The notes under the pieces: generated by a model | What the model saw: the letters and a program-made list of their open reading frames with translations, nothing else | Databases searched by the model: none | What the model was told of the DNA's origin: nothing | In this document: piece by piece, positions 1-64,000 of the stretch | How positions within the stretch are numbered: the stretch's first letter is position 1 | Layout: every line of letters starts with the position of its first letter | Position numbers and translations under genes: made by a program | Origin: a virus | Length of the DNA: 64,000 bases | Strand: one strand, 5' to 3' | Virus record (IMG/VR): IMGVR_UViG_3300045971_000895 | Span: 64,001 to 128,000 of that record

Positions 1-40
1 TCCAGACGGTGCCCCCGATGCTCACGAAGAGGTCCCTCTA

Positions 41-946
41 ATGTCGACCGTGAACATCCTGGTGACCTCGGACGGAACCTCTCCAACCCCCATCGCCGGC
101 GCCGTCGTTTCCATCGTGGACCCTGCCACGGGCCTGGCACTTGTCGCGCGAGCAACAACCAACTCCGCCGGCATCGCAGGCTTCGACATTCCGGACGGCG
201 TCTACGAGCTGCGCCTCTACAAGAGGGAAGTCATCTTCGGTGGGCCCGTGGCCATCACCGTTCTCGGCAACGGGGCCTACACGGTCACGGGGACCTTGCT
301 GACGCTTCCGGTGGCGACAGACCCACTGCTCTGTCGCTGCACGGGACGGCTCGTCGGCTTCTCCGGCCAGCCACTCTCCGGGGTCACTCTCGTCTTCACG
401 CAGCGGGGCGACACCGAGAACGCCCTTCCTCGAGTGTTCGCTTCCCAGCTCGTTGCGCAGTCCGACCTCATCGCGCACTCCAACGATGAGGGCTTCGTTA
501 CTCTCGACCTCATCCGGGGAGGGGAGTTCAAGGTTTCCTTCTCCGGAGAAGAGCTTATCTGGAACTTCACGGTTCCCACCCGCTCTTCCGCAAACCTCAT
601 CGATCTACTTCACCCTCAACCGGCGTCTCTGACGTGGGATCCTACTCTGGCACCGGCGAACGCCATCACGGTGCAGGTGGGGCAAACCATCACGGTCCCG
701 GTGTCCCTCGTACTCTCAAACTACGAGGTCCTCACCAACGGAGCGACCGAGCTATGGCTGGCGTACCTCAACTCAGACTCGACCATCGCCCCCGCGGTAA
801 TCGGGAGCGCAGGAGTGGAAGTGACCGGAGGGGCCGTCGGAACGGCGCAGATCTCCGCGTCTGCACGCCAGGGGTTCTACCCGCGAAGAGTGCCCGACCC
901 GCCGGCGCTGATCACGACTCCGCTGACCATCACCGTTACACCCTGA
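41..946 (+). CDS. virion structural protein, beta-sandwich (carboxypeptidase-regulatory/Ig-like) repeats
   Basis: 301-aa ORF with high GC3 and a weak AGAGG RBS. Repeated 'GxVxxAxVxIVDxxTG/SGVTLVF' beta-sandwich-like segments. Sits at the head of the + strand structural block. Confidence 0.45.
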   Translation: MSTVNILVTSDGTSPTPIAGAVVSIVDPATGLALVARATTNSAGIAGFDIPDGVYELRLYKREVIFGGPVAITVLGNGAYTVTGTLLTLPVATDPLLCRCTGRLVGFSGQPLSGVTLVFTQRGDTENALPRVFASQLVAQSDLIAHSNDEGFVTLDLIRGGEFKVSFSGEELIWNFTVPTRSSANLIDLLHPQPASLTWDPTLAPANAITVQVGQTITVPVSLVLSNYEVLTNGATELWLAYLNSDSTIAPAVIGSAGVEVTGGAVGTAQISASARQGFYPRRVPDPPALITTPLTITVTP

Positions 947-1026
947 CCAACTTCGTCTTCGGCCTCATCGAGCGGGGGAAGCTGTATCCCTCGACGGAGC
1001 GGCACGCCGGCATTCGGACCCTCTGG

Positions 1027-1332
1027 GTGAAGGTCGTCATCCGGGCGGTCTTCGATTGGGTCTCCTACCGAGACTCCTCGAAGCTCATGCAGCTCAAGCT
1101 GGCCGAGAGCGCCCAAGCCTGGCTCTTCAAGGAGAGCGAGGTCTTCAACAGCTTCGAGAACGTGTGCTTCTACCTCGACATGTCTCCCTCGAACATCCGC
1201 AACTGGGCCAAGGCGCTCTCTCGGGACCAGGTGCTGAAGATCGAGTTGGCTGACCGCGCGCCCTCCCCGAAGCAGATCTACGAAGCGCTCAACCTGAAGT
1301 ACCTCGCCGACGAAGAAGACCTCGACCTCTGA
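1027..1332 (+). CDS. small acidic protein, or C-terminal extension of 41..946 reached by a -1 frame change
   Basis: GC3 shows frame-1 coding from about 940. The first in-frame ATG/GTG/TTG is GTG at 1027. The acidic C-terminus reads ...ADEEDLDL. See the finding on the frame switch. Confidence 0.3.
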   Translation: MKVVIRAVFDWVSYRDSSKLMQLKLAESAQAWLFKESEVFNSFENVCFYLDMSPSNIRNWAKALSRDQVLKIELADRAPSPKQIYEALNLKYLADEEDLDL

Positions 1333-3482
1333 TGGCCCTCTTGACGGTACAGGAGCAGATCTCCACCCTCCTCCAACGGAATCTCGTTGAGGACAAGACT
1401 CGAGGCACGCCCTCGGTCCAGGTGGAGGCTGCCGCCGTCATGGATTCGGTGGCGCTGAACTTCGTGTTCAACCCGCGCACCGTCCTCTACTTTGCCCACC
1501 TCGCCAGGAACGCGCTGTTCAGGCTCGTCGACGTTGAGCGCCTTACGGCGCTGGCGCTGATGCAGACCGTCCGCGACCTCGGCAACCAGAGCTTCGCACT
1601 CCGGGAACTGAAGGCACTTGAGCGAGCCAAGACCTCCCTCCTCCAGATCGAGACGCAAGGACAGATCCTTTCCACTGAGGGCGCCTTCCAGGGCTTCGAC
1701 TCTGCTGCGAAAGAGTTCCTCGACAAGCAACTCTCGAAGAACGTTCGTCGTCAGGGGACGTCAAGCCTCGTACGCCCAAGCGTAGAAGCTGCCGCAACGC
1801 TCCCCTCAGAGTATGCGACGGTGACGGCGCTGCATTCTCAGGTAGCTGCGAGGCTCAAATACCTGATGCGTGGAGTGAGAGAGTTCTCGATCTCAAGCCT
1901 TGCCGGGACACTGGGCATCAACGCGGCCTTCAGAGTGCGGAAGGACGTCGAGAGCATCATCACTGACCTCGAGGCAGACCCTACGGCGGCCGGCTCCAGA
2001 GAATACGCTGTTCGGTTGAGCGCGGCGCGGACGGCTCTTCGATTGCTGGGAACGCCTCCAGGGATCTTCGACCCCAAGGTCAGCACCACGAAGAGCTTGC
2101 CTTATGGTTACTCTTTGTCGGGAGCTTCTGCTGCTTCGTCGTTTGAGCAGATCTCTTCCACGCCTGAGCCGTGGTCTGTCCCGTTCGGTACGGTGTTCCA
2201 GTATACGGTAGGCCCAGTGGCTGGGGTGTTCCCCATCTACTCCCTGACCTACGCGTTGGACTCTACGCCGTCGATGCGGAGCCCCGCCTCGCCGGGCTAT
2301 AACATCCCACCTCAGGGAGGGCTCTTCTTCGATATGGGGGGAGGTACGACCTTCCGAGTCGTTATCAACGACACAAGTTCTTGGTTCTTTAAGACTCCTG
2401 GAGATGTCGTAGCGGCAATCAACGCGCAAGCGTCCGCGTATGTGGTCGCTCGAGTGGTACCGCAGAACATTCCAGGTGCCATCATTCTCCTGGACAGTGT
2501 TGGAATCAGCTCCCTTACGATGTCCCCTTTCCGGTTGACCGATACCATCTCGGTGCCGCACTCCGGGTCTACGAGCGGTAGCCCTACTGTATGGACGAAC
2601 TCGGCCCGGACGCTCTTGGGGCTGCCAGAAGGATCCGACGATGGGGTCCGAACTGCGTCGGACATGGCGGCCTACTTGAATGGCTGTTTTGGTGTCTCCT
2701 TCTTCTCTTCGGAGAACGCGCACCTCGTGGCTCGCGTCCCGTTGGCGCCGGGCCAGACCGCGAGCATCGTTGCTCCCGGCATCTTCGCCAGCGTGCCACC
2801 GGCGCCGGCATACTCTGCGGAAGTCTCTCTCGTCGGAACCTACCTCGGTAAAGCGATAGCTCCGCCGGCACCTTCTTTGGTGAGTCGCGGGGATGTACTC
2901 ACAGCTTCTACTGGAACGTCGAAGGTCTCTTCTGCCACAGGAAGCACCGTGCTTCTCGAGGATGTCCTGCCCGTCTTCGAGGGCCCCATCGCCGTCGAGA
3001 GCGGGCTCGTCAAGATGTGGCAGTCCCTTCAGCTCGCGCTCGATGCCTTCTCCGGCGCATGGGCCAAGGGGGGAAGCGTGGATCGGATGGATTCAACCAT
3101 CGCGTCCCTCTACAGCTCCCCAACACCGGCGCGGCGGAACGACGCGATCAAGGCACTACAAGTTCTTGTAGATACTCTCGAGTCCTTGCAGACTGTCCTC
3201 TCAAGCAGCCCCCTCTCCTCGGATGTCTCGGCGGAGAGGGCAATCGCAGAGGGGATCATGTCCACGCTGACGGAGAGGAAGTTCGACAGAGCTCAGTCCT
3301 TCCTTCTCCAGGGAAGGTTCGTGGAGGTCTTCTCTCTCGATTGGCAGACTGCTTCCTTCTCTGGGGAGCTCTTGTCTTCCGCTACTGAGGTGGCTCAGAA
3401 CGACCTCACTTGGCCCCAAGGCAACAGTGAAGAGCAGTCGAATGTCCCCTACGCCACCGACGACTCTCTCGAGGTCCAGTGA
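1332..3482 (+). CDS. hypothetical virion structural protein (716 aa)
   Basis: Long ORF with GC3 bias. Its start overlaps the upstream stop (TGATG). Ser/Thr/Ala-rich, typical of structural proteins. Confidence 0.5.
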   Translation: MALLTVQEQISTLLQRNLVEDKTRGTPSVQVEAAAVMDSVALNFVFNPRTVLYFAHLARNALFRLVDVERLTALALMQTVRDLGNQSFALRELKALERAKTSLLQIETQGQILSTEGAFQGFDSAAKEFLDKQLSKNVRRQGTSSLVRPSVEAAATLPSEYATVTALHSQVAARLKYLMRGVREFSISSLAGTLGINAAFRVRKDVESIITDLEADPTAAGSREYAVRLSAARTALRLLGTPPGIFDPKVSTTKSLPYGYSLSGASAASSFEQISSTPEPWSVPFGTVFQYTVGPVAGVFPIYSLTYALDSTPSMRSPASPGYNIPPQGGLFFDMGGGTTFRVVINDTSSWFFKTPGDVVAAINAQASAYVVARVVPQNIPGAIILLDSVGISSLTMSPFRLTDTISVPHSGSTSGSPTVWTNSARTLLGLPEGSDDGVRTASDMAAYLNGCFGVSFFSSENAHLVARVPLAPGQTASIVAPGIFASVPPAPAYSAEVSLVGTYLGKAIAPPAPSLVSRGDVLTASTGTSKVSSATGSTVLLEDVLPVFEGPIAVESGLVKMWQSLQLALDAFSGAWAKGGSVDRMDSTIASLYSSPTPARRNDAIKALQVLVDTLESLQTVLSSSPLSSDVSAERAIAEGIMSTLTERKFDRAQSFLLQGRFVEVFSLDWQTASFSGELLSSATEVAQNDLTWPQGNSEEQSNVPYATDDSLEVQ

Positions 3483-3763
3483 GCAGCGCTACTGACAGAG
3501 ACGTCAGGGAGATTCTCCACTCGGCGTTTGCCTTCGTGCGCTCCGTAGAAGCCAATCGCGCCTCTGCCGCCATCACTCTCGACCACGTCATCCAGCAGCA
3601 GGTGAAGTTCTTGAAGTCCGGAGAGGCTCGTCCCATCGTCGACCCTATGGGGGCGCAGGGCGTTCGCATCTCTCGCTACGATGAGCTCAAGCAGCTCAAG
3701 GACCAGGTCGACAAGCTCGTCTCTGTGGCCAAGGAGTACTTCGGATCGGAGACCGCAGTATGA
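3479..3763 (+). CDS. hypothetical protein (94 aa)
   Basis: GTG start overlapping the upstream stop (GTGA), with GAGGT upstream. GC3 bias. Confidence 0.45.
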   Translation: MSSATDRDVREILHSAFAFVRSVEANRASAAITLDHVIQQQVKFLKSGEARPIVDPMGAQGVRISRYDELKQLKDQVDKLVSVAKEYFGSETAV

Positions 3764-4407
3764 AGGACCTCCGCGTCGTCACAGCCAGGGCGGTACTGCC
3801 CATCCAGTCCGTCGCTCCGGTGCGCGGGTTCTACCCGCCTTCCCTTCTCGTACAGGGCAAGAATCTCGCACAGACCACCGAGGTCGAGGTCAACGGAATC
3901 TTGGCGAAAGAGTTCATCATCCAGTCTGCCACCAATCTCATCGTGCGTATTCCTGAGACCCAGGTAGGGCAGGTGCTGACCTCGATCAAGGCTTACGCCC
4001 AGATCTCGCCGTCGGTCGACAAGGCAGCCTTGAACCTTGGTGTGATTCGTCCCATCAAGTTCATCTCCGGCATCGACCGGCTGGTTCAGGCGTGGCTGCT
4101 TCTCTTCTTCTCCTCTCCGGGGACCGACATCTTCTCGCCCAACAGTGGGGGCGGAGCCCGCAGCCTCATTGGCAAGACCACCGATGCGGGGCACCAGAGC
4201 GTTGCGGCTGATCTGGCGCTCTGCATCGACCGCACGAAGATGGAGCTGATGAAGCTCCAGGCCAACGCCCCCTACTTGCCGATGGAGGAGAGGCTCATGA
4301 GCAGCAGCCTCGTCGGCGTCAACTTCAACAGGGAGTCCTCGACTCTCTTCGCGGACGTCTCGCTCATCAGCATGGCCGGAACGGCCGCACAGCTCTCCTT
4401 GGGGTAA
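3760..4407 (+). CDS. hypothetical virion protein (215 aa)
   Basis: ATGA overlap with the upstream stop. GC3 bias. Confidence 0.45.
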   Translation: MKDLRVVTARAVLPIQSVAPVRGFYPPSLLVQGKNLAQTTEVEVNGILAKEFIIQSATNLIVRIPETQVGQVLTSIKAYAQISPSVDKAALNLGVIRPIKFISGIDRLVQAWLLLFFSSPGTDIFSPNSGGGARSLIGKTTDAGHQSVAADLALCIDRTKMELMKLQANAPYLPMEERLMSSSLVGVNFNRESSTLFADVSLISMAGTAAQLSLG

Positions 4408-4410
4408 CGC

Positions 4411-7400
4411 ATGGCACAGGCCGAACTGAAGACCTTCGTAGAGGACCGCCTTCAGGCGCTGATCCCCGGCATCGACGTCTCGGCCGGATCTCCGGCGCAG
4501 ACGACCTTCGTCGATCCCCTGATGAGGTACTTGGGGACGGACCCCTTCGAGACGGACATCGACAAGTTCCTCTCGGACCGCTTCCGTCAGGAGTACCCCG
4601 ACATCTACGCCGGCGACCCGAGCGCCATTCGCGATCTCTTCGTGAAGCCGCTCATCACTTTCCTCGAGCCGCTCAAGCGGGAGATCCTGACCGTTCGCAG
4701 GAACCAGTCTCTGAAGGATCCAACGGTGCTCTCGGACGATGACGCCGATGCATTGGTGGCCAACTTCTACGACCAGCGTGCCCAAGGAGCCCTCGCCGGC
4801 GGGACCGTTCGAGCCTACTACTCCAACCCCGCCAACGTTCCCATCGAAGTCACCGTCCGCTTCGCCACGGCCGGCGGCCTCGGGTTCTTCCCGACTGCCT
4901 CCACATCCATCACCGCAGAAGAGATGGTGTTCAACCGGGACGGCGCTCTCTACTACGCTGACATCCCGGTGAAGGCCGAGAAGGAGGGCACGGCGTACAA
5001 CGTCGCCGCAGGATCCATCGTCAACGTCGATGGGCTCTTCGGGGTCGTGAAGGTTACGAACCTTCAAGTCTTCCAGAGCGGGGCCGACAAGATCTCTACG
5101 GACGCCTTCGTCTCTCAGTCCCGTGAGGCGCTGAACGAGAGGTCGCTGCTCAACCGCCGAGGCGCCGTTCCTCGCCTGCGTGACGCCTTCCCGGGCCAGC
5201 TTCGCGCCGTCCAGGTCATCGGCGCGCAAGACGCAGAGATGCAGCGGGACATCTTGGTGGGGCACACCAAGGGCCACACCTGGCTCACGGGAAGAGTCAC
5301 GCTCTACGAGAACATGGCCCTGGTGCAGGCGCGCACCGTGGACGACGGAGCAGAGTCAGCTCCGGTCGCGGGCGACACGCTCTACGTCTACCTCAACAAG
5401 ACTTCCTGGCCCTCTGGGATCTTGCAGAAGGACAGGTTCGTGGAGCTCACCATCGAGGAGACGGTACTCGATGGCATCGGCGGCTCTGGGGCATACCAGT
5501 GCAGCTTCTTGGTGAGGTGGTCTGGTTCCCTCCCGACGGGAATCACTACGCCCCTCTCTGCTGAGGGAGGTTGCGCAAGGAAGGGCACGATCTCCATCAC
5601 TTCGATCCCCGGCATCGGAGCGATCACCGTCGAGGCCCCGGACCGGACGGTGCACGTCTACGGGCACACCGACATCTATGTGCGGCCCTCCGCCGACGTA
5701 GTGGCGAAGTCGGTACTGTCTCCAGTCGTCGATGCCTCTCCGATCATGGAGTACACGACGCTGTCCACCGCGAACTCGGTGCCCACCAACTGGGTGATGG
5801 ATGCGGGGGAGGACGGGAACACCTTCAAGGACTTCGCGGTGGCGGGCGTCTTGCCTGGGGATGTTCTCTACATCGAGTCGGGTGACGCTGCTGGCACCTA
5901 CACCATCGCCGACATCACTGGATCCGGCCCCAGCTCGAGGCTCCTCCTCACCACCAACGTCGAGCGGACGGCAGACAAGGCGCGGTATCGAATCTCCCGC
6001 ACCGTAAAGGTCGATCTCTTCAGCCCCAAGATCCCGAAGCTCCCCTTCTCCGACTTGCCGGCCAACGATCTCACCACGCAGATCGGATCGCTGCTCTTCT
6101 CCTTCGCCACGAACACCGTCAACTACGGTGTTCGCGTTGGTGACACCGTTCGCATCACTTCTGGCCCGGATGTGGGGGACTTCAAGATCACCGGCTTCGA
6201 CAGCGTCCTCGGTGGTCGTGGTGTTCTGGTGGACCGTCGAGCTACCGCAACTGTCGCAGGACTCAAGTACGAGATCTTCACGCCGCTCGAGCCGGTGCAG
6301 AAGCCTCTCATCCGCATCAAGGAGGTCATGCTCCTCGACTCCTCGAAGAAGGCTACCGGAGTCACGGTGCCTCCTGCGCTTCCTGTGGCGGTTCGGTCTG
6401 TAAGCGACTTCACCTCGGCCAGCACCAAGGGGCGCAGTTACCAGAGTGGCGGGATCGTTCTCCCCAAGCTCGACACGATCTTCACCACGACGAATGTGGC
6501 CCTGGCCCCTTCTTCCATAGGTGACCGCAGGTACTCCACGGGAAGCGAGCCGCTCAACGGCGGGCACTACAAGACCTTCTGCACGGACAACACCGCATTC
6601 ACGATGACGGAGATGCTCATCCCCGCCTCCGCCTATGACTCGTGCTCGTGGTTCCTTGCCTTGGTCGAGGACATCGACGCCACGGAAGCCAAGCCCCCAG
6701 TGACCTTCGAGGTCGGTGGGGTACTCAACCTTCTGAGCGGGCCGAACAAGGGCGGGTACTTGATCAAGGAGGTCGTGAAGTTCCGTTACTACCCTCCGGC
6801 GCCTAACTACGTCCCGCACTGGCTCACCTTCGTTCGCATCCACGGGGAGTTCCCTTCGGACACCTTCCGTACCGTCATCGACTTCTTGGCGGCCAACCCG
6901 GTGAGCTTCCCCGGCATCCCGTTCCTGCGCGGTCTGGTCGATGGCAGCGCGGTGTTCGAGTTCCTGTTCCGAGACGTCTTCTGGAACCAGCTCCCAGACT
7001 GGATGAACGAGTCCATCGGCTTGCTGGGCGGTTCGCCTCCAGGCACGACAGCGGCTGCACTCGACACCCTCCTCACCACGGACTACGAGGTGGGCACCCC
7101 TGCCAAGGGAGTCCTTCGCTCCTACTTCCAGCAGCCAACCCTCTTCGAGCAAAGCACCGCAGAGTCCCCTACTCCTACGACCTACGACTTCAAGGCCGTC
7201 ACGGGAGACATCCTCTCCTACCGTCCCGACCCCTTCCGCTACGAAGAGCAGAACATCCTCCCGGCCCGGGAAGCCGCAGATGTCGATGTGTTCAGCTTCC
7301 CCAGAGACGTGCTGCCAGGCAACCCCTTGGCGGACAGCGGGACGACGGCGGCCTTCTCCCTCACGGACAAGCCCAGCGTCTTCTCTATGGGGGTTCGTCC

Positions 7401-8910
7401 GGGTGACCTGCTGGAGTTGTATGAAGAGAAGCCCTTCTTCGCCGTCAACGATTACTCCGACCTGGTGGGCGTCATCACGGAGGTCGACAGCCCGAAGGTG
7501 ACTCGTCCTGCATCGGCTCCGGCGTTTGATCCCTCGCTGGGCGGCTTGCTGTTCTCCATTGTGGACGGTCCGGATGCTGGCCTCTACCGCATCATCGACG
7601 TGCCGGATTCGTACACGTTGGTGCTCGACCGGCCGCTGACTACTTCGACTCCGGAGATTCTCGCCCACGCTTCGAGCGTCTCCTTCGGGTATGGGTTCGG
7701 GCCCGGCATGGGGGGCATGGAGGACCGTATCGGCGCGCCCGGGATCGATTTCTCCCAGCACATCAATCGCTACGTCTCTCTCTACTGCACACACGCGAGT
7801 ACGCATCGCGTGTACCTCGCAGGATCGTTCCGAATCAAGAGTGTCGTTTCCGGTAACGTCAACATGGCTGTGGTTGAACGTACCGCTTTCTTCCCGAGTC
7901 CCTTCGGAGCCGACTCCAGGGCCTGTGTTGTCGTCACTGACGCACCTGCGTCGGCCCCAGAGGCCCGGAGCGGTGCCCAGAGTGGGACGGGTACAGAGGT
8001 TGTTGGCGTCCGGCTGGCACGCTTCTACCAGGACCTGCCCACGCTTCGGACCATCGTCTCGATCGGGTCCGACATTCTCACTTCCACCGTCACCGTCGAT
8101 ACGGCCTTCGGAGCCGGCATCAACAACCCCTACCGCGTCTACCGGAAGGATGTTCGGCGGGTGGGTGCGATGGAGATGTCGGAGAAGAAGGAGAGTTCTC
8201 TCTACTACTTCGACACCGAGGTGATCTCCCTCTCCCCAAGCCTGGCGGCGAACATTCCTGCCAACTCCTACCTCGTGCCGAGGGAGGGGACCTTCGTCTC
8301 CAACGGCTACAAGCACATCGTCGACGACCGGACTCTGACCTATTCGACCAAGGAAGAAGGGAAGCTCGAGCTGCCGCTCCGCATCATCCCTCCCTTCAGC
8401 GCAGACAGGTTGGACAACGCGCTCTCGGTCCCAGGAGCTTCGCTCCAGATCACCTACGACATGTCGACAGTCGTGGAGAGCGTCCAAACCTTCATCGGCT
8501 CCGTCGAGGATCGAGTCACCGCGGCGAACATGCTCGCCAGGCACTTCCTCCCGTCCTACGCCTCTTACGATGCGACGTACCTCGGAGGATCATCTCCGGA
8601 CGTCATCGCGAAGGACATCATCTCCTACATCGAGAGCCTCCCTGTGGAGACTCCCCTCGACGTCTCGGTGGTGCAGGACCTCATCGCCAATCGGGGAGGG
8701 AACCTCCTGACCCCCTCGGCGGTCGTGACCATCATGCACGACTGGAGTCGGAGGATGTGGATGGAGATGTCGCAAAACGAGATTGGAGGAACGAGATCGG
8801 CGGTCCCTTACGATGGGTCCTCTCGAGTCACGTTCTTCGTCCCGGGAGCGGACATCTCACTGAAGACGACGGAGCCCTACGGGGAGCGCATCAAGCTCGT
8901 GAGGAAGTGA
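4411..8910 (+). CDS. giant virion/tail protein (1499 aa) with repeated ~45-aa GD-x-V-x-I...G-x-Y-x-I modules
   Basis: Long ORF with RBS GGGGTAA. Internal repeats, e.g. VLPGDVLYIESGDAAGTYTIADI, VRVGDTVRITSGPDVGDFKITGF, VRPGDLLELY, IVDGPDAGLYRIIDV. Confidence 0.55.
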   Translation: MAQAELKTFVEDRLQALIPGIDVSAGSPAQTTFVDPLMRYLGTDPFETDIDKFLSDRFRQEYPDIYAGDPSAIRDLFVKPLITFLEPLKREILTVRRNQSLKDPTVLSDDDADALVANFYDQRAQGALAGGTVRAYYSNPANVPIEVTVRFATAGGLGFFPTASTSITAEEMVFNRDGALYYADIPVKAEKEGTAYNVAAGSIVNVDGLFGVVKVTNLQVFQSGADKISTDAFVSQSREALNERSLLNRRGAVPRLRDAFPGQLRAVQVIGAQDAEMQRDILVGHTKGHTWLTGRVTLYENMALVQARTVDDGAESAPVAGDTLYVYLNKTSWPSGILQKDRFVELTIEETVLDGIGGSGAYQCSFLVRWSGSLPTGITTPLSAEGGCARKGTISITSIPGIGAITVEAPDRTVHVYGHTDIYVRPSADVVAKSVLSPVVDASPIMEYTTLSTANSVPTNWVMDAGEDGNTFKDFAVAGVLPGDVLYIESGDAAGTYTIADITGSGPSSRLLLTTNVERTADKARYRISRTVKVDLFSPKIPKLPFSDLPANDLTTQIGSLLFSFATNTVNYGVRVGDTVRITSGPDVGDFKITGFDSVLGGRGVLVDRRATATVAGLKYEIFTPLEPVQKPLIRIKEVMLLDSSKKATGVTVPPALPVAVRSVSDFTSASTKGRSYQSGGIVLPKLDTIFTTTNVALAPSSIGDRRYSTGSEPLNGGHYKTFCTDNTAFTMTEMLIPASAYDSCSWFLALVEDIDATEAKPPVTFEVGGVLNLLSGPNKGGYLIKEVVKFRYYPPAPNYVPHWLTFVRIHGEFPSDTFRTVIDFLAANPVSFPGIPFLRGLVDGSAVFEFLFRDVFWNQLPDWMNESIGLLGGSPPGTTAAALDTLLTTDYEVGTPAKGVLRSYFQQPTLFEQSTAESPTPTTYDFKAVTGDILSYRPDPFRYEEQNILPAREAADVDVFSFPRDVLPGNPLADSGTTAAFSLTDKPSVFSMGVRPGDLLELYEEKPFFAVNDYSDLVGVITEVDSPKVTRPASAPAFDPSLGGLLFSIVDGPDAGLYRIIDVPDSYTLVLDRPLTTSTPEILAHASSVSFGYGFGPGMGGMEDRIGAPGIDFSQHINRYVSLYCTHASTHRVYLAGSFRIKSVVSGNVNMAVVERTAFFPSPFGADSRACVVVTDAPASAPEARSGAQSGTGTEVVGVRLARFYQDLPTLRTIVSIGSDILTSTVTVDTAFGAGINNPYRVYRKDVRRVGAMEMSEKKESSLYYFDTEVISLSPSLAANIPANSYLVPREGTFVSNGYKHIVDDRTLTYSTKEEGKLELPLRIIPPFSADRLDNALSVPGASLQITYDMSTVVESVQTFIGSVEDRVTAANMLARHFLPSYASYDATYLGGSSPDVIAKDIISYIESLPVETPLDVSVVQDLIANRGGNLLTPSAVVTIMHDWSRRMWMEMSQNEIGGTRSAVPYDGSSRVTFFVPGADISLKTTEPYGERIKLVRK

Positions 8911-9190
8911 CCCGGGTGGCCATCCCCGTGTAGGCGTCGTACTCCGTCTTGCACTCTACGCAGCGCAGGAGACGGTGGGGGAGGGCGGAGCCGGCGATGA
9001 AGGGGCGAGAGGGATCGACAAAGGCCTCGTGAGAGGGGCCTCTACAGTTCGGGCAGGAGGCACGCTGGAAGACAGCCTCCTCCTTCGCGATGAGAGGAGT
9101 GAGGATGTCTTGGTGGACCTTGGCACCTGACGCGTCCGTCTCCTCGAGGATTCGCCGGATCTCTTCTGGGTCCATCGGCTTGAAGTTCAT
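8891..9190 (-). CDS. zinc-ribbon protein (99 aa), antisense to the late operon
   Basis: Strong GC3 bias on the minus strand. Two CxxC pairs (CPNC...CVEC). Embedded between + strand structural genes. Confidence 0.45.
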   Translation of the reverse strand: MNFKPMDPEEIRRILEETDASGAKVHQDILTPLIAKEEAVFQRASCPNCRGPSHEAFVDPSRPFIAGSALPHRLLRCVECKTEYDAYTGMATRVTSSRA

Positions 9191-9205
9191 GTTCCTTCCC
9201 CCGCT

Positions 9206-11524
9206 GTGTCCCGAAGTCTATACTCATTCCACCTTGAACTTCAGGGACTTCTAGTGCCCCTTCGTCTCGTGAACACAGTGCCAGGGAAGAGCCAGGATGC
9301 CGTGTGGCCTGGTGGCCCTTACCATTTCGGCCTTCGTTCCGTGCCTCCGGCTGCTCGCGTAGCCATCGGGGGTACGCTCCTACACGTTGGCACCTCCGAT
9401 GTTCGGCGCCACCCTACCGACCTTCCAGAGACGGATGAAGCCCTCATCTCCTACGGGACCGAGGTCTCCTTTCGTTCCATGGAGGGGCTCTCGCCAGAGG
9501 TCCCCGGCGTCTGCGTCGTGACCGAGACCTCGAGCGCTCTCACGATGGCCCGAACTAGCGGGAACCCTTTCGGTCAGAGCGTATACGAAGTCAAGCAGGC
9601 GACACCGGCCGACGCCAGCGTCATGGGCCACGTTCGTCTCCGTAAGACGGCGTGGCCTCTCTCGCAGCCTGACTGGTTCTACAAGCCCAACATCGCCAGC
9701 CCCTACGTCGGGCTTCGACACAACCAGTACATCTCCGGAGTCGATGTCTTCTTCCAGGGCGGTGGGTCGCCTGGCATCTGGCTCGTCGGTCCACTGCAAG
9801 CGTTCCAGCAGGCCCGGTACTACGAGCACTTCATCGCGTTCGACTGGGTGAGCATCCCTGACGGGACGCCAATTGATATCTGGATCGTGGTGGCGCCCAC
9901 AGGATTCATTCCCCCGGAGTCGCCGGCGCATGCACCGACAATCGAAGTGTGGTTGAGCGCCGGTAGCTACTTCCCCATGAGTCGTGCACTGCGCCTTCCT
10001 GTCGGCAACTTCGGGTCGGTGTACGCCGGGGTGGCCGAGGATTCCGTCTCCCTCTTCATTGGGAATGGGGCCGCAGTTGCGAGCACGCTCTACGTTGAGG
10101 ACTGGGGAGTCTACCCGGACTTCCGCGTGGCCATCGACAACGGGGACCCGCGCACTGCACACGAAGTCGCTTACGCGGTGTCGAGCCCTACCTCCTACAG
10201 AGCCTCCTCCAAGAAGGAGCCGGAAGGGTGGGACTTCGTATCGTCGGGAGTCACCACATCGAGGGCGTTCGGGTACCAGCCAGGCAACCGTGCCGCCTCC
10301 CAGTCGTTGAGGGTGACGAAAGAGGGCTTGGGGTACGCGCGCTACGAGAGAGACGAGCCGCTTCTCGCCAGTGCCGCGGAGTCCTCTCTCGAGGTGTTCT
10401 GCGCCGGCCTTCCCTCCACCTACGACGGCAACGTCTTCGGCGCCGGCATAGAGCTCGATGACGGCACACACATCTTCCGTGTGGCTATGCTGCGAGAAGG
10501 TACCGGAGTCTACAGCCTCGGTATTGCGATCGACGGTGGTCAGAGCTCCGACTCTTCCTACATCGGCCGGTACGTCATCGACTTCCAATCTCTTCGAGTC
10601 ATCCGCCTCACGGTGGACAAGGCACGGGATAGGGTCCGTCTGTACGTGGACGGCAGCTTGGCTCTCAGCATCCCCATCAGCACGACGACGTGGCCCGCCT
10701 CCGCAGGGACCGCTGCCGCAAGGATGGGGCACATCCTCACCGTCAGCTCGTCGGGAAGGTTCGACCTGGTCTTCTCGAACCTCTACACGACGGCGTCGTC
10801 CTTCGATGCTGCCTCGGACGCCGGGCTTCCCCCGTCTCCCTTCGTCCTCGGCGCCACCGCGGGCAACACCGCAGAGGCAGGGCTCGTTCTCCACAAGACG
10901 AACTTCGGTGTTCCCTTCAGTGGGGTGCACTACTCCGCCCCCATCGACATGGACCCTTACTGCGGCGCATGGGCCGAGTTCTCTGTGAAGGTCGAGCACT
11001 ACTCCGACAGCCATGGGACGGACCTGGCGACGATGTCGTCCACTGGCATCGGTGTGACGATGCACTTCGGACAGAGCCTCTTGACGTTCGTCTTCGTCGA
11101 CAGCGGTGCTGCGGGGCGGTACGTCGGAGTCATCCCGGGAAGCGGCTCGATTGACGACCTCGTGAATCAGACGCGGTTGGGGAGGAAGTTCTCAACTCCA
11201 TTCGACTGGATGGAAAAGCAGACCTACCGCATCCACTACAAGCCCTACGACACGATCGAGGTCTGGGTGGGGAGCGTGGTCTCTTCGCCTCAGATCGTGA
11301 TTCCTTGGAGCGAGGGGTTCGACCTTCCTACCGTCTCCGGAACTTCTGGCATTACCTTCGGCCACATCTCCTCGGACGAGTCTGGCCAGAGCCGGTGGGA
11401 CTTCTTCCGCTTCGGCGGCCCAACCGGCTACGACGTCAAGGTCGAGCAGCTCTTTCCGACAGACCCCGCCCCGTATCACTACGGTGGACGGTCTGCCTAC
11501 CTCTTGCAGTTCATCGACGGGTAA
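9206..11524 (+). CDS. virion structural protein (772 aa)
   Basis: Long ORF. GTG start at 9206 with no clear RBS; alternative in-frame GTGs at 9254, 9269 and 9278. AT-richer stretch at 9200-9260 upstream. Confidence 0.5.
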   Translation: MSRSLYSFHLELQGLLVPLRLVNTVPGKSQDAVWPGGPYHFGLRSVPPAARVAIGGTLLHVGTSDVRRHPTDLPETDEALISYGTEVSFRSMEGLSPEVPGVCVVTETSSALTMARTSGNPFGQSVYEVKQATPADASVMGHVRLRKTAWPLSQPDWFYKPNIASPYVGLRHNQYISGVDVFFQGGGSPGIWLVGPLQAFQQARYYEHFIAFDWVSIPDGTPIDIWIVVAPTGFIPPESPAHAPTIEVWLSAGSYFPMSRALRLPVGNFGSVYAGVAEDSVSLFIGNGAAVASTLYVEDWGVYPDFRVAIDNGDPRTAHEVAYAVSSPTSYRASSKKEPEGWDFVSSGVTTSRAFGYQPGNRAASQSLRVTKEGLGYARYERDEPLLASAAESSLEVFCAGLPSTYDGNVFGAGIELDDGTHIFRVAMLREGTGVYSLGIAIDGGQSSDSSYIGRYVIDFQSLRVIRLTVDKARDRVRLYVDGSLALSIPISTTTWPASAGTAAARMGHILTVSSSGRFDLVFSNLYTTASSFDAASDAGLPPSPFVLGATAGNTAEAGLVLHKTNFGVPFSGVHYSAPIDMDPYCGAWAEFSVKVEHYSDSHGTDLATMSSTGIGVTMHFGQSLLTFVFVDSGAAGRYVGVIPGSGSIDDLVNQTRLGRKFSTPFDWMEKQTYRIHYKPYDTIEVWVGSVVSSPQIVIPWSEGFDLPTVSGTSGITFGHISSDESGQSRWDFFRFGGPTGYDVKVEQLFPTDPAPYHYGGRSAYLLQFIDG

Positions 11525-11527
11525 CCG

Positions 11528-14500
11528 ATGGCGACCTTCAACTCAGGAGGATTCGGAACCATCTCGCCCTTGGTGGAGAGGCCGACAGCTGTCGTAGTCG
11601 GTACGCCTTCCGTGGCTGTGCTGGGAGGGACGGTGCGCCTTGATGGCTCGGGCAGCATCAACCCCACAGCCTCCGACCTTACCTACTCCTGGGCCATCGT
11701 TGCGTCCCCGATCGGCTCAAAGACTCCCTACGAGCCCTTCAGACAGATCACGGAAGATTGGGCCTCCGTCTGGTTCTCTCCGGACCTCGTGGGCGAGTAC
11801 ATCATCGAGCTCACCGTCACCTCTGGCAACTTCGAGAGCAAGGCGCAGGCGCGAGTCTCGGTGCGCGCCATCCTCGTCCCGGACGGCCGAGCCATCGTCC
11901 CGGACGGCAAGTTCATCTGGAGCTACCTGCGCGACGTGTGGCAGCAGGTGGAAGACCGGCAGATCTTCGAAACGCTCTGGTCGGCCCTCATTCAGATCTG
12001 CGGTGCCGAGCTCCTGAAGCTCTACCAGTTCGACTTCAACAAGAGCATCAGGGACATCCAGGAGAAGATGCAGCGTCGGTGGCTGGCCTATGAGCCGCGC
12101 CTCGAGCTCGACCCGGCCGGCATGACTGTCTTCCTTGGGAACGAAGAGGCGGGGCAGGGCGGCTCGACGCAGCTGCTGGGCAGGGAGGCAAAGGCCGTCA
12201 TCTTCTCTTCCAACGAGCTCATCGTCGTCGAGGGGTCTGTTCTCGCAGATGTCCCTCCCTTCCTCGACATCCTCTACAGCCGCTCCTCCTCGAACGTTGG
12301 GGAGTACCGAACCATGGGGACGAACGCCGGGGCGACCGGCTACCGGATCAACGGGAGCATCCCCTCCGCAGTCGCTGACCGCGTCCCAACGACCTCTTCG
12401 GTGTTCTCCCCGCAGTTCCCGTTCCAGTCGAGGACATGGGCGCTACAAGCTCCGCCCGATTCCCAGTACGCGCTGAAGATGTCGATCTACCCGCCAACGG
12501 TGGACCAGCTTTCCGACATCTACAGCATCGCCGGGGCCATCGGGGACGTTCGCGTTGGGGACGTGGCGTACATCGCGACAGGCGTCAACGTCGGCTTCTA
12601 CCGCATCACCGCCTCCACCGGCATCTTCATCGAAGTGGACCGCGCTCCTCCGAGCTCTTCCCAGCCCACAGACCAGGTGATCATCTTCCGGCCGGTGGGC
12701 ATCAAGTTCGCCCCTCTCCCAAGCGCCTTGTCGGCAAGCTTTACCGTACCGCAGCTCGTAGGTTCTTCAGCCATCGCCAGCCTCGCCAAGGGCCGGCTCG
12801 TCACGATCGGCGGTCGGGCCTACCCTGTCCTGCGGTCGATGCTCGACATCCGACAGCCCGTTCCAACGTTCATCGTCACGACGGACGATGCCGAGGTCGT
12901 TACTGGAAGGTCGAACCTGAACTGGAGAGTGCCACACACTCTCGTGTCTCCTTCTGTCGACTTCGAGGCGGAGGGGGTGACCTCTGGTGACCTTCTTCTC
13001 TTCGACGTCAGGTTGGGGGGTAGGGGCGGCGTCGCTCAGTTCTCTGCGCAAGTCATCGGTGTGCATGGGCGCCGACTCGCCTTCGTACTGACGACCGAGG
13101 TGCTGGCCGCAGGAGAGGGCTACACCGTCCCAGACTCCGTCATCGCAGACACGCTCAACGCCATGGGCGTCGGCACCGTTAAGGTCTCTCCCGTCGGGGC
13201 GGTGAGCTTCACTGGGGATGCGGCGAACCTGTATTCCTTCGTGAAGAGCGGCCTCTTCGCGCAGCAGTTCTGGAACACCGAGATCGACCTGTCGACGGGG
13301 TTTGTCACTCCGGTAGGCCGCGTCTTTGTCTCCCCGAGAGCCGTCATCAGGAACAGCAAGATCCCTGTGGACGATACCGTCCTTTCCATTCCCGTTCTCC
13401 AGGAGTGGGTGGCGCAGCCGACGCTCGTCGAGAAGAACGGCAAGGTCTACCAGAAGAAGGGTAACGCCGAGTTCGAACTTCCACGGCGTCCCGTGATGCT
13501 GGTGGAAGGGAACGACTACCTCACCGACGGCACCACAGCCTTCGATGACACCGTCCCGTTCCGTACAGGAACTTCGACGCTAGAGGTGGAGGGCGCCGGC
13601 TTCCTCTCTCGGCAGGTGGCGCCTGGGGATAGGGTGTCTATCCCCACCGCCATCAGCCTGAACTTGCCCTACATCGTCGTGGAGGTCGTGTCCGAGGACA
13701 AGCTCCTGCTCTCGACACCGATTCCGGAGCTGCTTGTTCCAGTGACTACGGAGAGAGTCGTCGTTACGCGCAGGTCTGGCGGCAAGTACCTTCGACTCCT
13801 CCCCGGCGGGTTCACCGCGGCGAAGCCGGCGCCGGACCGCTTCTGGGCCGAGGTCAGCTACTTCGACAACTCGGATGCCATCGAATCGAACTTCGGCATC
13901 ATGGTGGGGCTTCGGAAGGAGGACCTCGACAAGATCACGACTCGAGTCTCCTACCGTCAGGCAGTGGCCGGACTGATGTTCGCCTACACCCGAGGCTCCA
14001 CCATCGAGAAGGTACGGCTCGGCGCCCAGATCCTTCTCGGCCTTCCCTTCGCAGAGCACCGCGGTGTTGTCCGGTCGATGGAGAGCAACTACCGTACGGA
14101 CGCGTCTGGTGTGTCCGTCCTCGGGAGACTCCTCATCGAAGACGTGGACGATGCCGGCGTCCCTTCCGGCATTCAGCGCGTCTACACCTACCCCATCGAC
14201 CACCAGTCCTCAGACCTCTCAGGGGTCGAGGTCAATCCTGCGACTGGGGTCACCTATGCTGTCGACGATGTCGTCGAAGCCTTCGCCCCGCTCGCGAAGG
14301 GCGTTGGGGTCAGCGACTACTTGACCGACCCGCTCAAGGGTCAGGCTTCCGGTATCTCGCAGCTTCAGAAGTTCCACTCATTCAGGCTGCGAGCCAACGA
14401 CAACCTCTTCAACATCGAAGAGATCACTCTCGTCTCTTCCTTCCTCCGCCGCATCACTCCCTCCTACGTGGCCTTTGTCCTTTTGGAGGTGACGCAGCTC

Positions 14501-15805
14501 GGAGACGACGTTTCTATCTCGGACTCCATTGGAATGGTGCTCCGTCGTGGCGGCATCGCCGGACTTGTCGACGACGTTGGAACAGGTCTCGGCACTCCCT
14601 TCATGTTCGACCAGAGAGACTTCTCGGGCCACAGTCTGGTTCGTTGGGACGATGGTGTATTCAAGCTGCGACGCTCTGGGAAGGACGCCATCGTTGTAGA
14701 CGTCGACCAGGTGACTGGTACCGTCAACTTCTCGGGAGACATCGTCTCCACGGTCATGCCGGGCGAGCTCATCAAGGTCGGCGACTACGTCATCTTCTCC
14801 GGTGGCCCAAATGCTGGGACCTACCCCATTACGGTAGTGACTGAGGGCGTGGGGGTGACGATCGATACGACGGGGAAGGCGCTTACGCCGGGCATCGACC
14901 AACCCTTCATCGTCGCCAGGAAGGTGAGCGAGGTCATCCGTTCTGGCTTCTGCTGGCGCCTCCGGAACGTAGATGCCAGCGGAGTCATGGGGACGACGCG
15001 GTACGGGGCAATCACCGCAGACCCCCACGGCTTCGTCATCGACGCGGGAGATGTCATCACCGACATCTCGAGCTCCCCTACACGAACCGCATCGTTCTCC
15101 GAGACAGGAAACATCCTGGACGGGGTCATGCCGGGGGATTGGCTCTTCACTTGCGGGGGCCGGCTCCTCATCACAGACGTGCAGAACATGGTCGTGACCG
15201 TCATCGGAGAGACAGGATTCAGCCCAGAAGGGAACGTCCCCTACACCATCATTCGCCCCAGCCTGCTCCCCTCCCCCTCGGAGAGCTCGTGGTCCATTAT
15301 CTCGGACGGCTCCTCGTACTCTTGCAATGACGACCTTCGGTTGATGGCCGACCCGGGGGACTACCTCGAGATCGTGTCTCCTGCCGGCTTCGCGGAGATC
15401 TTCGTCGCCGACGCGGGGTGGAACAATTACCTTCCAGTCCTTCCGGCGAATACCTACACCGTCCGGCTGAAGAAGAAGAACCGTCCTCAGGGACCCCTTG
15501 GCTTCGACTTCATCCTGAACGGCAACATCAACGACCAAGTGGACATCTACCTTCGGTCCCCCAACCTCATTGACTCCGACGCTACTGGGACGATCACCAT
15601 CCCGGCACATGAAGCGCTCAGCATGGGCGCGCAGATCGGGGACTTCATTCGCCTCTACGACATCACCCAGATCGACAACGGTTACGGCCTCGGGGTCTAC
15701 CCAATCGCCTCTATCACTGCCAGCGGAGGGGATGATGTTGTTGTACTCTCTGGTGGGATGGTCGACGGTGGGACGACCGCTTGGTCCCTTCTCAGGAGAC
15801 GATGA
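11528..15805 (+). CDS. giant virion/tail protein (1425 aa) with the same GD-x-V-x-I...G-x-Y-x-I modules
   Basis: Long ORF. Motif instances: VRVGDVAYIATGVNVGFYRITAS, MPGELIKVGDYVIFSGGPNAGTYPITVV, ADPGDYLEIVSPAGFAEIFV, IGDFIRLYDITQIDNGYGLGVYPIASI. Confidence 0.55.
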   Translation: MATFNSGGFGTISPLVERPTAVVVGTPSVAVLGGTVRLDGSGSINPTASDLTYSWAIVASPIGSKTPYEPFRQITEDWASVWFSPDLVGEYIIELTVTSGNFESKAQARVSVRAILVPDGRAIVPDGKFIWSYLRDVWQQVEDRQIFETLWSALIQICGAELLKLYQFDFNKSIRDIQEKMQRRWLAYEPRLELDPAGMTVFLGNEEAGQGGSTQLLGREAKAVIFSSNELIVVEGSVLADVPPFLDILYSRSSSNVGEYRTMGTNAGATGYRINGSIPSAVADRVPTTSSVFSPQFPFQSRTWALQAPPDSQYALKMSIYPPTVDQLSDIYSIAGAIGDVRVGDVAYIATGVNVGFYRITASTGIFIEVDRAPPSSSQPTDQVIIFRPVGIKFAPLPSALSASFTVPQLVGSSAIASLAKGRLVTIGGRAYPVLRSMLDIRQPVPTFIVTTDDAEVVTGRSNLNWRVPHTLVSPSVDFEAEGVTSGDLLLFDVRLGGRGGVAQFSAQVIGVHGRRLAFVLTTEVLAAGEGYTVPDSVIADTLNAMGVGTVKVSPVGAVSFTGDAANLYSFVKSGLFAQQFWNTEIDLSTGFVTPVGRVFVSPRAVIRNSKIPVDDTVLSIPVLQEWVAQPTLVEKNGKVYQKKGNAEFELPRRPVMLVEGNDYLTDGTTAFDDTVPFRTGTSTLEVEGAGFLSRQVAPGDRVSIPTAISLNLPYIVVEVVSEDKLLLSTPIPELLVPVTTERVVVTRRSGGKYLRLLPGGFTAAKPAPDRFWAEVSYFDNSDAIESNFGIMVGLRKEDLDKITTRVSYRQAVAGLMFAYTRGSTIEKVRLGAQILLGLPFAEHRGVVRSMESNYRTDASGVSVLGRLLIEDVDDAGVPSGIQRVYTYPIDHQSSDLSGVEVNPATGVTYAVDDVVEAFAPLAKGVGVSDYLTDPLKGQASGISQLQKFHSFRLRANDNLFNIEEITLVSSFLRRITPSYVAFVLLEVTQLGDDVSISDSIGMVLRRGGIAGLVDDVGTGLGTPFMFDQRDFSGHSLVRWDDGVFKLRRSGKDAIVVDVDQVTGTVNFSGDIVSTVMPGELIKVGDYVIFSGGPNAGTYPITVVTEGVGVTIDTTGKALTPGIDQPFIVARKVSEVIRSGFCWRLRNVDASGVMGTTRYGAITADPHGFVIDAGDVITDISSSPTRTASFSETGNILDGVMPGDWLFTCGGRLLITDVQNMVVTVIGETGFSPEGNVPYTIIRPSLLPSPSESSWSIISDGSSYSCNDDLRLMADPGDYLEIVSPAGFAEIFVADAGWNNYLPVLPANTYTVRLKKKNRPQGPLGFDFILNGNINDQVDIYLRSPNLIDSDATGTITIPAHEALSMGAQIGDFIRLYDITQIDNGYGLGVYPIASITASGGDDVVVLSGGMVDGGTTAWSLLRRR

Positions 15806-15807
15806 GC

Positions 15808-16446
15808 ATGAAGATCAGCGACGCAGTTCGAGTCAGCGACGCCGGTATTGTCCGGGCCGGCACCACTGAGCGCAGCTGGGGCTCGGAGAAGAGCGTTGTC
15901 GAGGTGAAGGGCTGGGTGAAGCTGGTCCTGCGTGAACGGGGCAAGAAGATCACCGAGCGCGAAGGGCACAACGTCTGGACCAACACCGGGCGCGAGTTCC
16001 TGACCCAGCGAATCAGCCTCGACCTCGCGTCTCCCTCGAGTACCATTCGGACGGATGCCGTCGCCTTCATCGGAGTCGGCATCGGGGCGAAGACAGAGGA
16101 GCCGGGCGTTCTCTCCTTGCAGACCCCCATCGCATACGACACCTCCCTCTTCCTGGCGGAGATCACCGGGGTGTCCTTCCCAGCCTATCCAGTTCGTACC
16201 ACTGTCGAGTACCAGCGGACCTTCGCCGAGACCGAGATCACCATCATTCCCGGAACTGTTCTTGTCTCAGAGCTTGGGCTCTTTACGAACGGCGACCCCG
16301 CCGGCACCCCCGCCAATGGTTTCGGGACCAGGCTCCGAGGGACTACCGACATGGGCGCCGTCGCTCCCGTGGCTTACAAGAGCTTTGAGCCAGTGGCCAA
16401 GACCGAGAACATGCAGCTCGAAATCTTCTGGCAGATCCGTTTCTAG
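15808..16446 (+). CDS. virion structural protein (about 212 aa)
   Basis: AGGAGA RBS. ATG at 15802 gives an ATGA overlap with the upstream stop; ATG at 15808 has better RBS spacing. GC3 bias. Confidence 0.45.
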   Translation: MKISDAVRVSDAGIVRAGTTERSWGSEKSVVEVKGWVKLVLRERGKKITEREGHNVWTNTGREFLTQRISLDLASPSSTIRTDAVAFIGVGIGAKTEEPGVLSLQTPIAYDTSLFLAEITGVSFPAYPVRTTVEYQRTFAETEITIIPGTVLVSELGLFTNGDPAGTPANGFGTRLRGTTDMGAVAPVAYKSFEPVAKTENMQLEIFWQIRF

Positions 16447-16455
16447 GAGTGAACC

Positions 16456-19400
16456 ATGTCGATGGACTTCTACAGGCGGCCGCAGCTTGCCGGTACCGCT
16501 CTCCGATTCCCTGACTACCCGATGCTGCGGGGGTCTGTGCATCGCCACGACCCAGACGGTGTGTCGTCTGCGCCATACTTCCCTCTCGCGACGGGTGGGG
16601 ACCTCACGCTCCTGGTTGACGGCACGCCCTTCACTGTCACGCTGACGGCGAATCCCTCGGCGCAGACGGTCGTCACGGCCATCAATGCCGTGATCTCCAG
16701 CAAGGGCTACGCTTACGACGAAGGGGGCGTGGTGCACGTCCGAACCCTGTCGAGGGTCGGCAGCGTCGAGGTGACGGGCACCCCGAGCGTGGCTCTTGCC
16801 CTCGGATTCGACCTGAGGCTGGGAGCACTGCGTACCTACGCTGGTGATGTGGCAGGCGCTGGAGAGGGCAGGATCAACAACCTCTTCGGCGCAGTGATGC
16901 CCGTCCCCGGCGAGAGTCTCAACTCTGAGAGCTTCGTTCGCGCACTGGCTCGCCTCTCAGCGAACCTGGACGTCCTGCTGTCGGACGGGAACAGGACGAC
17001 CCCGCAGTTCGTGGAGTGGGGGACGGTCACCTCCATCGATGACACCTCCGGCAACTACTCTCTCGTTTCGATCACACCGAACGCTCCATACGTCGGGCTC
17101 GGCGTCTCCAATGGCCTGGGCTCCTTGCGTGCAGGGGTCACTCTCGTCAAGGCCGCGATCGCTCCCTTCTTCTACCTGACCGCCGCTTCGGGCTATTACC
17201 CGTCCCCACACCAGGCGGTCGGTGTGGTGAAGGCCGCGTTCTTGTCCGAGCTCACTGGGGCCGCTCCCTACGCCAATGCCACCTCCGCAGCCGGTCCCGG
17301 GAATGTCTTCGGGCTCAGCTTGGTGAAGGCAGGCCCCTACCAGATCGATGAGATCCTCGGTGGTCGAGTCGTCTACCGCTCCGGCGGTTTCGGCGCCGCG
17401 CGAGTGGGCGACTACGTAGAGATCCGTCCCGACGCCAACACCACGAAGCTCCCGTGGGCCAACAACGGCATTCGCTGGAAGGTGGAGGCCGTCATCGGGA
17501 ACGGGCTGAGCCTGGCTCCGCTGTCGAAGGCAGAGCTCACCGATGCGGGACTTTCCGGGGCCAATGAGGTCCAACCGATCGTCAGCCTCAACGGCACGCG
17601 AGGCAACACCGAGAACTTCGGCGGGCTCTACCTCTGGACGGGCCCCACCATCGACGCTCCAAAGCTCGTAGTCTCACCCCCGATGGCTCCCTCCGCCATT
17701 GGCACTGTGGTGTGGGCAGCCGTTCCCTCCTCCCCACGTTCCCGAGCGCACGGCGAGGGGATGAACAACCCTGCCTTGAACATCCTCGCGCAAGGGTTCC
17801 CCCACAACGATGTCATCGTCACCAAGGGGACGATGTCGCTCACCGTGGGCACTCTTACGGTCTCCGGGATGGTGATCCGGAAGAACGGGTTCCGTAACGA
17901 CGTGAGTTCGACGCTCACAGGGCTGGGCAGCTACACCGGCTACATCATCCTCACAACCTCTGGTGCCGCGACTCTTGCGACATCCGCCGGCACTTTGCTG
18001 CCCGGCACCGGCATCCCTATCGCCAAGGTGGTCAGCGGCGCCATCACGCACGACCTACGCATCGCCGGAGAAGTCACGGAGCATGTGACCGTGGGCGGGG
18101 CCTACGCGATGCTCCCCGACATCCAGACGGCGATCTACTACTGCGCGCTGCGCGCTGTCGACGTGACGGAGATCGTCGTCACCTACGACCAAGCGAGCCC
18201 AGTCGGTGGATGGGTTACCGCGGGGTATCCCATCATGATTCGGGGGGAGAACCCTTCAATCTCTCTGGCGAGGAACGGGAGCAGTCCGCTCCTCACCTCG
18301 TCCGACTCCCAGAAGGTCATCCTCAAGAACCTCACCCTCCCGGTCTCCGACCCCAAGGTTGGGGAGCTCTTCGTCTCTCCCAGCAGCACCATCTTCGCCG
18401 TCGACTGCTTCGACTCGATCACGGGTGATCTCGTCTCGATGGCAAACCTCTCCACCGGAGTCGGTGGAGAGGTGGCCATCTACGGCGGACAGGGGACGCT
18501 CAGCCTCTTCGGAGCGACCAGCACTCGCGTCGGAGATGGGTCCATCACCGTGTACCTCGGCACCAACGCCACTACGGTGAGCCTCGGAGGCGCGAGTACC
18601 TCGACGGTGGTCCTCGGCACCCTGGCGGTGACGTTGTCGATCTCCGGAGCAAGCATCACGGTCACGGGAAGCGCCCAAGCGTCGACGCTCATCGGCACCA
18701 CCAAGGTCTCCACTCCGGTGGTCGAGGGCTATGCGGGAACGCTTAGCCTCTTCGGGACAACCTCCACGACCGTGGGCACCGGGTCCGCCAACACGTACGT
18801 GGGAGTCTCCAACGTTGGTGTCTACCTTGGGACCAACGCCACCTTGGTGGCCATTGGCGCGGTGTCTACGACGGTTTCCGGAACCTTGGCAGTGACCCAG
18901 TCGATCTCTTCTTCCTCGGCCACGGTCACCAACGCCAACGGCACCGTGAGTCTCGTGGACGGAAGCGCAATCCTCACTAGGGGGTTGCGCGTCGGAGCCG
19001 CGGGAGCGGCCCCAGCTACAGGAGAGGCGATCCTCTCTGCGAAGCTCACGGTCCCCGTGATCGAGAGCGGCTACGTGCCGGCGCAGAGCGTGAGCGGAGT
19101 GGTCATCGCGTTCACTGTCGAGTCTTTCCAGATGAGCCTGACCGATGTCGCCAAGTTCCGGACGGGGGACACTGTCACTGACACCCTTAACGCAGATGAC
19201 CATGGCGTGATCACCGGTATCAACTACTCCACCGGCTGGGTGACGACCGATCCTGGAGGGCTGTGGACGTCTTGGGAGACGGGGCACACCCTCACGGCCA
19301 ACCAAGCCACGATTGGGGTCTCCCCGCTGACTCTCCGGGCCAACACGGTGGGGGACGGGCCCGTCCGCGTGGCACCAAAGGATGGTCCGAAGACTGACAC

Positions 19401-20826
19401 CTCTCCGCTCTTCCGTGTCGCCAATGATGTGGCCGCGAGCGTGCCCGTCATGGACGTCACCAAGGACGGATTCACCCTCTACGAAAACGGCTCCCAGTAC
19501 ACGTCCATGGAGCTCATCGAACGGATCTGGAGAAGGATCGCCAGGTACGGGACGGTTGGGTCGGCCGGCGTCCAGTACTTCTGGCGCGGCAACATCTCGG
19601 CTCAGGTCATGGGGGGCTGCCCCAACATCACCAAGCTGACGGCCACGAAGCAGGTCTGGGACACCACCCTCAAGGCGGGTGCTCTCCTGCTCACGTTGCA
19701 GCCTTCCTCGAACTCGGACAACCTCGAGGCGATGCGGCACGCCACGGTCGAGTGGTACACGATGGACCGGGCCTGGGACCGCAGCACGTACCCGACCCAG
19801 TACAAGGACACCGGAGGGACGAACGGCACGGTCAGTGCGGTGCTTCTCAAGTCCTTCCACTCGATCTCAGATCGGCTCTTCGCGTCGCTCACCTCATCGG
19901 ATGCGGTGAACGCAACCGGCATCACGGCAACCATGTGCCTCCCCACCATGGGAGCGGGCACCGTACCGGCTGCCCGCATCACCATCTACAACGCCTTCGG
20001 GGGCTCCAGCACCTACTGGTTCGTCACCACCACGACGGACTCGACGCTCTACATGATCCCGGGCGGCGCCGGCTTGCCGACGCCACTCCCTGACGTCTAC
20101 CTGACTCCTGCTGCGCAGACCGTCTGGCAGAACGACGGAGAGACCGCGTTCCTCTCCATCGTGGGAGGGACTGGTCCATTCACTCTCTCCACCCCCACAG
20201 GTGGTGCGAATGGCCACTGGATCACGTCCAGCCCGACGGCGAGCAGGTCGGTATCGTGGCAGCCGACTGCGGCGTCCTTCCCCTCCGGCGCTACCGTCCA
20301 GGTGACCGACGCCAACGGCAAGACGGCGACCGCGACCATCACCGTCAATGACACCGCCGCAGGCGCGGACCCAGTAACGGACTGCTGCCTCTGTGTGGTG
20401 CCAGGCACTCCAATCCTCCTGCCCGACAATCGGGTGGTGGCGGTCGAGACCCTCAAGGTGGGAGACCAGGTCTGGACCAAGCCAGACTCCGGAGTCGACG
20501 TCTGGGGATCCTTCCCGATCAAGGCTGTGAACATCAACAAGCTTCCCATCGTTCGAGTGGAGCTCGAGGACGGGCGCATCCTTCGCGTCACCCCGAGCCA
20601 TCGCTTCTTCTCGGGTGGTGGTTGGCTCATGGCCTACGACCTCGAGCCCGGAGAGATCCTCGATGGCTCGCAGCCTGGGGTGGTGAAGCAGATCGTGGAT
20701 GAGAAGGTCACCGCCGTGACCGTGTCCATCACCGTGGCGGGGGCCAGGACCTACGTGTCCGATGGGCTCCTCTCGCACAACATCTCGAACCCGCACTGCC
20801 CCGGCGGCCTCAACGCGGGCTGCTAA
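16456..20826 (+). CDS. tail fibre/receptor-binding-like giant protein (1456 aa) with C-terminal Hint (intein-like) autoprocessing domain
   Basis: RBS GGAGTGA. Ser/Thr/Gly/Val-rich beta-structure and an internal 81-aa tandem repeat. The C-terminus begins with Cys (DCCLCVVPGTPILLPDN..), has a TxxH block (RVTPSH), and ends ...VSDGLLSHN-ISNPHCPGGLNAGC. Confidence 0.6.
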   Translation: MSMDFYRRPQLAGTALRFPDYPMLRGSVHRHDPDGVSSAPYFPLATGGDLTLLVDGTPFTVTLTANPSAQTVVTAINAVISSKGYAYDEGGVVHVRTLSRVGSVEVTGTPSVALALGFDLRLGALRTYAGDVAGAGEGRINNLFGAVMPVPGESLNSESFVRALARLSANLDVLLSDGNRTTPQFVEWGTVTSIDDTSGNYSLVSITPNAPYVGLGVSNGLGSLRAGVTLVKAAIAPFFYLTAASGYYPSPHQAVGVVKAAFLSELTGAAPYANATSAAGPGNVFGLSLVKAGPYQIDEILGGRVVYRSGGFGAARVGDYVEIRPDANTTKLPWANNGIRWKVEAVIGNGLSLAPLSKAELTDAGLSGANEVQPIVSLNGTRGNTENFGGLYLWTGPTIDAPKLVVSPPMAPSAIGTVVWAAVPSSPRSRAHGEGMNNPALNILAQGFPHNDVIVTKGTMSLTVGTLTVSGMVIRKNGFRNDVSSTLTGLGSYTGYIILTTSGAATLATSAGTLLPGTGIPIAKVVSGAITHDLRIAGEVTEHVTVGGAYAMLPDIQTAIYYCALRAVDVTEIVVTYDQASPVGGWVTAGYPIMIRGENPSISLARNGSSPLLTSSDSQKVILKNLTLPVSDPKVGELFVSPSSTIFAVDCFDSITGDLVSMANLSTGVGGEVAIYGGQGTLSLFGATSTRVGDGSITVYLGTNATTVSLGGASTSTVVLGTLAVTLSISGASITVTGSAQASTLIGTTKVSTPVVEGYAGTLSLFGTTSTTVGTGSANTYVGVSNVGVYLGTNATLVAIGAVSTTVSGTLAVTQSISSSSATVTNANGTVSLVDGSAILTRGLRVGAAGAAPATGEAILSAKLTVPVIESGYVPAQSVSGVVIAFTVESFQMSLTDVAKFRTGDTVTDTLNADDHGVITGINYSTGWVTTDPGGLWTSWETGHTLTANQATIGVSPLTLRANTVGDGPVRVAPKDGPKTDTSPLFRVANDVAASVPVMDVTKDGFTLYENGSQYTSMELIERIWRRIARYGTVGSAGVQYFWRGNISAQVMGGCPNITKLTATKQVWDTTLKAGALLLTLQPSSNSDNLEAMRHATVEWYTMDRAWDRSTYPTQYKDTGGTNGTVSAVLLKSFHSISDRLFASLTSSDAVNATGITATMCLPTMGAGTVPAARITIYNAFGGSSTYWFVTTTTDSTLYMIPGGAGLPTPLPDVYLTPAAQTVWQNDGETAFLSIVGGTGPFTLSTPTGGANGHWITSSPTASRSVSWQPTAASFPSGATVQVTDANGKTATATITVNDTAAGADPVTDCCLCVVPGTPILLPDNRVVAVETLKVGDQVWTKPDSGVDVWGSFPIKAVNINKLPIVRVELEDGRILRVTPSHRFFSGGGWLMAYDLEPGEILDGSQPGVVKQIVDEKVTAVTVSITVAGARTYVSDGLLSHNISNPHCPGGLNAGC
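18493..18960 (+). repeat. in-frame tandem repeat (two ~81-aa units: GTLSLFG[AT]TST.VG.GS...YLGTNAT.V..G..ST.V.GTLAVT.SIS) within the fibre gene
   Basis: Unit 1 spans 18493-18735 and unit 2 starts at 18736 (offset 243 nt). Unit 2 carries a short insertion. Confidence 0.5.
20383..20826 (+). other. Hint/intein-like domain at the C-terminus of the fibre protein
   Basis: N-terminal Cys block, TxxH block, and a terminal HN followed by a short 14-aa tail. Confidence 0.5.
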
Positions 20827-20838
20827 TAAGGAGGAAGT

Positions 20839-21180
20839 ATGAAGGCCAAGGCGACGTACAAGCAGTTCCAGAAGGGCATCAAGCCCTACAAGCAGAGCAT
20901 TCGTGCCTTCTTGGGCTGGCTCTCCGGTCTGCTGCTCCAGATCATCCCGCAGGGCGGCTACGACGCGGCCATCACCTGGCCCTGGAAGAAGTGGGCCTTC
21001 ACCCTCGGGGTCGCCGCCATTCCCGGCTTCATGGGTCTCATGAAGGGTGGGGACACCAACCCCACCGACGAGGAGATGTTCGAGAAGGTGCGTGCCGTGA
21101 AGCTGGCCAAGAAGGCGGCCGCCGGCGTGGAGACCACCGGAGAGCTTCCTCTTCCTGCCCCCGTCTTGCCCAAGGACTGA
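20839..21180 (+). CDS. small membrane protein, holin-like (2 predicted TM helices)
   Basis: Strong RBS AAGGAGGA. Hydrophobic segments AFLGWLSGLLLQIIP and WAFTLGVAAIPGFMGLM. Charged C-terminus. Confidence 0.4.
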   Translation: MKAKATYKQFQKGIKPYKQSIRAFLGWLSGLLLQIIPQGGYDAAITWPWKKWAFTLGVAAIPGFMGLMKGGDTNPTDEEMFEKVRAVKLAKKAAAGVETTGELPLPAPVLPKD

Positions 21181-21181
21181 C

Positions 21182-21544
21182 ATGGCAGACCTTCCGCGCA
21201 TCCTCTGGGGAATGACCTACACCCAAGCGACCTGGGTGTTCCTCGGCGTCGCTCTGCTCATCGTCGAGGTCATCGCGCTCGTCCGGGGCGACCCGCCGCT
21301 CACCGACGCGATGAGGAGTGGTGCAGAGAGGTGGATGCTGTGGCCCGCGCTCTGGGGCACCCTCTGCGGCCACTTCTTCGGCAGCAAGGGCGGCCCCGCC
21401 TGGGGGCCCTTCATCCTCATCGGCCTCGCCCTCCTCGTCATCTACCGAGACTTCTTCCTCCGTGACCGCGTGCCCTCCGCCACGCACCTCGAGGTCTGCC
21501 TCATCTTCATGGGCCTCGGGGCCTGGCTCTGGGGGAGCCGGTGA
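21182..21544 (+). CDS. polytopic membrane protein (3-4 TM), second holin/antiholin candidate
   Basis: Several hydrophobic helices, e.g. WVFLGVALLIVEVIALV, FILIGLALLVIY and LIFMGLGAWLWG. Confidence 0.4.
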   Translation: MADLPRILWGMTYTQATWVFLGVALLIVEVIALVRGDPPLTDAMRSGAERWMLWPALWGTLCGHFFGSKGGPAWGPFILIGLALLVIYRDFFLRDRVPSATHLEVCLIFMGLGAWLWGSR

Positions 21545-22305
21545 TCTCCTTCGAGAAGGTCAAGCCCTTCATCCCGTGGGTGCCGGTGATACTGCTGGCG
21601 GTGGCCATCTTCCTTTTCGTCTCCGCGCTCAACCGGGCCCGTTCCGCAGAGGACGCGTTGGGCAAGGCGGAGGAGAGGGAGAAGCTGCTCAAGGCCAACC
21701 TCACCGTGGAGGCTGAGAGGTCGAAGAAGGACCTCACCGCGGCCGAGAAGCTCATCGCCAGCAAGGATGCCGACTTCACCGCGGAGCGGGCGAAGCTCTG
21801 GAAGGCGCTGGGCGAGAAGCCCAAGGTCATCACGGTGGTGGAGTGGCGGACCATCCCAAGCCCCACCCTCCCCGCGGCGCCAGGCACGCCGGCTCGGGAG
21901 TGTCCCGTGGCGGGCCCGGATGGGAAGAAGCCGGACATCTTGGTGGTGGAGGGCGACACGGGGCACGTCGAGATCTCCGAGGTCACCTACGAGACCAAGA
22001 ACAACAACCACGTCTTCATCGGTACGGGCTCCTGCTGGCGCGACACACCGACCGGCCGGAAGCTCTGGGCAAGTGCTGTGCAGGGACAGGCGCCTGTGGC
22101 ATTGAGAGAGAAGGAGCCCACACCGTTCCGCTGGGGAGTTGGCGGCACCGTGGTGGCTACGTCAGACAAGCTGGGGGCGGGACCGGTTCTACTCTTCCCT
22201 CCATTCGAGACGTGGGGGCTCCAGTGGGATGGTTCAGCTGGCGCCGCCTTCAGCGCCAAAGGATTCGTTGCCGCACAGGGCCAGCTCGGGGTGCGGTGGA
22301 GATAG
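21541..22305 (+). CDS. N-terminal TM plus coiled-coil protein (spanin-like?)
   Basis: GTGA overlap with the upstream gene. N-terminal TM (FIPWVPVILLAVAIFLFVSAL) followed by a K/E/A-rich helical region. Confidence 0.3.
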   Translation: MISFEKVKPFIPWVPVILLAVAIFLFVSALNRARSAEDALGKAEEREKLLKANLTVEAERSKKDLTAAEKLIASKDADFTAERAKLWKALGEKPKVITVVEWRTIPSPTLPAAPGTPARECPVAGPDGKKPDILVVEGDTGHVEISEVTYETKNNNHVFIGTGSCWRDTPTGRKLWASAVQGQAPVALREKEPTPFRWGVGGTVVATSDKLGAGPVLLFPPFETWGLQWDGSAGAAFSAKGFVAAQGQLGVRWR

Positions 22306-22350
22306 CGGCCTCCCGCAGGATTGGCCTGCGGGGTAACAAGGAGGTCGCAG

Positions 22351-22656
22351 ATGGACAGGAAGCTCGAGGTTGGCAGCAGCATCATCTTCGTGGATGCGAA
22401 GGCGGTTCGTCACAACGCGCTGGTCACCATCGTGTGGGATCAGGTGGCCGAGTACGCGGGTCGCTGGGAGAAGGACGCCGAGGGCAAGGATGTCTGGAAG
22501 CAGGTCTCGGCATGGCCCGGTTGCAACCTGGTCTTCATCAGTGGGGACCCGGAGCGCAAGGACTCGTGTGGTCGGCAGATGGAGCGCCAGACCAGCGTGA
22601 TTCACAAGACGATGCAGCCCGCCCACGGGATGTACTGGTGCTGGCCGGATGAGTAG
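22351..22656 (+). CDS. hypothetical protein (101 aa)
   Basis: Strong RBS AAGGAGG 6 nt before ATG 22351. The track ORF begins at 22321, but this ATG fits the RBS better. Confidence 0.35.
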   Translation: MDRKLEVGSSIIFVDAKAVRHNALVTIVWDQVAEYAGRWEKDAEGKDVWKQVSAWPGCNLVFISGDPERKDSCGRQMERQTSVIHKTMQPAHGMYWCWPDE

Positions 22657-22721
22657 CCACTAGGGGCGAACGGGAACCTTCCAATGGGACCTGGGACCTC
22701 CACTATCTGCGACCACCAATC

Positions 22722-23198
22722 ATGTTGAAACTCGCCAAGGTCAGACCTCACCAACAGGAGACGCAGCGGACCTGCTCTGCGGCCTGCCTTCGCGCCGTGC
22801 TGCTGCACCATGGTAAGGATGTCCCAGAGGCCTTGCTGGCGAAGGCCATCGGAGTAGCGCACTACGGGGCCGAGCTCTACCAGATCGTGGGGGCGGCGCG
22901 GGCGTTGGGGTTCACAGCGAAGCAAGTCGAGTTCAAGAGCTTGTCGGACGCCTTCAAGCTCCTCGAGCAGGACGTCCCCCTCATCTGCGATGTGCAGAGC
23001 TGGACGAAGAAGGGGAGCGGGCACTACGTCGTTCTCGTGAACGAGAGCGGCGGCCGGGTCAACATCATGGACCCGAACGTCTCAGGCAACTGGCGCACCT
23101 TGTCCGTGAAGGACTTCGATGAGCGCTGGTGGGACGGAGACAACGTCTACAGGGGTCGTGTACTTCGTCGGCCTGCTGTCATCGTTCGACCGAGGTAA
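22722..23198 (+). CDS. papain-like cysteine peptidase, C39-like domain (possible lysis or processing peptidase)
   Basis: Q-x6-C-S-A-A-C-L motif (QQETQRTCSAACLRAVL), a downstream GHYVVL His block and an Asp. Confidence 0.5.
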   Translation: MLKLAKVRPHQQETQRTCSAACLRAVLLHHGKDVPEALLAKAIGVAHYGAELYQIVGAARALGFTAKQVEFKSLSDAFKLLEQDVPLICDVQSWTKKGSGHYVVLVNESGGRVNIMDPNVSGNWRTLSVKDFDERWWDGDNVYRGRVLRRPAVIVRPR

Positions 23199-23201
23199 CA
23201 C

Positions 23202-23378
23202 ATGGCAGGAACAGACAAGCGCAAGCAGTCGCTGTACTTCCCCGAAGACATGCTCGACGAGATGCAGGCGGAGGCCAACCGGCAGGACCGGTCTCTTTCC
23301 TGGATCGTCCAGCAGGCCTGGCGGGTGGCGAAAGAGAAGATCTACGAGTACCCGGGCATCAACGACCTGACCAAGTAG
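23202..23378 (+). CDS. ribbon-helix-helix (CopG/Arc-like) DNA-binding protein, 58 aa
   Basis: Not in the ORF track (under 60 aa). RBS GAGG upstream. Predicted N-terminal beta-strand KRKQSLYFPEDM followed by two helices. Confidence 0.55.
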   Translation: MAGTDKRKQSLYFPEDMLDEMQAEANRQDRSLSWIVQQAWRVAKEKIYEYPGINDLTK

Positions 23379-23386
23379 GAGAACAC

Positions 23387-23692
23387 ATGGCTCTGCAACT
23401 CAACCTCACCGCTGATAGGACCGCCGTGGGTCTCGCGGCCCCAGAGGCGTACGCTCGAATCGTGCACCTCGCCTTCGACACCAAGACGGGGCAGGTCACT
23501 CTGGCCGTCGACGTGCACGCGGACGCGGCCGCACGGGAGGCAGAGAAGTCCCCGGTGACAGGGGGCATCTACCGCGGCGTCACGGGCGTCGACATGCCCA
23601 ACATCGACGACGCACTCGCTGCCGGGGTGCGCTCTTCGCTCTACACCTGGCTGAAGAGCTTGCCGGACTTCGCTGGAGCGGTCGACGTCTGA
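23387..23692 (+). CDS. hypothetical protein (101 aa)
   Basis: Internal ATG with an AGGA RBS, inside the longer track ORF 23129..23692. GC3 bias from this ATG onward. Confidence 0.4.
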   Translation: MALQLNLTADRTAVGLAAPEAYARIVHLAFDTKTGQVTLAVDVHADAAAREAEKSPVTGGIYRGVTGVDMPNIDDALAAGVRSSLYTWLKSLPDFAGAVDV

Positions 23693-23705
23693 GGGCTAAG
23701 AAAGA

Positions 23706-23735
23706 GGGGAGGCACTCAGGACCGAGTGCCTCCCC
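23706..23735. terminator. bidirectional stem-loop terminator at the convergent + / - boundary
   Basis: Perfect 12-bp stem GGGGAGGCACTC / GAGTGCCTCCCC with loop AGGACC. Lies between the last + gene and the first - gene. Confidence 0.45.
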
Positions 23736-23897
23736 GTTCTGCCTCTTAGGTGTGTCGTGCCGGCGAGCGGAGGTTTAGGTAGTTGCAGCCTCTCCGGTTG
23801 ACCCTCGCTGCACAGTCCCTACGGCTCCTGAACAAAGCGGTTCCACATCAGCTGAGCCACCTAAGCCGAAGGGTCCGCAACTGCTTACCCGCAGATC

Positions 23898-24782
23898 CTA
23901 CACCTGCGGCTGCTTCTTATTGTGGGCCTTGTGGAAGTACTTGAACGTCTCGTTGATGGCCACCTCGCCGGTCATGGCCTCCTGCTTGATGACGAGGAGG
24001 GTCTGCTTCTTCAGGTGAGCCATGAGGGCGCGCAGGACCACCACGACGATGCCGTTCCGCTCCCGGTTGTTGGCGGCCTCCGTACGGATGAGCCACTCGC
24101 GCAGCGTGTACGCCGGGCTCCCCTTGTGCCACCCATCCCCCGTGCCGTCGCGCAGGAGGATTGCGAAGTTGTTCACTTCCTCTGGGGCAGTGGGGTAGGC
24201 GTAGGCCATGGCGCCGATGATGGGGGCACGCGCCAGGGGCTCACGGGTGAGGACACCGATGGCCCACTCGAGACCGCTCTTGTGCCTCGAGATGATGTCG
24301 CGAGCCATGTCGACGGTCAGCTTGCCGCCGTACTCCCTCTTCTCGATGAAGCGGATGACCCGGCAGCCGGCCTCGTAGCGCCGGCCGTTCTCCAGGCCGT
24401 CGAAGAGGTGGAGCTGGTCCCCGATCTTCCGGACCAGCATGCCATCGATGACGACCATGGCTTCCCTGCGGACGCCCCAGGTCACCATCATGGGGATGCT
24501 GATCTTCTTCTCCTCGCCGGCCACCTCCTGGGCGAGGACGACCGCCATGAGCCGGTGCTGCCCATCCATCAGCACTCCCGCGTTGTCGAAGGCGAGGCCC
24601 TGGTGGGTGAGGTGCCACTTGTCGGCCAGCATGTCGGTGGCGTAGGTGTCCACCCGGTTCTGGCTGAAGTTGCGGTTGTGTGAGTTCGTCGCCAACCACT
24701 TCTTGGCGATGGTCATGGTGATGTTGACGACCTCCTGTCGGAGGACGCCGGACTTCAAGGCAATCACGTTCGTGGAGGACAT
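23898..24782 (-). CDS. ParB/sulfiredoxin-like nuclease-domain protein with DGQHR motif (DndB/DpdB-like)
   Basis: LMDGQHRLMAV motif in the N-terminal domain. 294 aa, with a GGAAGG RBS. Confidence 0.55.
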   Translation of the reverse strand: MSSTNVIALKSGVLRQEVVNITMTIAKKWLATNSHNRNFSQNRVDTYATDMLADKWHLTHQGLAFDNAGVLMDGQHRLMAVVLAQEVAGEEKKISIPMMVTWGVRREAMVVIDGMLVRKIGDQLHLFDGLENGRRYEAGCRVIRFIEKREYGGKLTVDMARDIISRHKSGLEWAIGVLTREPLARAPIIGAMAYAYPTAPEEVNNFAILLRDGTGDGWHKGSPAYTLREWLIRTEAANNRERNGIVVVVLRALMAHLKKQTLLVIKQEAMTGEVAINETFKYFHKAHNKKQPQV

Positions 24783-24811
24783 CGTTACCTTCCATCCCGA
24801 GAAGAAAGAAA

Positions 24812-24840
24812 GAGGCCCGCCTCAGACTAGCGCGGGCCTC
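24812..24840. terminator. stem-loop downstream of the basic-protein gene
   Basis: GAGGCCCGC-ctcagactag-GCGGGCCTC, a 9-bp stem. Confidence 0.4.
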
Positions 24841-24863
24841 CGGGTGATTCCGCTACTTCTCGG

Positions 24864-25046
24864 CTAGGCCGTGGGGGCGACCTTGGCCTGGAGCTTCGCC
24901 AGCTTCTCGCCGACCTTCACGGCCTTGGCGGAGAGGCGGTCGGTCGTCTTGCTGCTCTTCTCGACGGCCTTGGTGAGCGCCTTCAGGTCCTTCGAGGCGG
25001 CGCGGATCTTCTGGTTCAGCGAGGGCTTCGTGGTGTTCTTTGCCAT
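24864..25046 (-). CDS. small Lys/Ala-rich basic protein (H1/Hc1-like nucleoid protein?)
   Basis: 60 aa, about 30% Lys, AKAVK-type composition. GC3 bias. Confidence 0.4.
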   Translation of the reverse strand: MAKNTTKPSLNQKIRAASKDLKALTKAVEKSSKTTDRLSAKAVKVGEKLAKLQAKVAPTA

Positions 25047-25095
25047 GGTGTAGTTCTCCTTCGGGGTAGTGAACGGCCATCCGGGCCGTGCGGTT

Positions 25096-25536
25096 CTACG
25101 TTGCTACTGGGGCTTCTTCCTCGTCCTGCAAGAAGAGCTCATGAGCGAGCAGCATCTTCCTAGCATCTTCCAAGTCCTTTGCGTGATGAACTGAGTGCAA
25201 ATGATAGAAGATGTTCTTCGGCTTCTCGGGATGCTTACCGTCGAGAACGACGATGAACTTCCCTGCGGCCAGGGCCATTCCGAACTCCGTGAAGCCCCCA
25301 GCCATTCCGGCGTAGTTCAACAGCACGAAGGCGTCGCAGGAGAGAACCCCATCGACGTCCTTCTCGGCGCAGCCTTCGAGATAGGCCTCGAGGAACTTGC
25401 CGTGGAGACCTTCTGCGTTCTCTTCGGTCCAGTCGTGGGTGATGGTGTGCCCGTCCTCCCTGAGGGCGAGGTACACTTCGTGGACCGCCTTGGTGTTCTC
25501 GAACTTGGTACCACAGTAAACTCTCACGTCTTGCAT
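25096..25536 (-). CDS. nucleoside 2-deoxyribosyltransferase-like (Rcl/DNPH1-like) protein
   Basis: Internal ATG at 25536 with a GAAGGG RBS. Rossmann-like VYCG..., DGHTITHDW, VLLNYAGMAGGFTEFGMALAAGKFIVVL. The longer track ORF upstream of this ATG has junk-like composition. Confidence 0.5.
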   Translation of the reverse strand: MQDVRVYCGTKFENTKAVHEVYLALREDGHTITHDWTEENAEGLHGKFLEAYLEGCAEKDVDGVLSCDAFVLLNYAGMAGGFTEFGMALAAGKFIVVLDGKHPEKPKNIFYHLHSVHHAKDLEDARKMLLAHELFLQDEEEAPVAT

Positions 25537-25742
25537 CCCTTCGGAATGGCGGCGAGGCAGGCTTTGCACTGCTGCTCTGCCTCTGGCGGGTAGGGCTTCG
25601 GTCTTCCTTCTTGGATGGTGCTGATCCACTCGCGCCAACAGAGCGATGAGAAGACCATACCCAGGTTGCTGTTCTTGGCGGTGCGAGTGAAGAGGTGGTA
25701 GTTGCGGTCCTCTCCTCCACCTCTTCTCCAGAAGGCCTTCAT
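25524..25742 (-). CDS. small Cys-containing protein (72 aa)
   Basis: Its 13-nt overlap with the downstream start suggests translational coupling. Contains a CKAC motif. Confidence 0.35.
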   Translation of the reverse strand: MKAFWRRGGGEDRNYHLFTRTAKNSNLGMVFSSLCWREWISTIQEGRPKPYPPEAEQQCKACLAAIPKGCKT

Positions 25743-25748
25743 GCTCCC

Positions 25749-26246
25749 TCAGTCGATGAGGCCATACAGGCTGACCTCGTCGTGCTTGGGTGCCCTGGTG
25801 TTGAGGATGGAGCGCAACTCCTTCTCGTTCTCCACCAGGTACTTCTCGACCGTGGTCCCTACCGGCCCCACGAAGACGATGAAGCGAGGCTTCCTCTCTC
25901 CGATCCTCATGCCTTGCAGCGCAGGGAACAGGTCCCCCAGCTGAATGCCCAACCCCACCTTCCCTTCCGAGACTTCCTTCTCGAAGAGAACTCCGATGAC
26001 GGCCATCTCGGCTTCGTAGTCGGTGGTGTTGGGCCCGATGGAAAGGAAGAGAACTGTCTCGCCTGACTTGAAGGGAACCACCCGCCTGTTGGCAACCAGG
26101 GGGTGGTCCTTCACGACTCCAAGACGGAGTCCATCCTCGACGATCTTGCGGACCTGTCGACGGATGGACTCCTCTTGGAACCCCTTCGCCCCTTCGACCC
26201 TCTCTCGGAAGCGGTCGACGGCGTGCTTCGTGACTGCGATTCTCAT
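25749..26246 (-). CDS. hypothetical protein (165 aa)
   Basis: GC3 bias. N-terminal MRIAVTKHAVDRFRER. Confidence 0.45.
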   Translation of the reverse strand: MRIAVTKHAVDRFRERVEGAKGFQEESIRRQVRKIVEDGLRLGVVKDHPLVANRRVVPFKSGETVLFLSIGPNTTDYEAEMAVIGVLFEKEVSEGKVGLGIQLGDLFPALQGMRIGERKPRFIVFVGPVGTTVEKYLVENEKELRSILNTRAPKHDEVSLYGLID

Positions 26247-26470
26247 CTGCCATCCCTGACGGTCACCGAGGAGTTGATGATCCTCGTGATGATGGTCGAC
26301 TTCTTCGTGCCCAGCGGGATGACGATGCCGAGGATCCTGTCTGCGAACTCAACGAGCTGTGGCTCCGTCATCGCGAGGAGGTCAGCGTCGGTGAGGGACA
26401 GGTACGTGGTTGGGGCGACGGTGTTGGGGCGCCGACCCATGGGAGGAAGTGGGACCTCTTCGGCCTTCAC
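26243..26470 (-). CDS. hypothetical protein (75 aa)
   Basis: Overlaps the downstream start by 4 nt. Confidence 0.4.
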   Translation of the reverse strand: MKAEEVPLPPMGRRPNTVAPTTYLSLTDADLLAMTEPQLVEFADRILGIVIPLGTKKSTIITRIINSSVTVRDGR

Positions 26471-26502
26471 TTCCTCCCGGGGGCTGATGGCTGCCGACGC
26501 CC

Positions 26503-27462
26503 CTACTGGGGGTTTCCGGCGTACCTGTCGAGGTGGCGGGTGAACTCGGTGATGTTGGTCACCTTCGCCTCGGACAGGACCGGTCCCAGGCTCGGGACCG
26601 AGCCGTACATGTGGTGGAGCGCCGCGAGCAGCCGGCCGGCGGTGATGGCCTCGTTCCGCTCCATGGTCACGACGCGCTGCGACAGCTTCTCGAGGTCAGC
26701 CGAGATGACGGTCAGCCCGCGACCCAGCTCGACCACGAGGGCCTCCAGCCGCTGGAGGGCGGCCGGGTCCACGCTCGACACGCCGCCCGTGGGGGCGTAC
26801 TGCGGCGCCGGGGCGGGCGCCTGGATGGCCGGAGCCGCCTGGGGGACGTACGCCCCGGGGGCGGTCATCAGCGGCGCCTGGACGGGCGCTGGCGCGGCCG
26901 CAGGGGTCATCTGCTGCTGCGGCGCGGCCAGAGGCTGCCCGGCCGGTGCGGGGGCCCCGCCCGCGGCGCCGCGGCGCTTGCGGCCGGTCGTGGTGGCTGC
27001 CGGGGCCTCCTGCTGCTGCGGGGTGCCCATCTGGGCCACCTGCTGGGCCGACGGGGGCGCCGGCGGCGTCATCTGCGGCGCGGCGTAGGCGGCGGCGGGT
27101 GCCATCTGCGGCGGCCCGGCCTGGGGGGCGAACTGCGGCGGCGCGGCCTGCGGCACGCCGTTGCCCTGGACACCCCCCATCTGGGGCGTGGGGGCGCCCA
27201 TCATCTGCGCCGCGGCCGGGGCAGCCCCGCGGTCATCGACGATGAGGCCCTTGGCGATCTCGTGGGCGATGATGGTGGTCTTCACCAGCTCGCGGTCCTC
27301 GAGGGTCTGCTGGTACGTCATCAGCGGCTGGTCGTTCGGCCCCTTGTAGACCATGTAGGCCAGGTTGCGGACGGCCACGAAGCGGGCGTTGTCGAGCTGC
27401 GACTTGCGCAGGCTCGCGGTCATACCCGGGGTGGGCGACAGTTCGGTGTTGGCTTCAGACAT
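26503..27462 (-). CDS. protein with folded N- and C-terminal domains and a long Pro/Gln/Ala-rich low-complexity core
   Basis: Strong RBS AAGGAGA. Roughly 170 aa of PQ/AP repeats in the middle. Confidence 0.5.
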   Translation of the reverse strand: MSEANTELSPTPGMTASLRKSQLDNARFVAVRNLAYMVYKGPNDQPLMTYQQTLEDRELVKTTIIAHEIAKGLIVDDRGAAPAAAQMMGAPTPQMGGVQGNGVPQAAPPQFAPQAGPPQMAPAAAYAAPQMTPPAPPSAQQVAQMGTPQQQEAPAATTTGRKRRGAAGGAPAPAGQPLAAPQQQMTPAAAPAPVQAPLMTAPGAYVPQAAPAIQAPAPAPQYAPTGGVSSVDPAALQRLEALVVELGRGLTVISADLEKLSQRVVTMERNEAITAGRLLAALHHMYGSVPSLGPVLSEAKVTNITEFTRHLDRYAGNPQ

Positions 27463-27682
27463 CGTCTTCTCCTTCGAGTGGTGTGGAGTTGTCGAGCATG
27501 CCGCGAATCGCAGCGCGCTCTCCGTGCTTCGACATCATGAATGCCCTGGCGCGGTCGACCGCCTCAGGGACTGCTTTGAACAGGATGCAGGTGTAGCCGC
27601 TGAGGACTCGCTCGAGGTTTGTCTCTCGGCAGGTCCCCAGCTTGGTGCAGGCGAGGCACTCCCCAACAGCGGCTCTCACAGG
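27455..27682 (-). CDS. small Cys-containing protein (~75 aa)
   Basis: GTG start overlapping the upstream TGA (GTGA), with GAGGA 5 nt upstream. ECLAC...C motif. Confidence 0.3.
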   Translation of the reverse strand, partial: PVRAAVGECLACTKLGTCRETNLERVLSGYTCILFKAVPEAVDRARAFMMSKHGERAAIRGMLDNSTPLEGEDDV

Positions 27683-28020
27683 AGGTCCTCGTTCACGCCG
27701 AAGCAGGCGGCGTGCTGTCCTTCGGTGCAGGGCCAGGTGGTGCAGTGCCCGTCGCATCCGGGCAGCTGGCTCCTGGCTCGGGCCCAGTTCTCCTCGATGT
27801 GCTTCTGGAGTCTGAACCTCGTCTCGGTGGTCTGGGAGATGTGGTCCGCAGTGACGGCAACCCTCCCAGCGAGGATGCCCTCAAGGACGTCACGGGGGAG
27901 CCCTCTTCGGACCCTCCCGATGCCGCACTTCTTGATCATCTCGAGCAGCTCGGTCTCGTTGAAGGCCCGCATCCTCGCGGTGTCTTCTACAGTGAGCCGG
28001 TCAGTCGTCGACATCTTCAT
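27676..28020 (-). CDS. Cys-rich protein (115 aa)
   Basis: RBS AGAGAGG. C-terminal CDGHCTTWPCTEGQHAAC cluster. Confidence 0.4.
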   Translation of the reverse strand: MKMSTTDRLTVEDTARMRAFNETELLEMIKKCGIGRVRRGLPRDVLEGILAGRVAVTADHISQTTETRFRLQKHIEENWARARSQLPGCDGHCTTWPCTEGQHAACFGVNEDLL

Positions 28021-28471
28021 CCTCTCTTGTCGTGAAGCGACGCCACCGTCCATACCATCCAGCACTGACCTTGTTGGCGCCGATGTCGATGAGGACTTCG
28101 GAGGAGGGGCAGCTGGGGCAGAACGTGTAGGGCTTCGTGGAACAGAGGGCTCTCTCCACCGGCATGTAGTACTCGGGAGGGTACCCTCTCATTCGGTCTG
28201 TCTCTGCCCGCCAGCGCGGGCAAGCTAGCTGTTCGTAGGGATCCAGAGGCTGCGACTTGAAGACTAAGGTGAACGTCGAATGCAGGCAGGTAGGGCAGGC
28301 CGGGTACGGTCTCGTGAGGCAGACTGCCCGGTGCTGCACCTGCGTGATCGTGGGGTCGTAGGGGTTGGGGCGGCACGAAACGTTGATGCCGTTCCCCAGG
28401 ATCCCAGTGCCTCTCTGACGCTCCCTCGTCTCCTCGTCACTCTCTGGCAGCAGAGTGAAGGGGTTGATCAC
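28001..28471 (-). CDS. Cys-rich protein (156 aa)
   Basis: GTG start with AGGAGA 9 nt upstream. Multiple CP..C pairs. Confidence 0.45.
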   Translation of the reverse strand: MINPFTLLPESDEETRERQRGTGILGNGINVSCRPNPYDPTITQVQHRAVCLTRPYPACPTCLHSTFTLVFKSQPLDPYEQLACPRWRAETDRMRGYPPEYYMPVERALCSTKPYTFCPSCPSSEVLIDIGANKVSAGWYGRWRRFTTREDEDVDD

Positions 28472-28483
28472 ATGAGGGCTCTC

Positions 28484-28924
28484 CTAGATGCCGAAGTCGG
28501 TAGGGTCGACTTCTTGAACGTAGACTTCCACCCGTGCGTTCTCGGGGATGGGGTCATGGTGCTTCTCTTGGCTGCCTGCGAAGAAGCGTGAGTCGTCGAT
28601 GTCGATGGCGTCACGCACGCAGTCGGTCAAGAGCTTGATTCGGTTGTCCAGGTCGATTCTCTTATACCGATCTTTCGCCCTTCTTGATGGGGCGACATCG
28701 GGGTTGTTCCAGGACAGGTTCACGAGCTCCATGAAGAAGCGCAGGTGGACGGCGTAGAGGCCGTCTCGGTTCAGCCTGCTGATCTCGTGGAGGTGGTTCT
28801 GGGCCGAGTACTTGGCGAAGCTCTCGGCGAACTCACGGGCCTTCGCGGTGAGCTGCGTTCCGCGGAAGTAGATATGATTTGAGGTCGGCGGCAGGCCCGG
28901 GTAGACGATCTTCAGGGTGGGCAC
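28484..28924 (-). CDS. rusA: RusA-family Holliday junction resolvase
   Basis: LPPTSNHIYF, a lysine and the D-x-D-N motif (RIDLDNRIK). GTG start at 28924 with a GGGGG RBS. The N-terminal extension in the track ORF is junk-like. Confidence 0.6.
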   Translation of the reverse strand: MPTLKIVYPGLPPTSNHIYFRGTQLTAKAREFAESFAKYSAQNHLHEISRLNRDGLYAVHLRFFMELVNLSWNNPDVAPSRRAKDRYKRIDLDNRIKLLTDCVRDAIDIDDSRFFAGSQEKHHDPIPENARVEVYVQEVDPTDFGI

Positions 28925-29103
28925 TTGGCCCCCATGATCACCGGCTTCTCCTTCTTCAGGATGGGGCCGGCGCACTCAGCACAGACGTTGAGTGTCTTGG
29001 ATATCTTGATACCAGCGGGGTCCTCCACGACTCCGCTCACTTGAATGACCGCTGGCTTCTTGTCGCGGCACGTAGCCGCTTCGCATCTCACAGGCTCAGG
29101 CAT
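28912..29103 (-). CDS. zinc-ribbon mini-protein (63 aa)
   Basis: CEAATC...CAEC motifs. Confidence 0.4.
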   Translation of the reverse strand: MPEPVRCEAATCRDKKPAVIQVSGVVEDPAGIKISKTLNVCAECAGPILKKEKPVIMGAKCPP

Positions 29104-29338
29104 CGAGAGTAGCGAGCTCCTGGCGCAGGCGTTCGAGGTCCTTGTATCCGGGGATGCCTTCGAAGGCCACTTTGGTGGGGGTGACCCCGTGCTGCCCGCT
29201 CATCTGGACGAAGACGTAGGTGATCCCCGCCACCGAGGTCAGACGAACGAGCGCGTGCTTCCGCCCTTCCTGCACGAGCGAGGGGCGGAGCACGGGCACA
29301 TACTGCGGGCCGTAGTACTTCTTCAGCCAATCCTTCAT
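29096..29338 (-). CDS. hypothetical protein (80 aa)
   Basis: GC3 bias. Overlaps the next gene. Confidence 0.4.
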   Translation of the reverse strand: MKDWLKKYYGPQYVPVLRPSLVQEGRKHALVRLTSVAGITYVFVQMSGQHGVTPTKVAFEGIPGYKDLERLRQELATLDA

Positions 29339-29550
29339 CTCTTGATCCCCAATCCGAGGGTTTCGGCAGCCGCTCTTACGGCTCCCTTGTCAGGCCAGTT
29401 GGCTTCAACGTACCGCAAGGCGTCCTCTTCCGTCATCGGCTCTTTGCTCTGGAGCGTGATGAGCTCTTGAGCGTGCCGGGTCAGGGAGTCGACCTCGTAG
29501 AGCCTGAGTTCTTTGCCATCGGAGGCGAGGGTCCAAACGGTCTGCTTCAT
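29335..29550 (-). CDS. hypothetical protein (71 aa)
   Basis: ATGA overlap with the dNMP kinase stop. The upstream part of track ORF 29335..29958 is junk. Confidence 0.4.
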   Translation of the reverse strand: MKQTVWTLASDGKELRLYEVDSLTRHAQELITLQSKEPMTEEDALRYVEANWPDKGAVRAAAETLGLGIKR

Positions 29551-30269
29551 CCCGCAGACTCTACCTTCTCCCATGGCCATTGGGGACGGATCTTGCGCAT
29601 CAAGCTGTCGATGGCCGGGTAGTAGTAGAGGAGGCCGGCAGGGTTCTCGATGACATGATCGAAGTAGGAGTCGGGGACCTCCTTCTGCTCCGCCTCCGAG
29701 GCGTGGCCGGAGATGCCCACTGCTCCCTCGTAGCCCTCGCGCTTGATGCGGATGAGGATGCCTCCAGCCTTCCTCACCGCCTCGAACTCGTTCTTGAAGC
29801 GCAGGTCGGAGAAGACGGCGCCGCCGATCTCGCCGACGTCCTTCTCCGTGAACTTGAGGCCGTCCTTCTCGCTGTAGGTCGAGTAGCCCTTGATGAGCTC
29901 CTGGGCGATGCGAACCCCGTACTCGATCCAGACGCTCTGGTAGCAGTCCCGTCCCCACTCGGTGCCCAGCGTCTGGAGGGCGTAGCGGGGCGTGAGGTGC
30001 GTCTCACCGATGTAGTGGTCGCAGCGGAACTCGCAGGTCTGGCAGCCGTGGCACCTCTCGAGCCTTGGGTAACGAGGATCTGGGGCGTCCCGGCTGCTGC
30101 CGTAGAGCTGCTCGTCGGAGAAGAAGAAGATCTCCTTGCAGAACCGCTTCATCGGATCGGCCAAACCGACTCGAGTGAAGCGGTAGTTCTTCACGATGTA
30201 GTCGGCGAAGGTGTCTTTCCCGACTCGAGCCTGTCCTGCCAGCCCGATGATGAGACCCTTGTTGCTCAA
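29547..30269 (-). CDS. T4 gp1-like deoxynucleoside monophosphate kinase
   Basis: TTG start with AAGGA 7 nt upstream, overlapping the upstream stop. P-loop GQARVGKDTFADYIV, LADPMK, QTLGTEWGR and ISGHASE blocks resemble T4 Dnk. Confidence 0.6.
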   Translation of the reverse strand: MSNKGLIIGLAGQARVGKDTFADYIVKNYRFTRVGLADPMKRFCKEIFFFSDEQLYGSSRDAPDPRYPRLERCHGCQTCEFRCDHYIGETHLTPRYALQTLGTEWGRDCYQSVWIEYGVRIAQELIKGYSTYSEKDGLKFTEKDVGEIGGAVFSDLRFKNEFEAVRKAGGILIRIKREGYEGAVGISGHASEAEQKEVPDSYFDHVIENPAGLLYYYPAIDSLMRKIRPQWPWEKVESAG

Positions 30270-30601
30270 GCTGTCATCCTTTGTGGGCCTGACTTGGCCC
30301 ACGCGGTGGTCTGGTTGTTGGGGGAGTAGGAGAGCCTGACGCGGCTCCCCTCCTGAATGCAGTTCCAGTCTCCGTGCATGAGGCCCTGGCGGTAGATCTT
30401 CTCGAGCTCCACCACCTGGTAGGAGACGAACTTCTTCGTGTCTGGAGGGGCGCCTTGGAGGTTGTCCCAGGCGCTCTCCAGATCGGAGTCGGAGAGGTCC
30501 CGCATGATGCGGTGGGGGTCGATGGGCGCATCCGACCCGACCAGCTCCCACTCGATGATCTTCGACAACTGGTCCTGCCCACGGTTGCTGACCACGCCCA
30601 T
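30266..30601 (-). CDS. hypothetical protein (111 aa)
   Basis: GC3 bias. Confidence 0.45.
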   Translation of the reverse strand: MGVVSNRGQDQLSKIIEWELVGSDAPIDPHRIMRDLSDSDLESAWDNLQGAPPDTKKFVSYQVVELEKIYRQGLMHGDWNCIQEGSRVRLSYSPNNQTTAWAKSGPQRMTA

Positions 30602-30609
30602 GATTCCCC

Positions 30610-31203
30610 CTACTGCGGCCGGCGCACGAACGCCCGCCCGTGTACCGGAGTGTTGGAGACGTTGATGTCACGTCGGTTGCGGTTCACTTCCTGACCTCGC
30701 TGCGTGATGCGCCGAGAGATGGTGTCCCAGTCCTTCTGGGCCTTGTCCCTCTCGCCCCTCACCACGGACCAGACGGTGAAGTGGTAGAGCTCCTGGTAGC
30801 TGGCTTCGACGACACGGGGGTCGACTTCGACCTGATCGTTCTTGTCGGAGTCGGTCAGCTTCTTCCCGTCGCTGTCGACCCTGAGGGTCAGCCGCACACG
30901 GGCCATCGTCTTGGCGAGATGCACCTCAGCCTGCTTCTTGTAGGCCGCGGCCAAGGTGAGCTCGGTGTCGAGGTAGCCGCACCACCGAGACAGGCTGTTC
31001 AGCAGGTCGCCGAGAGCGGTGTCGTCCAGCGACGACAGATCGGCGGGCAGCTCCCCAGTCACGCCCTGGGGCCTTCCAGCGTGGATGATCCCCTTCTTCG
31101 ATACAGCCTCGAGACCATCCTTCACGGCGAGGGTCATGCTCTCGTCGATGGTCTCGAAGGATTCAGGAGGAAGGAGATCGAGTCTTCCAAGGATGCCGGG
31201 CAT
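30610..31203 (-). CDS. hypothetical protein (197 aa)
   Basis: ATG at 31203 with RBS GGAGGTGA. The upstream Arg-rich stretch of the track ORF is junk-like. Confidence 0.4.
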   Translation of the reverse strand: MPGILGRLDLLPPESFETIDESMTLAVKDGLEAVSKKGIIHAGRPQGVTGELPADLSSLDDTALGDLLNSLSRWCGYLDTELTLAAAYKKQAEVHLAKTMARVRLTLRVDSDGKKLTDSDKNDQVEVDPRVVEASYQELYHFTVWSVVRGERDKAQKDWDTISRRITQRGQEVNRNRRDINVSNTPVHGRAFVRRPQ

Positions 31204-31204
31204 G

Positions 31205-32074
31205 TCACCTCCGCTTGGTGCGTTGAGCCTGGAAGGCTTTGTAGGCCTCACAGGAGAATGCGAACCCACACTCTTCGCAGCCGTAGCCCGTCGTCGCCGG
31301 CGGCTCCTGCTGCCGGTTGTAGTGGTCGACGAGTACCCGGGCCTTGGATTCCATGCCACCCCAGATCGCGGGGTCGAACTCGACAGGGAAGTCGGCGAGG
31401 TTGGAGTCGTTCTTCGAGAGGTAGAGGAAGACGACGACGGGCCTGTTGAGGACCGCCGAGTAGACAGTCGCCTGCTGCTTGTGCTCTGGCTTGGGCCTGG
31501 TGAGCTTGGCGAAGTTGTTGCTGTTCATCGTCTTGTACTCGTGAACGACCCCCACCTCGTAGATGGGTGCGTTGGGGATGTCGTCGACGATCATGATGCA
31601 CTCGGCGTCGGCGGATCCCTCGATCATGAGCTCAGTTGCGAGCGGGTGGGAACCTTCCGTCATCCGGACTTCTGGGACGTACTGCGCGCCCCAGGCCCCA
31701 TCCAAGCCGTAGTTCTGGAACATGCCGTGGACGGCGTGGCCCAGGTCGAAGATGAGGAGCAGGCGGTTGTTGTGCTTCTCGTGCTCCTCCTTGCCCTCCA
31801 TCTGCCAGTAGATCTTGAGGAGGCAGGAGTTGATGATCTGCGAGGGGTGGAGCCCGGCGTGGCGTGGCGTCTTGAGGAGCCAGCCCTTCTTGTCGCACTT
31901 GTTGCAGGGCACCCACTTCCCCTCGTCAGGGATGGGCGGCCTGTTCTTCTTGCCCTGGAGGTAGCGGTAGAGCCGGTCCTTCACCTTCAAGCTCTGGAGG
32001 ATGAGGGACCGGATCTCTGGGCTGATCTGCACCCACTGCTCGATGGTGTGGAGCTGCACGACGGGGCGGCTCAT
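31205..32074 (-). CDS. PD-(D/E)XK exonuclease, Cas4/RecB-like, with an N-terminal Cys and a C-terminal CxxC...C cluster
   Basis: ATGA overlap start. Motifs IFDLGHAVHG, IVDDIP and YEVGVVHEYK. Cys at VPCNKCDKKGW and GYGCEECGFAFSC. Confidence 0.55.
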   Translation of the reverse strand: MSRPVVQLHTIEQWVQISPEIRSLILQSLKVKDRLYRYLQGKKNRPPIPDEGKWVPCNKCDKKGWLLKTPRHAGLHPSQIINSCLLKIYWQMEGKEEHEKHNNRLLLIFDLGHAVHGMFQNYGLDGAWGAQYVPEVRMTEGSHPLATELMIEGSADAECIMIVDDIPNAPIYEVGVVHEYKTMNSNNFAKLTRPKPEHKQQATVYSAVLNRPVVVFLYLSKNDSNLADFPVEFDPAIWGGMESKARVLVDHYNRQQEPPATTGYGCEECGFAFSCEAYKAFQAQRTKRR

Positions 32075-32415
32075 GACTTGCTCCCGCTCTGCATGTTGCG
32101 CAGCGAGAGGTAGTCGTACCAGCCGAGGACGGCCAGCTTGGTGTGCATGCCGGCGGCGCCCTGGAACTCGATCTGCATGACGGGAGACTCCCCGCCCTGG
32201 TGTGCCTCCTCCTGGATCTTCCGCCACTCGGCGAGCTTCAAGGAGTACGACTTGGCCGAGGTGGTCTTGCACTCGGCTCGGACATCGAGCGCGGCACGGA
32301 CGTCGCCCTTGGCGAACCCCGTTGCCCCGCTGCCCTTCTGTACGCGGCCGCCGAGATCCTTGGCGGTGCGACGCTCCTGGTTCTGGCTGCGTCGCTGATG
32401 GATAGTGCGGGCCAT
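32071..32415 (-). CDS. Hjc/restriction-endonuclease-fold (PD-(D/E)XK) nuclease, possible second junction resolvase
   Basis: Pattern ERRTAKDLGGRVQKGSG...KGDV...DVRAECKTTS resembles the archaeal Hjc-like core. Confidence 0.35.
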   Translation of the reverse strand: MARTIHQRRSQNQERRTAKDLGGRVQKGSGATGFAKGDVRAALDVRAECKTTSAKSYSLKLAEWRKIQEEAHQGGESPVMQIEFQGAAGMHTKLAVLGWYDYLSLRNMQSGSKS

Positions 32416-32422
32416 GGTGAAA

Positions 32423-32495
32423 GGGAAGAGCTGGGCCGTGTGTCTCTGGAGGGTTAGTCCGACTCGGGTAGCGGTACGCTCACCCAGCTCTTCCC
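32423..32495. promoter_or_regulatory. long-range hairpin (13-bp perfect arms, ~47-nt loop) in an intergenic region
   Basis: GGGAAGAGCTGGG (32423-32435) pairs with CCCAGCTCTTCCC (32483-32495). Lies between the histone gene and the nuclease gene. Confidence 0.3.
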
Positions 32496-32502
32496 AATCT
32501 CT

Positions 32503-32688
32503 CTAGAGGTCCGACGGCCTGACCGTCTTGCGGTCGTTGCCCTTGGCGCGCGTGATGGCGTCCTCGAGCAGGCACTCGACTTCGGCGTTGATGGCGTCCA
32601 TGAGGGACCCGTCGCAGCGCATGTCGTCGCCGCCCTTCGCTCTGATGAACTCCTTGACCCGCGTCTCGATGACGATGTTGACAGGCAT
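32503..32688 (-). CDS. singlet histone-fold protein, DUF1931/HBb-like bacterial histone
   Basis: 61 aa. IVIETRVKEFIRAKGG...LMDAINAEVECLLEDAITRAKGNDRKTVRPSDL. The C-terminal AKxxxRKTV motif and its spacing match bacterial and archaeal histone folds. Confidence 0.55.
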   Translation of the reverse strand: MPVNIVIETRVKEFIRAKGGDDMRCDGSLMDAINAEVECLLEDAITRAKGNDRKTVRPSDL

Positions 32689-32692
32689 GGTG

Positions 32693-34048
32693 TTAGTCCT
32701 CTCCTTCGAACATGGTTGCGTAGTTGACGTTGATGTCTGCCCTCTGAAGGCAGACGGTGCGGATGTAGTTCATGTAGCTGTTCGGGTCGCCAGCCTCCGC
32801 TCTGGCGAGAACGTCCTCCTCCAACATCATGGCGAACTTGCCCTTGCTGTTCGCCTTCAGCAGCTCCTCGCCGTTCGGGCCGACGAGCGTGTGCCACGAG
32901 CCACTCACCTGCACGATGCCGTACGTCGCTCCCACCGTGGCGTAGTCGAGGTAGAAGTTGGCGTTGTTGACGGGGATGATGGGCTCGGAGGGGTGAGAGC
33001 GCTCCTTGAAGAACTGGTAGATGTACCGGCCCCTCTCCCCTTCGTGGATGCCGGCCTTACCCTTCTTGATCTCCCAGTTGACGTCCTTGCCCCAGACGTC
33101 CTTCGCCTGCTGCTGGCCGATGGCGCTGGGGAACATCATCTCCTTGCCGTGGGCGGCGCCGGAGGTGATGAACAGGTCCACGAACTTCGCGTGCTCGAGC
33201 GCGTTGCCGCCCGAGGACTTGTAGGCCTTGTTGGGGTTCTTGATGTCGTCCCGGATCTGGTTGATGCCGAGAACGCAGGTGTCTCGGGACTCTCCCTCCT
33301 CGGTCCGCATGGTGAGGAGGGCGTTCAGCTTGTGGAGGAACTGAGTGTTGGGCCCAGCCGTGCCGGCGTAGGTCTTCTCCCGCAGCGACTCCGACTCCGC
33401 CTCGGCGCCCGACATGATGGAGCCGAAGGAGTTGATGACGACCAGGTGGTACACCCTGCTCTCGATGCCGCGGAGGATGATGTCGTAGAGGTCCTCGACC
33501 GCGTAGCCGTGAGCCTCGTGGATCTCGCCGATGGAGTGCTTGAGCTGGGCCCGGTGCTCCTTCGTGAACGGAGGACGTCCGTTGGCGACGTTGGCACGGT
33601 CGAGCGTCTCGATGTCTCTATCGGAGAGCGCCACGGCGCAGCCCACCTTCTGAGCCTGCGTGCGGTCGGCCCTCATCTCGGTCTGGGCGAGGAGGACGTG
33701 GAGCTTCTTCCCCAGGATTCCCTGCAACTGGCGGATGGTCTGCCAGATGAGGTAGTCCTTGCCGGCGTTCTTGGGGCCGATGATCTGGGAGATGGCCCCA
33801 GCGGGCCACCCTCCTCCCAGCTTGATGTCGAGTGAGAGGATGCCGGTCGGCAGTCTCTTCGTGTAGTACGGCAGCGTGTAGTCGCTGGCGAGGCAGAGCT
33901 CGGCGCGACCGTCCATCTTGTCGCCCACGTACTGGAGCAGGTCCGCGGCACGGCTGGCCCTGCTTGCGGTTGGCTCCTTCTGCTTCGGTGCCTTGCCCTT
34001 TGCCTTGGGCGCAGCCTTCTCCTCAGCCGTCTTCTTCTTGGGAGGCAT
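32693..34048 (-). CDS. RecA/UvsX-family recombinase with Lys-rich N-terminal tail
   Basis: LPTGILSLDIKLGGGWPAGAISQIIGPKNAGKDYL matches the RecA core and Walker A. 451 aa. Confidence 0.7.
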   Translation of the reverse strand: MPPKKKTAEEKAAPKAKGKAPKQKEPTASRASRAADLLQYVGDKMDGRAELCLASDYTLPYYTKRLPTGILSLDIKLGGGWPAGAISQIIGPKNAGKDYLIWQTIRQLQGILGKKLHVLLAQTEMRADRTQAQKVGCAVALSDRDIETLDRANVANGRPPFTKEHRAQLKHSIGEIHEAHGYAVEDLYDIILRGIESRVYHLVVINSFGSIMSGAEAESESLREKTYAGTAGPNTQFLHKLNALLTMRTEEGESRDTCVLGINQIRDDIKNPNKAYKSSGGNALEHAKFVDLFITSGAAHGKEMMFPSAIGQQQAKDVWGKDVNWEIKKGKAGIHEGERGRYIYQFFKERSHPSEPIIPVNNANFYLDYATVGATYGIVQVSGSWHTLVGPNGEELLKANSKGKFAMMLEEDVLARAEAGDPNSYMNYIRTVCLQRADINVNYATMFEGED

Positions 34049-34071
34049 CTACTCTCCTGTGGTGGGGTTGG

Positions 34072-34233
34072 TTACGGCTGCTTCGGGACCTTCTCCCATG
34101 GCTCGGTGCCACAGACCCGACACTTCGGGATCTCCTGTCTGGGGTCCAGCGCCCTTCCACACTTGGGGCACTGCTGGTCCTTGCCCGCTGTCTTGGTCTT
34201 CTCTTCATCCAGCTCAACGCCTAGCTTCTCCAT
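34072..34233 (-). CDS. zinc-ribbon mini-protein (53 aa), not in the ORF track
   Basis: MEKLGVELDEEKTKTAGKDQQCPKCGRALDPRQEIPKCRVCGTEPWEKVPKQP. RBS GAGGTGA. The ATG follows the HU stop. Confidence 0.4.
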   Translation of the reverse strand: MEKLGVELDEEKTKTAGKDQQCPKCGRALDPRQEIPKCRVCGTEPWEKVPKQP

Positions 34234-34236
34234 GTG

Positions 34237-34485
34237 TCACCTCAGGCTGCGGCTCTGTCGAAAGCGAATCTTACGACGGAGGGCTGACTTCTTGCCTTCC
34301 CCGAACAGCTCCTTCGGCTTCAGGTCGACCGGGTAGAAGGCACCAAAGCCAGGGAGCGTAACAGACTCCCCAGCCCTGATGGCCTCGATGATGCTGACGG
34401 GAAGCACCTCGATGACGGCAGCGACAATCCGCCTCGGGAGCTTCGTCCTCTTCCCGATGTCTGCGACCAGCTCTGAGCGAGTCAT
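34237..34485 (-). CDS. HU/IHF-family DNA-binding protein
   Basis: MTRSELVADIGKRTKLPRRIVAAVIEVL...VTLPGFGAFYPV matches the HU fold. Confidence 0.65.
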   Translation of the reverse strand: MTRSELVADIGKRTKLPRRIVAAVIEVLPVSIIEAIRAGESVTLPGFGAFYPVDLKPKELFGEGKKSALRRKIRFRQSRSLR

Positions 34486-34501
34486 GTGTACACTCGTTCG
34501 T

Positions 34502-36475
34502 TTACTTCGCTTCGGCCCACGAGTAGCCGCAGTGCGCGGACACCGGAAGGCCGACCGACAGTGGGGTGCCGAAGGGGTCCGACATGATCTCGTTGACCCT
34601 CTTGAGTGCGCGCCTCTCGATCTCCGGGTCGTCAGGGACCTCGAAGATGAGCTCGTCGTGGATCTGGAGGAGCATCTGGCAGTCGAGCTCCTTCAGCTCC
34701 CGGTCGTTCTCCGCCACGATCATGGAGTACTTGCAGGCCTCGGCAGCGGTGCCTTGAATCTCCGAGTTGACGCCCTGACGTTCAGCAGCAGCTCGGTCGC
34801 GCCGGCTCATGTTGTTGAGGTCACCGAAGCGGCGAGGACGACCCGTGATGGTGATGACTTGGCCGAACCTGGCCATGTCGTTCTTCACGTCCGCGATGTG
34901 GGTCTCCACGTCGGGATAGACGGCCAGCCACTTCTTGATGAGACCCCAGCCCTCTTCTTCAGTCACGAGCTTCTTGGTCTCTCTCGTGAGCTTGCGTGCC
35001 AGCTTGGGACCGCCGATGCCGTAGACGATGCCGAAGCCTGTGGACTTGTTGTTCTGGCGCTTGAGGAGCAGCTCGATGATCTCCTGCGTGTACTGGTCCT
35101 TCGGAGCCTTCTTGGCACGCACCACATCATCGTACGGGATGCCCTCGATCTCGGCCGTCGTGAGGCTGTGGATGTCCATGCCGCTGTTGATGGCGTCCTG
35201 CATCTTCTTCGACTTGCTGAAGTGCGCCAGCAGGCGCATCTCGAGCTGTTCGTAGTCGGCCACCAGGAGCTTCTTGTTGGCGCCGGGGATGAACGCCTCA
35301 CGGATCTTGAACTCATCCTCGTCGGGGCGAGGGATGTTCTGGAGGTTCGGCTCAGAAGAAGAGAGGCGACCGGTGACGGTGCCCGTCTGGTTCAGGGTGG
35401 TGTGGATGCGGCAGTACGGGTCGAGCCAGTTGGAGAGGCCCTCGACGTAGGTGCCGTAGATCTTGGCGATGCTCCGGTAGATGAGGAGCTTCTCTGCCCA
35501 CTCGCTCCCCTGGCCAGCCCACTCCTCGAGCGCCTCGGCGTCCGTGGAGGGCTGCTTGTTCCCGCTCTTCCCGCCCTTGGTGTACGAGACGATCGGAAGC
35601 TTGAGGGTATCGAAGAAGAGCTTCTGGAGCTGCTTCGGAGACTTCGGGTTGAAGACGCCGCCCACGAGATGGTTGAAGTCCCTCTCGATGGCGGTCATCC
35701 GCGTTTCCATCGGGCCCTTCAGGGACAGCAGGTAGCCCTTGTCCACCGTGATGCCGCGACGCTCCATCTTGTAGAGCACCTTCGCGAAGGGGACCTCGAC
35801 GCGGTAGTAGTAGTCCTTCAGCGAGCCCCACTGGAGGCTGGTGCGGTCCAGCAGCTCGTCGAAGTGGTGGCGCAGGATGGTGGAGTCGTAAGCATCAAGA
35901 CTCGCGTAGTCGATGGCTCGGTCGAAGGCATCCATGCCCTTGTGTCCCTCGACGACCTCCCGGATGATCTGCCCAATGGTCTTGCGGATCTCGCCCTTCT
36001 TCGCCTTGGGGATCTCGCCGAAGGTCTCCTCGAAGGTGGGGACGTGCCGGTTGAAGTGGTCGAACATGCACTCCTTGAGGCCGTGCCGTCCGACGTTGTT
36101 CTCGTTGTAGAGCCAGCTCTGGGTGAGGGTGCAGCGAAGATCCCCGGCGTTGACGATGTCGATGCCCGAGTTGGCGAGCATGTGCATGTCGAACTTCACG
36201 TTGGTGAGGTCGAAGTTGACCTCAGGGTTCTCGAGGATCGGCGCCTTGAAGAGGCCCAAGAACTTCCGGTCCAAGCAGATGCGAGTCTTGCCGTCCGAGA
36301 GCGACCAGATGATGACGTAGTCGCGGAGGCGGTCGAGGCCAGAGGTCTCGGTGTCGAGGCCCAGTCCCCCGTTCTCGCGGTGGGAGATGAGGTAGCGGTC
36401 GATCCACCGGCGCGCCTCATACTCGGTGTCGACGAAGTGAGGCTCAGGAATGGTGAGGTCGAAGGCGTGAGGCAT
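34502..36475 (-). CDS. family A DNA polymerase (3'-5' exo plus polymerase domains)
   Basis: Motif A VADYEQLEMRLLAHFS, motif B RAKKAPK..NNKSTGFGIVYGIG, motif C QIHDELIFEV. 657 aa. Confidence 0.8.
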   Translation of the reverse strand: MPHAFDLTIPEPHFVDTEYEARRWIDRYLISHRENGGLGLDTETSGLDRLRDYVIIWSLSDGKTRICLDRKFLGLFKAPILENPEVNFDLTNVKFDMHMLANSGIDIVNAGDLRCTLTQSWLYNENNVGRHGLKECMFDHFNRHVPTFEETFGEIPKAKKGEIRKTIGQIIREVVEGHKGMDAFDRAIDYASLDAYDSTILRHHFDELLDRTSLQWGSLKDYYYRVEVPFAKVLYKMERRGITVDKGYLLSLKGPMETRMTAIERDFNHLVGGVFNPKSPKQLQKLFFDTLKLPIVSYTKGGKSGNKQPSTDAEALEEWAGQGSEWAEKLLIYRSIAKIYGTYVEGLSNWLDPYCRIHTTLNQTGTVTGRLSSSEPNLQNIPRPDEDEFKIREAFIPGANKKLLVADYEQLEMRLLAHFSKSKKMQDAINSGMDIHSLTTAEIEGIPYDDVVRAKKAPKDQYTQEIIELLLKRQNNKSTGFGIVYGIGGPKLARKLTRETKKLVTEEEGWGLIKKWLAVYPDVETHIADVKNDMARFGQVITITGRPRRFGDLNNMSRRDRAAAERQGVNSEIQGTAAEACKYSMIVAENDRELKELDCQMLLQIHDELIFEVPDDPEIERRALKRVNEIMSDPFGTPLSVGLPVSAHCGYSWAEAK

Positions 36476-36540
36476 GTGTCCTCGGAAGAGAAGAAGGGAC
36501 GGCCCTTGCGGACCGTCCCTTCGGGTTCACTGCATCGGTG

Positions 36541-37923
36541 CTACGTCCCCGGCGGCCGCCCGAAGTTGGGCTGCATCATCGGCTGCGGCGCCGCGGGGCC
36601 GGGCGCCGAAGGCGGACCGACCGGCGGGTACGGCTGCTGTGAGGGAGCCTGCTGGTACGCCCCGGGCTGCGCGTAGCCCTGGCCCGGGGGCGGGCCCATC
36701 TGCTGCATCGGAGCCTGCTGGTACCCACCCGGAGCCTGCTGGTAGCCCTGCGCCGGCGCAGGACCGTTGCCCTGGAGGTCCAGCTCCTTCATCTGCTCGG
36801 AGAGGGTCTTCGGGGCGAAGAGCGCGGCGAAGTCGTACGGCTTCGCGAGCTCGGCGAGGAGAGCGTCCGGGGTCTTGCCCGCGAGCAGCTGCGGCGGGAC
36901 CCGAGAGAAGAACTCCTGGATGGCCTCGTGGCGGTGGAGGACCATCGTGCTGGCGGTCTGCTCGCCCTGACGCATCCCCCACAGCACTCGGCTGAACATC
37001 GTGTGCTGCGCCGGCTGCCGGTTGGCCGCCTCGCACACCTCGCAGGCCACGACCTCCTCGAGGAAGACGGGGCGGTTGCAGCGGAGGCACGGGTAGGGCC
37101 GGCTGACGGCCTCCTTGATCTGCTCGTCGGTCCGGGTGTCCTGGATCATGTCGATGACCATGGACTGGCAGCTCGGGCACTTGAAGCCGTCCGTGATGAG
37201 CTGCGACCCGTCGTTGCCGCACAGCGAGGAGATGGTGGCATCCCAGCCGATGAGCGCCTGGAGGTGGTTCTTCCCCATCTTCAGGTACCGACGCTTCCCG
37301 AAGAACGTCTGGATGTCCTGCGGCCGGTAGTTGGGCCACGGGTTCTGCGGGTCGTTGATGGGCGGCTCGCCCCTCTGCACGCGGCAGAAGTTGCAGGTGC
37401 GCCCCTCGCACTCGTTGTCGACCATCATGGGCTCGGCCGGGCGGTTGCCGTAGGCCTGCTTCATGACGATGCCACCAGTGCGGCGGTCGAGCAGCGGGTG
37501 CTTGTGGTACAGCGCGAGGTGCACGATCCCCATGACCGTCTGGTAGGACGCCGGCGAGACGGACCGGTCACCCTGGTCGATGGCGGCGCACCCGGCGCAG
37601 GGCTGCGGGGAGTGAGGGTTGGTGCCCGCGGAGCAGATGCTCTTGGGGAACCGCTCCGTCCCGTTCTTCATGACCTGCCGGGTGTGCTCGAGGAAGCGGT
37701 AGTACTCCTTCTTGACCTCCTTCGGCCGCCCGGTGGCGGGGTCGATCTCGATCTCCTCGGGGGCCGGGTTCGAGTCGACGTACTCGGACTTGATGAGGAT
37801 GAACGGGGTCGGGGAGGTGGTCGGGAGCTTCAGCTGCTCGTAGAAGTTCCCCTTGCGGCCCTTGCCTCCGGACCTCTTGGTGTCGTTCTGGAGCGAACGG
37901 CGGAACGGCGTTGTCATCGGCAT
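36541..37923 (-). CDS. multi-Cys (zinc-finger) protein with Gln/Pro/Gly/Tyr-rich prion-like C-terminal tail
   Basis: CAGC, CxxC (CNFC) and CPSC...CLRC...CEVC clusters. C-terminal QGYQQAPGGYQQAP... Sits between the polymerase and the primase. Confidence 0.4.
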   Translation of the reverse strand: MPMTTPFRRSLQNDTKRSGGKGRKGNFYEQLKLPTTSPTPFILIKSEYVDSNPAPEEIEIDPATGRPKEVKKEYYRFLEHTRQVMKNGTERFPKSICSAGTNPHSPQPCAGCAAIDQGDRSVSPASYQTVMGIVHLALYHKHPLLDRRTGGIVMKQAYGNRPAEPMMVDNECEGRTCNFCRVQRGEPPINDPQNPWPNYRPQDIQTFFGKRRYLKMGKNHLQALIGWDATISSLCGNDGSQLITDGFKCPSCQSMVIDMIQDTRTDEQIKEAVSRPYPCLRCNRPVFLEEVVACEVCEAANRQPAQHTMFSRVLWGMRQGEQTASTMVLHRHEAIQEFFSRVPPQLLAGKTPDALLAELAKPYDFAALFAPKTLSEQMKELDLQGNGPAPAQGYQQAPGGYQQAPMQQMGPPPGQGYAQPGAYQQAPSQQPYPPVGPPSAPGPAAPQPMMQPNFGRPPGT

Positions 37924-39008
37924 TGCGTGGATCTCCTCGTCTGGTGGAAGTGTTCTGAATACGAAATGGTGTTCTCCGCGAGAGTGCGGAGAGCGTCCAG
38001 CTCGTAGTCGTCTGGCTGCGTCTTCTGGGTCTCGTCTTGCACCGCTGCAAGGACGTCGGCCTCTGGGTACCGCATCACTTGTACCTTGCTGCGCATCGGG
38101 AGCCAGAGACGCTCGCCGACGTTGAGGGTGGCCTCTCTGCCTGGCTGGTCATTGTCCAGGAAGAGAACGATCGGACACCCGAAGCGGTGGATCATGCGCT
38201 GCTGAATCTCTGAGATGTAAGAGCCCATGAGCGCCACCGTGTTCCAGAATCCTGCCATCTGCATCCACAGGCAGGCCTTGAAGCCTTCGACGATGAACAC
38301 CCTAGCCTTCGGGTCTGACGCCGACACGACGCGTGGGTAGACGTTGTCGAAGTTCCACAGGAAGTTGTGGTTCTCGCAAACGTAGTTCGGATGCATCTCG
38401 TCGAAGCCCTCCCCGAAGTCCCCGACGAGGAACCTGCCGTTCACCGTCTTGCCTCCTTGGTAGACCTTGTACTTTGGCTGCACGCCCTTGCTGATGGCGC
38501 CGCCAGAGATGCCCGCAAGGTTCCCGTAGAGGTCACGCAGTGGGTACGTGACTCTCTGCGCCCTCGAGTCGAAGCCGATGTCCATCTCCTTGAGCAGCCT
38601 CGGGTCGAAGCCGTCTTGGATGAGGGTGGTCGGTTCGTTGTCGAAGATGCCAAGGATGGACTCTTCGAGGATCGGTTTGGCCTCGAAGGGGTCGCTGATG
38701 GAGAAGAGGTTCTTCTTCTTCCGTTCTGCTTGCTCGACGTTCCTCTGGAGGATGTCGGCGACTCCCTGCGTCGCGGAGTCGATCTGCTCCCTCGTGAGGC
38801 CAACCTTCTTCAGCAGCTTCTTCAACGAGCCTGCTTCGTGGCAGGTGAAGCAGTGGAAGACCCCCTTCTCCACGTTCACCGAGAACGAGGGGGTCTTCTC
38901 CTCCCCTCCTTTGTGGAAGGGGCAGGTCGTTGTGTAGTTGTCCCTCCCTGATGGCTTGAGCTTGTTGGGAAGGTGGCGCTGGAAGATCGCTAGGATCCTG
39001 TCGCGCAT
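37914..39008 (-). CDS. DnaG-like DNA primase (CHC2 zinc finger plus TOPRIM)
   Basis: CPFHKGGEEKTPSFSV..HCFTCH zinc finger. TOPRIM VFIVEGFKA...LFLDNDQPG. Confidence 0.7.
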   Translation of the reverse strand: MRDRILAIFQRHLPNKLKPSGRDNYTTTCPFHKGGEEKTPSFSVNVEKGVFHCFTCHEAGSLKKLLKKVGLTREQIDSATQGVADILQRNVEQAERKKKNLFSISDPFEAKPILEESILGIFDNEPTTLIQDGFDPRLLKEMDIGFDSRAQRVTYPLRDLYGNLAGISGGAISKGVQPKYKVYQGGKTVNGRFLVGDFGEGFDEMHPNYVCENHNFLWNFDNVYPRVVSASDPKARVFIVEGFKACLWMQMAGFWNTVALMGSYISEIQQRMIHRFGCPIVLFLDNDQPGREATLNVGERLWLPMRSKVQVMRYPEADVLAAVQDETQKTQPDDYELDALRTLAENTISYSEHFHQTRRSTQCR

Positions 39009-39015
39009 TGCTTGC

Positions 39016-40449
39016 TCACAACGGAACCTTGGGGTCCTTCAGGGTTCCATCGTTGCGGAAGGAGCTCGACCTGAAGCGGGCAACTGGCCGCGGGGTCGAA
39101 GATCCTCCAGTGGGTGCCTCTCCGTAGTTCGACCTCTCGTCGGCATCGAGCCCAGTGAGGACCTTGCGCAACTCGAAGGTGTGGCCGGGGTCTGCCCGGA
39201 TGACCATGCCTTCGAAGACTCCTGACTCTCGAACGCCAGGAGCGGTGATGAGGAGGTCGACCACCTTCTTCTTCAGCACCGGGTCGACGTGGAACTTCTT
39301 CGAGACCCGGAAGACGCAGTCAGCGTCCATGCCGATGGAGTCGGCAAAGGCGAGCTCTGTGAGGTCCTCGCCGTGCGACTGCTCTGCGGACCGCTTCGCC
39401 TGAGTGATGCCCACGACAGGGATGTCGAAGCGGCGGGCGGTGAGCTTCAAGTCCTGCGAGATGTGGGAGATGTTCTTCCAGTCGATGCTGCGGGACTTGG
39501 TCCGGTCATCCTTCATCAGGTACATGCCGTCGACGAAGGCGATGTCGGGCTCGGTCTCTTCGATCTTCGCCTGGAGCCACGAGACGCCACCGCCATCTTC
39601 TGCATCGCGGTCGGTGGTGACGATGAAGAACGGATTGCGACCACCGTTGTTGGCACCGGCGTACTTCTCGTCCTCGACGAGGTCTGCAAGAACCCCGAAG
39701 AGGTGGTCCCGAACCTGGGGCTGGAGCCGGCCGTTGAGGTACTCGTGGTAGTCGACCTCGGCCAGGATGCATGCAGCGCGGCCCAGGATCTCATCATGTG
39801 ACATCTCTCTGGAGTAGAAGAGCACCCTGCGCCGGGACTCGACGTAGGCCGACACCGCGATCTTGAGGGCCCACCAGGTCTTCATCGACTTGGGGCGGCC
39901 GTAGACCACGATGAAGTTCTGCCTCTTCATTCCCTGCGTGGCTTCGTTCAGCGGCTGCCAAGGGTAAGGGATACCGATGACACCCTTCGAGCCTTGCACC
40001 ATCTCGTAGCGGGCCTTCAGCATGTTGTAGGCGGCCGCCATCGAGAAGTCCTCGCTCTGATCCGCCAGCGCGGATAGGCCAGGAGTTGCTGCTCGGAGAT
40101 CTGCAAGAGCTTCCAGCGGGTTCGTGCCGACCGTCATCATCAGACGTTCGGCGAGCATCTGAACCTCTACAGCGATCTTCCCCTTGCGCAGGATCTCGGT
40201 GAGGACAGCGACGTCGTCATTCGAGTTGAAGAAGGGGAAGGAACGGAACTGCTGCTGAACCAGCTCTCGGCTTGGAACACTGCCAGCGGTTGCGGTCGCG
40301 TGGTAGATGTCTCTGATGAAGCGGTAGACCTCCTGCCCTTCTGGCGTGAAGAAGTACGACTCGTCGATCTTCGCCTTCTCGAGGATGCGGAACTCTCGCG
40401 TCTCGATGACCTTGGAAAGCAATGCGTGTTCGATGTTGTTGTCGTGCAC
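39016..40449 (-). CDS. DnaB-family replicative helicase
   Basis: GTG start. RecA-like core with a Walker A-like VVYGRPKSMKT block, and DnaB-like blocks (FVDGMYLM, GITQAKR). Confidence 0.7.
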   Translation of the reverse strand: MHDNNIEHALLSKVIETREFRILEKAKIDESYFFTPEGQEVYRFIRDIYHATATAGSVPSRELVQQQFRSFPFFNSNDDVAVLTEILRKGKIAVEVQMLAERLMMTVGTNPLEALADLRAATPGLSALADQSEDFSMAAAYNMLKARYEMVQGSKGVIGIPYPWQPLNEATQGMKRQNFIVVYGRPKSMKTWWALKIAVSAYVESRRRVLFYSREMSHDEILGRAACILAEVDYHEYLNGRLQPQVRDHLFGVLADLVEDEKYAGANNGGRNPFFIVTTDRDAEDGGGVSWLQAKIEETEPDIAFVDGMYLMKDDRTKSRSIDWKNISHISQDLKLTARRFDIPVVGITQAKRSAEQSHGEDLTELAFADSIGMDADCVFRVSKKFHVDPVLKKKVVDLLITAPGVRESGVFEGMVIRADPGHTFELRKVLTGLDADERSNYGEAPTGGSSTPRPVARFRSSSFRNDGTLKDPKVPL

Positions 40450-40478
40450 GGTCCCTCCTAAGGACCCATCAAAGCATT

Positions 40479-40509
40479 GGGGGCTGACCTCGTGTGGAAG
40501 TCAGCCCCC
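40479..40509. terminator. stem-loop (10-bp stem) between the hypothetical gene and the helicase gene
   Basis: GGGGGCTGAC-ctcgtgtggaa-GTCAGCCCCC. Confidence 0.35.
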
Positions 40510-40537
40510 TTATGCCACCTTCGAATGTGGATTCGAA

Positions 40538-40855
40538 CTACAGACTGGTCACCCCTTCGGCTGGTGGCTCGATGACCGTGTCGGTACTGCCCGTGGTGGG
40601 CACCCCGGCGAAGACCGTCTGGGCGATGTCGAGCTCTGCGCTCTTCAGGAGCTCGCCCAGAAGGCGCAGAGTTCTCTCACTCCAGTCGCTGTTCATGTGG
40701 CCTGCACCGAAGCGCAGGCCGTCTGCCGCACTCGCCAGGGCGTACTTCACCGTCATCATCGGCCCGGAGGCCTCCGACGGTGCTGAGATGGCGTTGACCT
40801 GCAACTCCCCGACTTGGATGGAGTCGATGCGGCACTTCTCGGCAACCGTGATCAC
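40538..40855 (-). CDS. hypothetical protein (105 aa)
   Basis: Moderate GC3 bias. Confidence 0.35.
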   Translation of the reverse strand: MITVAEKCRIDSIQVGELQVNAISAPSEASGPMMTVKYALASAADGLRFGAGHMNSDWSERTLRLLGELLKSAELDIAQTVFAGVPTTGSTDTVIEPPAEGVTSL

Positions 40856-41070
40856 CCAATGACCTCCCTGTAGTTGGCGATGACTGCCTTGCGGATCAGG
40901 GGCGTGATGTGGTGCGTGCGCTCGAGCGAATCCTTCATGCCGGCGAGCAGGTGCTTGCGCCCGTCTGGCAGCTGGCTCGGGTCGAGATCGAGCATGCGGC
41001 CCAGGAGGTACAGGGCCGCGTCCACATCGCGCTTCTCAATGAACCTCTCGATGATGATGGTCTTGGACAC
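40852..41070 (-). CDS. hypothetical protein (72 aa)
   Basis: RBS GGAGGTGA. GC3 bias. Confidence 0.4.
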   Translation of the reverse strand: MSKTIIIERFIEKRDVDAALYLLGRMLDLDPSQLPDGRKHLLAGMKDSLERTHHITPLIRKAVIANYREVIG

Positions 41071-41151
41071 GAGTCACCTCCATTGGTTGGTGACACAGTG
41101 TATGTACACTAGTTCCTGTACTCGGCTCCACCCAATTGGGTAGTTTCTTTT
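41071..41151. promoter_or_regulatory. AT-richer intergenic region with two perfect palindromes (candidate promoter/operator)
   Basis: AGTGTA-TG-TACACT at 41097-41110 and CCCAATTGGG at 41131-41140, immediately upstream of the minus-strand gene starting at 41070. Confidence 0.35.
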
Positions 41152-41535
41152 CTACCGGTACGTTCCCTGAGCCTTCTGCTCGAGAAGTTGCTTGAACGAC
41201 ACTTCCGCCTGGGCGCGCTGCTCGAGGGCGTAACTACGGGCCAAATCCCCAGCGATGCCAATGGCCCGGTCGATGCTGACCTCGTCCTGGTTGCAGGTGA
41301 GGGACACGCTGCACATGGCAGAGGTGCCGTTGCCGTACTCCTTGATGCCGAAGTCGGAGCTCACCGTCACCCGCGCCTTGCCGTCTCCTGCAATCTTCGC
41401 GATCTCGTCCATGATGCTCCTTGGGATCTCGCTCGGCTCGACCTGGAAGGCCTCGCCCGAGCTGATGTTGTGGTCCTTGTTGACTGCCTCTCGGGAGCCA
41501 ACGATCTTGACGTCCTGTCTGAAGACCTCGCTCAT
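41152..41535 (-). CDS. hypothetical protein (127 aa)
   Basis: GC3 bias. Confidence 0.4.
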   Translation of the reverse strand: MSEVFRQDVKIVGSREAVNKDHNISSGEAFQVEPSEIPRSIMDEIAKIAGDGKARVTVSSDFGIKEYGNGTSAMCSVSLTCNQDEVSIDRAIGIAGDLARSYALEQRAQAEVSFKQLLEQKAQGTYR

Positions 41536-41681
41536 GTCTTCTTCCTGTCGAGTTGGGGCTCATGTGCGTGCACCTTCAACTTGGCCTTCCGGACTGGCTC
41601 CGTCGCCTCGCACTTCTCAGCGATGTGCTTCAACAGATTCGGGGCCGGCTCTTTGCAGTAGGGGCACGGGTACGTCTTCAT
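41532..41681 (-). CDS. zinc-finger mini-protein (49 aa)
   Basis: MKTYPCPYCKEPAPNLLKHIAEKC... C-x2-C...H-x3-?-C arrangement, with an AGGAGA RBS. Under the 60-aa track cutoff as a standalone gene. Confidence 0.3.
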   Translation of the reverse strand: MKTYPCPYCKEPAPNLLKHIAEKCEATEPVRKAKLKVHAHEPQLDRKKT

Positions 41682-41683
41682 GA

Positions 41684-41896
41684 CTAATCTATGTCTCCTG
41701 CTTCGACGCTGGTCAGGGTGTAGTTGTCGTACCAGTGCCTCCCGCACGAGACGCACGAGACGCGCTGGTTGGCGTGGGAGCCGTCTACCTCGACGCTCTG
41801 ACCTTCGATGTCCGGAGAGTGACAGAAGGGACACCTCGAAGGATTCTTCAAGTGTCCCTTCTTCTGCTCGTCGGTGAGGTCGACCTTCTTGGCCAT
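41684..41896 (-). CDS. zinc-ribbon mini-protein (70 aa)
   Basis: CPFC...CVSC motifs. Confidence 0.4.
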   Translation of the reverse strand: MAKKVDLTDEQKKGHLKNPSRCPFCHSPDIEGQSVEVDGSHANQRVSCVSCGRHWYDNYTLTSVEAGDID

Positions 41897-42496
41897 CTAC
41901 TTCTCCGCCTTCTTGTCTCCGAGGAAGGCGAGGACCTTGGGCCCCTTCACCTGGGGAGTCCCCTCCTTCTCGTCGTAGGCCACGTCGATGATCTTCTGGA
42001 AGCCGTTGCCCTTGAGCCAGGCGTAGACGCCGGGGTAGTCGACCTCCATCACCTGCTGGACGAGCTTCTCCTCCTTCCCGTCCTTCCCGAGCTGCTTCAG
42101 GTCGAGGAGCCGCTCGTAGATGCCGTTCTCCTTGCACAGGCGAACGAGGTCGTCCGTGTTGAAGGCTCGGAAGGTAACGGAGGTGGTCTTGAAGGGGCCC
42201 GCGGTCAGCACCGTGCCTGCCCCCTCCGGCCCGCGCTGCTTGGTGATGTTCAGCGTCACCTTCTGGCGGAGCTCGTCCTGCGCCGTCTTCAGCGCCACGT
42301 TGCGCTCCTCGAGGGCCTTCTTCACCATTCCCACGAGGACAGCGTACTGGGTCTTCTGCTCCTCCACGGGAAGCCCCGCGAGGTCTTCGAAGAACGTTCC
42401 CAGCAGCCAGCTCTCTTCGAGCTCCGTGTACTTCGCGTCCGCCGCGTTGAAGGCCGCGAGGGCCAGGTCGTGCGGAGTCTTCACTGCTTCTGTCAT
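41897..42496 (-). CDS. hypothetical protein (199 aa), coiled-coil N-terminus
   Basis: GC3 bias. The longer track ORF 41532..42503 in another frame is junk. Confidence 0.45.
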   Translation of the reverse strand: MTEAVKTPHDLALAAFNAADAKYTELEESWLLGTFFEDLAGLPVEEQKTQYAVLVGMVKKALEERNVALKTAQDELRQKVTLNITKQRGPEGAGTVLTAGPFKTTSVTFRAFNTDDLVRLCKENGIYERLLDLKQLGKDGKEEKLVQQVMEVDYPGVYAWLKGNGFQKIIDVAYDEKEGTPQVKGPKVLAFLGDKKAEK

Positions 42497-43401
42497 CGTC
42501 CACCTCTGCGCTTGGGGATGGGGGTGCCGTAGTATTGGAGTCTCAGGAAGTCAACCATTCGCATCGCCGTGCGAAGATCTCTCCTCGTCTTCTGGTACAG
42601 GCCATCGGGGTTGCTGAAGTCGGCGATCCGGCCCAGGTAGCTTGGGTGCAGGATGGGCATGACCGGGTAGTGGATCTCGGCCGACTTGCCGTAGTACGTG
42701 GTGCTGAAGACCTGCCCGCGCGCCTTGGTGATCTGGGCAGAGAGCTTCCGCGTCACGGCCATGAGCGCCGTGTTCCCGCAGGCGATGATGAGGAGCGGGT
42801 CCACGATGTAGATGATGTTCAGCAGGCGCTCCCAGCAGGCCTTCATCTCCGGGAGGTTCGGCTGCCGGTTCTCGGGAGGCTGGCAGGAGATGACGTTCGT
42901 GATGGCGAACTCCTTCTCTCTCCACGCCAGGATCTGCGCGTTGAACTTCTCCGTGGTGTCCCGGCTCCTCTTACCATCGTGGTAGTCCTCCCAGAGCTTC
43001 TGGGTCTCCGGGTCATCCGAGACGGAGGCGAGCAGCATGTTGAGGAGCTGCCCGGACTTCCCGATGAAGGGGATGGCTGCTTGCATCTCCTCTTCGCCAG
43101 GAGCTTCCCCCACGATGAGAACGTGGGCGTCTGGATTCCCGGAGAAGAAGACGATGTCCTCGTGGCCGAGGGCGTGCTTGTTCTGCCCCAGCGGGCAGCG
43201 CTGGCAGTCGTGCCACATCGAGAAGAGCTGCTCGAGCTTCTCCTCGTTGGTCTGGCCGGGGAAGTTGTAGAGCTTGAGCGGGTTCTCCTTGATGAGGTCT
43301 TCCTCCATCGGGGAGTTGGCCTCGAAGGTCTTCGCAGGACGGCCGCGTCCCTTCTTCCCTCGCGGTGGCGCGTAGGGGATGACGAACGGGAAGTCTCCCA
43401 T
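42493..43401 (-). CDS. uracil-DNA glycosylase superfamily, family 4-like
   Basis: Motif A GEAPGEEE and motif B HPSYL. CQRC near the N-terminus. Confidence 0.6.
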   Translation of the reverse strand: MGDFPFVIPYAPPRGKKGRGRPAKTFEANSPMEEDLIKENPLKLYNFPGQTNEEKLEQLFSMWHDCQRCPLGQNKHALGHEDIVFFSGNPDAHVLIVGEAPGEEEMQAAIPFIGKSGQLLNMLLASVSDDPETQKLWEDYHDGKRSRDTTEKFNAQILAWREKEFAITNVISCQPPENRQPNLPEMKACWERLLNIIYIVDPLLIIACGNTALMAVTRKLSAQITKARGQVFSTTYYGKSAEIHYPVMPILHPSYLGRIADFSNPDGLYQKTRRDLRTAMRMVDFLRLQYYGTPIPKRRGGR

Positions 43402-43407
43402 GGTCCC

Positions 43408-43839
43408 CTACACCCTCTGCCCGATACCCGGAGGCGTCTGCGGCTCGGGCAGGATGATGCCTGCCGCGGCGGCCCTCTTCTGCTCCTGCTCCTTGAAGTA
43501 GCGAGCGTAGAGCGCCATCATCCGGAGCCTCGAGTCCTCGCAGACGTCCGAGAGCTTGTAGAAGACCACCGGCCAGAAGGTGATCACTCCCGAGCTGACG
43601 AGGTCGATGTCCAGCAGGAGGATGTCGATGCGCAGGTTCCCGGGCTCCACCTTCTGGAGACGGAGGATCCGGCGGGGGTCCTTCAGCTTCACCCGGACCG
43701 GGGCCACCCCGTCGTCCACGTACTCGACGAGCTCCCCGAAGTACTGCTCGGTGGCGCAGGTCAGGACGCAGAGCTTCTCGGGGTCGACCCCATTCTTGGT
43801 CAGGTCGTCGAGGATGTTCTGCATCATCGCGTCATTCAT
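43408..43839 (-). CDS. hypothetical protein (143 aa)
   Basis: GC3 bias. Confidence 0.4.
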   Translation of the reverse strand: MNDAMMQNILDDLTKNGVDPEKLCVLTCATEQYFGELVEYVDDGVAPVRVKLKDPRRILRLQKVEPGNLRIDILLLDIDLVSSGVITFWPVVFYKLSDVCEDSRLRMMALYARYFKEQEQKRAAAAGIILPEPQTPPGIGQRV

Positions 43840-45295
43840 CTGTGTCGTCCTCTTCCTTGGCTAGTGCCATCATGGTGTTGCGGTAGACCTCAACCAACTC
43901 AGGCGGCAGCTGGCGAGGCGCGTCGTTGGGCTTAACCGTGCTGAAGGGGTAGTTCCAAGTCTTCAGCTCGTGCTTCAGGGACTGGCAGAGCTTCTTCAGT
44001 GGGGGCGCAAGCCAGTCCTCGAAGATGACCACCACCGGCTTCTTCTTGCCCGGGAGCGGCCTCTGGATGCGGCCGAAGGATTGCTGAAGCGCGTTCTTCG
44101 ACTTGTACGGCGTGAGCTGCATGAGGGTGTCGAGCCGCGCGTCGTCGATGCCCTCGTTCCCCAGCTTGGCGATGGCGAAGACGAGCTGGTTGTCCCGTAG
44201 AACGTCCATCCGGTTCTTGGTCTCGGAGACGATGAGGCCCGACCCGGGGAAGAGCGCGTGAAGGATCCTGAGCTGCACCTTCGAGTGAGACAGCGCGATG
44301 ATCTTCCTGCCGGCATCGAGTGCCGTCTTGATGTGCCAGTACCTGAAGGTGTTGGCCGTCAGGTCCTTCGCCAGCAGGGTACGCAGGACGGAGATGTTGA
44401 TCGTGTTGCTCGCCGACCGCGCCTTCTCGTAGTCGATGGTGGAAGGCGTCTGCTGGAAGTAGATGTCCGGGATGATGCGCTGGGTGAGGTCGGAGTAGAA
44501 GGGCTCCCCGATGTTGTAGCGGTAGATCGGGTCGAGCCCATCCTCTCGCTCCGCAGTGGCGGTGAGGCCGATGCGGTCTCCGTAGAAGGGCTTGGCCGTG
44601 ATGGAGAACTTCGGCGCCCCGATGCGATGCACCTCGTCGTAGATGACGAGACCGAAGTAGCGGAAGAACTCCTCTGGCAGCGTTCCATCTTCGATGCGCC
44701 GGTAGAGGGTGGTGACGAGAGCTAAGGTGATCGGGTGTGCCCACTTGCAGACCACACCCTGTACCAGCCCCATCTCGCCATCGAACTTCAGCCCCGGCTT
44801 CAACCCCTTCTCCTCGTTGCCGTAGATGGACTCTACCCACTGCTCGAGGATGCCTGTGTCGGGAACGACTACGAGGGTGGGCACGCCGCGCTGAGCAACC
44901 TTCTTCAGCGACAGCTTGGTCTTCCCCTTACCACAGGCGAGGTTGAGGATTCCGTTGTCGTGCAGCTTGAAGGCTTCCCAGGCCCTTACTTGCTCCTCAT
45001 CCCGAGGGACGACGAGGTCTTCGAACTCGACCCGCTGGAAGCTGGGGCGCAGGTCGACGAACGGGAAGTCGTAGAGAGCGTACTGCGCCGCCGGGAGGAA
45101 CTCTCTCGGACAGATGATGTGGGTCGAAGACTCTTCCCACAGACGGAGCAGGATGTTGGCCTGCTCCGCCTCACTGTAGATGGTGAACTCCAGCGCCCGT
45201 TGAACCGGCCCCTCCCTGATGCCGCTCTTCGGGAGCCAGAGGCTGTTCGACAGGTACGCCTTGCCAGGCTCTTTTGGTACGAAGGAAAGTTCCAT
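43832..45295 (-). CDS. SF2 (DEAD/DEAH-like) helicase
   Basis: Walker A LACGKGKTK, Walker B VIYDEVHRIG, and the later helicase C-domain motif FGRIQRP. Confidence 0.65.
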   Translation of the reverse strand: MELSFVPKEPGKAYLSNSLWLPKSGIREGPVQRALEFTIYSEAEQANILLRLWEESSTHIICPREFLPAAQYALYDFPFVDLRPSFQRVEFEDLVVPRDEEQVRAWEAFKLHDNGILNLACGKGKTKLSLKKVAQRGVPTLVVVPDTGILEQWVESIYGNEEKGLKPGLKFDGEMGLVQGVVCKWAHPITLALVTTLYRRIEDGTLPEEFFRYFGLVIYDEVHRIGAPKFSITAKPFYGDRIGLTATAEREDGLDPIYRYNIGEPFYSDLTQRIIPDIYFQQTPSTIDYEKARSASNTINISVLRTLLAKDLTANTFRYWHIKTALDAGRKIIALSHSKVQLRILHALFPGSGLIVSETKNRMDVLRDNQLVFAIAKLGNEGIDDARLDTLMQLTPYKSKNALQQSFGRIQRPLPGKKKPVVVIFEDWLAPPLKKLCQSLKHELKTWNYPFSTVKPNDAPRQLPPELVEVYRNTMMALAKEEDDTDE

Positions 45296-45338
45296 GGTGG
45301 CGGACTCTAGCAGAGAGGGAGGACATCGTCTGTACAGA

Positions 45339-45902
45339 CTACTTGGGCGGCGTCACTGGAGACATCGGCGTGACGTCCATCGGTTCTCCGGCACCGGGAG
45401 AAGGCTCTGGCCAGATCCACTGGCGAGTGGCCAGGTGGAGCTGCCAGGTGAGGCTACGCATGGCGTCGATGGCGATGTTCTTCCCGAGCCTCTCGATGAA
45501 GGACTCTTCACCGAGCTGCGGGATCATCGGCGGAGGGGAGGCCGCCATGGCGTAGTACATCGGGTCGGTCAGCCAGCCGTAGCCGTACTGTGGCGGCGCC
45601 GGGAAGATCCCGGTCTGCTGCGGCTGCTGCCTGACCTGCACCTGCTGGGGCGGCTGCTGGTACGGCTGGACTTGCAGGGGAGCCTGGACCGCCGGCGGCG
45701 GGACCTGGTACCCGGCCGGCTGCTGATAGCCCACCGGTTGCGGCGGAGCGACGGCCTGATAGTTCCTGGCCCGGACGATGGTGTCCCGGCAGGACGACAT
45801 GACCGTGCAGCCTCGGCACTCTCTGGTGCTGGGGTTGTGGAACCTCTCGTCCCCGAAGCACCTCGGCTGCTGGGCGGGCTGCCCACCAAACTGATACGAC
45901 AT
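45339..45902 (-). CDS. protein with N-terminal Cys cluster and Gln/Pro-rich low-complexity region
   Basis: CFGDERFHNPSTRECRGCTVMSSC, then QP-rich repeats. Confidence 0.4.
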   Translation of the reverse strand: MSYQFGGQPAQQPRCFGDERFHNPSTRECRGCTVMSSCRDTIVRARNYQAVAPPQPVGYQQPAGYQVPPPAVQAPLQVQPYQQPPQQVQVRQQPQQTGIFPAPPQYGYGWLTDPMYYAMAASPPPMIPQLGEESFIERLGKNIAIDAMRSLTWQLHLATRQWIWPEPSPGAGEPMDVTPMSPVTPPK

Positions 45903-46048
45903 GACACCTCCTGGTTTTGGGGTAACTACGCAACGTCAGACGCCTTATCCCACCGACTCAAAGAGAGTTTCCTTGTCATAGAAGGGCCCCAACGCCTACA
46001 CTCGGACCACGGACGAGTCCCTCTCCGCGTGCCTTAAGGAGCCCGACG
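45903..46048. promoter_or_regulatory. divergent intergenic region (lower GC) between the - and + blocks
   Basis: 146 nt without ORFs. Candidate TTGTCA-N18-TACACT element on the + strand. Confidence 0.35.
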
Positions 46049-47632
46049 ATGAAGACCGCAGGGGTGATGTTCGACTTCTACGACGACCCGACAGGTTCGG
46101 TCTTGAAGTCCGTGTTCCCGGATGCTGAAGAGCTTCCGGAGGTCGTGAAGACCGCTCACATCCTCAACGCCGAGGAGCGTGACGTCCTTCGCGACGAGGC
46201 CTACGCCCTCGTGATGCACAACGACGGGCAGGTCTTCCGCAAGTTCGCATGCGTGGACCCCGGCAACACGCTCCTCTCCCTCGTCTACTTCGAGAAGACG
46301 GCGGGCATCCTTCCGCAGGAAGCGCGGGACGCGGCCTACGCGAACATCATGGCCCGCGCCGCGGAGTTCGACCTTCTCGACAAGGAGGCCGAGTCCTCGA
46401 CCCAGAAGACGCTCAACGAGACGCACGGCCTCGGTGCCATGGCGGGGGCTGGTGCGCTGTACGCGCACTTGCACGGGCGGCATCTCGGCCGCGGTGCGGC
46501 CTTCGGTGGGACTGCATGGCTCGCGGCCAAGGGACTGAAGGCGGCCGTGAAGGACAAGAAGGCCTCCCTCGAGAAGTCTGCCGTCAAGAAGGAGGACGAG
46601 GAGGAGGCTCCCAAGAAGGACGAGCCCCGCGGCACTGGCAAGCACCCCCAGCGCAAGCGCGACCCGATGGAGCAGCCCTTCGCCGGCGACGAGGCAGACT
46701 GGGCACAGCGCACCAACCTCCGGTCCATCCAGGCCGGCGGGCCGTCCTCAGGCCGGGTGGGCGAGGCTCTCTCCAACCTCAACACCAAGACGGCTGCTGC
46801 CCCAGGCGTGATGCAGCAGATCGCGGCTCACGGCAAGAAGGCCGTCGACTGGGCCAAGCCGCACGCGGCCAAGGCCGTGGAGGCCGTGAAGGCCAACCCC
46901 GGGCTCGCCGCGGGCGCCGCGGGCGCCGGCATCGTGGCCGGTCGCATGTCGAAGAACGCTTCGGTGGACGTCTCCGGCCAGACGCCGGAGATCCGCTTCG
47001 TGAAGCAAGCCGCCGAGCACCACGCTCTCGGCCACAAGTTCCCCCTCGACAGCTACTCGGACATCCGGGCCGCCGTCGACTACTTCAAGCAGAGCTGGCC
47101 GGACTTCCAGCCTCCCGAGCGGCACGAGTTCGCCGTGAAGGTGGCTGCCCGGGCCGAGGCCATCGGCCTCGAGGTGCCGGAGCTGATGGCCCGCTACGGC
47201 TCCACCAGCTACGCCCCCGACGTCGAGGCCCACCTCGCCAACCGGAAGGCCAACTGCGGCGCCGAGTTCCACGAGGTCTACGACGCCCTGAAGGAGAAGC
47301 GGGCCGAGATCGAGCCGGAGCACTTCGCCGCGCTGCTCTCCAAGGCCGACGTCACCACCGGCCTGAACTGGCACTGGGGCGGGGCGGTCTCCGACCCCTG
47401 GCTGGCCACCTTCGGCGGCACGACTGCTTCCGAGAAGACGGCCTTCGGCTGGGAGGGCGGCGGCTACACGGTCGACGCCGAGAAGCTCCAGGAGGCGGCC
47501 GCCAGCGGCGTCCTCAAGGGCAACTTCACCGACGACATCGTGACGGCCTTCGAGAAGGACCCGGTCACCATCTTCTCCTCGATGCCCGACGACACCAAGC
47601 TCATCATGGCCCGTCTGGCCTCGGAGGCTTAG
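46049..47632 (+). CDS. hypothetical protein (527 aa), possible virion/internal protein
   Basis: GC3 bias. Ala/Lys-rich central region. Confidence 0.45.
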   Translation: MKTAGVMFDFYDDPTGSVLKSVFPDAEELPEVVKTAHILNAEERDVLRDEAYALVMHNDGQVFRKFACVDPGNTLLSLVYFEKTAGILPQEARDAAYANIMARAAEFDLLDKEAESSTQKTLNETHGLGAMAGAGALYAHLHGRHLGRGAAFGGTAWLAAKGLKAAVKDKKASLEKSAVKKEDEEEAPKKDEPRGTGKHPQRKRDPMEQPFAGDEADWAQRTNLRSIQAGGPSSGRVGEALSNLNTKTAAAPGVMQQIAAHGKKAVDWAKPHAAKAVEAVKANPGLAAGAAGAGIVAGRMSKNASVDVSGQTPEIRFVKQAAEHHALGHKFPLDSYSDIRAAVDYFKQSWPDFQPPERHEFAVKVAARAEAIGLEVPELMARYGSTSYAPDVEAHLANRKANCGAEFHEVYDALKEKRAEIEPEHFAALLSKADVTTGLNWHWGGAVSDPWLATFGGTTASEKTAFGWEGGGYTVDAEKLQEAAASGVLKGNFTDDIVTAFEKDPVTIFSSMPDDTKLIMARLASEA

Positions 47633-48061
47633 ATGGCATTCGATTGGAGGTTCGCCGCCAAGGCGGGGCTCGCAGGAAGTGCGGGTGTCGCGGCCACCCT
47701 CGGTGGTGCCTACCTCGCGGACAAGCTGATCCGCAAGGTGGAGAAGCGGCACGGGAAGACCAAGAAGGCCATGTACTCGGCCTTCGCGGACGAGCTCGAG
47801 AAGATCGCTTTCATCTCCCCGGCGGCTGACCTCGCCGGCCTCGGCATCCTCGCCGTTCCTGGCGTGCGGCACCTGATGAAGAAGCCGAAGGGCACCGAGC
47901 AGGACAAGAAGGAGCGCAACACGGCGAAGTACGAGACCGCCGGCCTCGCCACACTGGGCGGCTCCGTCCTCGCCAAGGACCACAAAGAGCTGGGTGCCGG
48001 GATCAAGAAGGGCTTCGGCGCTGTGAAGAACTTCGCAGGCAAGGCTCTTCGGCACGCATGA
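47633..48061 (+). CDS. small protein with FADELEKI motif (paralogue A)
   Basis: KAMYSAFADELEKIAF, similar to KAQYAGFADELEKISAGF in the 49537 gene. Confidence 0.4.
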   Translation: MAFDWRFAAKAGLAGSAGVAATLGGAYLADKLIRKVEKRHGKTKKAMYSAFADELEKIAFISPAADLAGLGILAVPGVRHLMKKPKGTEQDKKERNTAKYETAGLATLGGSVLAKDHKELGAGIKKGFGAVKNFAGKALRHA

Positions 48062-48972
48062 CCCCTGAGGAGCGACTCACGGACCTGCTGGCTGGCGCCA
48101 AGCCGACGGCGCCGGTGGAAGGGCCCGCGCGGAGTGCGGAGCCAGAGGCCTCGAGCCCGGTCACCATCCGCACGCTCTTCTTCCACCAGGACGTCCACCC
48201 GGTGGTCCTCGACTTTGCCCTGCTCCGCACCTTCGGGGTGGCGTGGCACGGCTGGGAAGCCGAGACCATCTGGGCGGAGATCCACCGGGCCTTCAAGTCC
48301 CAGATCTCAGAGATCGTCCGGGCCAAGGTGATGGCGGTGAAGACCTGCCACGTCTCCACCGGTCCTTGGGAGAGCTGGCAAGTCTTCGAGAAGGTCATCC
48401 AGGTCCTCAACAACAACCTGCCTCGCTGGGACTTGATGCAGGCTCCGGGCCTCGAGCAGCTGTATGCCGGAATCGACATCATGGACACGCTGGACAAGCG
48501 GGGCTTCTCCGACGAGGTGAAGCTCTACATCGCCGCGGCGTGCCACAACGAGGACGTCCTCTTCGCTCCTGCCCCTCTCGACTTCGTGCAGGTCGAGGTG
48601 AGTCAGCCCCACTACGTCTGCCAGGACTGTGGCAACGAGGACTCGGCGCTCTTCCACGACGGCATCTGCGACACCTGCACGGAGAAGTGGACCGGAGGGA
48701 CGATGGGTGGCCGTCCCGACACGCAGTTGCTGGCCCAGGGCAAGGGCCACAACCTGAAGACCGTGCTGCGCTTCGACCCCGACTCGACTCAGAAGCTCTG
48801 GGATACGGTGAAGGGCAAGAAGACGGCGGACGTGGCTGACTCGCTCGACGAGACTCCAGAGGGTACTCAGGTCGCCAAGCTTCTCATGGCCCGTGACTAC
48901 CTCAATGTCAGGAGAAGGCAACTCGCCGATCAACTGACTTCCTTGAAGACATGGCTCGGGAGCAACGGATGA
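48058..48972 (+). CDS. hypothetical protein (304 aa) whose last ~20 codons are atypically coded and duplicated downstream
   Basis: C-terminal ...ARDYLNVRRRQLADQLTSLKTWLGSNG uses rare codons (AGG AGA CAA TTG ACA ACT). Confidence 0.45.
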   Translation: MTPEERLTDLLAGAKPTAPVEGPARSAEPEASSPVTIRTLFFHQDVHPVVLDFALLRTFGVAWHGWEAETIWAEIHRAFKSQISEIVRAKVMAVKTCHVSTGPWESWQVFEKVIQVLNNNLPRWDLMQAPGLEQLYAGIDIMDTLDKRGFSDEVKLYIAAACHNEDVLFAPAPLDFVQVEVSQPHYVCQDCGNEDSALFHDGICDTCTEKWTGGTMGGRPDTQLLAQGKGHNLKTVLRFDPDSTQKLWDTVKGKKTADVADSLDETPEGTQVAKLLMARDYLNVRRRQLADQLTSLKTWLGSNG

Positions 48973-49463
48973 CCGAGCGCACATGCACAAGGAAGGGGTG
49001 TCTTGGAAAGCACCGGGCCAAGGGCCTGTGTGCCAAGCACTACTTGAAGGTCTACAACCGGAAGAACAAGGCGAAGATCTCGAAGCAGGTCAGGGCCTAC
49101 TACGAAAGCAACGTCACCGACATCAAGGCGTACTCGAAGAGGTGGCAGGGCGAGACCTTGGATGGGCGCTGGAGCCACTTCAAGGCCCAGGCGAAGGCAC
49201 GCAAGCAGAAGATGCTGCTCACCAAGGAAGAGTTCGCAGACATCACCACCAAGCGGTGTTCCTACTGCGGCGACTTCTCCAAGGACAAGATCTGCGTTGG
49301 GGTCGATCGCATCGACAGTGCTCAGGGCTACCACGCTGGCAACGTCGTTCCGTGCTGCGAGATGTGCAACCTCATGAAGCGCCACTACGATGTGGACGCA
49401 TGGGTTGCCCACCTCAAGAAGGTCATCTCCTTCATCCACAGCGGCGGGAAGGTGACGGCATGA
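48951..49463 (+). CDS. HNH homing endonuclease
   Basis: CSYCGDFSKDKICVGVDRIDSAQGYHAGNVVPCCEMCNLMK matches the HNH motif. Estimated lower GC than neighbours. Its start overlaps the end of the upstream gene. Confidence 0.7.
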   Translation: MAREQRMTERTCTRKGCLGKHRAKGLCAKHYLKVYNRKNKAKISKQVRAYYESNVTDIKAYSKRWQGETLDGRWSHFKAQAKARKQKMLLTKEEFADITTKRCSYCGDFSKDKICVGVDRIDSAQGYHAGNVVPCCEMCNLMKRHYDVDAWVAHLKKVISFIHSGGKVTA

Positions 49464-49540
49464 CGCGCTACATGAACCTTCGTCGTCGCCAGCTGGCTGA
49501 CCAGCTCACCTCGCTCAAGTCCTGGCTCGGTGCTGCATGA
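49462..49540 (+). pseudogene. relic of the original 3' end of the interrupted gene (26 codons, MTRYMNLRRRQLADQLTSLKSWLGAA)
   Basis: Same peptide as the C-terminus of the 48058 gene in native codon usage. Starts with ATGA overlapping the HNH stop. Confidence 0.35.
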
Positions 49541-50070
49541 AGATCGCCTCCATGGTGAAGTACACGGAGAAGGGCAAGCTGGTGAAGAAGGCCCAGTACG
49601 CCGGCTTCGCCGATGAGTTGGAGAAGATCTCTGCCGGCTTCCTGGCCAATGTCGGGACCAAGATCGTCCAGACTGGGCGCAACGCTGCTCAGTGGGCCAA
49701 GGCCCAGCCGGCTGCAACAGGTGCCGCATTCAAGGACCATCTCCAACCCATGGCGATGATGAAGGACAGTTGGAACAAGTCCAAGTGGTGGGGCATGAAG
49801 GGGCTGACGGTTGCTGGTGCAGGGATGGAAGGGGCCTCCGCGCTCAAGAAGAAGGACCCCGAGGGGCGCGGGCGCGGTAGAGGTCAGCGCCTCGGCAGCG
49901 CCATCGCTGGCACGGCCTCTGGCCTCATCACCATGAAGCATGGGATCATTCCAGCTCTGGCTACCGGGCTCGCCGCAAGCTACGCTGGCGGGAAGGTCGG
50001 GAAGCGGTTCGACAAGATGAAGAGCCACGCGCCGGGCGCTGTGCAGGCCCCACCGCCTGAAAGCACTTGA
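49537..50070 (+). CDS. small protein with FADELEKI motif (paralogue B)
   Basis: 177 aa. Shares the motif with the 47633 gene. Gly/Ala-rich. Confidence 0.4.
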   Translation: MKIASMVKYTEKGKLVKKAQYAGFADELEKISAGFLANVGTKIVQTGRNAAQWAKAQPAATGAAFKDHLQPMAMMKDSWNKSKWWGMKGLTVAGAGMEGASALKKKDPEGRGRGRGQRLGSAIAGTASGLITMKHGIIPALATGLAASYAGGKVGKRFDKMKSHAPGAVQAPPPEST

Positions 50071-52130
50071 TGGCCTACGACAACCTCAGCCTCGGCTTCG
50101 GTGGAACCTCCCGCTTCAGCGGGCAGCGCGGCCGCACGGCCGATGGCATGGGGCGCAGCGGCGTCCGCTACCCGTCGCCCTTCTTCGACCTCGGCCAGAC
50201 CTACCTGCCGCCGGACCAGAAGAAGCTGCTGCACTGGTGCCGCTTCTACTACCTGACGAACCCGCTCATCAACTCGGTCGTGCACAAGATGGCGGAGTAC
50301 CCCATCACCGAGATCATCATCGACGAGAAGGACCAGCAGGTGAAGGAGAAGTGGGAGGAGATGCTGGGCAGCCACCTGCGCTACCGGCCCTTCCAGATCG
50401 AAGTGGGGATCGACTACTTCGCCTACGGCATCTGCATCACCACCATCCACTTCCCCTTCACGAAGTGGCTCCAGTGCCGCCACTGCAAGCACAAGGTGCA
50501 GGCCAAGAAGACCGTCTACAAGTGGCGCAACCTGGACTACATCATCCAGTGCGACAAGTGCGGGACGACGGCGCCGGCGAAGGTGCAGGACTTCTACGAG
50601 AAGGACCTGCGCCGCATCCGCCTCATGCGGTGGAATCCGGAGTACGTCCACGTCGACCCTGGCTTCGCTGGCACGGACCCCATCTACACCTTCGAGCTCC
50701 CGCTCCAGGTCCGCAACGACCTGCTGCTCGGCAAGAAGACCCTGCTCGACACCATCCCCGACGTCTTCGTCGAGGCGCTCCGGCGCAACAAGTTCGTCCG
50801 CTTCGCCGACGAGAACATCTTCGTCTTCAAGCGCCCCATCATCAGCCAGAAGGACAACGGCTGGGGGATGCCGCTCATCTTCCCCGTCCTCAAGGACACC
50901 TTCTACCTCCAGGTGCTGCGCAAGGCGCAGGAGGCCATCGCGCAGGAGCACATCGTCCCGCTGCGCATCCTCTTCCCGCAGGCCGGGTCCAACACCTCCG
51001 ACCCCTACACCACGATCAACCTCGACTCCTGGAAGAGCCGGGTCGAGGGCGAGATCGCGAAGTGGAAGTACGACAACAACTACATCCCCATCCTGCCCCT
51101 GCCCATTGGCAACGAGACCATCGGCGGCGACGGGAAGGCGCTCATGCTGCACCAGGAGATGCAGGCCTGGTCCGACCAGATCGTGGCCGGTATGGGCGTG
51201 CCGCGGGAGTTCGTCTTCGGCGGCCTCCAGTACAGCGGCTCCAACGTCTCCATGCGGATGCTGGAGAACTCCTTCATCGGCTACCGCGTCGACCACGAGA
51301 ACATGCTCAACAACTTCGTGATCCGGCGCATCGCCAACTACATGGGCTGGAAGCCCGTGCGCGCCCACATGAAGCGCTTCAAGATGGCGGACGACCTCCA
51401 GCGCACCGCCTTCCTCTTCCAGCTCAACCAGGCCCAGAAGATCTCCGACGTCACCCTGCTCCAGGAGGCTGACCAGGATCCAGCGGTCGAGGAGCAGAGG
51501 AAGAACATCGAGATGGACCGCCAGCTCGAGTACCAGCGCAAGATGACAATCGCGCAGGCTCAGGTGCAGGCAGAGGCTCAGGCCATCCAGATGAAGGCCC
51601 AGGCCGAGGTGCAGCAGGAGATGATGGCCAAGGGGATGGCGATGCCCGGTGCAGAGGGTGCAGCCGGCGGGCAGCCTGGCGCTCCTGGGGGCCAGCCCGG
51701 GGCACAGCCGGGTGCCGAGGGTGGGCAGCCTGGCCAGCAGGGCGAGATGATGGGCGGGGAGCAGGCGGCTCCCGGGATGCCGGAGAACGCCACAGTCTCC
51801 CCCGAAAACGCCCAGCAGGCCCCGACCGAGGGCGTCCCGCAGGAGATGCAGAGCCCCATCACGCAGGGCCAGACGGGTGGCGGGATGAACCTCCTCTACC
51901 TCGCTCGCCGTGCCGTGATCGCGATCCAGGAGACGGAGAAGCAGGACCCCTCCGGCGCGAAGAAGAGCCTCGCGCTCCAGACGATGAAGATGTCCAACCC
52001 CCAGCTCTACTCGCTCGTCATCCGGATGCTCCAGAGCGAACAGGGTTCCCAGGCCAAGCCGCTCGATCCCGTGCAGAGCCCGCTGCCGCAGCAGAAGCCC
52101 GAGAGGCGGCAGTCTCCGGTCGGCGTCTAG
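50067..52130 (+). CDS. portal-like protein (687 aa) with embedded zinc ribbon and Gly/Gln/Pro-rich C-terminal region
   Basis: Size and position suggest a portal. CRHCKHK...CDKCG ribbon. QPGAPGGQPGAQPG repeats at 51650-51800. The assignment is tentative. Confidence 0.35.
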   Translation: MMAYDNLSLGFGGTSRFSGQRGRTADGMGRSGVRYPSPFFDLGQTYLPPDQKKLLHWCRFYYLTNPLINSVVHKMAEYPITEIIIDEKDQQVKEKWEEMLGSHLRYRPFQIEVGIDYFAYGICITTIHFPFTKWLQCRHCKHKVQAKKTVYKWRNLDYIIQCDKCGTTAPAKVQDFYEKDLRRIRLMRWNPEYVHVDPGFAGTDPIYTFELPLQVRNDLLLGKKTLLDTIPDVFVEALRRNKFVRFADENIFVFKRPIISQKDNGWGMPLIFPVLKDTFYLQVLRKAQEAIAQEHIVPLRILFPQAGSNTSDPYTTINLDSWKSRVEGEIAKWKYDNNYIPILPLPIGNETIGGDGKALMLHQEMQAWSDQIVAGMGVPREFVFGGLQYSGSNVSMRMLENSFIGYRVDHENMLNNFVIRRIANYMGWKPVRAHMKRFKMADDLQRTAFLFQLNQAQKISDVTLLQEADQDPAVEEQRKNIEMDRQLEYQRKMTIAQAQVQAEAQAIQMKAQAEVQQEMMAKGMAMPGAEGAAGGQPGAPGGQPGAQPGAEGGQPGQQGEMMGGEQAAPGMPENATVSPENAQQAPTEGVPQEMQSPITQGQTGGGMNLLYLARRAVIAIQETEKQDPSGAKKSLALQTMKMSNPQLYSLVIRMLQSEQGSQAKPLDPVQSPLPQQKPERRQSPVGV

Positions 52131-52139
52131 AGGTAGGGC

Positions 52140-52619
52140 GTGTCCAAGGCCGAAGTGTTCTACGCCAGGGAGAGGTCCCTGTCAGAAGGGGACCTCCCTG
52201 TCTGGGACTACGTCGTCGAGCAGGGGGACGGGTTGGTCGTACTGGCCGGCTACTGTGCGGGCTGGGACGAGTACACCCTCGACGAGCTCAACAAGAAGCA
52301 CGGGAAGTACTACGGCAAGAGCCTCTTCGATCAGCAGGAGTCGCGTCGGAAGTGGCAGCAGAAGTACCACCTCGATGGGCACTCGACGAGGGAGTACGCG
52401 CAGCTCTGCCACCGAGAGTACCGCCTTGACCAGGAGCTCTCGATCACTCCACTCAAGGCCTCCCGGCCTTGTGAGGTGTGCTTGGAGCCGGCCACCTTCT
52501 TGGTCGAGTTCGTGGGAGGGCAGCCTCAGTTCCATCTCTGCGCTGACCACGCGACTCGTGAGTGCGTCGATCTGCTCCTCCCCTCGGAGGTTGCCCCGCA
52601 GCGCATTGTCTTCTACTGA
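52140..52619 (+). CDS. hypothetical Cys/His-containing protein (159 aa)
   Basis: GTG start with RBS GAGGTAGGG. Confidence 0.4.
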   Translation: MSKAEVFYARERSLSEGDLPVWDYVVEQGDGLVVLAGYCAGWDEYTLDELNKKHGKYYGKSLFDQQESRRKWQQKYHLDGHSTREYAQLCHREYRLDQELSITPLKASRPCEVCLEPATFLVEFVGGQPQFHLCADHATRECVDLLLPSEVAPQRIVFY

Positions 52620-52649
52620 AGGCTAAGAGAAGAGCCTCCGACTCCTCTC

Positions 52650-52868
52650 TCACTTCGGTTCCTGCGGGAAGCAGGGGAGCAGATCCATCAAGTCGTCGTA
52701 GAGGCTTGCTGACTGGTCGCGAAGGCGGGTGAGTCGAGCTACCAAGGCCGGAGGCGCTCCTTGGTAGCTCGCTCGTTGGACGAGGTCGTTGAGGACCTTC
52801 ACTTGGTCCTTCATGTAGTCGCCCTGGTCGATGATGTCTTCCTTCCAGATCTGGTCGCCGAGGCTCAT
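52650..52868 (-). CDS. hypothetical protein (72 aa)
   Basis: GC3 bias. Confidence 0.35.
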   Translation of the reverse strand: MSLGDQIWKEDIIDQGDYMKDQVKVLNDLVQRASYQGAPPALVARLTRLRDQSASLYDDLMDLLPCFPQEPK

Positions 52869-53353
52869 GCGCTAGGATCCTCTAGTCGCTGCTTGAGCCT
52901 GGCCTCCTCCTGTTTCTCTTCCTCCATCTCTTCCAGGGACTCCTGGGCCATCTCCATCGCCAGCTGGCTGATGGTCTCGTACCACTCGTCGGGGCAGTAG
53001 GTCTCCGCGTACCACTCGACCATGCAGCGCCCTTCATGGAAGCGGAAGGTGTTCATCTCATCGGCGCACCGAGGATCATCGACGACGGCGGCTAGCCCCG
53101 TCTGCTGGTTGATTCCGCTCATCCCGATGTAGAGCTCGACCGCCTGCTCTTCCGGCATGATGACTCCGCCGCAGTGGTCACACTCCAGCTGCTCGACAGC
53201 AGGCTGGCGGGACAGCTCGGGCCGTGGGGGAGGGTGGCACGGCGCCGGCGGTGGCGGAAGGTAAGCAGAAGGCGGGTAGTACGGTGCTGGGGCAGAAGGC
53301 AGGGGTGCTGGTTGTCCTGCTGCCCTTGGGTAGAACGGCGGAGGGTTAGCCAT
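52865..53353 (-). CDS. protein with Pro-rich N-terminus and acidic C-terminus (162 aa)
   Basis: PPFYPRAAGQPAPLPSAPAPYYPP... then a CDHCGG motif. Confidence 0.4.
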   Translation of the reverse strand: MANPPPFYPRAAGQPAPLPSAPAPYYPPSAYLPPPPAPCHPPPRPELSRQPAVEQLECDHCGGVIMPEEQAVELYIGMSGINQQTGLAAVVDDPRCADEMNTFRFHEGRCMVEWYAETYCPDEWYETISQLAMEMAQESLEEMEEEKQEEARLKQRLEDPSA

Positions 53354-53404
53354 GTGCCTCCGCGAGTAGGGCAGGGAACCAGACCCTGCGACTCGGCTTG
53401 CTCA

Positions 53405-53890
53405 TCAGCGTGCTCTCCGTAGAACGAGTTGAAGGAGTGAGGAGCCTCGACCACAAGACATGCAGCCAGGGAGCAGGCGCTTGTCTGGGTCGTAGTCCTC
53501 GTCACCTGGGTCCAGAGACGGGTCTCGGCCAGCGTGGTAGAAGCCTGCGATGTTGCGCTCCACTTTGGGGTTGTCCTTCTCGTGCCTCCAGGACTCATTG
53601 AGGCAGATGAAGCACTCCCAGCTGGGGGTCCAACCTTTGCTTTCCTCTCCAGCGATCCACTGCTGAAGGAGCTCACAGCTCAAGCAATCGAAGGCCTGTC
53701 CGCACAGCATTTCTTGGAAGACTCGATGCTCTTCGAGGTACAGCGGGTTGCCTTCTGCATCCACCTCCACCTGTTCGTTCTCCTGGAGGAGTGCACGACC
53801 TCCCACGATAGGAAGACCGAGCGCTGTGAACTGCCCTCCATTGGAACGGAAGTAGAGAGGGCAGGCCGCTGTCTTGGTGGGGTGGTCCAT
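53405..53890 (-). CDS. Cys-rich protein (161 aa)
   Basis: Multiple C..C pairs (CGQAFDCLSC, CFIC, CMSC). Confidence 0.4.
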   Translation of the reverse strand: MDHPTKTAACPLYFRSNGGQFTALGLPIVGGRALLQENEQVEVDAEGNPLYLEEHRVFQEMLCGQAFDCLSCELLQQWIAGEESKGWTPSWECFICLNESWRHEKDNPKVERNIAGFYHAGRDPSLDPGDEDYDPDKRLLPGCMSCGRGSSLLQLVLRRAR

Positions 53891-53891
53891 A

Positions 53892-54002
53892 CTAGGCCGG
53901 GATGCCCAGCCTCGAGGCGATGAGGTTCAGGATCGCCTGCGTGACGCGCTGGATGAGCATGCTGAAGATTCGGCCGAAGAACGTAAACACGAAGAGACGC
54001 AT
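53892..54002 (-). CDS. 36-aa hydrophobic peptide (MRLFVFTFFGRIFSMLIQRVTQAILNLIASRLGIPA)
   Basis: RBS AAGAGGA 9 nt upstream. Not in the ORF track. Confidence 0.3.
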   Translation of the reverse strand: MRLFVFTFFGRIFSMLIQRVTQAILNLIASRLGIPA

Positions 54003-54312
54003 GAGGAAGAATCCTCTTCAGATACGGGGTTGGGTGTGGGTTGCTTGGGGGGAAACATCTTGCCGAGAAGTGCGTCCTGCTTCTCGTCTTCCCACAACGA
54101 CGACTGCGTCGGAAGCATCGCACCTCCTTTCGGGCGTGAGAGACTAACATCTACTCCGACAACTCCTTATCCCTAGAGTTCTGGGCATTTCGTTTGACGT
54201 ATCGAACGCTTGGCCGCTATCCTCGAAGCAACTAGAGGCCGCGAAGACCTCGCATGCGTCGAGGTAGCGTACTCTGGAGCTACGTCAGCTCCCTTTCGCG
54301 AAGGGCAGACCC
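54003..54312. promoter_or_regulatory. ~300-nt ORF-poor leader/divergent promoter region upstream of the RNAP gene
   Basis: Lower GC. Short hairpins (ACCTCG-catgcgt-CGAGGT, GGAGCT-acgtc-AGCTCC). Candidate TTGACG-N17-CTATCC element. Confidence 0.3.
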
Positions 54313-57300
54313 TTGGACGAGAACATCCAGCCTGAGCAGGCCTTCGAGTCGCTCAAGAAGAACACGCTCGAAGCCATCAAGTCCTACTTCCCAGACGGCA
54401 AGTACGCTGGCAGGAAGCAAAGCATCCACCTCACCAACCTGCGCGTCGAGGACAACCTCAAGTCCGACGACGTCTCTTCGCAGACCGAGGTGAAGGACAA
54501 GGACGGAACCTGGGGCGTCCCCATCAAGGCCGACATGAAGCTCGTGGACAACACCACGGGCAAGGTGATCGACGAGACGAAGGGCTCCATCCTCGCCCGG
54601 CTCCCCAAGCTGACCAACCGCTACAGCTACATCGTCAACGGCAGCGAGTACCAGGTCGACCACCTGTTCCGCCTGAAGAGCGGCATCTACGCCCGGGTGC
54701 AGGACAACGGTGAGCTCGAGTCGGAGTTCAACCTGGCGAAGGGTGGTCGCCCCTTCTCGGTCCACCTCGACCCCGTGAAGCGCAAGCTGTCGATGAAGTA
54801 CGGCAACTCCCACATCCCGCTCTACCCGATCATGAAGAGCCTCGGGGTGGCGGACGACGACATCGAGAAGAGCTGGGGCAAGGCACTCTTCGAGGCCAAC
54901 AAGCCGAAGACCGACGAGAAGTTCAATGGCTCTCTCGCCAAGCTCGTGAAGCTGGTCTCCGAGGAGCCTGTACCTGCTGACCTCTCCCCCGACGACCTGC
55001 ACAAGCACGTCAACTCCTTCTTCAACCAGCTCTCCGTCCGCCCCGACACCACGAAGCTCACGCTCGGGGAAGCGCACGAGGCGGTGACCGGGAAGACCCT
55101 GCTCCAGGCGGCGCACAAGCTGCTCGGTGTCTCTCGCGGCACGCACCAGCCCGACGACCGCGACAGCCTCGCCTTCAAGGAGACTGCCAGCATCGAGGAC
55201 TTCATCCCCGAGAAGATCCTCCGCGCCGGCGCGCGTACCATCCGGCCCAGGCTTCGCCAGACCATCGACCAGAAGCAGTCGGTCCGAGACATCGTCGCCT
55301 CCAACCTCTTCGGCCGCCCGGTGGGCGAGTTCTTCACGAAGGGCGGCTCGGTGGCGGAACGGTCCGAGCAGACCAACCCCATCCAGATGCTCTCAGCCCA
55401 CCGCAAGACCACGCTCATGTCGCGGGACTTCGGCGGCATCAAGAGCGAGAACTCCCTCACCGAGGGGATGCAGACCATCAACCAGAGCCACTTCGGCTTC
55501 CTGGACCCGATGCACACGCCGGAAGGCGAGAAGATCGGCATCACCCTCCACCTCGCTTCCCACGTCCGGAAGAACGGGAAGGACCTCGAGATCCCCGTCT
55601 TCGACACTCACACAGGGAAGTCCACCTGGGTGAACGCCGTCGACTTCCACGGGGCAGATGCCGTGCTCCCGGACCAGGTGACCTGGGTCGACGGCAAGCC
55701 CAAGCCCATCTCCGCCACGGTCCGCACCAAGACCTCTGGCGGCGACATCGTCAACAAGCCCTTCAAGGACTCGCGCTACGTCATGCCCTCCACCAAGGGC
55801 ATGTGGAACTACGCCTCCAACCTCGTCCCCTTCCTGTCGGCCGACAACGGCAACCGCATCATGATGGCCGACAAGCAGATGGAGCAGGCCATCGGCCTGA
55901 AGCACCGAGAGGTGCCGCTGGTTCAGTCGAAGACGGACCATGGCGATCCCGAGCACACCTTCGAGAAGCTCTTGGGGCACTTCATCGCCTCCCGTGCGCC
56001 CGCCGCGGGGAAGGTCTCGTCCATCAAGGGAGACGTCGTTCACATCGCTGGAGACGACGGCAAGAAGCATGAGGTCCACCTCTACAACAACTTCCCCCTG
56101 AACGATGCGAAGGGGATGCTGCACTCGGACCTGACCGTGAAGGTCGGCGACAAGGTTCGCAAGGGCCAGGTGGTAGCCGACAACAACTTCACCAAGGACG
56201 GCAGCCTCGCCATCGGTACCAACCTGCGGGTCGGCTACATCCCGTACAAGGGCTACAACTTCGAGGACGGCATCGTCATCTCGGAGAGCGCGGCGAAGAA
56301 ACTGACCTCCGAGCACCTGCACAAGAAGATCGTCGAGATCGACCCCGACAACGACCACATCGGCAAGGCGAAGTACCAGGCGTGGGCCATCTCGGAGTCG
56401 CAGGCCATGCCCAAGGCGTACCTCGACGCCCTCGAGGACAACGGCGTCGTGAAGGTCGGCACCAAGGTGAAGCCAGGCCAGGTGCTCGTCGCCGCCATCG
56501 GGAAGAACGACACCAAGAAGGCGTCGCTCATGTCGGCCTACGGCAACAAGCGCGCCTTCAAGCCGGTGAAGAACAAGTCGATGGTCTGGGACGAGGACCA
56601 CGAGGGAACCGTCACCAAGGTGGTGCACGACCCGCAGGGCCGCGGCGTGCGCGTCTACGTCCGCACCGACGAGCCCGTCGTCATCGGCGACAAGCTCACC
56701 GGCCGGCACGGCAACAAGGGCATCGTCTCGCTGATCCTGCCTGACCACGAGATGCCCTTCACGAAGAACGCCAAGGGGGAGCGGGAGTCGCTGCACGTCC
56801 TCCTCAATCCGTCAGGCATCCCCTCCCGCATCAACCCCGGCCAGATGCTGGAGACTGCCGCAGGGAAGATCGCCGAGAAGACGGGCAAGCCCTACATCGT
56901 CGACAACTTCGGTGACGCCCACTCCGACCACCGCACCAAGCTGGAGAAGGAGCTGAAGGCTCACGGGATCACGGACGAGGAGACTGTCTACGACCCGAGC
57001 GATACTCGCCGCGCCCTCGGCTCCGTGCTGGTCGGTCCTCAGTACGTCCTGAAGCTGAAGCACCAGGTGGAGAAGAAGGTCTCGGCTCGAGGCGGAGGGA
57101 CGGACGTCAACGGGCGGAAGCTCGCCGTCGACACCGACCAGCAGCCGGTGAAGGGCGGCGAGCACGGCGGTCAGGGCTTCGGCGCTCTCGAGATGTACTC
57201 GCTGCTCGGCCACAACGCCCGGCACAACATCCGGGAGATGTCGACCTACAAGAGCGACAACCAGGACATGCTCTTCTGGAACATGATCCAGAACGGGCAC

Positions 57301-60300
57301 GAGCCGCCGCCCCCCACTGTCCCCTTCAGCTACCGGAAGTTCGAGGGCCTGCTCCGTGGGCTTGGCGTCAACGTGACGAAGGACGGGACCTCCGTCCGCA
57401 TCCATCCCATCACCAACAAGGAAGTCCTGCGCCTCACCGGGAACCGGGAACTGAAGGACGCAGCGAAGACCCTCCGCTCCAAGGACCTGAAGCCTGTCCC
57501 GGGCGGCCTCTTCGATGAGCAGCTCACCGGTGGCCTCGACGGCGACAAGTGGTCCCACATCAAGCTCGACGAGCCGGTACCCAACCCCATCTTCTGTGGC
57601 GGCGGCAACCAGCCCGGACCTGTGCCTGTTCTCCTCGGCCTCAAGATGAAGGAGTTCGAGGACGTCATGGCGGGGAAGCACTCGATCGGAGGGCTGACCG
57701 GTGGCGCAGCCGTCGAGGCGGCCCTCAAGAAGGTCGACGTCCACAAGGAAGTCGACGCCTTGAAGAGAGCCCTGCCAGGGCTGCGCGCCGACGAGCTGGA
57801 CCGGGCCAACAAGAAGCTCAAGTACCTGCTCGCGCTGAAGGACTTGGACCTCAAGCCCCACGACGCCTACATGATGCACTACGTTCCGGTGGTGCCTCCG
57901 AAGTTCCGTCCGGCCTCGGCCACCCCCTCGGGCGACGTGAACTACTCCCCGCTCAACGGGCACTACAAGAACATCAGCCTCATCAACGAGCACCTCCGCA
58001 ACTTCGACTCGGCCCACTTCGACGACAAGCACAAGCAGCCGCTCCGCACCCAGCTCTGGGACGCCATGAAGGCGCTCCAGGCGGTGGGCACTCATCGAGA
58101 GGTCTACGACACGGACCAGAGCGGCGACCGAGCCCTGAAGGGCATCCTCGACATCATCGGCGGCAAGCCAGGAGTGGAGCAGCCGAAGGAGGGCTACTTC
58201 CAGTCGAAGCTGGTGAAGCGCCGGCAGAACCTCTCTGTCCGCTCGACCATCGTCCCTGAACCGAAGTTGGGCATCGACGAGGTCGGTCTCCCCAAGGGCG
58301 CGGCGATGGAGATGTACAAGCCCTACGTCGTGGCCCAGCTCCAGAAGTGGAACTTCCACCCGCTGGCGGCGCAGGACGAGATCAAGAAGATGACCCCCAT
58401 CGCCTTCCGCGCGCTGGAGAAGGTCGTGGTGGATCGTCCTCTGCTCTTGAAGCGTGATCCGGTGCTGCACAAGTTCGGAGTCATGGCCTTCAAGCCGAAG
58501 CTGGTGGAGGGCAAGGCCATCCAGATCCACCCGCTGGTCTGCGGTGGCTTCAACGCCGACTTCGACGGAGACACGATGGCCGGCACCATCCCCATGTCCA
58601 GAGAGGCCGTGGAGGAAGCGAAGAAGCTCTTCCCTTCCAACAACCTCTTCAGCCCCACCAACTACGGGGCGATGTACCTGCCGGCCAACGAGGCCCTGCT
58701 GGGGCTCCACCTCCTCTCGAAGTGGGGCAAGAAGACAGGCAAGACGTTCGCCAACACGACCGAACTCAACAAGGCCGTGGACGAAGGCCATGCAGATGTC
58801 ACGGACGTCGTCCACCTGAAGGGCATGAAGGAGCCCACCACGCTGGGCCGGCTACTCCTCGAGTCGCGCCTCCCTCGTGGCTACTCCCAGAACTCGAAGG
58901 TCCTCCACAACAGCGAGTTCGAGTTCTCGAAGAGAGAGCTGAAGAAGATGGCCCCGGAGATCGCCAACAAGCACCGGGACCACTACGCCAACACCGTCGA
59001 CTCCCTGAAGAACCTCGGCAACGAGTGGTCCTACAAGCTGGGCTTCTCCATCGGCCTCAAGGATCTGAAGACCATCCCCCAGCGTGACGCCATCATCGGC
59101 AGGGCCGAGAAGAAGGTGCATGAGCTGTCGAGCAAGGGAGAGGCCCACGACGCCGACGTCATCCGCATCTACCAGGGAGCCACGGGAGAGATCGAGGAAG
59201 CCCAGAAACTCCTACACGGCGGGCCGACGCAGGGAGACCACCGCCTTGCCCAGATGGTCTTCTCCGGTGCTCGAGGTGATGCTTCCCAGCTTCGCCAGAT
59301 GATCGCAGCCCCCATGCTGGTGGAGAGTTCCTCCGGCAAGGTGGTGCCCTACCCGCTCAAGCGCTCCTTCGCAGAGGGTCTCGACATCGGGGACTTCTGG
59401 ATGTACCAGCACGGCGCCCGCAAGGGCATGATCCAGAAGGGCCGCGGCACAGCAGACCCTGGCGCCATCACCAAGGACATCATCAACGCCTCCATGTCGA
59501 CCCTCATCGTCTCTCCGGACTGCGGGACGAAGGAAGGTGTTCACATGAAGGTCAACGACGAGGACATCCACGACCGCTACTTGGCGGCTCCCTACAAGCT
59601 GAAGGACGGCACCCACATCAAGGCTGGAGAACTTCTCACGCCTGCCGTGCTCTCTCGGCTCAAGAACTCGAAGATCGAGACGGTCTCCGTCCGCAGCGCG
59701 TTGAAGTGCGCTCACGGAGATGGGATGTGCGCGAAGTGCTTCGGCCTGAATGAGTCCGGAGTTCTCCACAGCAACGGGACCAACATCGGCATCCTGGCCA
59801 GCCAGGCCATGGGAGAGCCGTCGACCCAGCTCTCGATGCGGGCCTTCCACACGGGCGGCGTCGCCGGGTCAGCGGCCGGCAAGTCGATGGACGCCATCAC
59901 CCGTCTCCGCAACCTCCTCGAGATGCCGAAGCGGATCCGGGATGAGGCCACGGTGTCGATGGCGACCGGCAAGGTCAGCGCGGTCCGCAAGGACCCAGCC
60001 GGCGGCGCCGACATCATCGTCACCAGCTACCACAACGACCAGCCGGTGGAGACGAAGCACTACATCCCCCGGCACCTCATCAACGAGGACATCAAGGTGG
60101 GGTCGCAGGTGAAGAGGGGCGACAAGCTCTCTGGTGGGTTCGTCAACCCGCACCGGCTCCTCGAGTCGACGAAGAGCATCCACGCCGTGCAGAACTACCT
60201 GACCGATGAACTCCACGATGGGCTGTTCAAGGGGCTCGGGGTGCGACGCAGGAACATCGAGGTGGCGGTTCGCAACATCACCAACCTGACCAAGGTGAAG

Positions 60301-60624
60301 GACCCGGGCCACTCGGAGTGGCTGCCAGGGGACATCCTTCCTCGCTCCGTGGTCGAGGAGCACAACAGGACGAAGGGGGAGAAGGAAGCCCCCGTCATCC
60401 ACGAGCCGGTGCTCAAGGGCGTCGGAGAGATCCCTCGCAACATCACCACCGACTGGATGGCCAGGCTCAACTACCAGAACCTCCACTCGACGGTTCGTGG
60501 TGCGGCCGCCATGGCCCAGAAGTCCAACATTCACGGGAGCCATCCCATCCCCGGGCTGGCGTATGGTGCGGAGTTTGGTAGGCCACCCGCTGACCTGAAG
60601 TCCAAGAAGCCGCACGTGTACTAG
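54313..60624 (+). CDS. single-polypeptide multisubunit-type RNA polymerase, fused beta and beta-prime (2103 aa)
   Basis: Beta blocks: PMHTPEGEKIGITLHLA, LTGRHGNKGIVS, GGEHGGQGFGALEMYSL. Beta-prime blocks: catalytic NADFDGD, bridge-helix-like GARKGMIQKGRGTADPGAITKD, trigger-loop-like AMGEPSTQLSMRAFHTGGVAG. TTG start at 54313. Confidence 0.8.
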   Translation: MDENIQPEQAFESLKKNTLEAIKSYFPDGKYAGRKQSIHLTNLRVEDNLKSDDVSSQTEVKDKDGTWGVPIKADMKLVDNTTGKVIDETKGSILARLPKLTNRYSYIVNGSEYQVDHLFRLKSGIYARVQDNGELESEFNLAKGGRPFSVHLDPVKRKLSMKYGNSHIPLYPIMKSLGVADDDIEKSWGKALFEANKPKTDEKFNGSLAKLVKLVSEEPVPADLSPDDLHKHVNSFFNQLSVRPDTTKLTLGEAHEAVTGKTLLQAAHKLLGVSRGTHQPDDRDSLAFKETASIEDFIPEKILRAGARTIRPRLRQTIDQKQSVRDIVASNLFGRPVGEFFTKGGSVAERSEQTNPIQMLSAHRKTTLMSRDFGGIKSENSLTEGMQTINQSHFGFLDPMHTPEGEKIGITLHLASHVRKNGKDLEIPVFDTHTGKSTWVNAVDFHGADAVLPDQVTWVDGKPKPISATVRTKTSGGDIVNKPFKDSRYVMPSTKGMWNYASNLVPFLSADNGNRIMMADKQMEQAIGLKHREVPLVQSKTDHGDPEHTFEKLLGHFIASRAPAAGKVSSIKGDVVHIAGDDGKKHEVHLYNNFPLNDAKGMLHSDLTVKVGDKVRKGQVVADNNFTKDGSLAIGTNLRVGYIPYKGYNFEDGIVISESAAKKLTSEHLHKKIVEIDPDNDHIGKAKYQAWAISESQAMPKAYLDALEDNGVVKVGTKVKPGQVLVAAIGKNDTKKASLMSAYGNKRAFKPVKNKSMVWDEDHEGTVTKVVHDPQGRGVRVYVRTDEPVVIGDKLTGRHGNKGIVSLILPDHEMPFTKNAKGERESLHVLLNPSGIPSRINPGQMLETAAGKIAEKTGKPYIVDNFGDAHSDHRTKLEKELKAHGITDEETVYDPSDTRRALGSVLVGPQYVLKLKHQVEKKVSARGGGTDVNGRKLAVDTDQQPVKGGEHGGQGFGALEMYSLLGHNARHNIREMSTYKSDNQDMLFWNMIQNGHEPPPPTVPFSYRKFEGLLRGLGVNVTKDGTSVRIHPITNKEVLRLTGNRELKDAAKTLRSKDLKPVPGGLFDEQLTGGLDGDKWSHIKLDEPVPNPIFCGGGNQPGPVPVLLGLKMKEFEDVMAGKHSIGGLTGGAAVEAALKKVDVHKEVDALKRALPGLRADELDRANKKLKYLLALKDLDLKPHDAYMMHYVPVVPPKFRPASATPSGDVNYSPLNGHYKNISLINEHLRNFDSAHFDDKHKQPLRTQLWDAMKALQAVGTHREVYDTDQSGDRALKGILDIIGGKPGVEQPKEGYFQSKLVKRRQNLSVRSTIVPEPKLGIDEVGLPKGAAMEMYKPYVVAQLQKWNFHPLAAQDEIKKMTPIAFRALEKVVVDRPLLLKRDPVLHKFGVMAFKPKLVEGKAIQIHPLVCGGFNADFDGDTMAGTIPMSREAVEEAKKLFPSNNLFSPTNYGAMYLPANEALLGLHLLSKWGKKTGKTFANTTELNKAVDEGHADVTDVVHLKGMKEPTTLGRLLLESRLPRGYSQNSKVLHNSEFEFSKRELKKMAPEIANKHRDHYANTVDSLKNLGNEWSYKLGFSIGLKDLKTIPQRDAIIGRAEKKVHELSSKGEAHDADVIRIYQGATGEIEEAQKLLHGGPTQGDHRLAQMVFSGARGDASQLRQMIAAPMLVESSSGKVVPYPLKRSFAEGLDIGDFWMYQHGARKGMIQKGRGTADPGAITKDIINASMSTLIVSPDCGTKEGVHMKVNDEDIHDRYLAAPYKLKDGTHIKAGELLTPAVLSRLKNSKIETVSVRSALKCAHGDGMCAKCFGLNESGVLHSNGTNIGILASQAMGEPSTQLSMRAFHTGGVAGSAAGKSMDAITRLRNLLEMPKRIRDEATVSMATGKVSAVRKDPAGGADIIVTSYHNDQPVETKHYIPRHLINEDIKVGSQVKRGDKLSGGFVNPHRLLESTKSIHAVQNYLTDELHDGLFKGLGVRRRNIEVAVRNITNLTKVKDPGHSEWLPGDILPRSVVEEHNRTKGEKEAPVIHEPVLKGVGEIPRNITTDWMARLNYQNLHSTVRGAAAMAQKSNIHGSHPIPGLAYGAEFGRPPADLKSKKPHVY

Positions 60625-60626
60625 CC

Positions 60627-61712
60627 ATGTCACTCTTCCGCCGGCAGCTCGATGCAGCCACCGTACAGCGGGCGCGCGTGCTCGACGTGAACGTTACCAA
60701 CTACACCCTCGTGGTGCAGACGGAGCTGACGCAGAAGACGCTGGCTTGGGTCTCTTGGTCATCCCCCTACATGCACCCCCACAACGGCGAGGGGGTCTAC
60801 TGCATGCCCGAGGTGGGGTCCCTCTGCTGGCTCATGGAGCCGTCGGATGGTGGGATGCCTTTCGTGGTGGGCTGGACGTCCCTGCCTGGGAAGGACCGCA
60901 GCCACCGCAACCGACGACTCGACCTCAACCCGGGGGACATCTACCTCGGTACCCGAGACGAGAACCACATCCTCCTGCGCCGCGGCGGTGTGGTAGAGAT
61001 CGGGGCCACGCCTCTGGCCCAGCGTCTCTTCCTCCCGATCAACAACATGATCAAGGACCTCTGTGCCAACTACTCCCTCCAGACGTTGGGCGGAGAGCTG
61101 AAGTGGACGGTCGGCATCCCGGAGGACAACTCCTACGGGGACAAGCAGACGACCTTCACCATCAACGCCAAGGAGAAGGCCACGGATGCCGAACATGTGG
61201 CCACGGTCCAAATCGGTTCCCACAAGGGTGACGATGCCACTATCCTGAGTCTGGTTCTCCGTGCGTCAGGAGAGAAGGGCGCAGTCGCCAATCTCACGGT
61301 CACGGGGAAGAAGTCCGGAGACTTGGACCTGACATCCAAGGGCGCCATCACCTGGAAGGTGACGGGAGATGTGAAGGTGGATGCTCAGAACATCACGCTC
61401 ACCGCCAAGCAGAAGGCGTCTCTCGTCGGCACGCTGGTCGCCGAGATGACGGGCGGTCTCGTGAACATCATCTCCAAGACCGGGGCTGTGGCTGTTGCGG
61501 CCGCCGGCGGGATGGTGGTCTCAACGTCTGGGCCCGGCCCGGCTCTCGTTGTAGGGGCCGGTACTCCAGAGCCGGTGATGCTGGGGACCTCGGACCTCAT
61601 CAAGTGGCTCACGACGCATGTGCACATCCAGAATCCGCCCGGTAGCATCACCACCGGCACGCCGCCTGAGCCCCCGCCCGCCAAGGCAGCCAAGAACCTG
61701 AAGGCATCGTAG
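60627..61712 (+). CDS. baseplate central spike, gpV/VgrG/gp5-like (OB-fold plus beta-helix)
   Basis: N-terminal YCMPEVGSLCWLMEPSDGGMPFVVGW resembles the gpV OB domain. C-terminal repeats KVTGDVKVDAQNITLTAKQKASLVG. Confidence 0.45.
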   Translation: MSLFRRQLDAATVQRARVLDVNVTNYTLVVQTELTQKTLAWVSWSSPYMHPHNGEGVYCMPEVGSLCWLMEPSDGGMPFVVGWTSLPGKDRSHRNRRLDLNPGDIYLGTRDENHILLRRGGVVEIGATPLAQRLFLPINNMIKDLCANYSLQTLGGELKWTVGIPEDNSYGDKQTTFTINAKEKATDAEHVATVQIGSHKGDDATILSLVLRASGEKGAVANLTVTGKKSGDLDLTSKGAITWKVTGDVKVDAQNITLTAKQKASLVGTLVAEMTGGLVNIISKTGAVAVAAAGGMVVSTSGPGPALVVGAGTPEPVMLGTSDLIKWLTTHVHIQNPPGSITTGTPPEPPPAKAAKNLKAS

Positions 61713-61723
61713 GAGAGGACAAC

Positions 61724-63892
61724 ATGGACCTGTATCTCGACCAGACCCCGGAGAAGAAGGAAGAGGGCCACGAGAAGACGTCGGCCTTCGCCGCACGCCT
61801 CTCGGAGTCCGCGGAGAACTGGCCGCAGGAGTTGACGAGCGAGCTCTTCAAGCAGCTCCCGTACCTCTCCGACTACGACCTGAACGTGAACCTCGACCGC
61901 GCCGATCCTACGCGCGGCTTCGCCTTCGGATACGCTGACGTGTCGAGCCGCACCGAGCGCCCTGACATCGAGCACGGCGACATGGGCATCCCACACCTCC
62001 GCATCCCGGTCATCGGGATCGAGCGCCAGGTGAAGCCCTTCTCGGTCTTCCTCGACGGCGACAGCGTCTTCCCGCTGACCGAGGAGCGGGTCCGCGAGAC
62101 CCTCTTCAATCCCTCGACCTTCGACCTCTCGGCGACGGTGCCCCGCGATCCCAGCCTCATCGAGCCGCTCATGCCCCCGCAGCGCTCCAGCATGGGCCAG
62201 GGCGGTGAGACGAAGATGGCGTCGGCGCGAAGCCTGCTGCACGCCATCGCCCCCACCATCTCCGAGCGGGATGCCACAGCCTTCATCGAGAAGGTCGCCA
62301 CCGACGCCACCATCCGTTCCGGCTTCAAGCGTTCCGGCGTGGTTGGGGACCTGGTCGAGATCTTCGACAAGACCAAGCGCGCCTCCGCCAACGACCGCTT
62401 CGCCTACATCGCCGAGCAGATCCAGCCGACGGTGGTCACCCTCCAGAAGCTCCCCGGTGGGGAGTTCCTGGTGAAGCACGCCAACGTCGGGGCGGTGAAT
62501 CCCGTCACCCTGCGCGGCGAAGCCGTGCCGGGCGAGGAGGCCGCCGAGGCCATCGGCCCAGATGCCGCGCAGGCCATGGTGCCTGGGCAGACGGCGACCA
62601 TGACGGCGGAGCCCATCGAGCTCGAGGAAGCCTTCGAGCAGGTGGCGAAGCCCGTCGAGTCCTTCGGCGAGTACAAGGTCATGGACACCATGGAGAACCA
62701 GCTCATGGGCTGGGTCTTCCCCTTCACCCTCGCCTGGGACGGCAACTTCACCAAGCAGCCGCTGGCCCTCTTCACCAACGGCTCCGCCTACGCGCTCCAG
62801 GACTCCATCGTGGGCGACATGGTGGGCAAGAGCACCAACCTGCCGGGCGAGTCCAAGCCGGTGGGTGAGGGCGTTCTCTTCACCACGCAGGGTGGCAACG
62901 CCATCTGCACCCAGCCCATCACCATCCGCTCGGCCATGTCCGGCCCCGACGGCTCCCCGACGCTGGTCGCCCTCGACATGATGGGCCAGCACCTCCAGAT
63001 CTCCTTCACGGACGGCCTCTCCCAACCGCAGCGCATCAGCGATGTGGAGTACGCCTTCCCGAAGACCTGGAACTTCATGCGCCTGAACAACCAGACCCAG
63101 CTCCAGGGCGGTGGCCAGGACATGGGCGAGGACCCGGCGATGCAGGAGGGCCAGGGTGGCCAGAGCGACGGCGCTCCCAAGCCTCCGGCCAAGAAGCCGG
63201 CTGCCGGCAAGCCCGGGGAGAAGAAGCCGGGTGGCGAGAAGAAGCCCGAGAAGAAGGAGGGCAAGCCGGCCGAGAAGAAGGAGAAGCCCACCGTGCAGGT
63301 GAACGTGGGCGAGGCGGCCAAGAAGGAGAAGACCTCTGCTACCCTCTTCTACAACGGCGCCTTCCAGCTGGTGGGCGGCTGCGGCCTCGACAAGCTGGCC
63401 ACGGAGTTCCGCCATGATCTTTCCCCGGTTGATGCTGAATGCATGCTTGGTCTTCTTGGAGTTGATGGCCTCGTCGCGAAGAAGAAGGTCGCGGAAGCAC
63501 GTCGTACTGGCTCTGTGAAGATGGCAGGGCTGAAGACCATCACCACCCTCGGCGAGCGGTACCAGGGCGCCACCAAGACCGCGGCCGCGCTGATGGCCGA
63601 CATCCCGAACCTTCGGGTCGACCTCATCAAGGAGGCGGCGGAGCTTCAGGACCAGAGCTCGGTCAACAACGTGCTGGCCCTGAACTTCATCAACCCGGAG
63701 AACCTGTCGACCTTCATCGACTACATCCCGGAGCTGGCGCAGACCAGCGAGAAGCTCTCCGAGATGCTACTCTTCTCCTACCTCGGCATGAACGAGCTGC
63801 CCGAAGGGCCGATGGAGCGCAGCATCAAGAACATCGAGAACGTCATCTCCGGCCTGAAGAGCGTGGCGGAGACGGGCCCCCGAGAGGACTGA
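61724..63892 (+). CDS. hypothetical virion protein (722 aa) with Lys/Pro/Glu-rich linker
   Basis: GC3 bias. KKPAAGKPGEKKPGGEKKPEKKEGKPAEKKEKP low-complexity segment. Confidence 0.45.
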   Translation: MDLYLDQTPEKKEEGHEKTSAFAARLSESAENWPQELTSELFKQLPYLSDYDLNVNLDRADPTRGFAFGYADVSSRTERPDIEHGDMGIPHLRIPVIGIERQVKPFSVFLDGDSVFPLTEERVRETLFNPSTFDLSATVPRDPSLIEPLMPPQRSSMGQGGETKMASARSLLHAIAPTISERDATAFIEKVATDATIRSGFKRSGVVGDLVEIFDKTKRASANDRFAYIAEQIQPTVVTLQKLPGGEFLVKHANVGAVNPVTLRGEAVPGEEAAEAIGPDAAQAMVPGQTATMTAEPIELEEAFEQVAKPVESFGEYKVMDTMENQLMGWVFPFTLAWDGNFTKQPLALFTNGSAYALQDSIVGDMVGKSTNLPGESKPVGEGVLFTTQGGNAICTQPITIRSAMSGPDGSPTLVALDMMGQHLQISFTDGLSQPQRISDVEYAFPKTWNFMRLNNQTQLQGGGQDMGEDPAMQEGQGGQSDGAPKPPAKKPAAGKPGEKKPGGEKKPEKKEGKPAEKKEKPTVQVNVGEAAKKEKTSATLFYNGAFQLVGGCGLDKLATEFRHDLSPVDAECMLGLLGVDGLVAKKKVAEARRTGSVKMAGLKTITTLGERYQGATKTAAALMADIPNLRVDLIKEAAELQDQSSVNNVLALNFINPENLSTFIDYIPELAQTSEKLSEMLLFSYLGMNELPEGPMERSIKNIENVISGLKSVAETGPRED

Positions 63893-63924
63893 GGACACAT
63901 GCCATCGAAGCACCCCGTGCACTA

Positions 63925-64000
63925 TGGGCGCCGTCACCGCTGAAGCCAGAGAGAACGCTCGGCAGTACACCAAGCGATGGGTGCGTCGGAACAAGCGACG
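63925..64000 (+). CDS. 5' fragment of a further + strand gene (truncated by the window edge)
   Basis: ATG at 63925; the reading frame stays open to the window end. Confidence 0.2.

Follow-up and report, generated by a model that had tools for sequence, protein, structure and literature searches.

A predicted histone of the face-to-face type encoded between the recombinase and resolvase genes of a phage of about 198 kb

The DNA analysed here, referred to as the window (64,000 nucleotides of IMG/VR virus record IMGVR_UViG_3300045971_000895), is part of a phage genome, as is evident from its baseplate, portal, UvsX-like recombinase and resolvase genes, as well as from a relative in IMG/VR. In particular, it encodes a baseplate wedge protein, a portal protein and a 2,103-aa protein related to multisubunit RNA polymerases, together with a dNMP kinase, a helicase, DnaB, DnaG and UDG. 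The gene that concerns us lies on the minus strand at 32503..32688, starts with ATG and encodes a 61-aa product, MPVNIVIETRVKEFIRAKGGDDMRCDGSLMDAINAEVECLLEDAITRAKGNDRKTVRPSDL, for which an alpha3-truncated histone fold of the face-to-face (FtF) type is predicted. The reading frame is exactly the one quoted in the initial annotation of this DNA, including its end, AKGNDRKTVRPSDL. An identical protein is found on a 198 kb contig, the genome being about 198 kb in size, and the automatic label given to the protein by the JGI pipeline is 'histone H3/H4'. When 12 kb around the histone gene were compared by megablast with 50,697 deposited phages, no match was obtained, and the DNA polymerase of the window (PolA) is at most 32% identical to that of any deposited phage.

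The same annotation had located the gene in a replication module, with a RecA-like gene beside it and an HU gene close by, and this is indeed where it sits. Namely, the gene directly upstream, to which it is translationally coupled, encodes a 451-aa UvsX/RecA-like recombinase with a Lys-rich N-terminal tail (32693..34048, minus strand, as are all genes of this group; PHROG 97, E 1e-24, with a faint Pfam RecA_N match). Further upstream follow a 53-aa zinc-ribbon protein (CPKC...CRVC; 34072..34233), whose position is conserved while its sequence is hypervariable, an 82-aa DNA-binding protein of the HU/IHF family (34237..34485; Pfam Bac_DNA_binding, PHROG 379 at E 5e-11 and a weak NCBIfam IHF/HU match), which is the second architectural protein of the module, and a 657-aa family-A DNA polymerase (34502..36475; Pfam DNA_pol_A), which anchors the conserved module. 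Directly downstream of the histone gene lies a 114-aa Holliday-junction resolvase (32071..32415; PHROG 2002, E 3.5e-27), followed by a 289-aa Cas4-like PD-(D/E)xK exonuclease (31205..32074; PHROGs 1706 and 1990, E 5e-19 and 3e-16). Exonuclease, recombinase and resolvase together make up a complete recombination gene set.

Is a reading frame of this size a genuine gene? In the window, with its GC content of 63%, real genes are recognisable by a GC content of 0.8-0.95 at third codon positions (GC3) and a low one at second positions (GC2). The histone frame has values of 0.58/0.39/0.95 at codon positions 1/2/3, the flanking genes follow the same pattern, and the frames that overlap it in other registers display the corresponding shadow pattern. 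What is more, direct reading of the minus strand reveals a strong Shine-Dalgarno sequence, GGAGAGG (32704-32698), 9 nt ahead of the histone ATG and within the 3'-terminal part of the UvsX-like gene; the TAA stop codon of the latter (32695-32693) comes 4 nt before that ATG. A spacing of 4-12 nt between the recombinase and histone genes is also found in four relatives (L003, L017, L018 and L019), and over 25 distinct relatives, with identities down to 39%, have an unbroken histone frame of 60-65 aa. Codon bias like that of the neighbours, the Shine-Dalgarno sequence and conservation in relatives thus confirm that 32503..32688 on the minus strand is a genuine gene, and they rule out a spurious frame.

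The 87-nt gap on the 3' side of the histone stop codon contains a hairpin (32423..32495, minus strand) with a predicted RNA folding energy of -38 kcal/mol (z -2.56). Its 13-bp perfect stem, GGGAAGAGCUGGG / CCCAGCUCUUCCC, is followed by UUU and then by the resolvase ATG, and the stem is retained in the relatives L003 and L006, where its sequence differs by a compensatory change and two wobble changes. The hairpin probably acts as a terminator or a 3' mRNA stabiliser, or else it occludes the resolvase start. A simple scan for terminators did not call it, although direct folding did find it, and a promoter scan gave no sigma-70-like promoter close to the histone gene.

Turning to the protein itself, a phmmer search of all PDB chains returned histones as its only significant matches, in particular HLp (9QT0, E 6e-7) and HTkC (9F2C, E 8e-7), with HBb at E ~0.02; in terms of score, the window protein reaches 33 bits against HLp and HTkC versus 19 against HBb. 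The same ranking is obtained with a profile of the phage subfamily in hhalign, which scores 96 (E 1e-20) against a set of FtF histones versus 78 (E 1e-16) against a set of HBb-type histones. The established family profiles respond more weakly. Namely, Pfam DUF1931 (PF09123) matches at 15.4 bits, below its gathering score of 21.8 and over positions 20-53 of the 138 in the profile, and 5 of 11 subfamily members match it at E<=0.01. The NCBIfam profile archaea_histone (NF043032) gives 13.1 bits against a cut-off of 50, Pfam PF00808 does not match the window protein but weakly matches 7 of the 11 relatives, and among the PHROGs nothing significant was found for the histone (best E 0.043).

An AlphaFold2 (AF2) model was built from a 92-sequence alignment of known alpha3 histones and has a pLDDT of 92.1, with helices at 8-19, 29-50 and 58-60 according to DSSP; since the alignment consists of alpha3 histones, the model does not count as evidence separate from the sequence. 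The predicted elements are alpha1 (8-19), L1 (20-28, including a GDD insert), alpha2 (29-50), L2 (51-57) and alpha3 (58-60). In other words, alpha2 comprises 22 residues in the model and is thereby shorter than in nucleosomal histones, and the helix that follows L2 is confined to 58-60, within the 3-4 residues of a truncated alpha3. The top nine Foldseek matches in the PDB are HTkC, HLp and HBb structures (TM 0.82-0.93, rmsd about 1 A), with eukaryotic H3/H4 ranking next, and superposition of the model on HTkC, HLp and HBb gives an rmsd of 0.9-1.3 A across 57-61 columns. Finally, the RxTxxxxD motif, or RD clamp, is present as R53, T55 and D60 and is invariant across the phage subfamily. Judged by sequence and model, the window protein is a true histone of the alpha3-truncated family (Schwab et al. 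2024), and the proposal of a phage-encoded singlet histone fold in the initial annotation is borne out by PDB matches at E ~1e-6, by significant profile matches and by a confident histone-fold model (pLDDT 92).

Within this family, FtF histones are defined by a toroidal homotetramer built from two dimers, and several positions are diagnostic of the type. The published FtF HMM lists K16, R48, N52, R54, T56 and D61 (PMC11390915); allowing for the 3-residue L1 insert of the phage protein, these are its K12, R47, N51, R53, T55 and D60. In HLp, the tetramer contacts are R49, N53 and R55, and the RD clamp is R55-D62 (PMC12701072). The three contact residues correspond to R47, N51 and R53 of the phage protein, which are correctly spaced and do not vary among the 11 subfamily members. 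In HTkC, the residue corresponding to R47 is R45; it binds the C-terminal carboxylate on the facing dimer, and an R45A mutant forms dimers (bioRxiv 10.64898/2025.12.06.692711). The position of the chain end matters in this respect. Namely, the window protein and all aligned sequences of the phage subfamily stop one residue past the clamp Asp, as HLp does, while the HBb chain continues for 5 residues beyond it; with the chain ending directly after alpha3, the terminal carboxylate could pair with the conserved Arg across the dimer-dimer interface. As for the surface predicted to face DNA, the basic alpha1 residues include an invariant K12 along with R10, R16 and K18, and the HLp DNA contacts S14, K15, K17, K21, G29 and T57 are kept as T9, R10, K12, R16, G27 and T55, K54 being a further retained contact residue. 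Counted over the 11 subfamily members, which are 39-82% identical, 14 residues are invariant: E8, R10, K12, G20, D22, R24, R47, A48, K49, N51, R53, K54, T55 and D60.

All sequence markers of the type, that is K12, R47, N51, the R53-T55-D60 motif and an end one residue past D60, are therefore found in the phage protein, which by these markers is a predicted FtF histone and, by analogy with its characterised relatives, probably forms the toroidal tetramer. With the FtF markers in place, the protein does not belong to the DUF1931 pseudodimers, the HBb type or the published 'phage histone' architecture. DUF1931 proper is a pseudodimer of about 140 aa with two histone folds per chain and without DNA-binding residues, whereas the phage protein has a single fold in 61 aa and stays below the gathering score. 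An HBb-type bacterial dimer is rejected because both the R and the N (the equivalents of R48 and N52) are present and the match to HBb is weaker. The 'phage histones' of Schwab et al. 2024 are rejected since the window protein ends at alpha3, with no C-terminal helical domain, and has the R53/T55/D60 motif. A nucleosomal archaeal histone (PF00808/NF043032) would have an alpha3 of about 10 residues rather than 3, and the curated cut-off is not reached. The label 'DUF1931/HBb-like' that the protein initially received thus stands as far as the histone fold goes, but neither DUF1931 nor the HBb type applies, HLp and HTkC being closest.

The module around the gene recurs in the order DnaB-DnaG-x-PolA-HU-Zn ribbon-UvsX-HISTONE-resolvase-Cas4 exonuclease. 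In the same slot between recombinase and resolvase, related histones occur in contigs of 196 kb (L003, 77% identical to the window histone), 201 kb (L017, 54%), 12 kb (L019, 52%), 7.5 kb (L020, 48%), 65 kb (L018, 45%) and 209 kb (L105, 41%), as well as in an IMG/VR relative (L006, 75%). Among distant relatives, the divergence of the histone is in step with that of its neighbours (PolA 54-66%, UvsX 50-55%). A search anchored on the recombinase gene added two further phages with a histone in the slot (L113 and L114), but it also uncovered four in which the slot is empty and the recombinase abuts the resolvase (L108, L109, L112 and L115), and in two others (L106 and L107) unrelated ORFs take the place of the histone. 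Since relatives lack the histone in this slot, it is not needed for replication or recombination as such. It is an accessory, optional gene of the module, and a reading as a core module gene, which synteny had suggested, was dropped in view of the empty and differently filled slots.

The phage subfamily carries a signature of its own, which consists of (I/V)E(S/T)R at the alpha1 cap, the L1 insert GG(D/E)D followed by an invariant Arg, and RAKxN(G/D)RKTV. Among the best 80 matches across 185,579 species genomes, none has the phage signature or the phage module, and the closest cellular sequences, from DPANN archaea, Peribacteria, Planctomycetota and Chloroflexota, reach about 50% identity. Other, independent phage lineages in IMG/VR carry alpha3 histones of different kinds. 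Namely, a 149 kb phage with a tail sheath (L007) has an FtF-like histone with a KKK tail, two others (L010 and L014) have FtF-like histones with basic tails, three rIIA/rIIB phages (L009, L011 and L012) have HBb-like histones, and in a very distant phage of 34% GC (L013) the histone gene lies between the PolA and UvsX-like genes. L007, L009, L011, L012 and L014 have their histone genes in unrelated neighbourhoods. The 50,697 deposited phages gave no match in tblastn at E<=1 with the window histone, P0124 or HLp as the query, which means that they hold no histone relative detectable by BLAST with these three queries. A neighbour-joining tree (59 columns, 200 bootstraps) gave no resolution, with all relevant supports below 0.2.

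In two respects, the phage histone stands out, from its gene neighbours in one case and from its basic cellular relatives in the other. First, it changes fast. Although estimates from 61 codons are noisy, its dN/dS is 0.35-0.80 among the window, L003 and L006, as compared with 0.08-0.20 for UvsX, PolA and Cas4, and 0.80-0.89 against the two closest relatives, as compared with 0.09-0.19 for the neighbouring genes. The extreme case is a phage (L110) whose flanking genes are 92-97% identical to those of the window, while the histone is only 54% identical. The histone dS of this pair is 0.40, within the 0.25-0.44 of the neighbours, dN is about 9 times higher, and the ratio is 0.89. This pattern fits accelerated protein change in place rather than a swap for a foreign histone allele, dS being like that of the neighbours; for the Zn-ribbon gene of the same phage, with a dS of 1.5 against the window, such a swap is plausible. 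The high dN/dS of the histone could also reflect relaxed constraint. Second, the protein is acidic. Its net charge of -2 and pI of 4.95 put it in the lowest 2.5% of 196 sampled singlet alpha3 histones (median charge +2, pI 8.85), and the phage subfamily as a whole spans -2 to +1. The acidic residues include E8 at the alpha1 cap and D21, D22 and D26 in the DNA-facing L1 loop. The view that a phage copy of a histone implies chromatinisation is not borne out, given an acidic protein and an optional, fast-evolving gene.

What, then, would such a protein do? The reading we consider probable, if only just, is that of a true FtF-kind, alpha3-truncated histone that bends or wraps DNA and has an optional, architectural role on the DNA of the phage. 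By analogy with HLp and HTkC, two chains would form a handshake dimer via their crossed alpha2 helices, and two dimers would join in a toroidal tetramer, with R47, N51 and R53 set against the C-terminal residues of the other dimer, including the free carboxylate of L61. A DNA-binding rim made of alpha1 (T9, R10, K12, R16) and the L1/L2 loops (R24, G27, K54, T55) would then bend or wrap about 50-60 bp of double-stranded DNA without sequence specificity. Since the histone gene is translationally coupled to the recombinase gene and has a hairpin behind it, the two proteins would be produced jointly, and the histone could in this way act, beside the phage HU protein, on phage DNA that is being replicated and recombined. 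We infer that the protein forms tetramers and binds DNA, as well as which DNA it targets and when it is expressed; the DNA-wrapping architectural function is likewise deduced, from the characterised relatives. That said, the gene is recurrent, optional and fast-evolving, and for this reason true histones appear to serve phages as accessory factors in the organisation of DNA, while a specialised or host-directed role may exist in addition or instead.

A host-directed role would have the histone compact or silence the host nucleoid, or act as a mimic, poison subunit or competitor of a host alpha3 histone, with an evolutionary arms race as the implied consequence. The patchy presence of this accessory gene within the clade speaks for such a role, as do a dN roughly 9-fold higher than in the neighbours, with dS being similar (dN/dS 0.8-0.9), the invariance of the dimer and tetramer interface residues despite this fast change, and a positive charge lower than in cellular relatives. 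FtF histones are, moreover, known from Planctomycetota, Myxococcota, Bdellovibrionota and CPR/DPANN lineages, and the histone of one Planctomycetales MAG (L030) has a GGxD-type L1 insert, as the phage copies do. However, the best cellular match is only about 50% identical, which argues against close mimicry of a known host protein, the dN/dS values come from 61 codons, and the gene sits among replication and recombination genes, coupled to the recombinase, rather than in a typical early host-takeover block. On balance, we deem a host-directed histone unlikely. We give somewhat less credence still to its sharpest form, a fast-evolving mimic of a host FtF histone, as well as to a related bold reading, in which the replicating phage genome is held in nucleosome-like particles. 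Such a mimic, having kept the dimer and tetramer interfaces and lost the net positive charge, could co-assemble with the host histone or displace it, and in this way take apart or re-programme the chromatin of the host, or keep host histones from silencing phage DNA as it enters. If this were true, a bacterial virus would provide a case of histone mimicry and of a chromatin arms race.

The position of the gene invites another explanation. Namely, the dimer or tetramer might be a dedicated partner of the recombinase or of the resolvase, for instance by shaping D-loops or branched DNA or by influencing filament formation, much as the eukaryotic histone-fold MHF1-MHF2 tetramer assists FANCM. In every histone-bearing lineage of the clade, the gene comes directly after the recombinase gene and before the resolvase gene, the former at a distance of 4-12 nt and with the Shine-Dalgarno sequence inside it, and even in the distant 34%-GC phage the histone gene lies between PolA and a UvsX-like gene. 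On the other hand, relatives with the same recombinase and resolvase manage without a histone, other phage lineages keep their alpha3 histones in unrelated neighbourhoods (the five named above), and the conserved residues are the generic FtF residues for DNA binding and tetramer formation. A recombination accessory is therefore rather improbable in our estimation, about on a par with the mimic.

Packaging of the histone with the genome in the capsid, after the manner of the Marseillevirus histone doublets, strikes us as very doubtful. The DNA in tailed-phage capsids is naked and at near-crystalline density, which counts against it, and so do the optional status of the gene in its clade and its place in a replication/recombination block on the strand opposite to that of the structural genes. 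What can be said in its favour is that the genome is large, at about 198 kb, and that giant-virus histones do package virion DNA (cited in PMC11390915). Least credible of all is a decaying remnant, that is a captured cellular histone that has become non-functional under relaxed constraint: dN/dS is near 1 in two comparisons and several relatives have lost the gene, but the frame is intact in the more than 25 distinct sequences referred to above, the 14 invariant positions are exactly the functional ones, the Shine-Dalgarno sequence is strong, GC3 is 0.95 and no frameshifted copies were seen.

What, then, is new? It was only in 2023-2025 that alpha3/FtF histones of bacteria and archaea came to be recognised. 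Both fold and family are already known; what appears to be new is a phage-borne, plain FtF-like subgroup, together with its signature, its fixed slot and its evolutionary behaviour. In the literature open to search, which covers few subscription journals so that a prior description is possible, phage histones come up in just two papers, in both of them as the C-terminally extended type, and histones are absent from a 2026 review on jumbo phages. The biology of alpha3/FtF histones is hard to study, most carriers being uncultured. The present subgroup has a fixed genomic address, the recombinase-resolvase slot in a clade of phages of about 200 kb, and it comes with natural controls in the form of sister phages with or without the histone in the same slot. 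It is also recognisable by a charge close to neutral and by acidic residues at the alpha1 cap and in the L1 insert. Together with at least 3 other sequence types of alpha3 histones in unrelated large phages, it shows that prokaryotic viruses have repeatedly acquired or kept true histones. Finally, a protein of 61 residues is small and easily expressed, and it would lend itself to experiments on how DNA wrapping depends on charge and on the L1 loop, and on whether a phage histone is used on the phage's own DNA or against the host.

How does the phage histone compare with known systems? Its closest match in sequence is HLp of Leptospira perolatii (PDB 9QT0/9QT1/9QT2; PMC12701072; E 6e-7, TM 0.85/0.92), which is likewise a singlet of about 60 aa with the arrangement alpha1-L1-alpha2-L2 plus a one-turn alpha3, and which wraps about 60 bp of DNA. 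The RD clamp (R53-D60 in the phage), the tetramer residues, the chain end and most DNA-contact residues are common to the two proteins, even though their identity is only 33-36%. Unlike HLp, the phage protein has a 3-residue acidic L1 insert and a Glu at the alpha1 cap where HLp has Ala, lacks a basic N-terminal tail, and carries a net charge of -2 as opposed to +2. It is moreover phage-borne, optional and fast-evolving, and its tetramer and DNA wrapping are predictions made here from sequence. The best structural match of the model, in turn, is HTkC of Thermococcus kodakarensis (PDB 9F2C; TM 0.88/0.93, rmsd 0.9 A), a protein that wraps and compacts DNA. Its L1 loop resembles that of the phage protein in length and in being acidic (DPEMR, as compared with GGDDMR in the phage), but the Asn common to the phage protein and HLp is a Glu in HTkC, whose net charge is +2 and whose gene is archaeal, chromosomal and highly expressed.

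More distant is HBb, or Bd0055, of Bdellovibrio (PDB 8FVX, 8CMP, 9EZZ; TM 0.82-0.87), which shares the alpha3-truncated fold and the RKT...D motif; it has Ser and Asp in place of the tetramerisation R and N, and it is a dimer that bends or coats DNA. Among viral proteins, the 'phage histones' of Schwab et al. 2024 (for example A0A2E7QIQ9; PMC11390915) also have an alpha3-type fold and come from tailed phages in metagenomes. They possess an extra C-terminal helical tetramerisation domain and no RxTxxxD motif, however, the window protein being the opposite on both counts. In BFVD there is no comparable singlet, the nearest viral structures having 91-139 aa and about 21% identity. The histone doublets of giant viruses (Marseilleviridae, Medusavirus) are virus-encoded histone folds as well, with a weak structural match to the phage model (TM 0.56-0.70); in contrast to the phage protein, they are homologues of eukaryote-type core histones with a long alpha3, and they form nucleosome-like particles as well as packaging virion DNA. 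A parallel in genomic setting is offered by the phage HU/IHF-type proteins, which are also small, phage-encoded architectural DNA binders of replication modules, although their fold is unrelated to that of histones. In the phage of the window, genes of both types, HU and histone, coexist in a single module.

The 87-nt gap between the stop codon of the histone gene and the start of the resolvase gene, read on the minus strand, contains a perfect 13-bp inverted repeat (GGGAAGAGCTGGG...CCCAGCTCTTCCC; window 32423-32495), which is followed on its 3' side by TTT and then by the ATG of the resolvase, with no Shine-Dalgarno sequence visible. The RNA folds at -38 kcal/mol (z -2.56), and the stem of the hairpin is retained in L003 and L006, two related phage loci with the same module, where it differs by one compensatory change and two wobble changes. 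The hairpin could act as a terminator, stabilise the 3' end of the mRNA or control translation of the resolvase.

In two relatives that have no histone gene between the UvsX-like recombinase and resolvase genes, this slot is occupied by unrelated small open reading frames, namely one at L106 5279-5527, with a very acidic product of 82 aa and a GC3 of 0.84, and one or more at L107 5234-5614. The site seems to be an accessory-gene hotspot. Between the HU and UvsX-like genes, in turn, lies a gene for a 53-aa zinc-ribbon protein (CPKC...CRVC; window 34072-34233, minus strand), whose position is conserved in all relatives, whereas its sequence is hypervariable, with 41-56% identity as compared with 87-97% for the flanking genes. 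A dS of 1.5 relative to L110, another locus with the same module, suggests that the gene has undergone allelic replacement. The UvsX-like recombinase itself has at its N-terminus a tail of about 26-30 residues that is rich in Lys, Ala and Pro (MPPKKKTAEEKAAPKAKGKAPKQKE...; window 33971-34048, minus strand). This tail lies outside the RecA core, diverges more rapidly than the remainder of the recombinase and occurs in relatives as well.

Elsewhere in the window, a single open reading frame of 2,103 aa (54313-60624, plus strand) is matched over its length by several PHROGs annotated as "RNA polymerase beta subunit". Since its matches in other phages include both genes annotated as rpoB and genes annotated as rpoC, its product seems to be a fused RNA polymerase of the multisubunit type; relatives with about 29% identity are found in Vibrio phages D69, D181 and D148 and in Salmonella phage Arash (181-187 kb). 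A block of very large proteins (716, 1,499, 772, 1,425 and 1,456 aa; window 1332-20826, plus strand), of which only one has a PHROG match (baseplate wedge), presumably consists of fibre proteins of the tail or baseplate, from a phage lineage that is otherwise undescribed.

The best-scoring matches in the exhaustive search (P0121-P0127, P0130 and P0134) are tandem doublets of the alpha3 histone fold, 117-207 aa long. Several of these (P0126, P0127 and P0134) start with a hydrophobic segment resembling a signal peptide, an odd feature in a protein that binds DNA. In two IMG/VR phages of about 190 kb with rIIA/rIIB, the frame of an HBb-like histone remains open further upstream, across a Cys-rich segment (CIPCPDGCGEPWCPDCQVHYADCDCPGPH; L009 7791-8168 and L011 7860-8168). 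These frames may encode a zinc finger fused to a histone, which would recall the ZZ histones; alternatively, an internal Met may be the true start. On a 102 kb IMG/VR contig binned as a giant-virus MAG (GVMAG-M-3300020182-33; L016 8001-8117), a frame that is open for about 190 codons is alpha3-histone-like in its C-terminal 60 or so residues and ends in ...RAKSNGRKTLKACDF.

Finally, a cellular alpha3 histone from a Planctomycetales MAG (L030 3843-4013) is the sole cellular sequence seen with an L1 insert like that of the phage subfamily, and it could hint at the lineage of the donor or host. The cellular protein resembles the phage subfamily in its L1 insert, GGKD, and differs from it in the alpha1 cap, which is basic (QSK).

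Follow-up and report, generated by a model that had tools for sequence, protein, structure and literature searches.

A PacI-like free-standing endonuclease gene in a phage genome that probably travels with a replacement 3' end of its target gene

The window, a stretch of 64,000 nucleotides of viral DNA (IMG/VR record IMGVR_UViG_3300045971_000895, positions 64,001 to 128,000 of that record), contains a conserved host (target) gene whose 3' end is present twice, with a free-standing endonuclease ORF of the HNH superfamily between the two copies (Table 1). The host protein combines a CxxC...CxxC zinc ribbon with a long C-terminal helix (residues 267-302), and its C-terminal 30 residues form a dense run of invariant or near-invariant positions. 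Its homologues (n = 169) lie mostly on contigs of up to ~200 kb. The AF2 model of the protein (pLDDT 90) returned no informative fold match, and Pfam and NCBIfam gave nothing usable for it, for the endonuclease or for the product of the next gene. When 46000..52200 was compared by megablast with 50,697 phage records, there were no matches, and thus no annotated relative.

Table 1. Coordinates of the features discussed, as positions in the window
Feature	Position	Strand	Remarks
Host (target) gene	48058..48972	+	304 aa; conserved, function not known; two genes upstream of the portal gene
Possible co-conversion tract	48690..48897	+	excess divergence from L005 approaching the insertion
Upstream copy (replacement 3' end), Y282 to stop	48898..48972	+	rare codons; fused to the host gene; left part of the proposed mobile unit
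Free-standing endonuclease gene	48969..49463	+	164 aa; PacI-like His-Me finger (HNH superfamily); start and stop both overlap neighbours as ATGA
Displaced resident 3' end (stub)	49460..49540	+	26-codon mini-ORF encoding MTRYMNLRRRQLADQLTSLKSWLGAA and stop; native homology from 49469 (TAC)
Downstream copy proper	49469..49540	+	within the 26-codon ORF
Next gene	49537..50070	+	177 aa; start coupled to the stop codon of the stub
Portal protein gene	50067..52130	+	context landmark; PHROG portal match 7.6e-10

The host gene terminates in YLNVRRRQLADQLTSLKTWLGSNG (last letters WLGSNG before the stop), spelled TAC CTC AAT GTC AGG AGA AGG CAA CTC GCC GAT CAA CTG ACT TCC TTG AAG ACA TGG CTC GGG AGC AAC GGA TGA. 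An earlier note on this DNA had claimed that the C-terminal peptide is encoded twice, and this is borne out: the two peptides agree at 18 of 22 aligned residues (17 of 21 in the stretch from Y to G), and the repeat stands far above chance (in tblastn, E = 2e-10 inside the window, with 0.43 for the runner-up). The spacing given there, 570 nt, was right to within one nucleotide, the measured value being 571 nt. Despite the near-identical peptide, nucleotide identity between the copies is just 42/75, and 14 of the 17 degenerate codons that specify the same residue differ (P = 1.7e-4 given the codon usage of the genome). The upstream copy does use rare codons, as had been noticed (AGG 0.12, AGA 0.05, CAA 0.08, TTG 0.07, ACA 0.06 and ACT 0.11 of their synonymous families), and its CAI of 0.38 belongs to the lowest 0.6% of 21-codon windows; the normal codons ascribed to the downstream relic were likewise found, with a typical CAI of 0.70. 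The second copy does not belong to a longer gene. Across the endonuclease region, the stub frame has a GC3 of 0.41 vs 0.87 for the endonuclease frame, and the long overlapping ORF is unconserved in the relative L028. The ATG of the stub overlaps the endonuclease stop codon, and its own stop overlaps the start of the next gene (ATGA) exactly as the native 3' end does in relatives without the endonuclease.

The most likely start of the endonuclease gene is the ATG that forms the ATGA overlap with the host stop, since the N-terminus aligns with the L028 homologue from there. A GGGAG derived from Gly-Ser codons, 6 nt before this start, could be a ribosome-binding site; it is given little weight because the native spelling is also G-rich. 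No promoter or terminator was found between the genes, and Rfam searched at E up to 1 over 48400..50000 gave no match, and no intron ribozyme around the ORF. As the earlier note had stated, the ORF lies between the copies and has a lower GC content (58.2% vs 63.8%), but its being compositionally foreign was rejected: GC3 (0.86) and CAI (0.73 vs 0.72 for the host gene) equal those of the genome, so the lower GC is attributable to amino-acid composition only.

At the protein level, the endonuclease is recognized only by PHROG endonuclease VII and HNH profiles (2e-16 to 1e-10) and through weak matches to PacI. It gives no match to Pfam HNH (PF01844) or related Pfam HNH families, and its L028 copy, at 12.3 bits, remains below the Pfam HNH gathering threshold of 21.4. 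Among PDB sequences, 4h9d (HNH) and 3ldy (PacI) were matched weakly (phmmer E ~0.01), and the sole Foldseek match in the PDB was again PacI, also weak (E 0.086, TM 0.39-0.44), with an AF2 model of pLDDT 69 built from a 5-sequence alignment. The motif DR-D..GY...N....C..CN..K of the window endonuclease is of the PacI class: CVGVDRIDSAQGYHAGNVVPCCEMCNLMK corresponds to the core motif CLGVDRSDSFEGYSPQN...C..CN..K in PacI (PDB 3ldy/3m7k), with VDRIDSAQGY aligned to VDRSDSFEGY. In distant homologues, G-V-D-R-I-D-S-x2-G-Y-x3-N-V-V-P-C-C-x2-C-N-x2-K is invariant or nearly so, with variation at position 5 (I or Y) and position 6 (D or S), and D113, R114, G120 and Y121 are invariant among five homologues. 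C97xxC100, C129/C130xxC133, N125 and N134 are all present, and the model, at its moderate confidence, places strands E109-114 and E126-130 and helix H131-139 in a predicted beta-beta-alpha-metal core. Enzymes of the PacI class have a Tyr in the omega loop in place of the catalytic His (PMC5714182, PMC3384342); PacI itself belongs to group 20 of the His-Me fingers (PMC5714182). The window protein matches such a non-canonical HNH enzyme in that the catalytic His is missing and a Tyr stands in the loop, where a catalytic role is predicted for it. Nevertheless, PacI, a homodimeric restriction enzyme of bacteria, has a site of 8 bp; the two sequences are ~22% identical, with weak statistics, and the N-terminal halves are unrelated.

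The distribution of the endonuclease gene is sporadic. Among ~40 loci with the host gene, the second copy occurs only in the window (with an identical copy, L029) and in L028/L077, and only those carry the endonuclease; the duplication without an endonuclease, which the earlier note had named as evidence against homing, was seen at none of them. The gene is missing at the collinear locus from L005, from L001/L030 and from ~40 other loci. L005, the closest relative (89-93% nucleotide identity to the window), and L001/L030 (83-87%) each have a single 3' end, and the stub matches the native end of L005 at 64/72 nt (89%), which equals the genome-wide identity between the window and L005. The comparison with relatives lacking the endonuclease, suggested in the earlier note, thus supports homing. 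The distance from host stop to portal gene is 1098 nt in the window, compared with 536 nt in L005; the excess of 562 nt is close to the 571 nt between the copies. Over its first ~100 nt, the next gene is almost the same in the window, L001 and L005. L069, with 1.9 kb from host gene to portal, was considered as a further candidate and set aside; it has two ordinary-looking genes there and no nuclease motif.

The second lineage, L028/L077, is divergent (~53% GC; host protein 57% identical to that of the window) and shows the same order of replacement end, endonuclease gene and stub. Its stub begins at the same TAC codon as that of the window, and the endonuclease tail of L028 is the same, AAGGTGACGGCATGA. 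Between the window and L028, the endonuclease is 75% identical in amino acids, vs 46% for the host protein just upstream of the junction and 37% for the next gene. With a dN/dS of ~0.11, the endonuclease is under purifying selection, and the dS of ~1.6 between the two copies points to an old spread. No endonuclease-positive lineage beyond these two was found among 5.8 billion proteins. Of the more distant relatives of the enzyme (29-43% identity, 22 viral loci), 0 lie between duplicated gene ends, which indicates that the architecture is specific to the lineage of the window's endonuclease. Three of these loci (L015-L017) have merely non-coding repeats ~2 kb apart.

The two copies also differ in ancestry. 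The stub of the window is closest to L005 (56/63 nt), and that of L028 most resembles the native end of its nearest relative without the endonuclease, L075 (52/66, vs 41/66 for the upstream copy of L028). In a 63-nt identity matrix, the replacement end groups with L001, L080 and the upstream copy of L028 (46-54/63), and not with native ends (<=45/63). In a three-way comparison, the first part of the host gene is mostly L005-like, and the window shifts from a mixture of L005-like and L001-like positions to an almost uniformly L001-like state at 48901; host-gene ancestry thus switches exactly at the duplication boundary. Replacement-type ends are found in three deep host-protein clades, 50-56% identical to each other, and the nearest relatives of each (82-86% identity) carry native ends. 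What the earlier note calls a recoded copy was not recoded for the purpose, since spellings partly like it are found in nature (L082, L004); a heterologous allele travelling with the endonuclease gene is a better description. L082 (P0058) is intermediate (50/63 nt vs L001, 47/63 vs L005), keeps the native stop/start overlap and may resemble the source lineage of the replacement end. L081 (P0004), tried as a further replacement-type end, turned out to have native spelling.

Replacement ends also occur without an intact endonuclease gene. In L080, the replacement end is followed by a 76-nt spacer, which may contain an endonuclease remnant, and in L001/L030 nothing lies between the genes. Both states look like, and fit with, loss of the endonuclease after invasion, leaving a presumably resistant allele.

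We consider it probable (roughly 80%) that the 571-nt segment 48898..49468 is a mobile unit, composed of a heterologous, presumably cleavage-resistant version of the last 24 codons and a free-standing PacI-type HNH gene. The intronless homing put forward in the earlier note is supported by the empty sites of relatives, by the same insertion point in two divergent phages, by an endonuclease that is more conserved than its flanks, and by the ancestry switch at the boundary. As judged from architecture and conservation, the putative enzyme would act on the native allele carried by a co-infecting relative, cleaving at or near ...CGC GAC/TAC ATG AAC ATC CG... (the slash marks the junction), and the genome with the endonuclease would be the template for repair of the break. 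The left homology arm would be the body of the host gene, and the right arm the displaced native end (stub) with the next gene. Repair would install the replacement end together with the endonuclease gene and move the 3' end of the recipient downstream; as the unit comes with a new end, the host protein would remain intact. The stub probably preserves translational coupling to the next gene, since its ATG overlaps the endonuclease stop and the native ATGA overlap with the next gene is kept.

The invaded genome would be immune because neither junction rebuilds the full native site: on the left, the native left half would stand beside a respelled right half, and on the right, the native right half beside the tail of the endonuclease gene. 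The insertion falls within the last 24 codons of the host gene at a junction codon common to the window and L028/L077, and across 28 distinct native alleles the 20-mer that holds the junction is the one best conserved in nucleotides within a 117-nt region. The window has no occurrence of the native 23-mer across the junction, even when 3 mismatches are allowed, and its replacement end departs from the native one at 5-6 of 17 junction-spanning positions. The L028 stub retains 16/17 nt of GACTACATGAACATCCG, so that immunity would need a site extending further left of the junction. Approaching the insertion, the ~200 nt to the left of the unit show 12, 6 and 7 window-L005 differences per 60 nt vs 2-6 further upstream, in a noisy series, and 6, 4 and 6 window-private changes per 60 nt vs 1-3. 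This is only suggestive of a co-conversion tract, as the gradient is noisy.

Other origins of this arrangement were considered. Two copies that encode nearly the same peptide and flank the endonuclease gene could also result from in-place tandem duplication or slippage of the 3' end, followed by divergence and an independent landing of the endonuclease, or from arrival of the downstream copy together with it. Such an origin is strongly disfavored and very improbable: so many synonymous differences have to be set against a window that is only 7-11% diverged from single-copy L005, the downstream copy has the resemblance to L005 expected of the resident end, whereas the upstream one groups with the ends of other clades, and the same pattern recurs independently in the L028 lineage relative to L075. 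It is hardly credible at all that the gene encodes a packaging-associated nuclease of the HK97 gp74 type, working with terminase and portal as a normal, non-selfish phage gene. The position two genes upstream of the portal gene would suit this role, and HNH proteins are common beside packaging genes (PMC3592412); yet the two closest relatives lack the gene, as do ~40 other loci of the same gene order, and it is flanked by a duplicated gene end and belongs to a PacI-like class and not to canonical HNH.

An explanation closer to the homing reading is that the architecture is a fossil, which arrived by homing and whose endonuclease no longer homes, being inactive or kept for another role such as co-infection competition or regulation. 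The old spread implied by dS, the finding of just two endonuclease-positive lineages, the existence of decayed or lost states (L080, L001) and the missing canonical His are in keeping with it. We nevertheless find it unlikely, given that both endonuclease copies are intact with a low dN/dS, that homing endonuclease gene (HEG) theory predicts fast decay once homing stops, as in L080, that the PacI-class motif shows no variation in distant homologues, even at the Tyr, and that PacI, which has this motif, is an active enzyme (PMC5714182).

If the segment is a mobile unit of this kind, the closest known mechanism is that of the WHO elements of Torulaspora and Lachancea yeasts (Coughlan et al., 2020, eLife; PMC7282813); the window element works like WHO, outside that family. 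In both, the unit consists of an endonuclease gene and an upstream 3' end of the target gene that confers resistance (presumed for the window), the fragments start at about the same position, and old ends are displaced downstream from a fixed start point. The target gene ends up chimeric in both, and its phylogeny conflicts with that of the remaining genome. However, WHO proteins are intein-like LAGLIDADG enzymes with zinc fingers, homologous to HO/VDE and encoded in eukaryotic nuclear genomes, unlike the 164-aa PacI-type His-Me finger of this phage, in which profile, PDB sequence and Foldseek searches found no LAGLIDADG, zinc-finger fusion or HO/VDE-like domains. The replaced piece measures ~400 bp in WHO vs 75 bp in the window, WHO loci build clusters by repeated invasions whereas the window has a single unit, and only in the window are the genes joined by overlapping stop and start codons.

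Among phages, intronless homing by free-standing endonucleases is described for T4 SegF and other Seg/Mob enzymes (PMC8351571, citing Belle et al., 2002; surveyed in PMC10448857). The window gene resembles these in being free-standing between phage genes and adjoining a conserved gene, and in being sporadic among relatives, with spread expected through break repair and co-conversion of flanks in co-infection. The described free-standing endonucleases of the T4 type are intergenic and rely on polymorphisms in the neighboring target, and mobE in nrdA of Aeh1 is a gene-splitting case. T4-type cases are not known to carry a replacement gene end or to leave a displaced stub, and a full-text literature search found no phage example of an endonuclease with both.

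In mitochondrial atp6 and cob of Endoconidiophora resinifera, a partial C-terminal copy lies downstream of the full gene, with endonuclease ORFs between (PMC6279837). The arrangement of downstream C-terminal copy and intervening endonuclease is as in the window; in contrast, these are organellar genomes, their enzymes are LAGLIDADG or GIY-YIG, the ORFs are often degenerate and multiple, and operon-style translational coupling as in the window is lacking. For Allomyces atp6, Paquin et al. reportedly described in 1994 a C-terminal duplication beside a free-standing endonuclease ORF.

Under the homing reading, a conserved gene can harbor a phage endonuclease at its coding end with no intron, intein or gene splitting, since the endonuclease brings a gene end of its own, a design already known from yeast WHO elements and some fungal mitochondrial endonuclease ORFs. 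A concrete target site is predicted in the conserved sequence around GAC/TACATGAACATCCG, and a natural allele set is at hand, comprising putatively sensitive (L005, L075 type) and presumed-resistant (window, L001, L080 type) forms. The native, invaded, decayed and lost states would constitute a natural series for the life cycle of a homing endonuclease gene, and a likely biological role is suggested for a phage member of the poorly understood PacI class, which lacks the usual catalytic histidine. More tentatively, and with doubt prevailing, PacI-type units that replace gene ends might be an undescribed way for selfish nucleases to live in essential phage genes, in which the stub is a working part (right homology arm and coupling mini-ORF) and the gene end persists as a "vaccinated" allele after decay of the nuclease. 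If so, the element would distribute a foreign gene terminus among phage clades that are deeply separated, and would bring its own cycle of invasion to a close. In annotation, the ORF of 26 codons should be read as a gene end that was displaced, and the host gene as having a chimeric end.

The C-terminal peptide of the host gene (the gene invaded, two genes upstream of the portal gene) is encoded twice in the window, on either side of an endonuclease ORF, at an offset of 571 nt. The earlier note had claimed this duplication and proposed aligning the two copies; the alignment bears it out, with 18/22 aligned residues identical (17/21 from Y to G) and only 42/75 nt at the DNA level. The peptide repeat has E = 2e-10 inside the window, the runner-up match 0.43. 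Also upheld is the claim that the upstream copy is written in rare codons and the downstream copy in normal ones. With a codon table built from eleven long window genes, the CAI of the upstream copy (0.38) falls in the lowest 0.6% of 11,097 21-codon windows, and that of the downstream copy (0.70) is close to the median. Of the 17 degenerate codons that encode the same residue in both copies, 14 are different, vs an expectation of 8.1 under genome codon usage in the upstream copy (P = 1.7e-4). The HNH ORF between them does have the lower GC content described (58.2% vs 63.8%), but this does not point to a foreign origin: its GC3 (0.86) and CAI (0.73) values match those of the genome, and the lower GC is due to a lysine-rich composition.

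Layout of the invaded locus in the window
Feature	Position	Strand	Description
Host gene	48058..48972	+	304-aa protein, C-terminus ...ARDYLNVRRRQLADQLTSLKTWLGSNG*
Endonuclease ORF	48969..49463	+	164 codons; ATG overlaps host-gene stop as ATGA
Stub ORF	49460..49540	+	26 codons, MTRYMNLRRRQLADQLTSLKSWLGAA*; ATG overlaps endonuclease stop as ATGA
Next gene	49537..50070	+	ATG overlapped by stub stop
Portal gene	50067..52130	+	Downstream of next gene

Across 169 homologues of the host protein, many from contigs of up to ~200 kb, invariant or near-invariant positions are densely packed within the last 30 residues. In most, the C-terminus reads ...YMN[IV]RRRQLA[DE]QL..LKSWLGA[ASTV]*, which is the version of the stub and not that of the fused end. 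The proposed comparison with HNH-less relatives was possible in two close cases. In L005 (IMG/VR UViG_3300045747_000648), the closest relative found, with 89-93% nucleotide identity to the window, the sole 3' end of the gene is TAC ATG AAC ATC CGG CGG CGC CAG CTG GCT GAT CAG CTC ACC TCG CTC AAG TCC TGG CTG GGG GCG GCA TGA, and it overlaps the ATG of the next gene. The window stub matches this end at 64/72 nt (89%), which equals the genome-wide identity, and 7/8 differences are synonymous; this argues that the stub is the resident, original end of the lineage's own gene. The host-gene stop and the portal start are 1098 nt apart in the window but 536 nt apart in L005, a difference of 562 nt that is near the unit size of 571 nt.

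The second relative without the HNH gene, L001, is 83-87% identical to the window. In a three-way comparison, the window is mainly L005-like in the first part of the host gene and almost uniformly L001-like from 48901 to 48962. The switch point at 48901 lies one codon past the TAC at which stub homology starts (49469), and the inserted unit is therefore delimited as 48898..49468. Over ~200 nt to its left (48690..48897), the window is unusually divergent from both relatives; this noisy signal is only suggestive, and would fit a co-conversion tract.

Among 5.8 billion proteins, a single further close copy of this nuclease was found (P0122, 75% identity), on the Logan contigs L028, L077, and L079 of a phage with ~53% GC, a lineage known from contigs of <=5 kb only. 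Its host protein (P0045) is 57% identical to that of the window. In L028, the host gene ends in ...YANIMRRQLADQLTTLKSWLGSAHE*, spelled ATG AGA AGA CAG TTA GCA GAT CAA CTG ACA, and is followed by the HNH gene, whose terminal AAG GTG ACG GCA TGA is the same as in the window. The stub comes next (MMNYMNIRRRQLADQLTTLKSWLGTA*, spelled CGT CGT CGC CAA CTT GCA GAC CAG TTG ACC); its homology starts at the same TAC ATG AAC as in the window, and its stop overlaps the start of the next gene. Between the window and L028, identity is 75% for the HNH protein, 46% for the host protein directly left of the junction, and ~37% for the next gene. The nearest HNH-less relative of this lineage, L075 (P0047, 82% core identity), has a native end that shares 52/66 nt with the L028 stub vs only 41/66 with the L028 upstream copy. 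The matches of each stub to its nearest relative (L005 and L075) argue for a local stub and an imported fused end in both lineages.

In an identity matrix over 63 nt, the upstream copies of the window and L028 group with the ends of L001 and L080 (mutually 46-54/63), and share <=45/63 with the native ends, i.e., both stubs, L005, L075, and L002. Derived spellings common to the replacement group are TA[CT] [CG][TC]C vs native TAC ATG, GAT CAA CTG AC[TA] vs GA[CT] CAG CTC ACC, AGR vs CGN arginine codons, and GG[GA] AG[CT] (Gly-Ser) vs Gly-Ala. On the host-protein tree, replacement ends fall in three clades that are mutually only 50-56% identical, while the nearest relatives of each clade (82-86%) are native-ended; the replacement end has spread horizontally among host-gene clades. 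The earlier note had taken it for a recoded, cleavage-immune target copy travelling with the HNH gene. The matrix and the tree support an imported, differently spelled end, but not a purpose-made recoding: since partly similar spellings of the gene end occur naturally (L004, L082), it looks like a captured, heterologous allele taken from a diverged lineage.

The replacement end is also found alone. In L001 and in L030, which is 100% identical and comes from another sample, ...GGG AGT GAG TGA TG AAG... leads directly into the next gene. The last ~60 nt of the gene are 58-72% identical between L001 and L005, vs 92-95% for the preceding 300 nt, and this drop indicates that the end was imported into L001. 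In L080 (P0091, 51% core identity to the window), a replacement-type end without a stub is followed by a 76-nt spacer (1071..1146) whose stop overlaps the ATG of the next gene. One frame of this spacer encodes TQLLCKRENCKKIVTFLQDVGVVRAV*, similar to the HNH protein's N-terminal Cys motif plus its C-terminal tail (KKIITFIEVRVKVTA*), and the spacer DNA has a 17/19 nt match at the right place in the L028 gene (1/300 shuffles is equally good). These suggestive likenesses may mark the remnant of a deleted endonuclease gene, with its N- and C-terminal ends fused. The loci suggest a series of states, from native (L005, L075, and most others) to invaded (window, L028), decayed (L080), and clean loss (L001), with the replacement end kept in all post-invasion states; in L001, the nuclease may have been lost, or the replacement end may have come in by itself. 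A 6-nt repeat, GCATGA, on either side of the stub in both the window and L028 would offer a simple route to stub deletion.

The endonuclease has no passing match in Pfam HNH or NCBIfam; its hits in PHROG are to families with endonuclease VII and HNH annotations (E 2e-16 to 1e-10). In distant homologues, G-V-D-R-I-D-S-x2-G-Y-x3-N-V-V-P-C-C-x2-C-N-x2-K is invariant or nearly so, with I or Y at position 5 and D or S at position 6. Among solved structures, 4h9d, an HNH endonuclease, and 3ldy, the restriction enzyme PacI, match best, the link to PacI being statistically weak; CLGVDRSDSFEGYSPQN...C..CN..K of PacI aligns with CVGVDRIDSAQGYHAGNVVPCCEMCNLMK of the endonuclease. For an AF2 model (pLDDT 69, beta-beta-alpha core at residues 109-139), PacI is the sole Foldseek match in the PDB (E = 0.086, probability 0.97). 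In the His-Me finger group defined by PacI, the catalytic His is absent and a Tyr in a loop stands in its place (PMC5714182, PMC3384342). The Arg at the His position of the endonuclease and its invariant Tyr121 fit this class. A comparison of the window and L028 genes gives a dN/dS of ~0.11 and a dS of ~1.6; the gene has been maintained as functional since an old split of the two copies.

Across 28 distinct native alleles, the junction falls within the 20-mer that is best conserved at the nucleotide level in a 117-nt region. L005 and L075, the alleles closest to the invaded lineages, have a perfect common 17-mer over the junction (slash), GAC/TACATGAACATCCG. The replacement end alters 5-6/17 of these positions, the stub is without the native left half, and the native 23-mer was not found in the window even at 3 mismatches; a putative target site across this point would not survive at either of the new junctions. 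If a native allele were broken during co-infection, the carrier genome would act as repair template, with the host-gene body as left homology arm. The right arm would consist of the stub and the following gene, in which the first ~100 nt are nearly identical in the window, L001, and L005. Repair via these arms would remake the stub at the same codon at each invasion, so that it looks local. The replacement end would have to differ from the native one because a left junction with native spelling would restore the site, and because like copies could recombine and delete the nuclease. In the native state, the next gene is coupled to the host-gene stop codon. In both lineages, the stub keeps an intact reading frame and overlaps its two neighbours as ATGA, which suggests that it also serves to bring ribosomes over from the endonuclease to the gene that follows. 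Searches of the region for intron-like RNA, promoters, and terminators were negative. Cleavage, the predicted target site, and immunity are what we infer from these sequences, and the unit may still be mobile today.

The empty sites, the second carrier, and the pairing of a local stub with an imported end support the original reading as intronless homing, and among phage elements the unit belongs with the free-standing homing endonucleases. To our knowledge, described phage cases carry no replacement gene end, and full-text literature searches found none that does. The proposed mechanism matches the WHO elements of yeasts nearly point for point (PMC7282813). A WHO unit comprises a nuclease gene and, upstream of it, a 3' end that confers resistance; it displaces the old end downstream, the fragments begin at one position, and the target gene turns chimeric (PMC7282813). 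However, WHO proteins are unrelated to the window's nuclease, and the unit is therefore an analogue, not a member of that family. A second analogue is provided by the C-terminal duplications of fungal mitochondrial atp6 and cob that adjoin endonuclease ORFs (PMC6279837).

Other variation is seen around the host gene. Directly upstream, the genes encode 527 + 142 aa in the window (46049..48061), 390 + 344 aa in L001 (2794..5004), and 478 aa in L002 (3565..5001), making this a further variable region at the border of a conserved gene. The gene after the stub is conserved at both ends, but its middle (window ~49640..50030) is unlike L001 and L005 in DNA sequence, these two being similar to one another over that stretch; this middle part is a separate mosaic replacement beside the endonuclease. 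Between the host and portal genes, L069 has 1.9 kb with two genes (1188..3094; no nuclease motif visible) where the others have one. The motif F-[AL]-D-E-L-E-K-I occurs in the small proteins flanking the window's host gene (47633..48061 and 49537..50070, as YSAFADELEKIA and YAGFADELEKIS), twice in the next gene of L001 (5927..6676), and in both extra L069 genes (1089..3093); these may be paralogous virion or scaffold-like proteins with a common targeting or cleavage motif.

The window is part of a metagenomic contig of 198,259 bp, to which none of the annotated INPHARED phages is similar in DNA sequence. It encodes a helicase and three neighbouring ORFs of 1425-1499 aa on the + strand, a giant protein with a Baseplate_J-like domain (4411..8910) and two without a Pfam match (11528..15805 and 16456..20826). 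A single 2103-aa ORF (54313..60624, +) of this ~198-kb phage has Rpb2-type domains at residues 351-930 followed by Rpb1-type domains at 1171-1999, and encodes a multisubunit-type RNA polymerase in which beta and beta' are fused.

Follow-up and report, generated by a model that had tools for sequence, protein, structure and literature searches.

A fused beta-beta' RNA polymerase gene among virion genes of a large tailed phage, with a putative structured leader and a divergent promoter region

Results

The RNA polymerase gene

The window, that is, the whole stretch of 64,000 nucleotides of viral DNA that was analysed, carries on its plus strand a single intact open reading frame (ORF) of 2103 aa, from a TTG at 54313 to 60624, with a third-position GC of 0.91. 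An earlier sequence-only reading had called it a fused RNA polymerase (RNAP) gene, and this is borne out by its domains, as Pfam families of the beta subunit (Rpb2_3, Rpb2_6 and Rpb2_7) are followed by those of beta' (Rpb1_1, Rpb1_2, Rpb1_3 and Rpb1_5). For beta, PF00562 (Rpb2_6) was matched at E = 3.1e-61 and PF04565 at 3.7e-10, both exceeding their cut-offs, and PF04560 gave a weak match; for beta', PF00623 (Rpb1_2) was matched at 5.9e-26 and PF04998 (Rpb1_5) at 9.1e-23. The Mg-binding loop NADFDGD appears in the translation as 'GGFNADFDGDTMAG', in the same uninterrupted frame as beta. Since Rpb2 and then Rpb1 domains, together with NADFDGD, lie in one ORF, the product is a beta-beta' fusion of the multisubunit type. 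Upstream the frame is closed by a TAG at 54265-54267, and the TTG at 54313 is the sole start codon after it.

Full-length homologues of 34-95% identity are found in well over 100 phage contigs, and the RNAPs of Vibrio phage D69 and Salmonella phage Arash are 29-32% identical to this one. It is a single-polypeptide enzyme from large tailed phages whose clade is widespread and for the most part uncultured, and it belongs to an already known phage RNAP clade. No other RNAP domains were detected in the window ORFs scanned (64 kb of a genome of ~198 kb), and in the annotation of Arash gp206 and gp216 are the only RNAP entries; a second, non-virion set of the phiKZ type was thus seen in neither.

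Downstream genes and operon layout

The RNAP gene stops with TAG at 60622-60624 and, after the two nucleotides CC, the next gene (60627..61712, plus strand) starts with ATG at 60627, so that the 2-nt gap noted earlier is exact. The assignment of this gene to the central baseplate spikes of the gpV/gp5/VgrG type also stands. Its match to Pfam Phage_base_V (E = 1.4e-4) lies just below the family cut-off, several of its homologues carry PF04717, and its profile matched VgrG in the PDB at E = 1e-3. The AF2 model is all-beta (pLDDT 79), with an N-terminal OB-fold and then a beta-helical spike, and Foldseek matched it with a probability of 1.0 to VgrG, AFP/PVC spikes, the R2 pyocin spike, P2 gpV, Mu gp45 and phi92 gp138; the TM-scores of these matches are low, as the model is of one monomer whereas the helix is trimeric. 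The spike gene has no Shine-Dalgarno (SD) sequence of its own and is probably translationally coupled to the RNAP gene.

The third gene (61724..63892, plus strand) encodes a conserved 722-aa protein with a K/E/P/G-rich linker, with homologues of 50-95% identity in over 100 contigs. Searches of the PDB by sequence and by fold matched nothing for this protein. Its C-terminal ~60 residues bear a faint likeness to the proteins encoded after RNAP in Arash and D69 (hhalign E = 0.006 for Arash gp218 and 0.012 for D69, at probabilities of only 6.5% and 3.7%), and Arash gp218 is labelled a structural protein.

Upstream, a portal-like gene (50067..52130, plus strand) lies near the end of a rightward head operon that starts at 46049. 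It matched the portal family phrog_2833 at E = 7.6e-10 and, by tblastn, the annotated Arash portal gp204 with 30% identity. Such a gene lies upstream of RNAP in 37 of 44 loci, and a spike-like gene within 1 kb downstream of it in 83 of 117; most of about 138 related phage contigs have the portal upstream and the spike downstream. The RNAP gene is on the plus strand and co-oriented with the late/structural module formed by the portal, the spike and, ~9 kb downstream, a terminase. The placement of RNAP between structural blocks holds loosely, with the head operon on one side and the spike, the 722-aa protein and the terminase on the other, but the head operon ends at 52619 and is followed by 1.5 kb of small leftward genes.

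The divergent region upstream of RNAP

Three of these leftward genes (52650-52868, 52865-53353 and 53405-53890, minus strand) were recognised by third-position GC and ORF calls. They have homologues at the same location in five related loci and belong to no clear family, the first having a weak DUF3263 match. They are followed by gene B (53892..54002, minus strand), which encodes a 36-aa hydrophobic, single-pass membrane-like peptide (MRLFVFTFFGRIFSMLIQRVTQAILNLIASRLGIPA) and whose counterparts (K/R-LF-hydrophobic) begin, in most of 15 relatives examined, ~300-335 nt before the RNAP start codon. Gene A (53927..54118, minus strand, start at 54118) is an ORF of 63 aa for a small protein, preceded by an AGGAGG SD sequence and identified by the conservation of its N-terminal motif, (Q/S)xxx(M/L)(W/F)E(D/E)E(K/R)xxA(L/F)xG, which is kept in the window and in six related loci; six others have more diverged counterparts.

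The stretch 54003-54312 had been described as an ORF-free leader of ~300 nt. This view has to be abandoned, as 54003-54118 is the 5' part of the conserved minus-strand gene A, and base 54002 is the start of the likewise conserved gene B. The non-coding gap before RNAP is 54119-54312, a divergent promoter region of 194 nt; as divergent genes flank it, no more than its right ~83 nt can belong to an RNAP leader. Of the supposed single leader, ~116 nt code on the other strand and ~110 nt are promoter DNA. Two further features ascribed to the stretch were recovered: its GC content is lower than that of the window (0.565 versus 0.630), and it contains small hairpins.

A putative sigma70-type promoter, TTGACG-18 nt-TATCCT (54194..54223, plus strand), was recognised by its sequence pattern as the only promoter-like match in 52500-54500, and it agrees with the sigma70 consensus at 9 of 12 positions. 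Hexamers and spacing of this type recur in the relatives: in 20 of 21 related leaders, hairpin 1 (described below) follows the end of a TTGnnn-N17/18-TAnnnT promoter at a distance of 6-16 nt. The pattern has three matches in the window, and the two intergenic ones precede the RNAP and the head operons. Each of these two has a leftward 8-mer 20-21 nt to its left, in a back-to-back cassette, and a head-operon promoter of the same type and spacing is also present in two related loci. The pattern TTGNCN-N17/18-TANNNT is not enriched window-wide (3 found, ~5 expected by our own estimate); its weight comes from position and conservation only.

The 8-mer of the RNAP cassette (54166..54173, minus strand) reads CTTATCCC on the plus strand and GGGATAAG on the minus strand, and is a candidate -10-like element of a leftward promoter for genes A and B. 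Among the non-coding elements around the RNAP gene it has the highest conservation: 55 of 75 loci carry it in the 250 nt before the RNAP start, compared with ~1 per bin elsewhere. In the Arash genome its strand distribution is uneven, with 36 copies against 7, and for 29 of the 36 an opposite-strand start codon with an SD sequence lies 15-90 nt downstream (random, 18%). All four window copies share one orientation, three of them 42-60 nt upstream of the leftward starts at 54118, 45902 and 40449. Read as GGNATAAG, the motif precedes opposite-strand non-structural genes in Arash and in the window, and it is conserved across hosts and across phages of very different GC content. From its distribution in the cultured relative Arash, we assign the 8-mer to a leftward promoter of non-structural genes.

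A conserved leader with a predicted fold

The predicted RNAP 5' leader of ~83 nt is conserved and appears to be folded. Hairpin 1 (54237..54272, plus strand), identified with the covariance model R1, has an asymmetric, purine-rich internal loop that is kink-turn-like and an apical loop containing GCG. R1 scored 37.7 bits there, the next best score in the window being 13.7, and in 2.3 Mb of related loci every match with E < 0.01 was directly upstream of an RNAP start. In an alignment of 21 relatives, 83% of cells are paired versus 70% in shuffles, and the covariation score is 0.421 versus 0.208, with 0 of 500 shuffles as high; in slid registers the signal collapses. RNAalifold returned the same two helices, of which the outer one has only 3 bp in the window. 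Searches of Rfam with the window found no family at the gathering threshold, and with 53900-54400, at E up to 10, only chance-level matches.

The kink-turn features consist, in the alignment, of two stems and a 3-nt bulge, with an A at positions 2b and 1n in all 21 sequences. Most sequences have G at position 1b (A in L207, L007, L022, L190 and L157), and position 2n is mostly U, as in Kt-23-type kink-turn variants, with G in four or five sequences. Hairpin 1 thus appears to resemble a kink-turn, the consensus being followed only in part.

In the minimum free energy (MFE) fold of 54230-54325, hairpin 2 (GGAGCU-ACGUC-AGCUCC, 54276..54292, plus strand) comes next. The relatives have at this position a hairpin with a loop complementary to that of hairpin 1: own pairs reach 4.95 nt and cross pairs 4.40 nt, with 48 of 10000 permutations as high, and shuffled loops give 3.92 +/- 0.20. 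In the window itself this complementarity is weak, only 3-4 bp. The ribosome-binding region (54291..54315, plus strand) contains AAGGG at 54301-54305 and the UUG start at 54313-54315, and two CCCUU anti-SD copies flank AAGGG, at 54291-54295 and 54310-54314. In the predicted MFE structure (-38.3 kcal/mol, z = -2.44) AAGGG is paired with the second copy. Non-ATG RNAP starts are found in 15 of the 21 relatives with a structured leader versus ~16 of 109 other family members. The leader is probably a new cis-regulatory RNA, with no match in Rfam, that hides the ribosome-binding site.

Discussion

Among cultured phages, the closest relative is Arash. Its gp206 and gp216 are homologous to the RNAP described here (32% identity), with beta fused to the N-terminal half of beta', and its portal gene is found shortly upstream in the same orientation, its RNAP and sigma genes being on the structural-gene strand. 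The Arash genome also has the same GGNATAAG/TGGTATAAG motif. In contrast, its RNAP consists of two ORFs with ~4.8 kb of other genes between them and is followed by a helicase and then a structural protein, with no gpV-like gene directly after it. R1 had no match in the Arash locus, where there is neither RNAP leader nor hairpin 1 because the RNAP start overlaps the preceding gene. Mass spectrometry of Arash virions assigned the most spectra to RNAP gp206 (3516, exceeding the major capsid protein) and 1210 to gp216, and the sigma factor gp10 was detected alongside them (PMC10585845).

The phage is very probably of the mReC lineage, judging from its IMG/VR metagenomic tailed-phage source and its domain content. 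The mReC phages (Weinheimer and Aylward, 2020; PMC7481178) are metagenomic tailed phages, often of 100-300 kb, from many environments, and their multisubunit RNAP, with cell-type beta and beta' domains, is deep-branching. A search of the main text of that paper by term found neither sigma factors nor virion packaging, and 'fused' or 'fusion' only in connection with crAssphage. The virion RNAPs of phiKZ and AR9 also have a multisubunit-type catalytic core; they are expressed late, packaged in the capsid and injected, and transcribe early genes from phage-specific promoters (PMC7598289, PMC13282480). They differ in consisting of 4-5 polypeptides without sigma homologues, next to a second non-virion set, whereas the RNAP here is a single set made up of one 2103-aa chain, and Arash has genes for RpoS/RpoD-like sigmas.

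N4 (gp50) and crAss-like phages (gp66) have virion RNAPs that consist of one giant polypeptide, are encoded in a late or tail gene region, and enter the host from the particle in which they are packaged. N4 gp50 belongs to the T7-like single-subunit enzymes and recognises DNA-hairpin promoters, and crAss gp66 is too diverged for beta/beta' HMMs; unlike the latter, the RNAP described here matches these HMMs, with E down to 1e-61. Regarding the leader, translational operators are known from the autogenous control of E. coli rpoBC, from T4 gp43, gp32 and RegA, and from the kink-turn autoregulation of L7Ae/L30e. The RNAP leader is similar to them in being a structured 5' leader beside or over the ribosome-binding site of the gene for a nucleic-acid enzyme, and its internal loop resembles the kink-turn that L7Ae/L30e use for feedback on their own mRNA. 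It differs in having no sequence or Rfam similarity and in following the kink-turn consensus only in part.

The sequence-only reading had offered two alternatives, a late, virion-packaged RNAP or a specially regulated transcript. Each gained indirect support and neither was proved: for the first speak the conserved order of portal, RNAP and spike, the promoter cassette common with the head operon and the Arash homologue; for the second, the covarying 5' hairpin exclusive to RNAP upstream regions, the paired SD sequence and the UUG start. With a single-chain RNAP gene located among virion genes, the enzyme is probably packed into the particle, a reading that draws on the Arash proteome and on the conservation of the promoter across hosts. 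As only one RNAP was found, in the window as in the Arash annotation, the enzyme must also act in the cell and need not be late-only, and its good sigma70-type promoter, readable by the host RNAP after entry, makes early expression possible.

In a less likely alternative, the RNAP is an intracellular, non-virion enzyme made early or in mid-infection from a host-read sigma70 promoter, takes over middle or late transcription with phage sigmas, and is adjacent to virion genes for historical reasons. The consensus agreement of the promoter and the lack of a second RNAP in the window or in Arash, which implies work in the cell, fit it. Its presence in Arash particles would then be contamination: in the virion preparation 116 of the 272 proteins were detected, ribonucleotide reductase and ligases among them (PMC10585845), and therefore the RNAP may be carry-over. 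However, carry-over sits poorly with an enzyme that heads the Arash spectra, above the major capsid protein, and mere historical adjacency with a same-strand placement by portal and spike that is kept in relatives down to ~35% identity. The promoter cassette common to the RNAP and head operons and the leftward motif kept across GC contents, more easily understood with a phage-borne holoenzyme as its reader, also argue for packaging. Another view of the conserved 8-mer, as CTTATNCC, would make it part of the RNAP's own promoter, either an upstream activator site or a phage-specific -10. It lies at a fixed 16 nt before TTGC in many relatives, another group keeps it at a fixed 25-29 nt from the RNAP ATG, and no other non-coding element near RNAP is as conserved. 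We consider this improbable, since only 6 of the 36 Arash copies precede same-strand genes, 79 of 103 RNAP-upstream copies in relatives have an opposite-strand start with an SD sequence just to their left, the other window copies precede leftward replication genes, and the spacing to the rightward -35 varies among groups.

The leader hairpins, for their part, could be generic, with a 5' stem-loop that protects against 5'-end-dependent decay and incidental GC-rich structure, and no specific ligand, protein or feedback. In 21 of 21 leaders hairpin 1 starts at most ~10 nt from the predicted 5' end, a position typical of stabilising stem-loops like the one in ompA; the window leader has a modest z-score, and many relatives have short leaders or none. 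Nevertheless, three unpaired or junction positions are invariant in 21 sequences, namely an A as the last base of the 5' internal loop, an A in the 3' loop and, right after it, a G, and the apical loops retain a GCGC-like core where the stems covary, which counts against a mere stabiliser because a stabiliser needs no conserved loops. The loop-loop complementarity with co-varying sequences (L166, L165, L207, L160 and L159) and the association of weak start codons with the structured leader point the same way, and a purely generic role seems rather unlikely to us.

We favour a regulated, virion-destined RNAP, and give the whole model, with its operon, transcription, translation and packaging steps taken together, a probability of about 0.5. 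According to it, RNAP opens a rightward operon that continues with the central spike, the 722-aa protein and further genes; this operon is on the structural-gene strand, with the head/portal operon before it and the terminase after it. Transcription would start at ~54230 from TTGACG-18-TATCCT, a promoter placed 20 nt back-to-back with the leftward phage-specific one that would drive genes A and B; as the same cassette precedes the head operon, RNAP may be co-regulated with virion genes. The hairpins, the paired SD sequence and the UUG start would keep RNAP translation low, possibly with feedback by a hairpin-binding protein. The spike gene, which starts only 2 nt past the RNAP stop, would depend on re-initiation for its translation, which may tie two low-copy virion components together. 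Packaged RNAP, delivered with the DNA, would then transcribe the leftward genes with GGNATAAG promoters.

More tentatively, the RNAP leader may represent a new class of structured cis-regulatory RNA, in which a kink-turn-like hairpin and its apical loop, kissing a second hairpin near the ribosome-binding site, would gate the synthesis of a virion-destined RNAP, perhaps autogenously through the RNAP or a sigma factor. In the same sense, GGNATAAG may constitute, throughout the clade, the early-promoter code of an injected single-chain holoenzyme.

Results

The window has a GC content of 63% and the overall look of a large tailed phage. Rightward baseplate and tail genes (Baseplate_J) and a C39 peptidase occupy 1-23.4 kb, followed by leftward replication genes at 23.9-45.9 kb (PolA, primase, DnaB, RecA-like, helicase, dNMP kinase, RusA), a rightward head operon at 46.0-52.6 kb that includes a portal-like gene (50067-52130) and an HNH endonuclease, small leftward genes at 52.65-54.12 kb and, rightward from 54.3 kb, the RNA polymerase (RNAP), a spike and a conserved 722-aa protein. 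The RNAP ORF (54313-60624, plus strand) encodes 2103 aa and has a third-position GC of 0.91. Pfam detects the beta domains Rpb2_6 (3e-61) and Rpb2_3 and then, in frame, the beta' domains Rpb1_1/2/3/5 and the NADFDGD loop, so that the gene is a genuine beta-beta' fusion, as had been proposed from the sequence alone. A TAG at 54265-54267 closes the frame upstream, the TTG at 54313 is the sole start codon beyond that TAG, and the N-terminus aligns with those of relatives from this TTG onward. Among the window ORFs scanned, neither a sigma factor nor a second RNAP was found.

The 2-nt gap to the spike gene (60627-61712, plus strand) was confirmed: the RNAP stop codon at 60622-60624 is followed by 'CC' and the ATG at 60627. 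The spike protein scored slightly below the cut-off of Pfam Phage_base_V. Its AlphaFold model (37 homologues, pLDDT 79) matched the spikes of VgrG, AFP/PVC, R2 pyocin, P2 gpV, phi92 gp138 and Mu gp45 with a Foldseek probability of 1.0, and therefore the gpV/VgrG-like identity first given to it is correct. An exact copy of this protein is carried by a 198-kb contig, and in a shorter contig encoding the same spike the 10 kb that follow comprise an endonuclease VII gene, three unassigned genes, a few leftward ones and a terminase of the GpA type. The 722-aa protein (61724-63892) shares 50-95% identity with proteins of more than 100 contigs, a conservation above that of the spike, and its K/E/P/G-rich linker is variable. 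Sequence searches against Pfam, PHROG and PDB were negative, as was a fold search with its AF2 model (pLDDT 68); its C-terminus weakly resembles the post-RNAP proteins of Salmonella phage Arash (gp218, labelled structural protein) and Vibrio phage D69.

Other features of the window were also observed. The HNH/endonuclease VII-like gene within the head operon (48951-49463) is likely a recent homing-endonuclease insertion, because it is missing at the same site in the 95%-identical related locus L003. A second endonuclease VII gene lies after the 722-aa gene on a contig encoding the same spike protein (L240, 5412-5846). The tail/baseplate block is closed by a peptidase C39-like cysteine protease (22722-23198, E 3e-18), unusual for that position, and the tightly packed rightward baseplate operon is interrupted by a gap of 296 nt (8911-9205) with a minus-strand ORF of 99 aa (8891-9190) whose third-position GC of 0.78 is coding-like.

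Megablast found no near-identical DNA in the known-phage collection. By tblastn, the RNAP shares 29-32% identity with those of Vibrio phages D69, D181 and D148 and of Arash, and full-length fused homologues with 34-95% identity occur in well over 100 contigs from IMG/VR, JGI metagenomes and GTDB MAG bins. Synteny was counted over 138 non-redundant loci, the spike being scored in the 117 whose downstream DNA was long enough. A spike homologue follows the RNAP within 1 kb on the same strand in 83/117 loci, and 37 of 44 have a co-oriented portal homologue upstream. Thus, the setting of the RNAP among virion genes, which the sequence-only reading had noticed in this stretch, is a conserved module of the clade and not a local accident. 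With high probability this clade corresponds to the mReC lineage described by Weinheimer and Aylward (PMC7481178), so that the enzyme adds a member to a group already known but hardly characterised (mReC, Arash). A term search of the main text of that paper turned up neither sigma factors nor packaging, and 'fused' or 'fusion' for crAssphage alone.

Several relatives show interrupted or duplicated polymerase genes. Inserted genes split the RNAP of Arash and D69 beyond the catalytic half of beta', and in D181 and D148 a homing endonuclease is annotated under the RNAP match. In several metagenomic loci (e.g. L085, L089, L090, L165, L182, L217, L226) the match spans 7-8.5 kb versus 6.2 kb, a difference that suggests inserted elements (inteins, introns or endonuclease genes, for example). 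A short ORF repeating the RNAP N-terminus (MARLSPEEGF...) precedes the real start by ~100 nt in L026, L038 and L061 and may be a remnant duplication or the footprint of a mobile insertion.

Upstream of the RNAP gene, an ORF-free leader of ~300 nt with lower GC had been described. The lower GC stands (0.565 at 54003-54312 versus 0.630), and the absence of ORFs does not, since its left part (54003-54118) belongs to the first of two small, conserved leftward genes, present in most of the 15 relatives examined. Gene A (53927-54118, minus strand) starts at 54118 behind an AGGAGG Shine-Dalgarno sequence, and its product carries the motif ...(W/F)E(D/E)EK..AL.G and, in many relatives, an acidic tail. 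Gene B (53892-54002, minus strand) starts at 54002 and encodes a hydrophobic, membrane-like peptide of 36 aa. In the window and in L003, genes A and B overlap over ~25 codons, read in different frames; in other relatives they abut. The non-coding gap proper is therefore the 194 nt between divergent genes (54119-54312).

This gap contains the 8-mer CTTATCCC (54166-54173). On the RNAP-gene strand, CTTATN(C/T)C occurs within 250 nt upstream of the RNAP start in 55/75 non-redundant loci, with a background of ~1 per 250-nt bin, and the association holds over contigs of very different GC content. Because of this frequency, the fixed 16-nt spacing to a TTGC in many loci and a second copy before the head operon, CTTATNCC was first taken as part of the RNAP promoter or as an upstream activator. 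This alternative is improbable given the strand bias over the whole Arash genome and the neighbouring start codons, which show the motif facing the opposite way. The Arash genome has 36 copies on the structural-gene strand and 7 on the other, ~7 per strand being expected; 29 of the 36 precede, by 15-90 nt, a start codon on the opposite strand that has a Shine-Dalgarno sequence (18% for random positions), and a same-strand gene follows in only 6. There the motif precedes tRNA, nucleotide-metabolism and replication genes, and its functional-strand consensus, TGGTATAAG, resembles an extended -10 element in which position -7 is G. In agreement, all four exact copies in the window face leftward and none faces the other way. 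Three of them, at 54166-54173, 45944-45951 and 40509-40516, stand 42-60 nt upstream of the starts of gene A (54118), the first gene of the replication block (45902) and DnaB (40449), respectively. A leftward start codon also adjoins 79/103 motifs upstream of the RNAP genes of relatives. Scanned with a position weight matrix, the window was no richer in this motif than shuffled sequence; the informative properties are solely where the copies lie and which way they face. Taken together, the Arash bias, the window copies and the relatives point to the 8-mer as a putative leftward promoter of non-structural genes, and its constant place beside the RNAP gene reflects the conserved divergent arrangement. 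On its functional strand, GGNATAAG looks like a promoter word conserved throughout the RNAP-encoding phage clade.

The RNAP gene has its own candidate promoter, TTGACG-18-TATCCT (54194-54223), located 20 nt to the right of the 8-mer and the sole sigma70-like site in 52500-54500. An equivalent -35/-10 pair is conserved in 20/21 related leaders and ends 6-16 nt before the first hairpin. The pattern TTGNCN-N17/18-TANNNT occurs three times in the window, and the two intergenic occurrences stand before the RNAP operon and before the head operon (TTGTCA-18-TACACT, 45973). In both cases a leftward 8-mer is found 20-21 nt to the left, and the one at the head operon is conserved in L003 and L005. Hence the RNAP and head/portal operons appear to share a predicted back-to-back promoter cassette.

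The transcript predicted from ~54230 folds into three elements (MFE -38.3 kcal/mol, z = -2.44), and hairpins, as noticed before the RNAP from the sequence alone, are present in this fold. Hairpin 1 (54237-54272, plus strand) consists of two helices, outer and inner, separated by an asymmetric internal loop (5' GAAGA, 3' UA) and capped by a GCG-containing loop. Its architecture and place are kept in 21 distinct relatives, whose RNAPs are 41-95% identical over the N-terminal 150 residues used to locate the start. In their alignment 83% of cells are paired versus 70% in shuffles, the covariation score is 0.421 versus 0.208 (0/500 shuffles as high), double changes occur at 8/10 pairs, and pairing collapses in slid registers; RNAalifold independently recovers the helices. 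The covariance model of this hairpin (R1) scores 37.7 bits at 54237-54272 and at most 13.7 elsewhere in the window. Over 2.3 Mb of related phage DNA all hits with E < 0.01 lie immediately upstream of RNAP starts, so that neither there nor in the window did we find copies outside RNAP leaders or members beyond the 21 seeds; Rfam searches of the leader and window gave no match. The internal loop has a 3-nt bulge followed by R-A opposite K-A, both As (54247 and 54266 in the window) and the following G being invariant. It resembles a kink-turn and would be kink-turn-like only, because position 1b is A instead of G in several sequences.

In relatives, the loop of hairpin 2 (54276-54292, plus strand) is complementary to that of hairpin 1, and the paired loops differ: AUGCGUA/UACGCAU (L166), CUGCGG/CCGCAG (L165), CUGUGC/GCACAG (L207), GUGCA/UGCAC (L160) and UGGCG/CGCCA (L159). 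Complementarity averages 4.95 nt for own pairs versus 4.40 nt for mismatched ones (48/10000 permutations as high; shuffles 3.92 +/- 0.20), and the complementary segment falls within an MFE loop in 8/14 leaders. The proposed interaction rests on complementarity and the permutation test, because MAFFT/RNAalifold could not align hairpin 2, and a kissing of the two hairpins is tentative since the window's own loop-loop pairing is weak (3-4 bp). Further downstream, the Shine-Dalgarno sequence AAGGG (54301-54305) lies between two CCCUU copies (54291-54295 and 54310-54314). Its partner in the MFE fold is the downstream copy, part of which coincides with the UUG start. Non-ATG starts are found in 15/21 genes with a structured leader versus about 16/109 in the rest of the family. 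Many other relatives have a short or apparently no RNAP leader, and therefore the structured leader is an elaboration of one subclade. In many distant relatives (e.g. L087, L018, L088, L030) the -10 hexamer ends 6-11 nt before the RNAP ATG and no Shine-Dalgarno sequence is present, which suggests leaderless RNAP mRNAs, unlike the structured leader of this subclade.

Discussion

Virion-delivered RNAPs allow phage transcription to start without the host enzyme and to escape host defences. The closest evidence for packaging in this clade comes from Arash, where LC-MS of virions gave the most spectra for the RNAP protein gp206 (3516), with 1210 for gp216, and also found the sigma factor gp10 (PMC10585845). 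Its authors considered carry-over of enzymes possible, 116/272 proteins being detected (PMC10585845). The structural strand of Arash carries both the RNAP and the sigma genes, and the portal gene comes directly before that of the RNAP; our literature searches found no later work on virion RNAPs of this type.

We propose that the RNAP-spike operon is expressed together with the virion genes. The folded leader, the occluded Shine-Dalgarno sequence and the UUG start would hold polymerase synthesis low or under feedback, and the spike gene, with its 2-nt gap and no Shine-Dalgarno sequence, may be translated by coupling to the RNAP. The polymerase would then be packaged with sigma, injected, and read the GGNATAAG promoters of the leftward genes. 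A rival explanation is that the RNAP is purely intracellular and made early from a host-read promoter. The sigma70-like form of its promoter fits this rival, and by sequence the RNAP/head promoters may be read either by the host sigma70 holoenzyme or by the phage enzyme together with a sigma of phage origin. Against it, the cassette apparently shared with the head operon is the best sequence-level argument for placing the RNAP operon in the structural (late) expression class, and the Arash virion data favour packaging. The leader, in turn, might serve mRNA stabilisation only; against this, the internal loop of hairpin 1 keeps invariant positions while its stems covary, and structured leaders are associated with non-ATG starts.

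The likeness to N4, phiKZ/AR9 and crAss-like phages lies in the logic of a virion RNAP encoded among structural genes. The enzymes themselves differ: that of N4 is single-subunit, that of phiKZ/AR9 is a fragmented multisubunit RNAP without sigma and that of crAss is highly diverged, whereas here a single set of cell-type beta-beta' is joined in one chain. Also in contrast to phiKZ/AR9, the cultured relative Arash encodes sigma factors. To judge from the literature searched, neither the back-to-back cassette nor the GGNATAAG motif shared by the clade nor the structured leader specific to the RNAP has been described before.

If packaged, a one-chain, cell-type beta-beta' enzyme with sigma-like factors would be a fourth solution beside those of N4, phiKZ/AR9 and crAss, and this enzyme is present in well over a hundred environmental phage contigs. 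The GGNATAAG word as a candidate early promoter, the divergent promoter cassette of the RNAP and head operons and a covarying RNA element specific to the polymerase mRNA provide testable handles on the biology of these phages.
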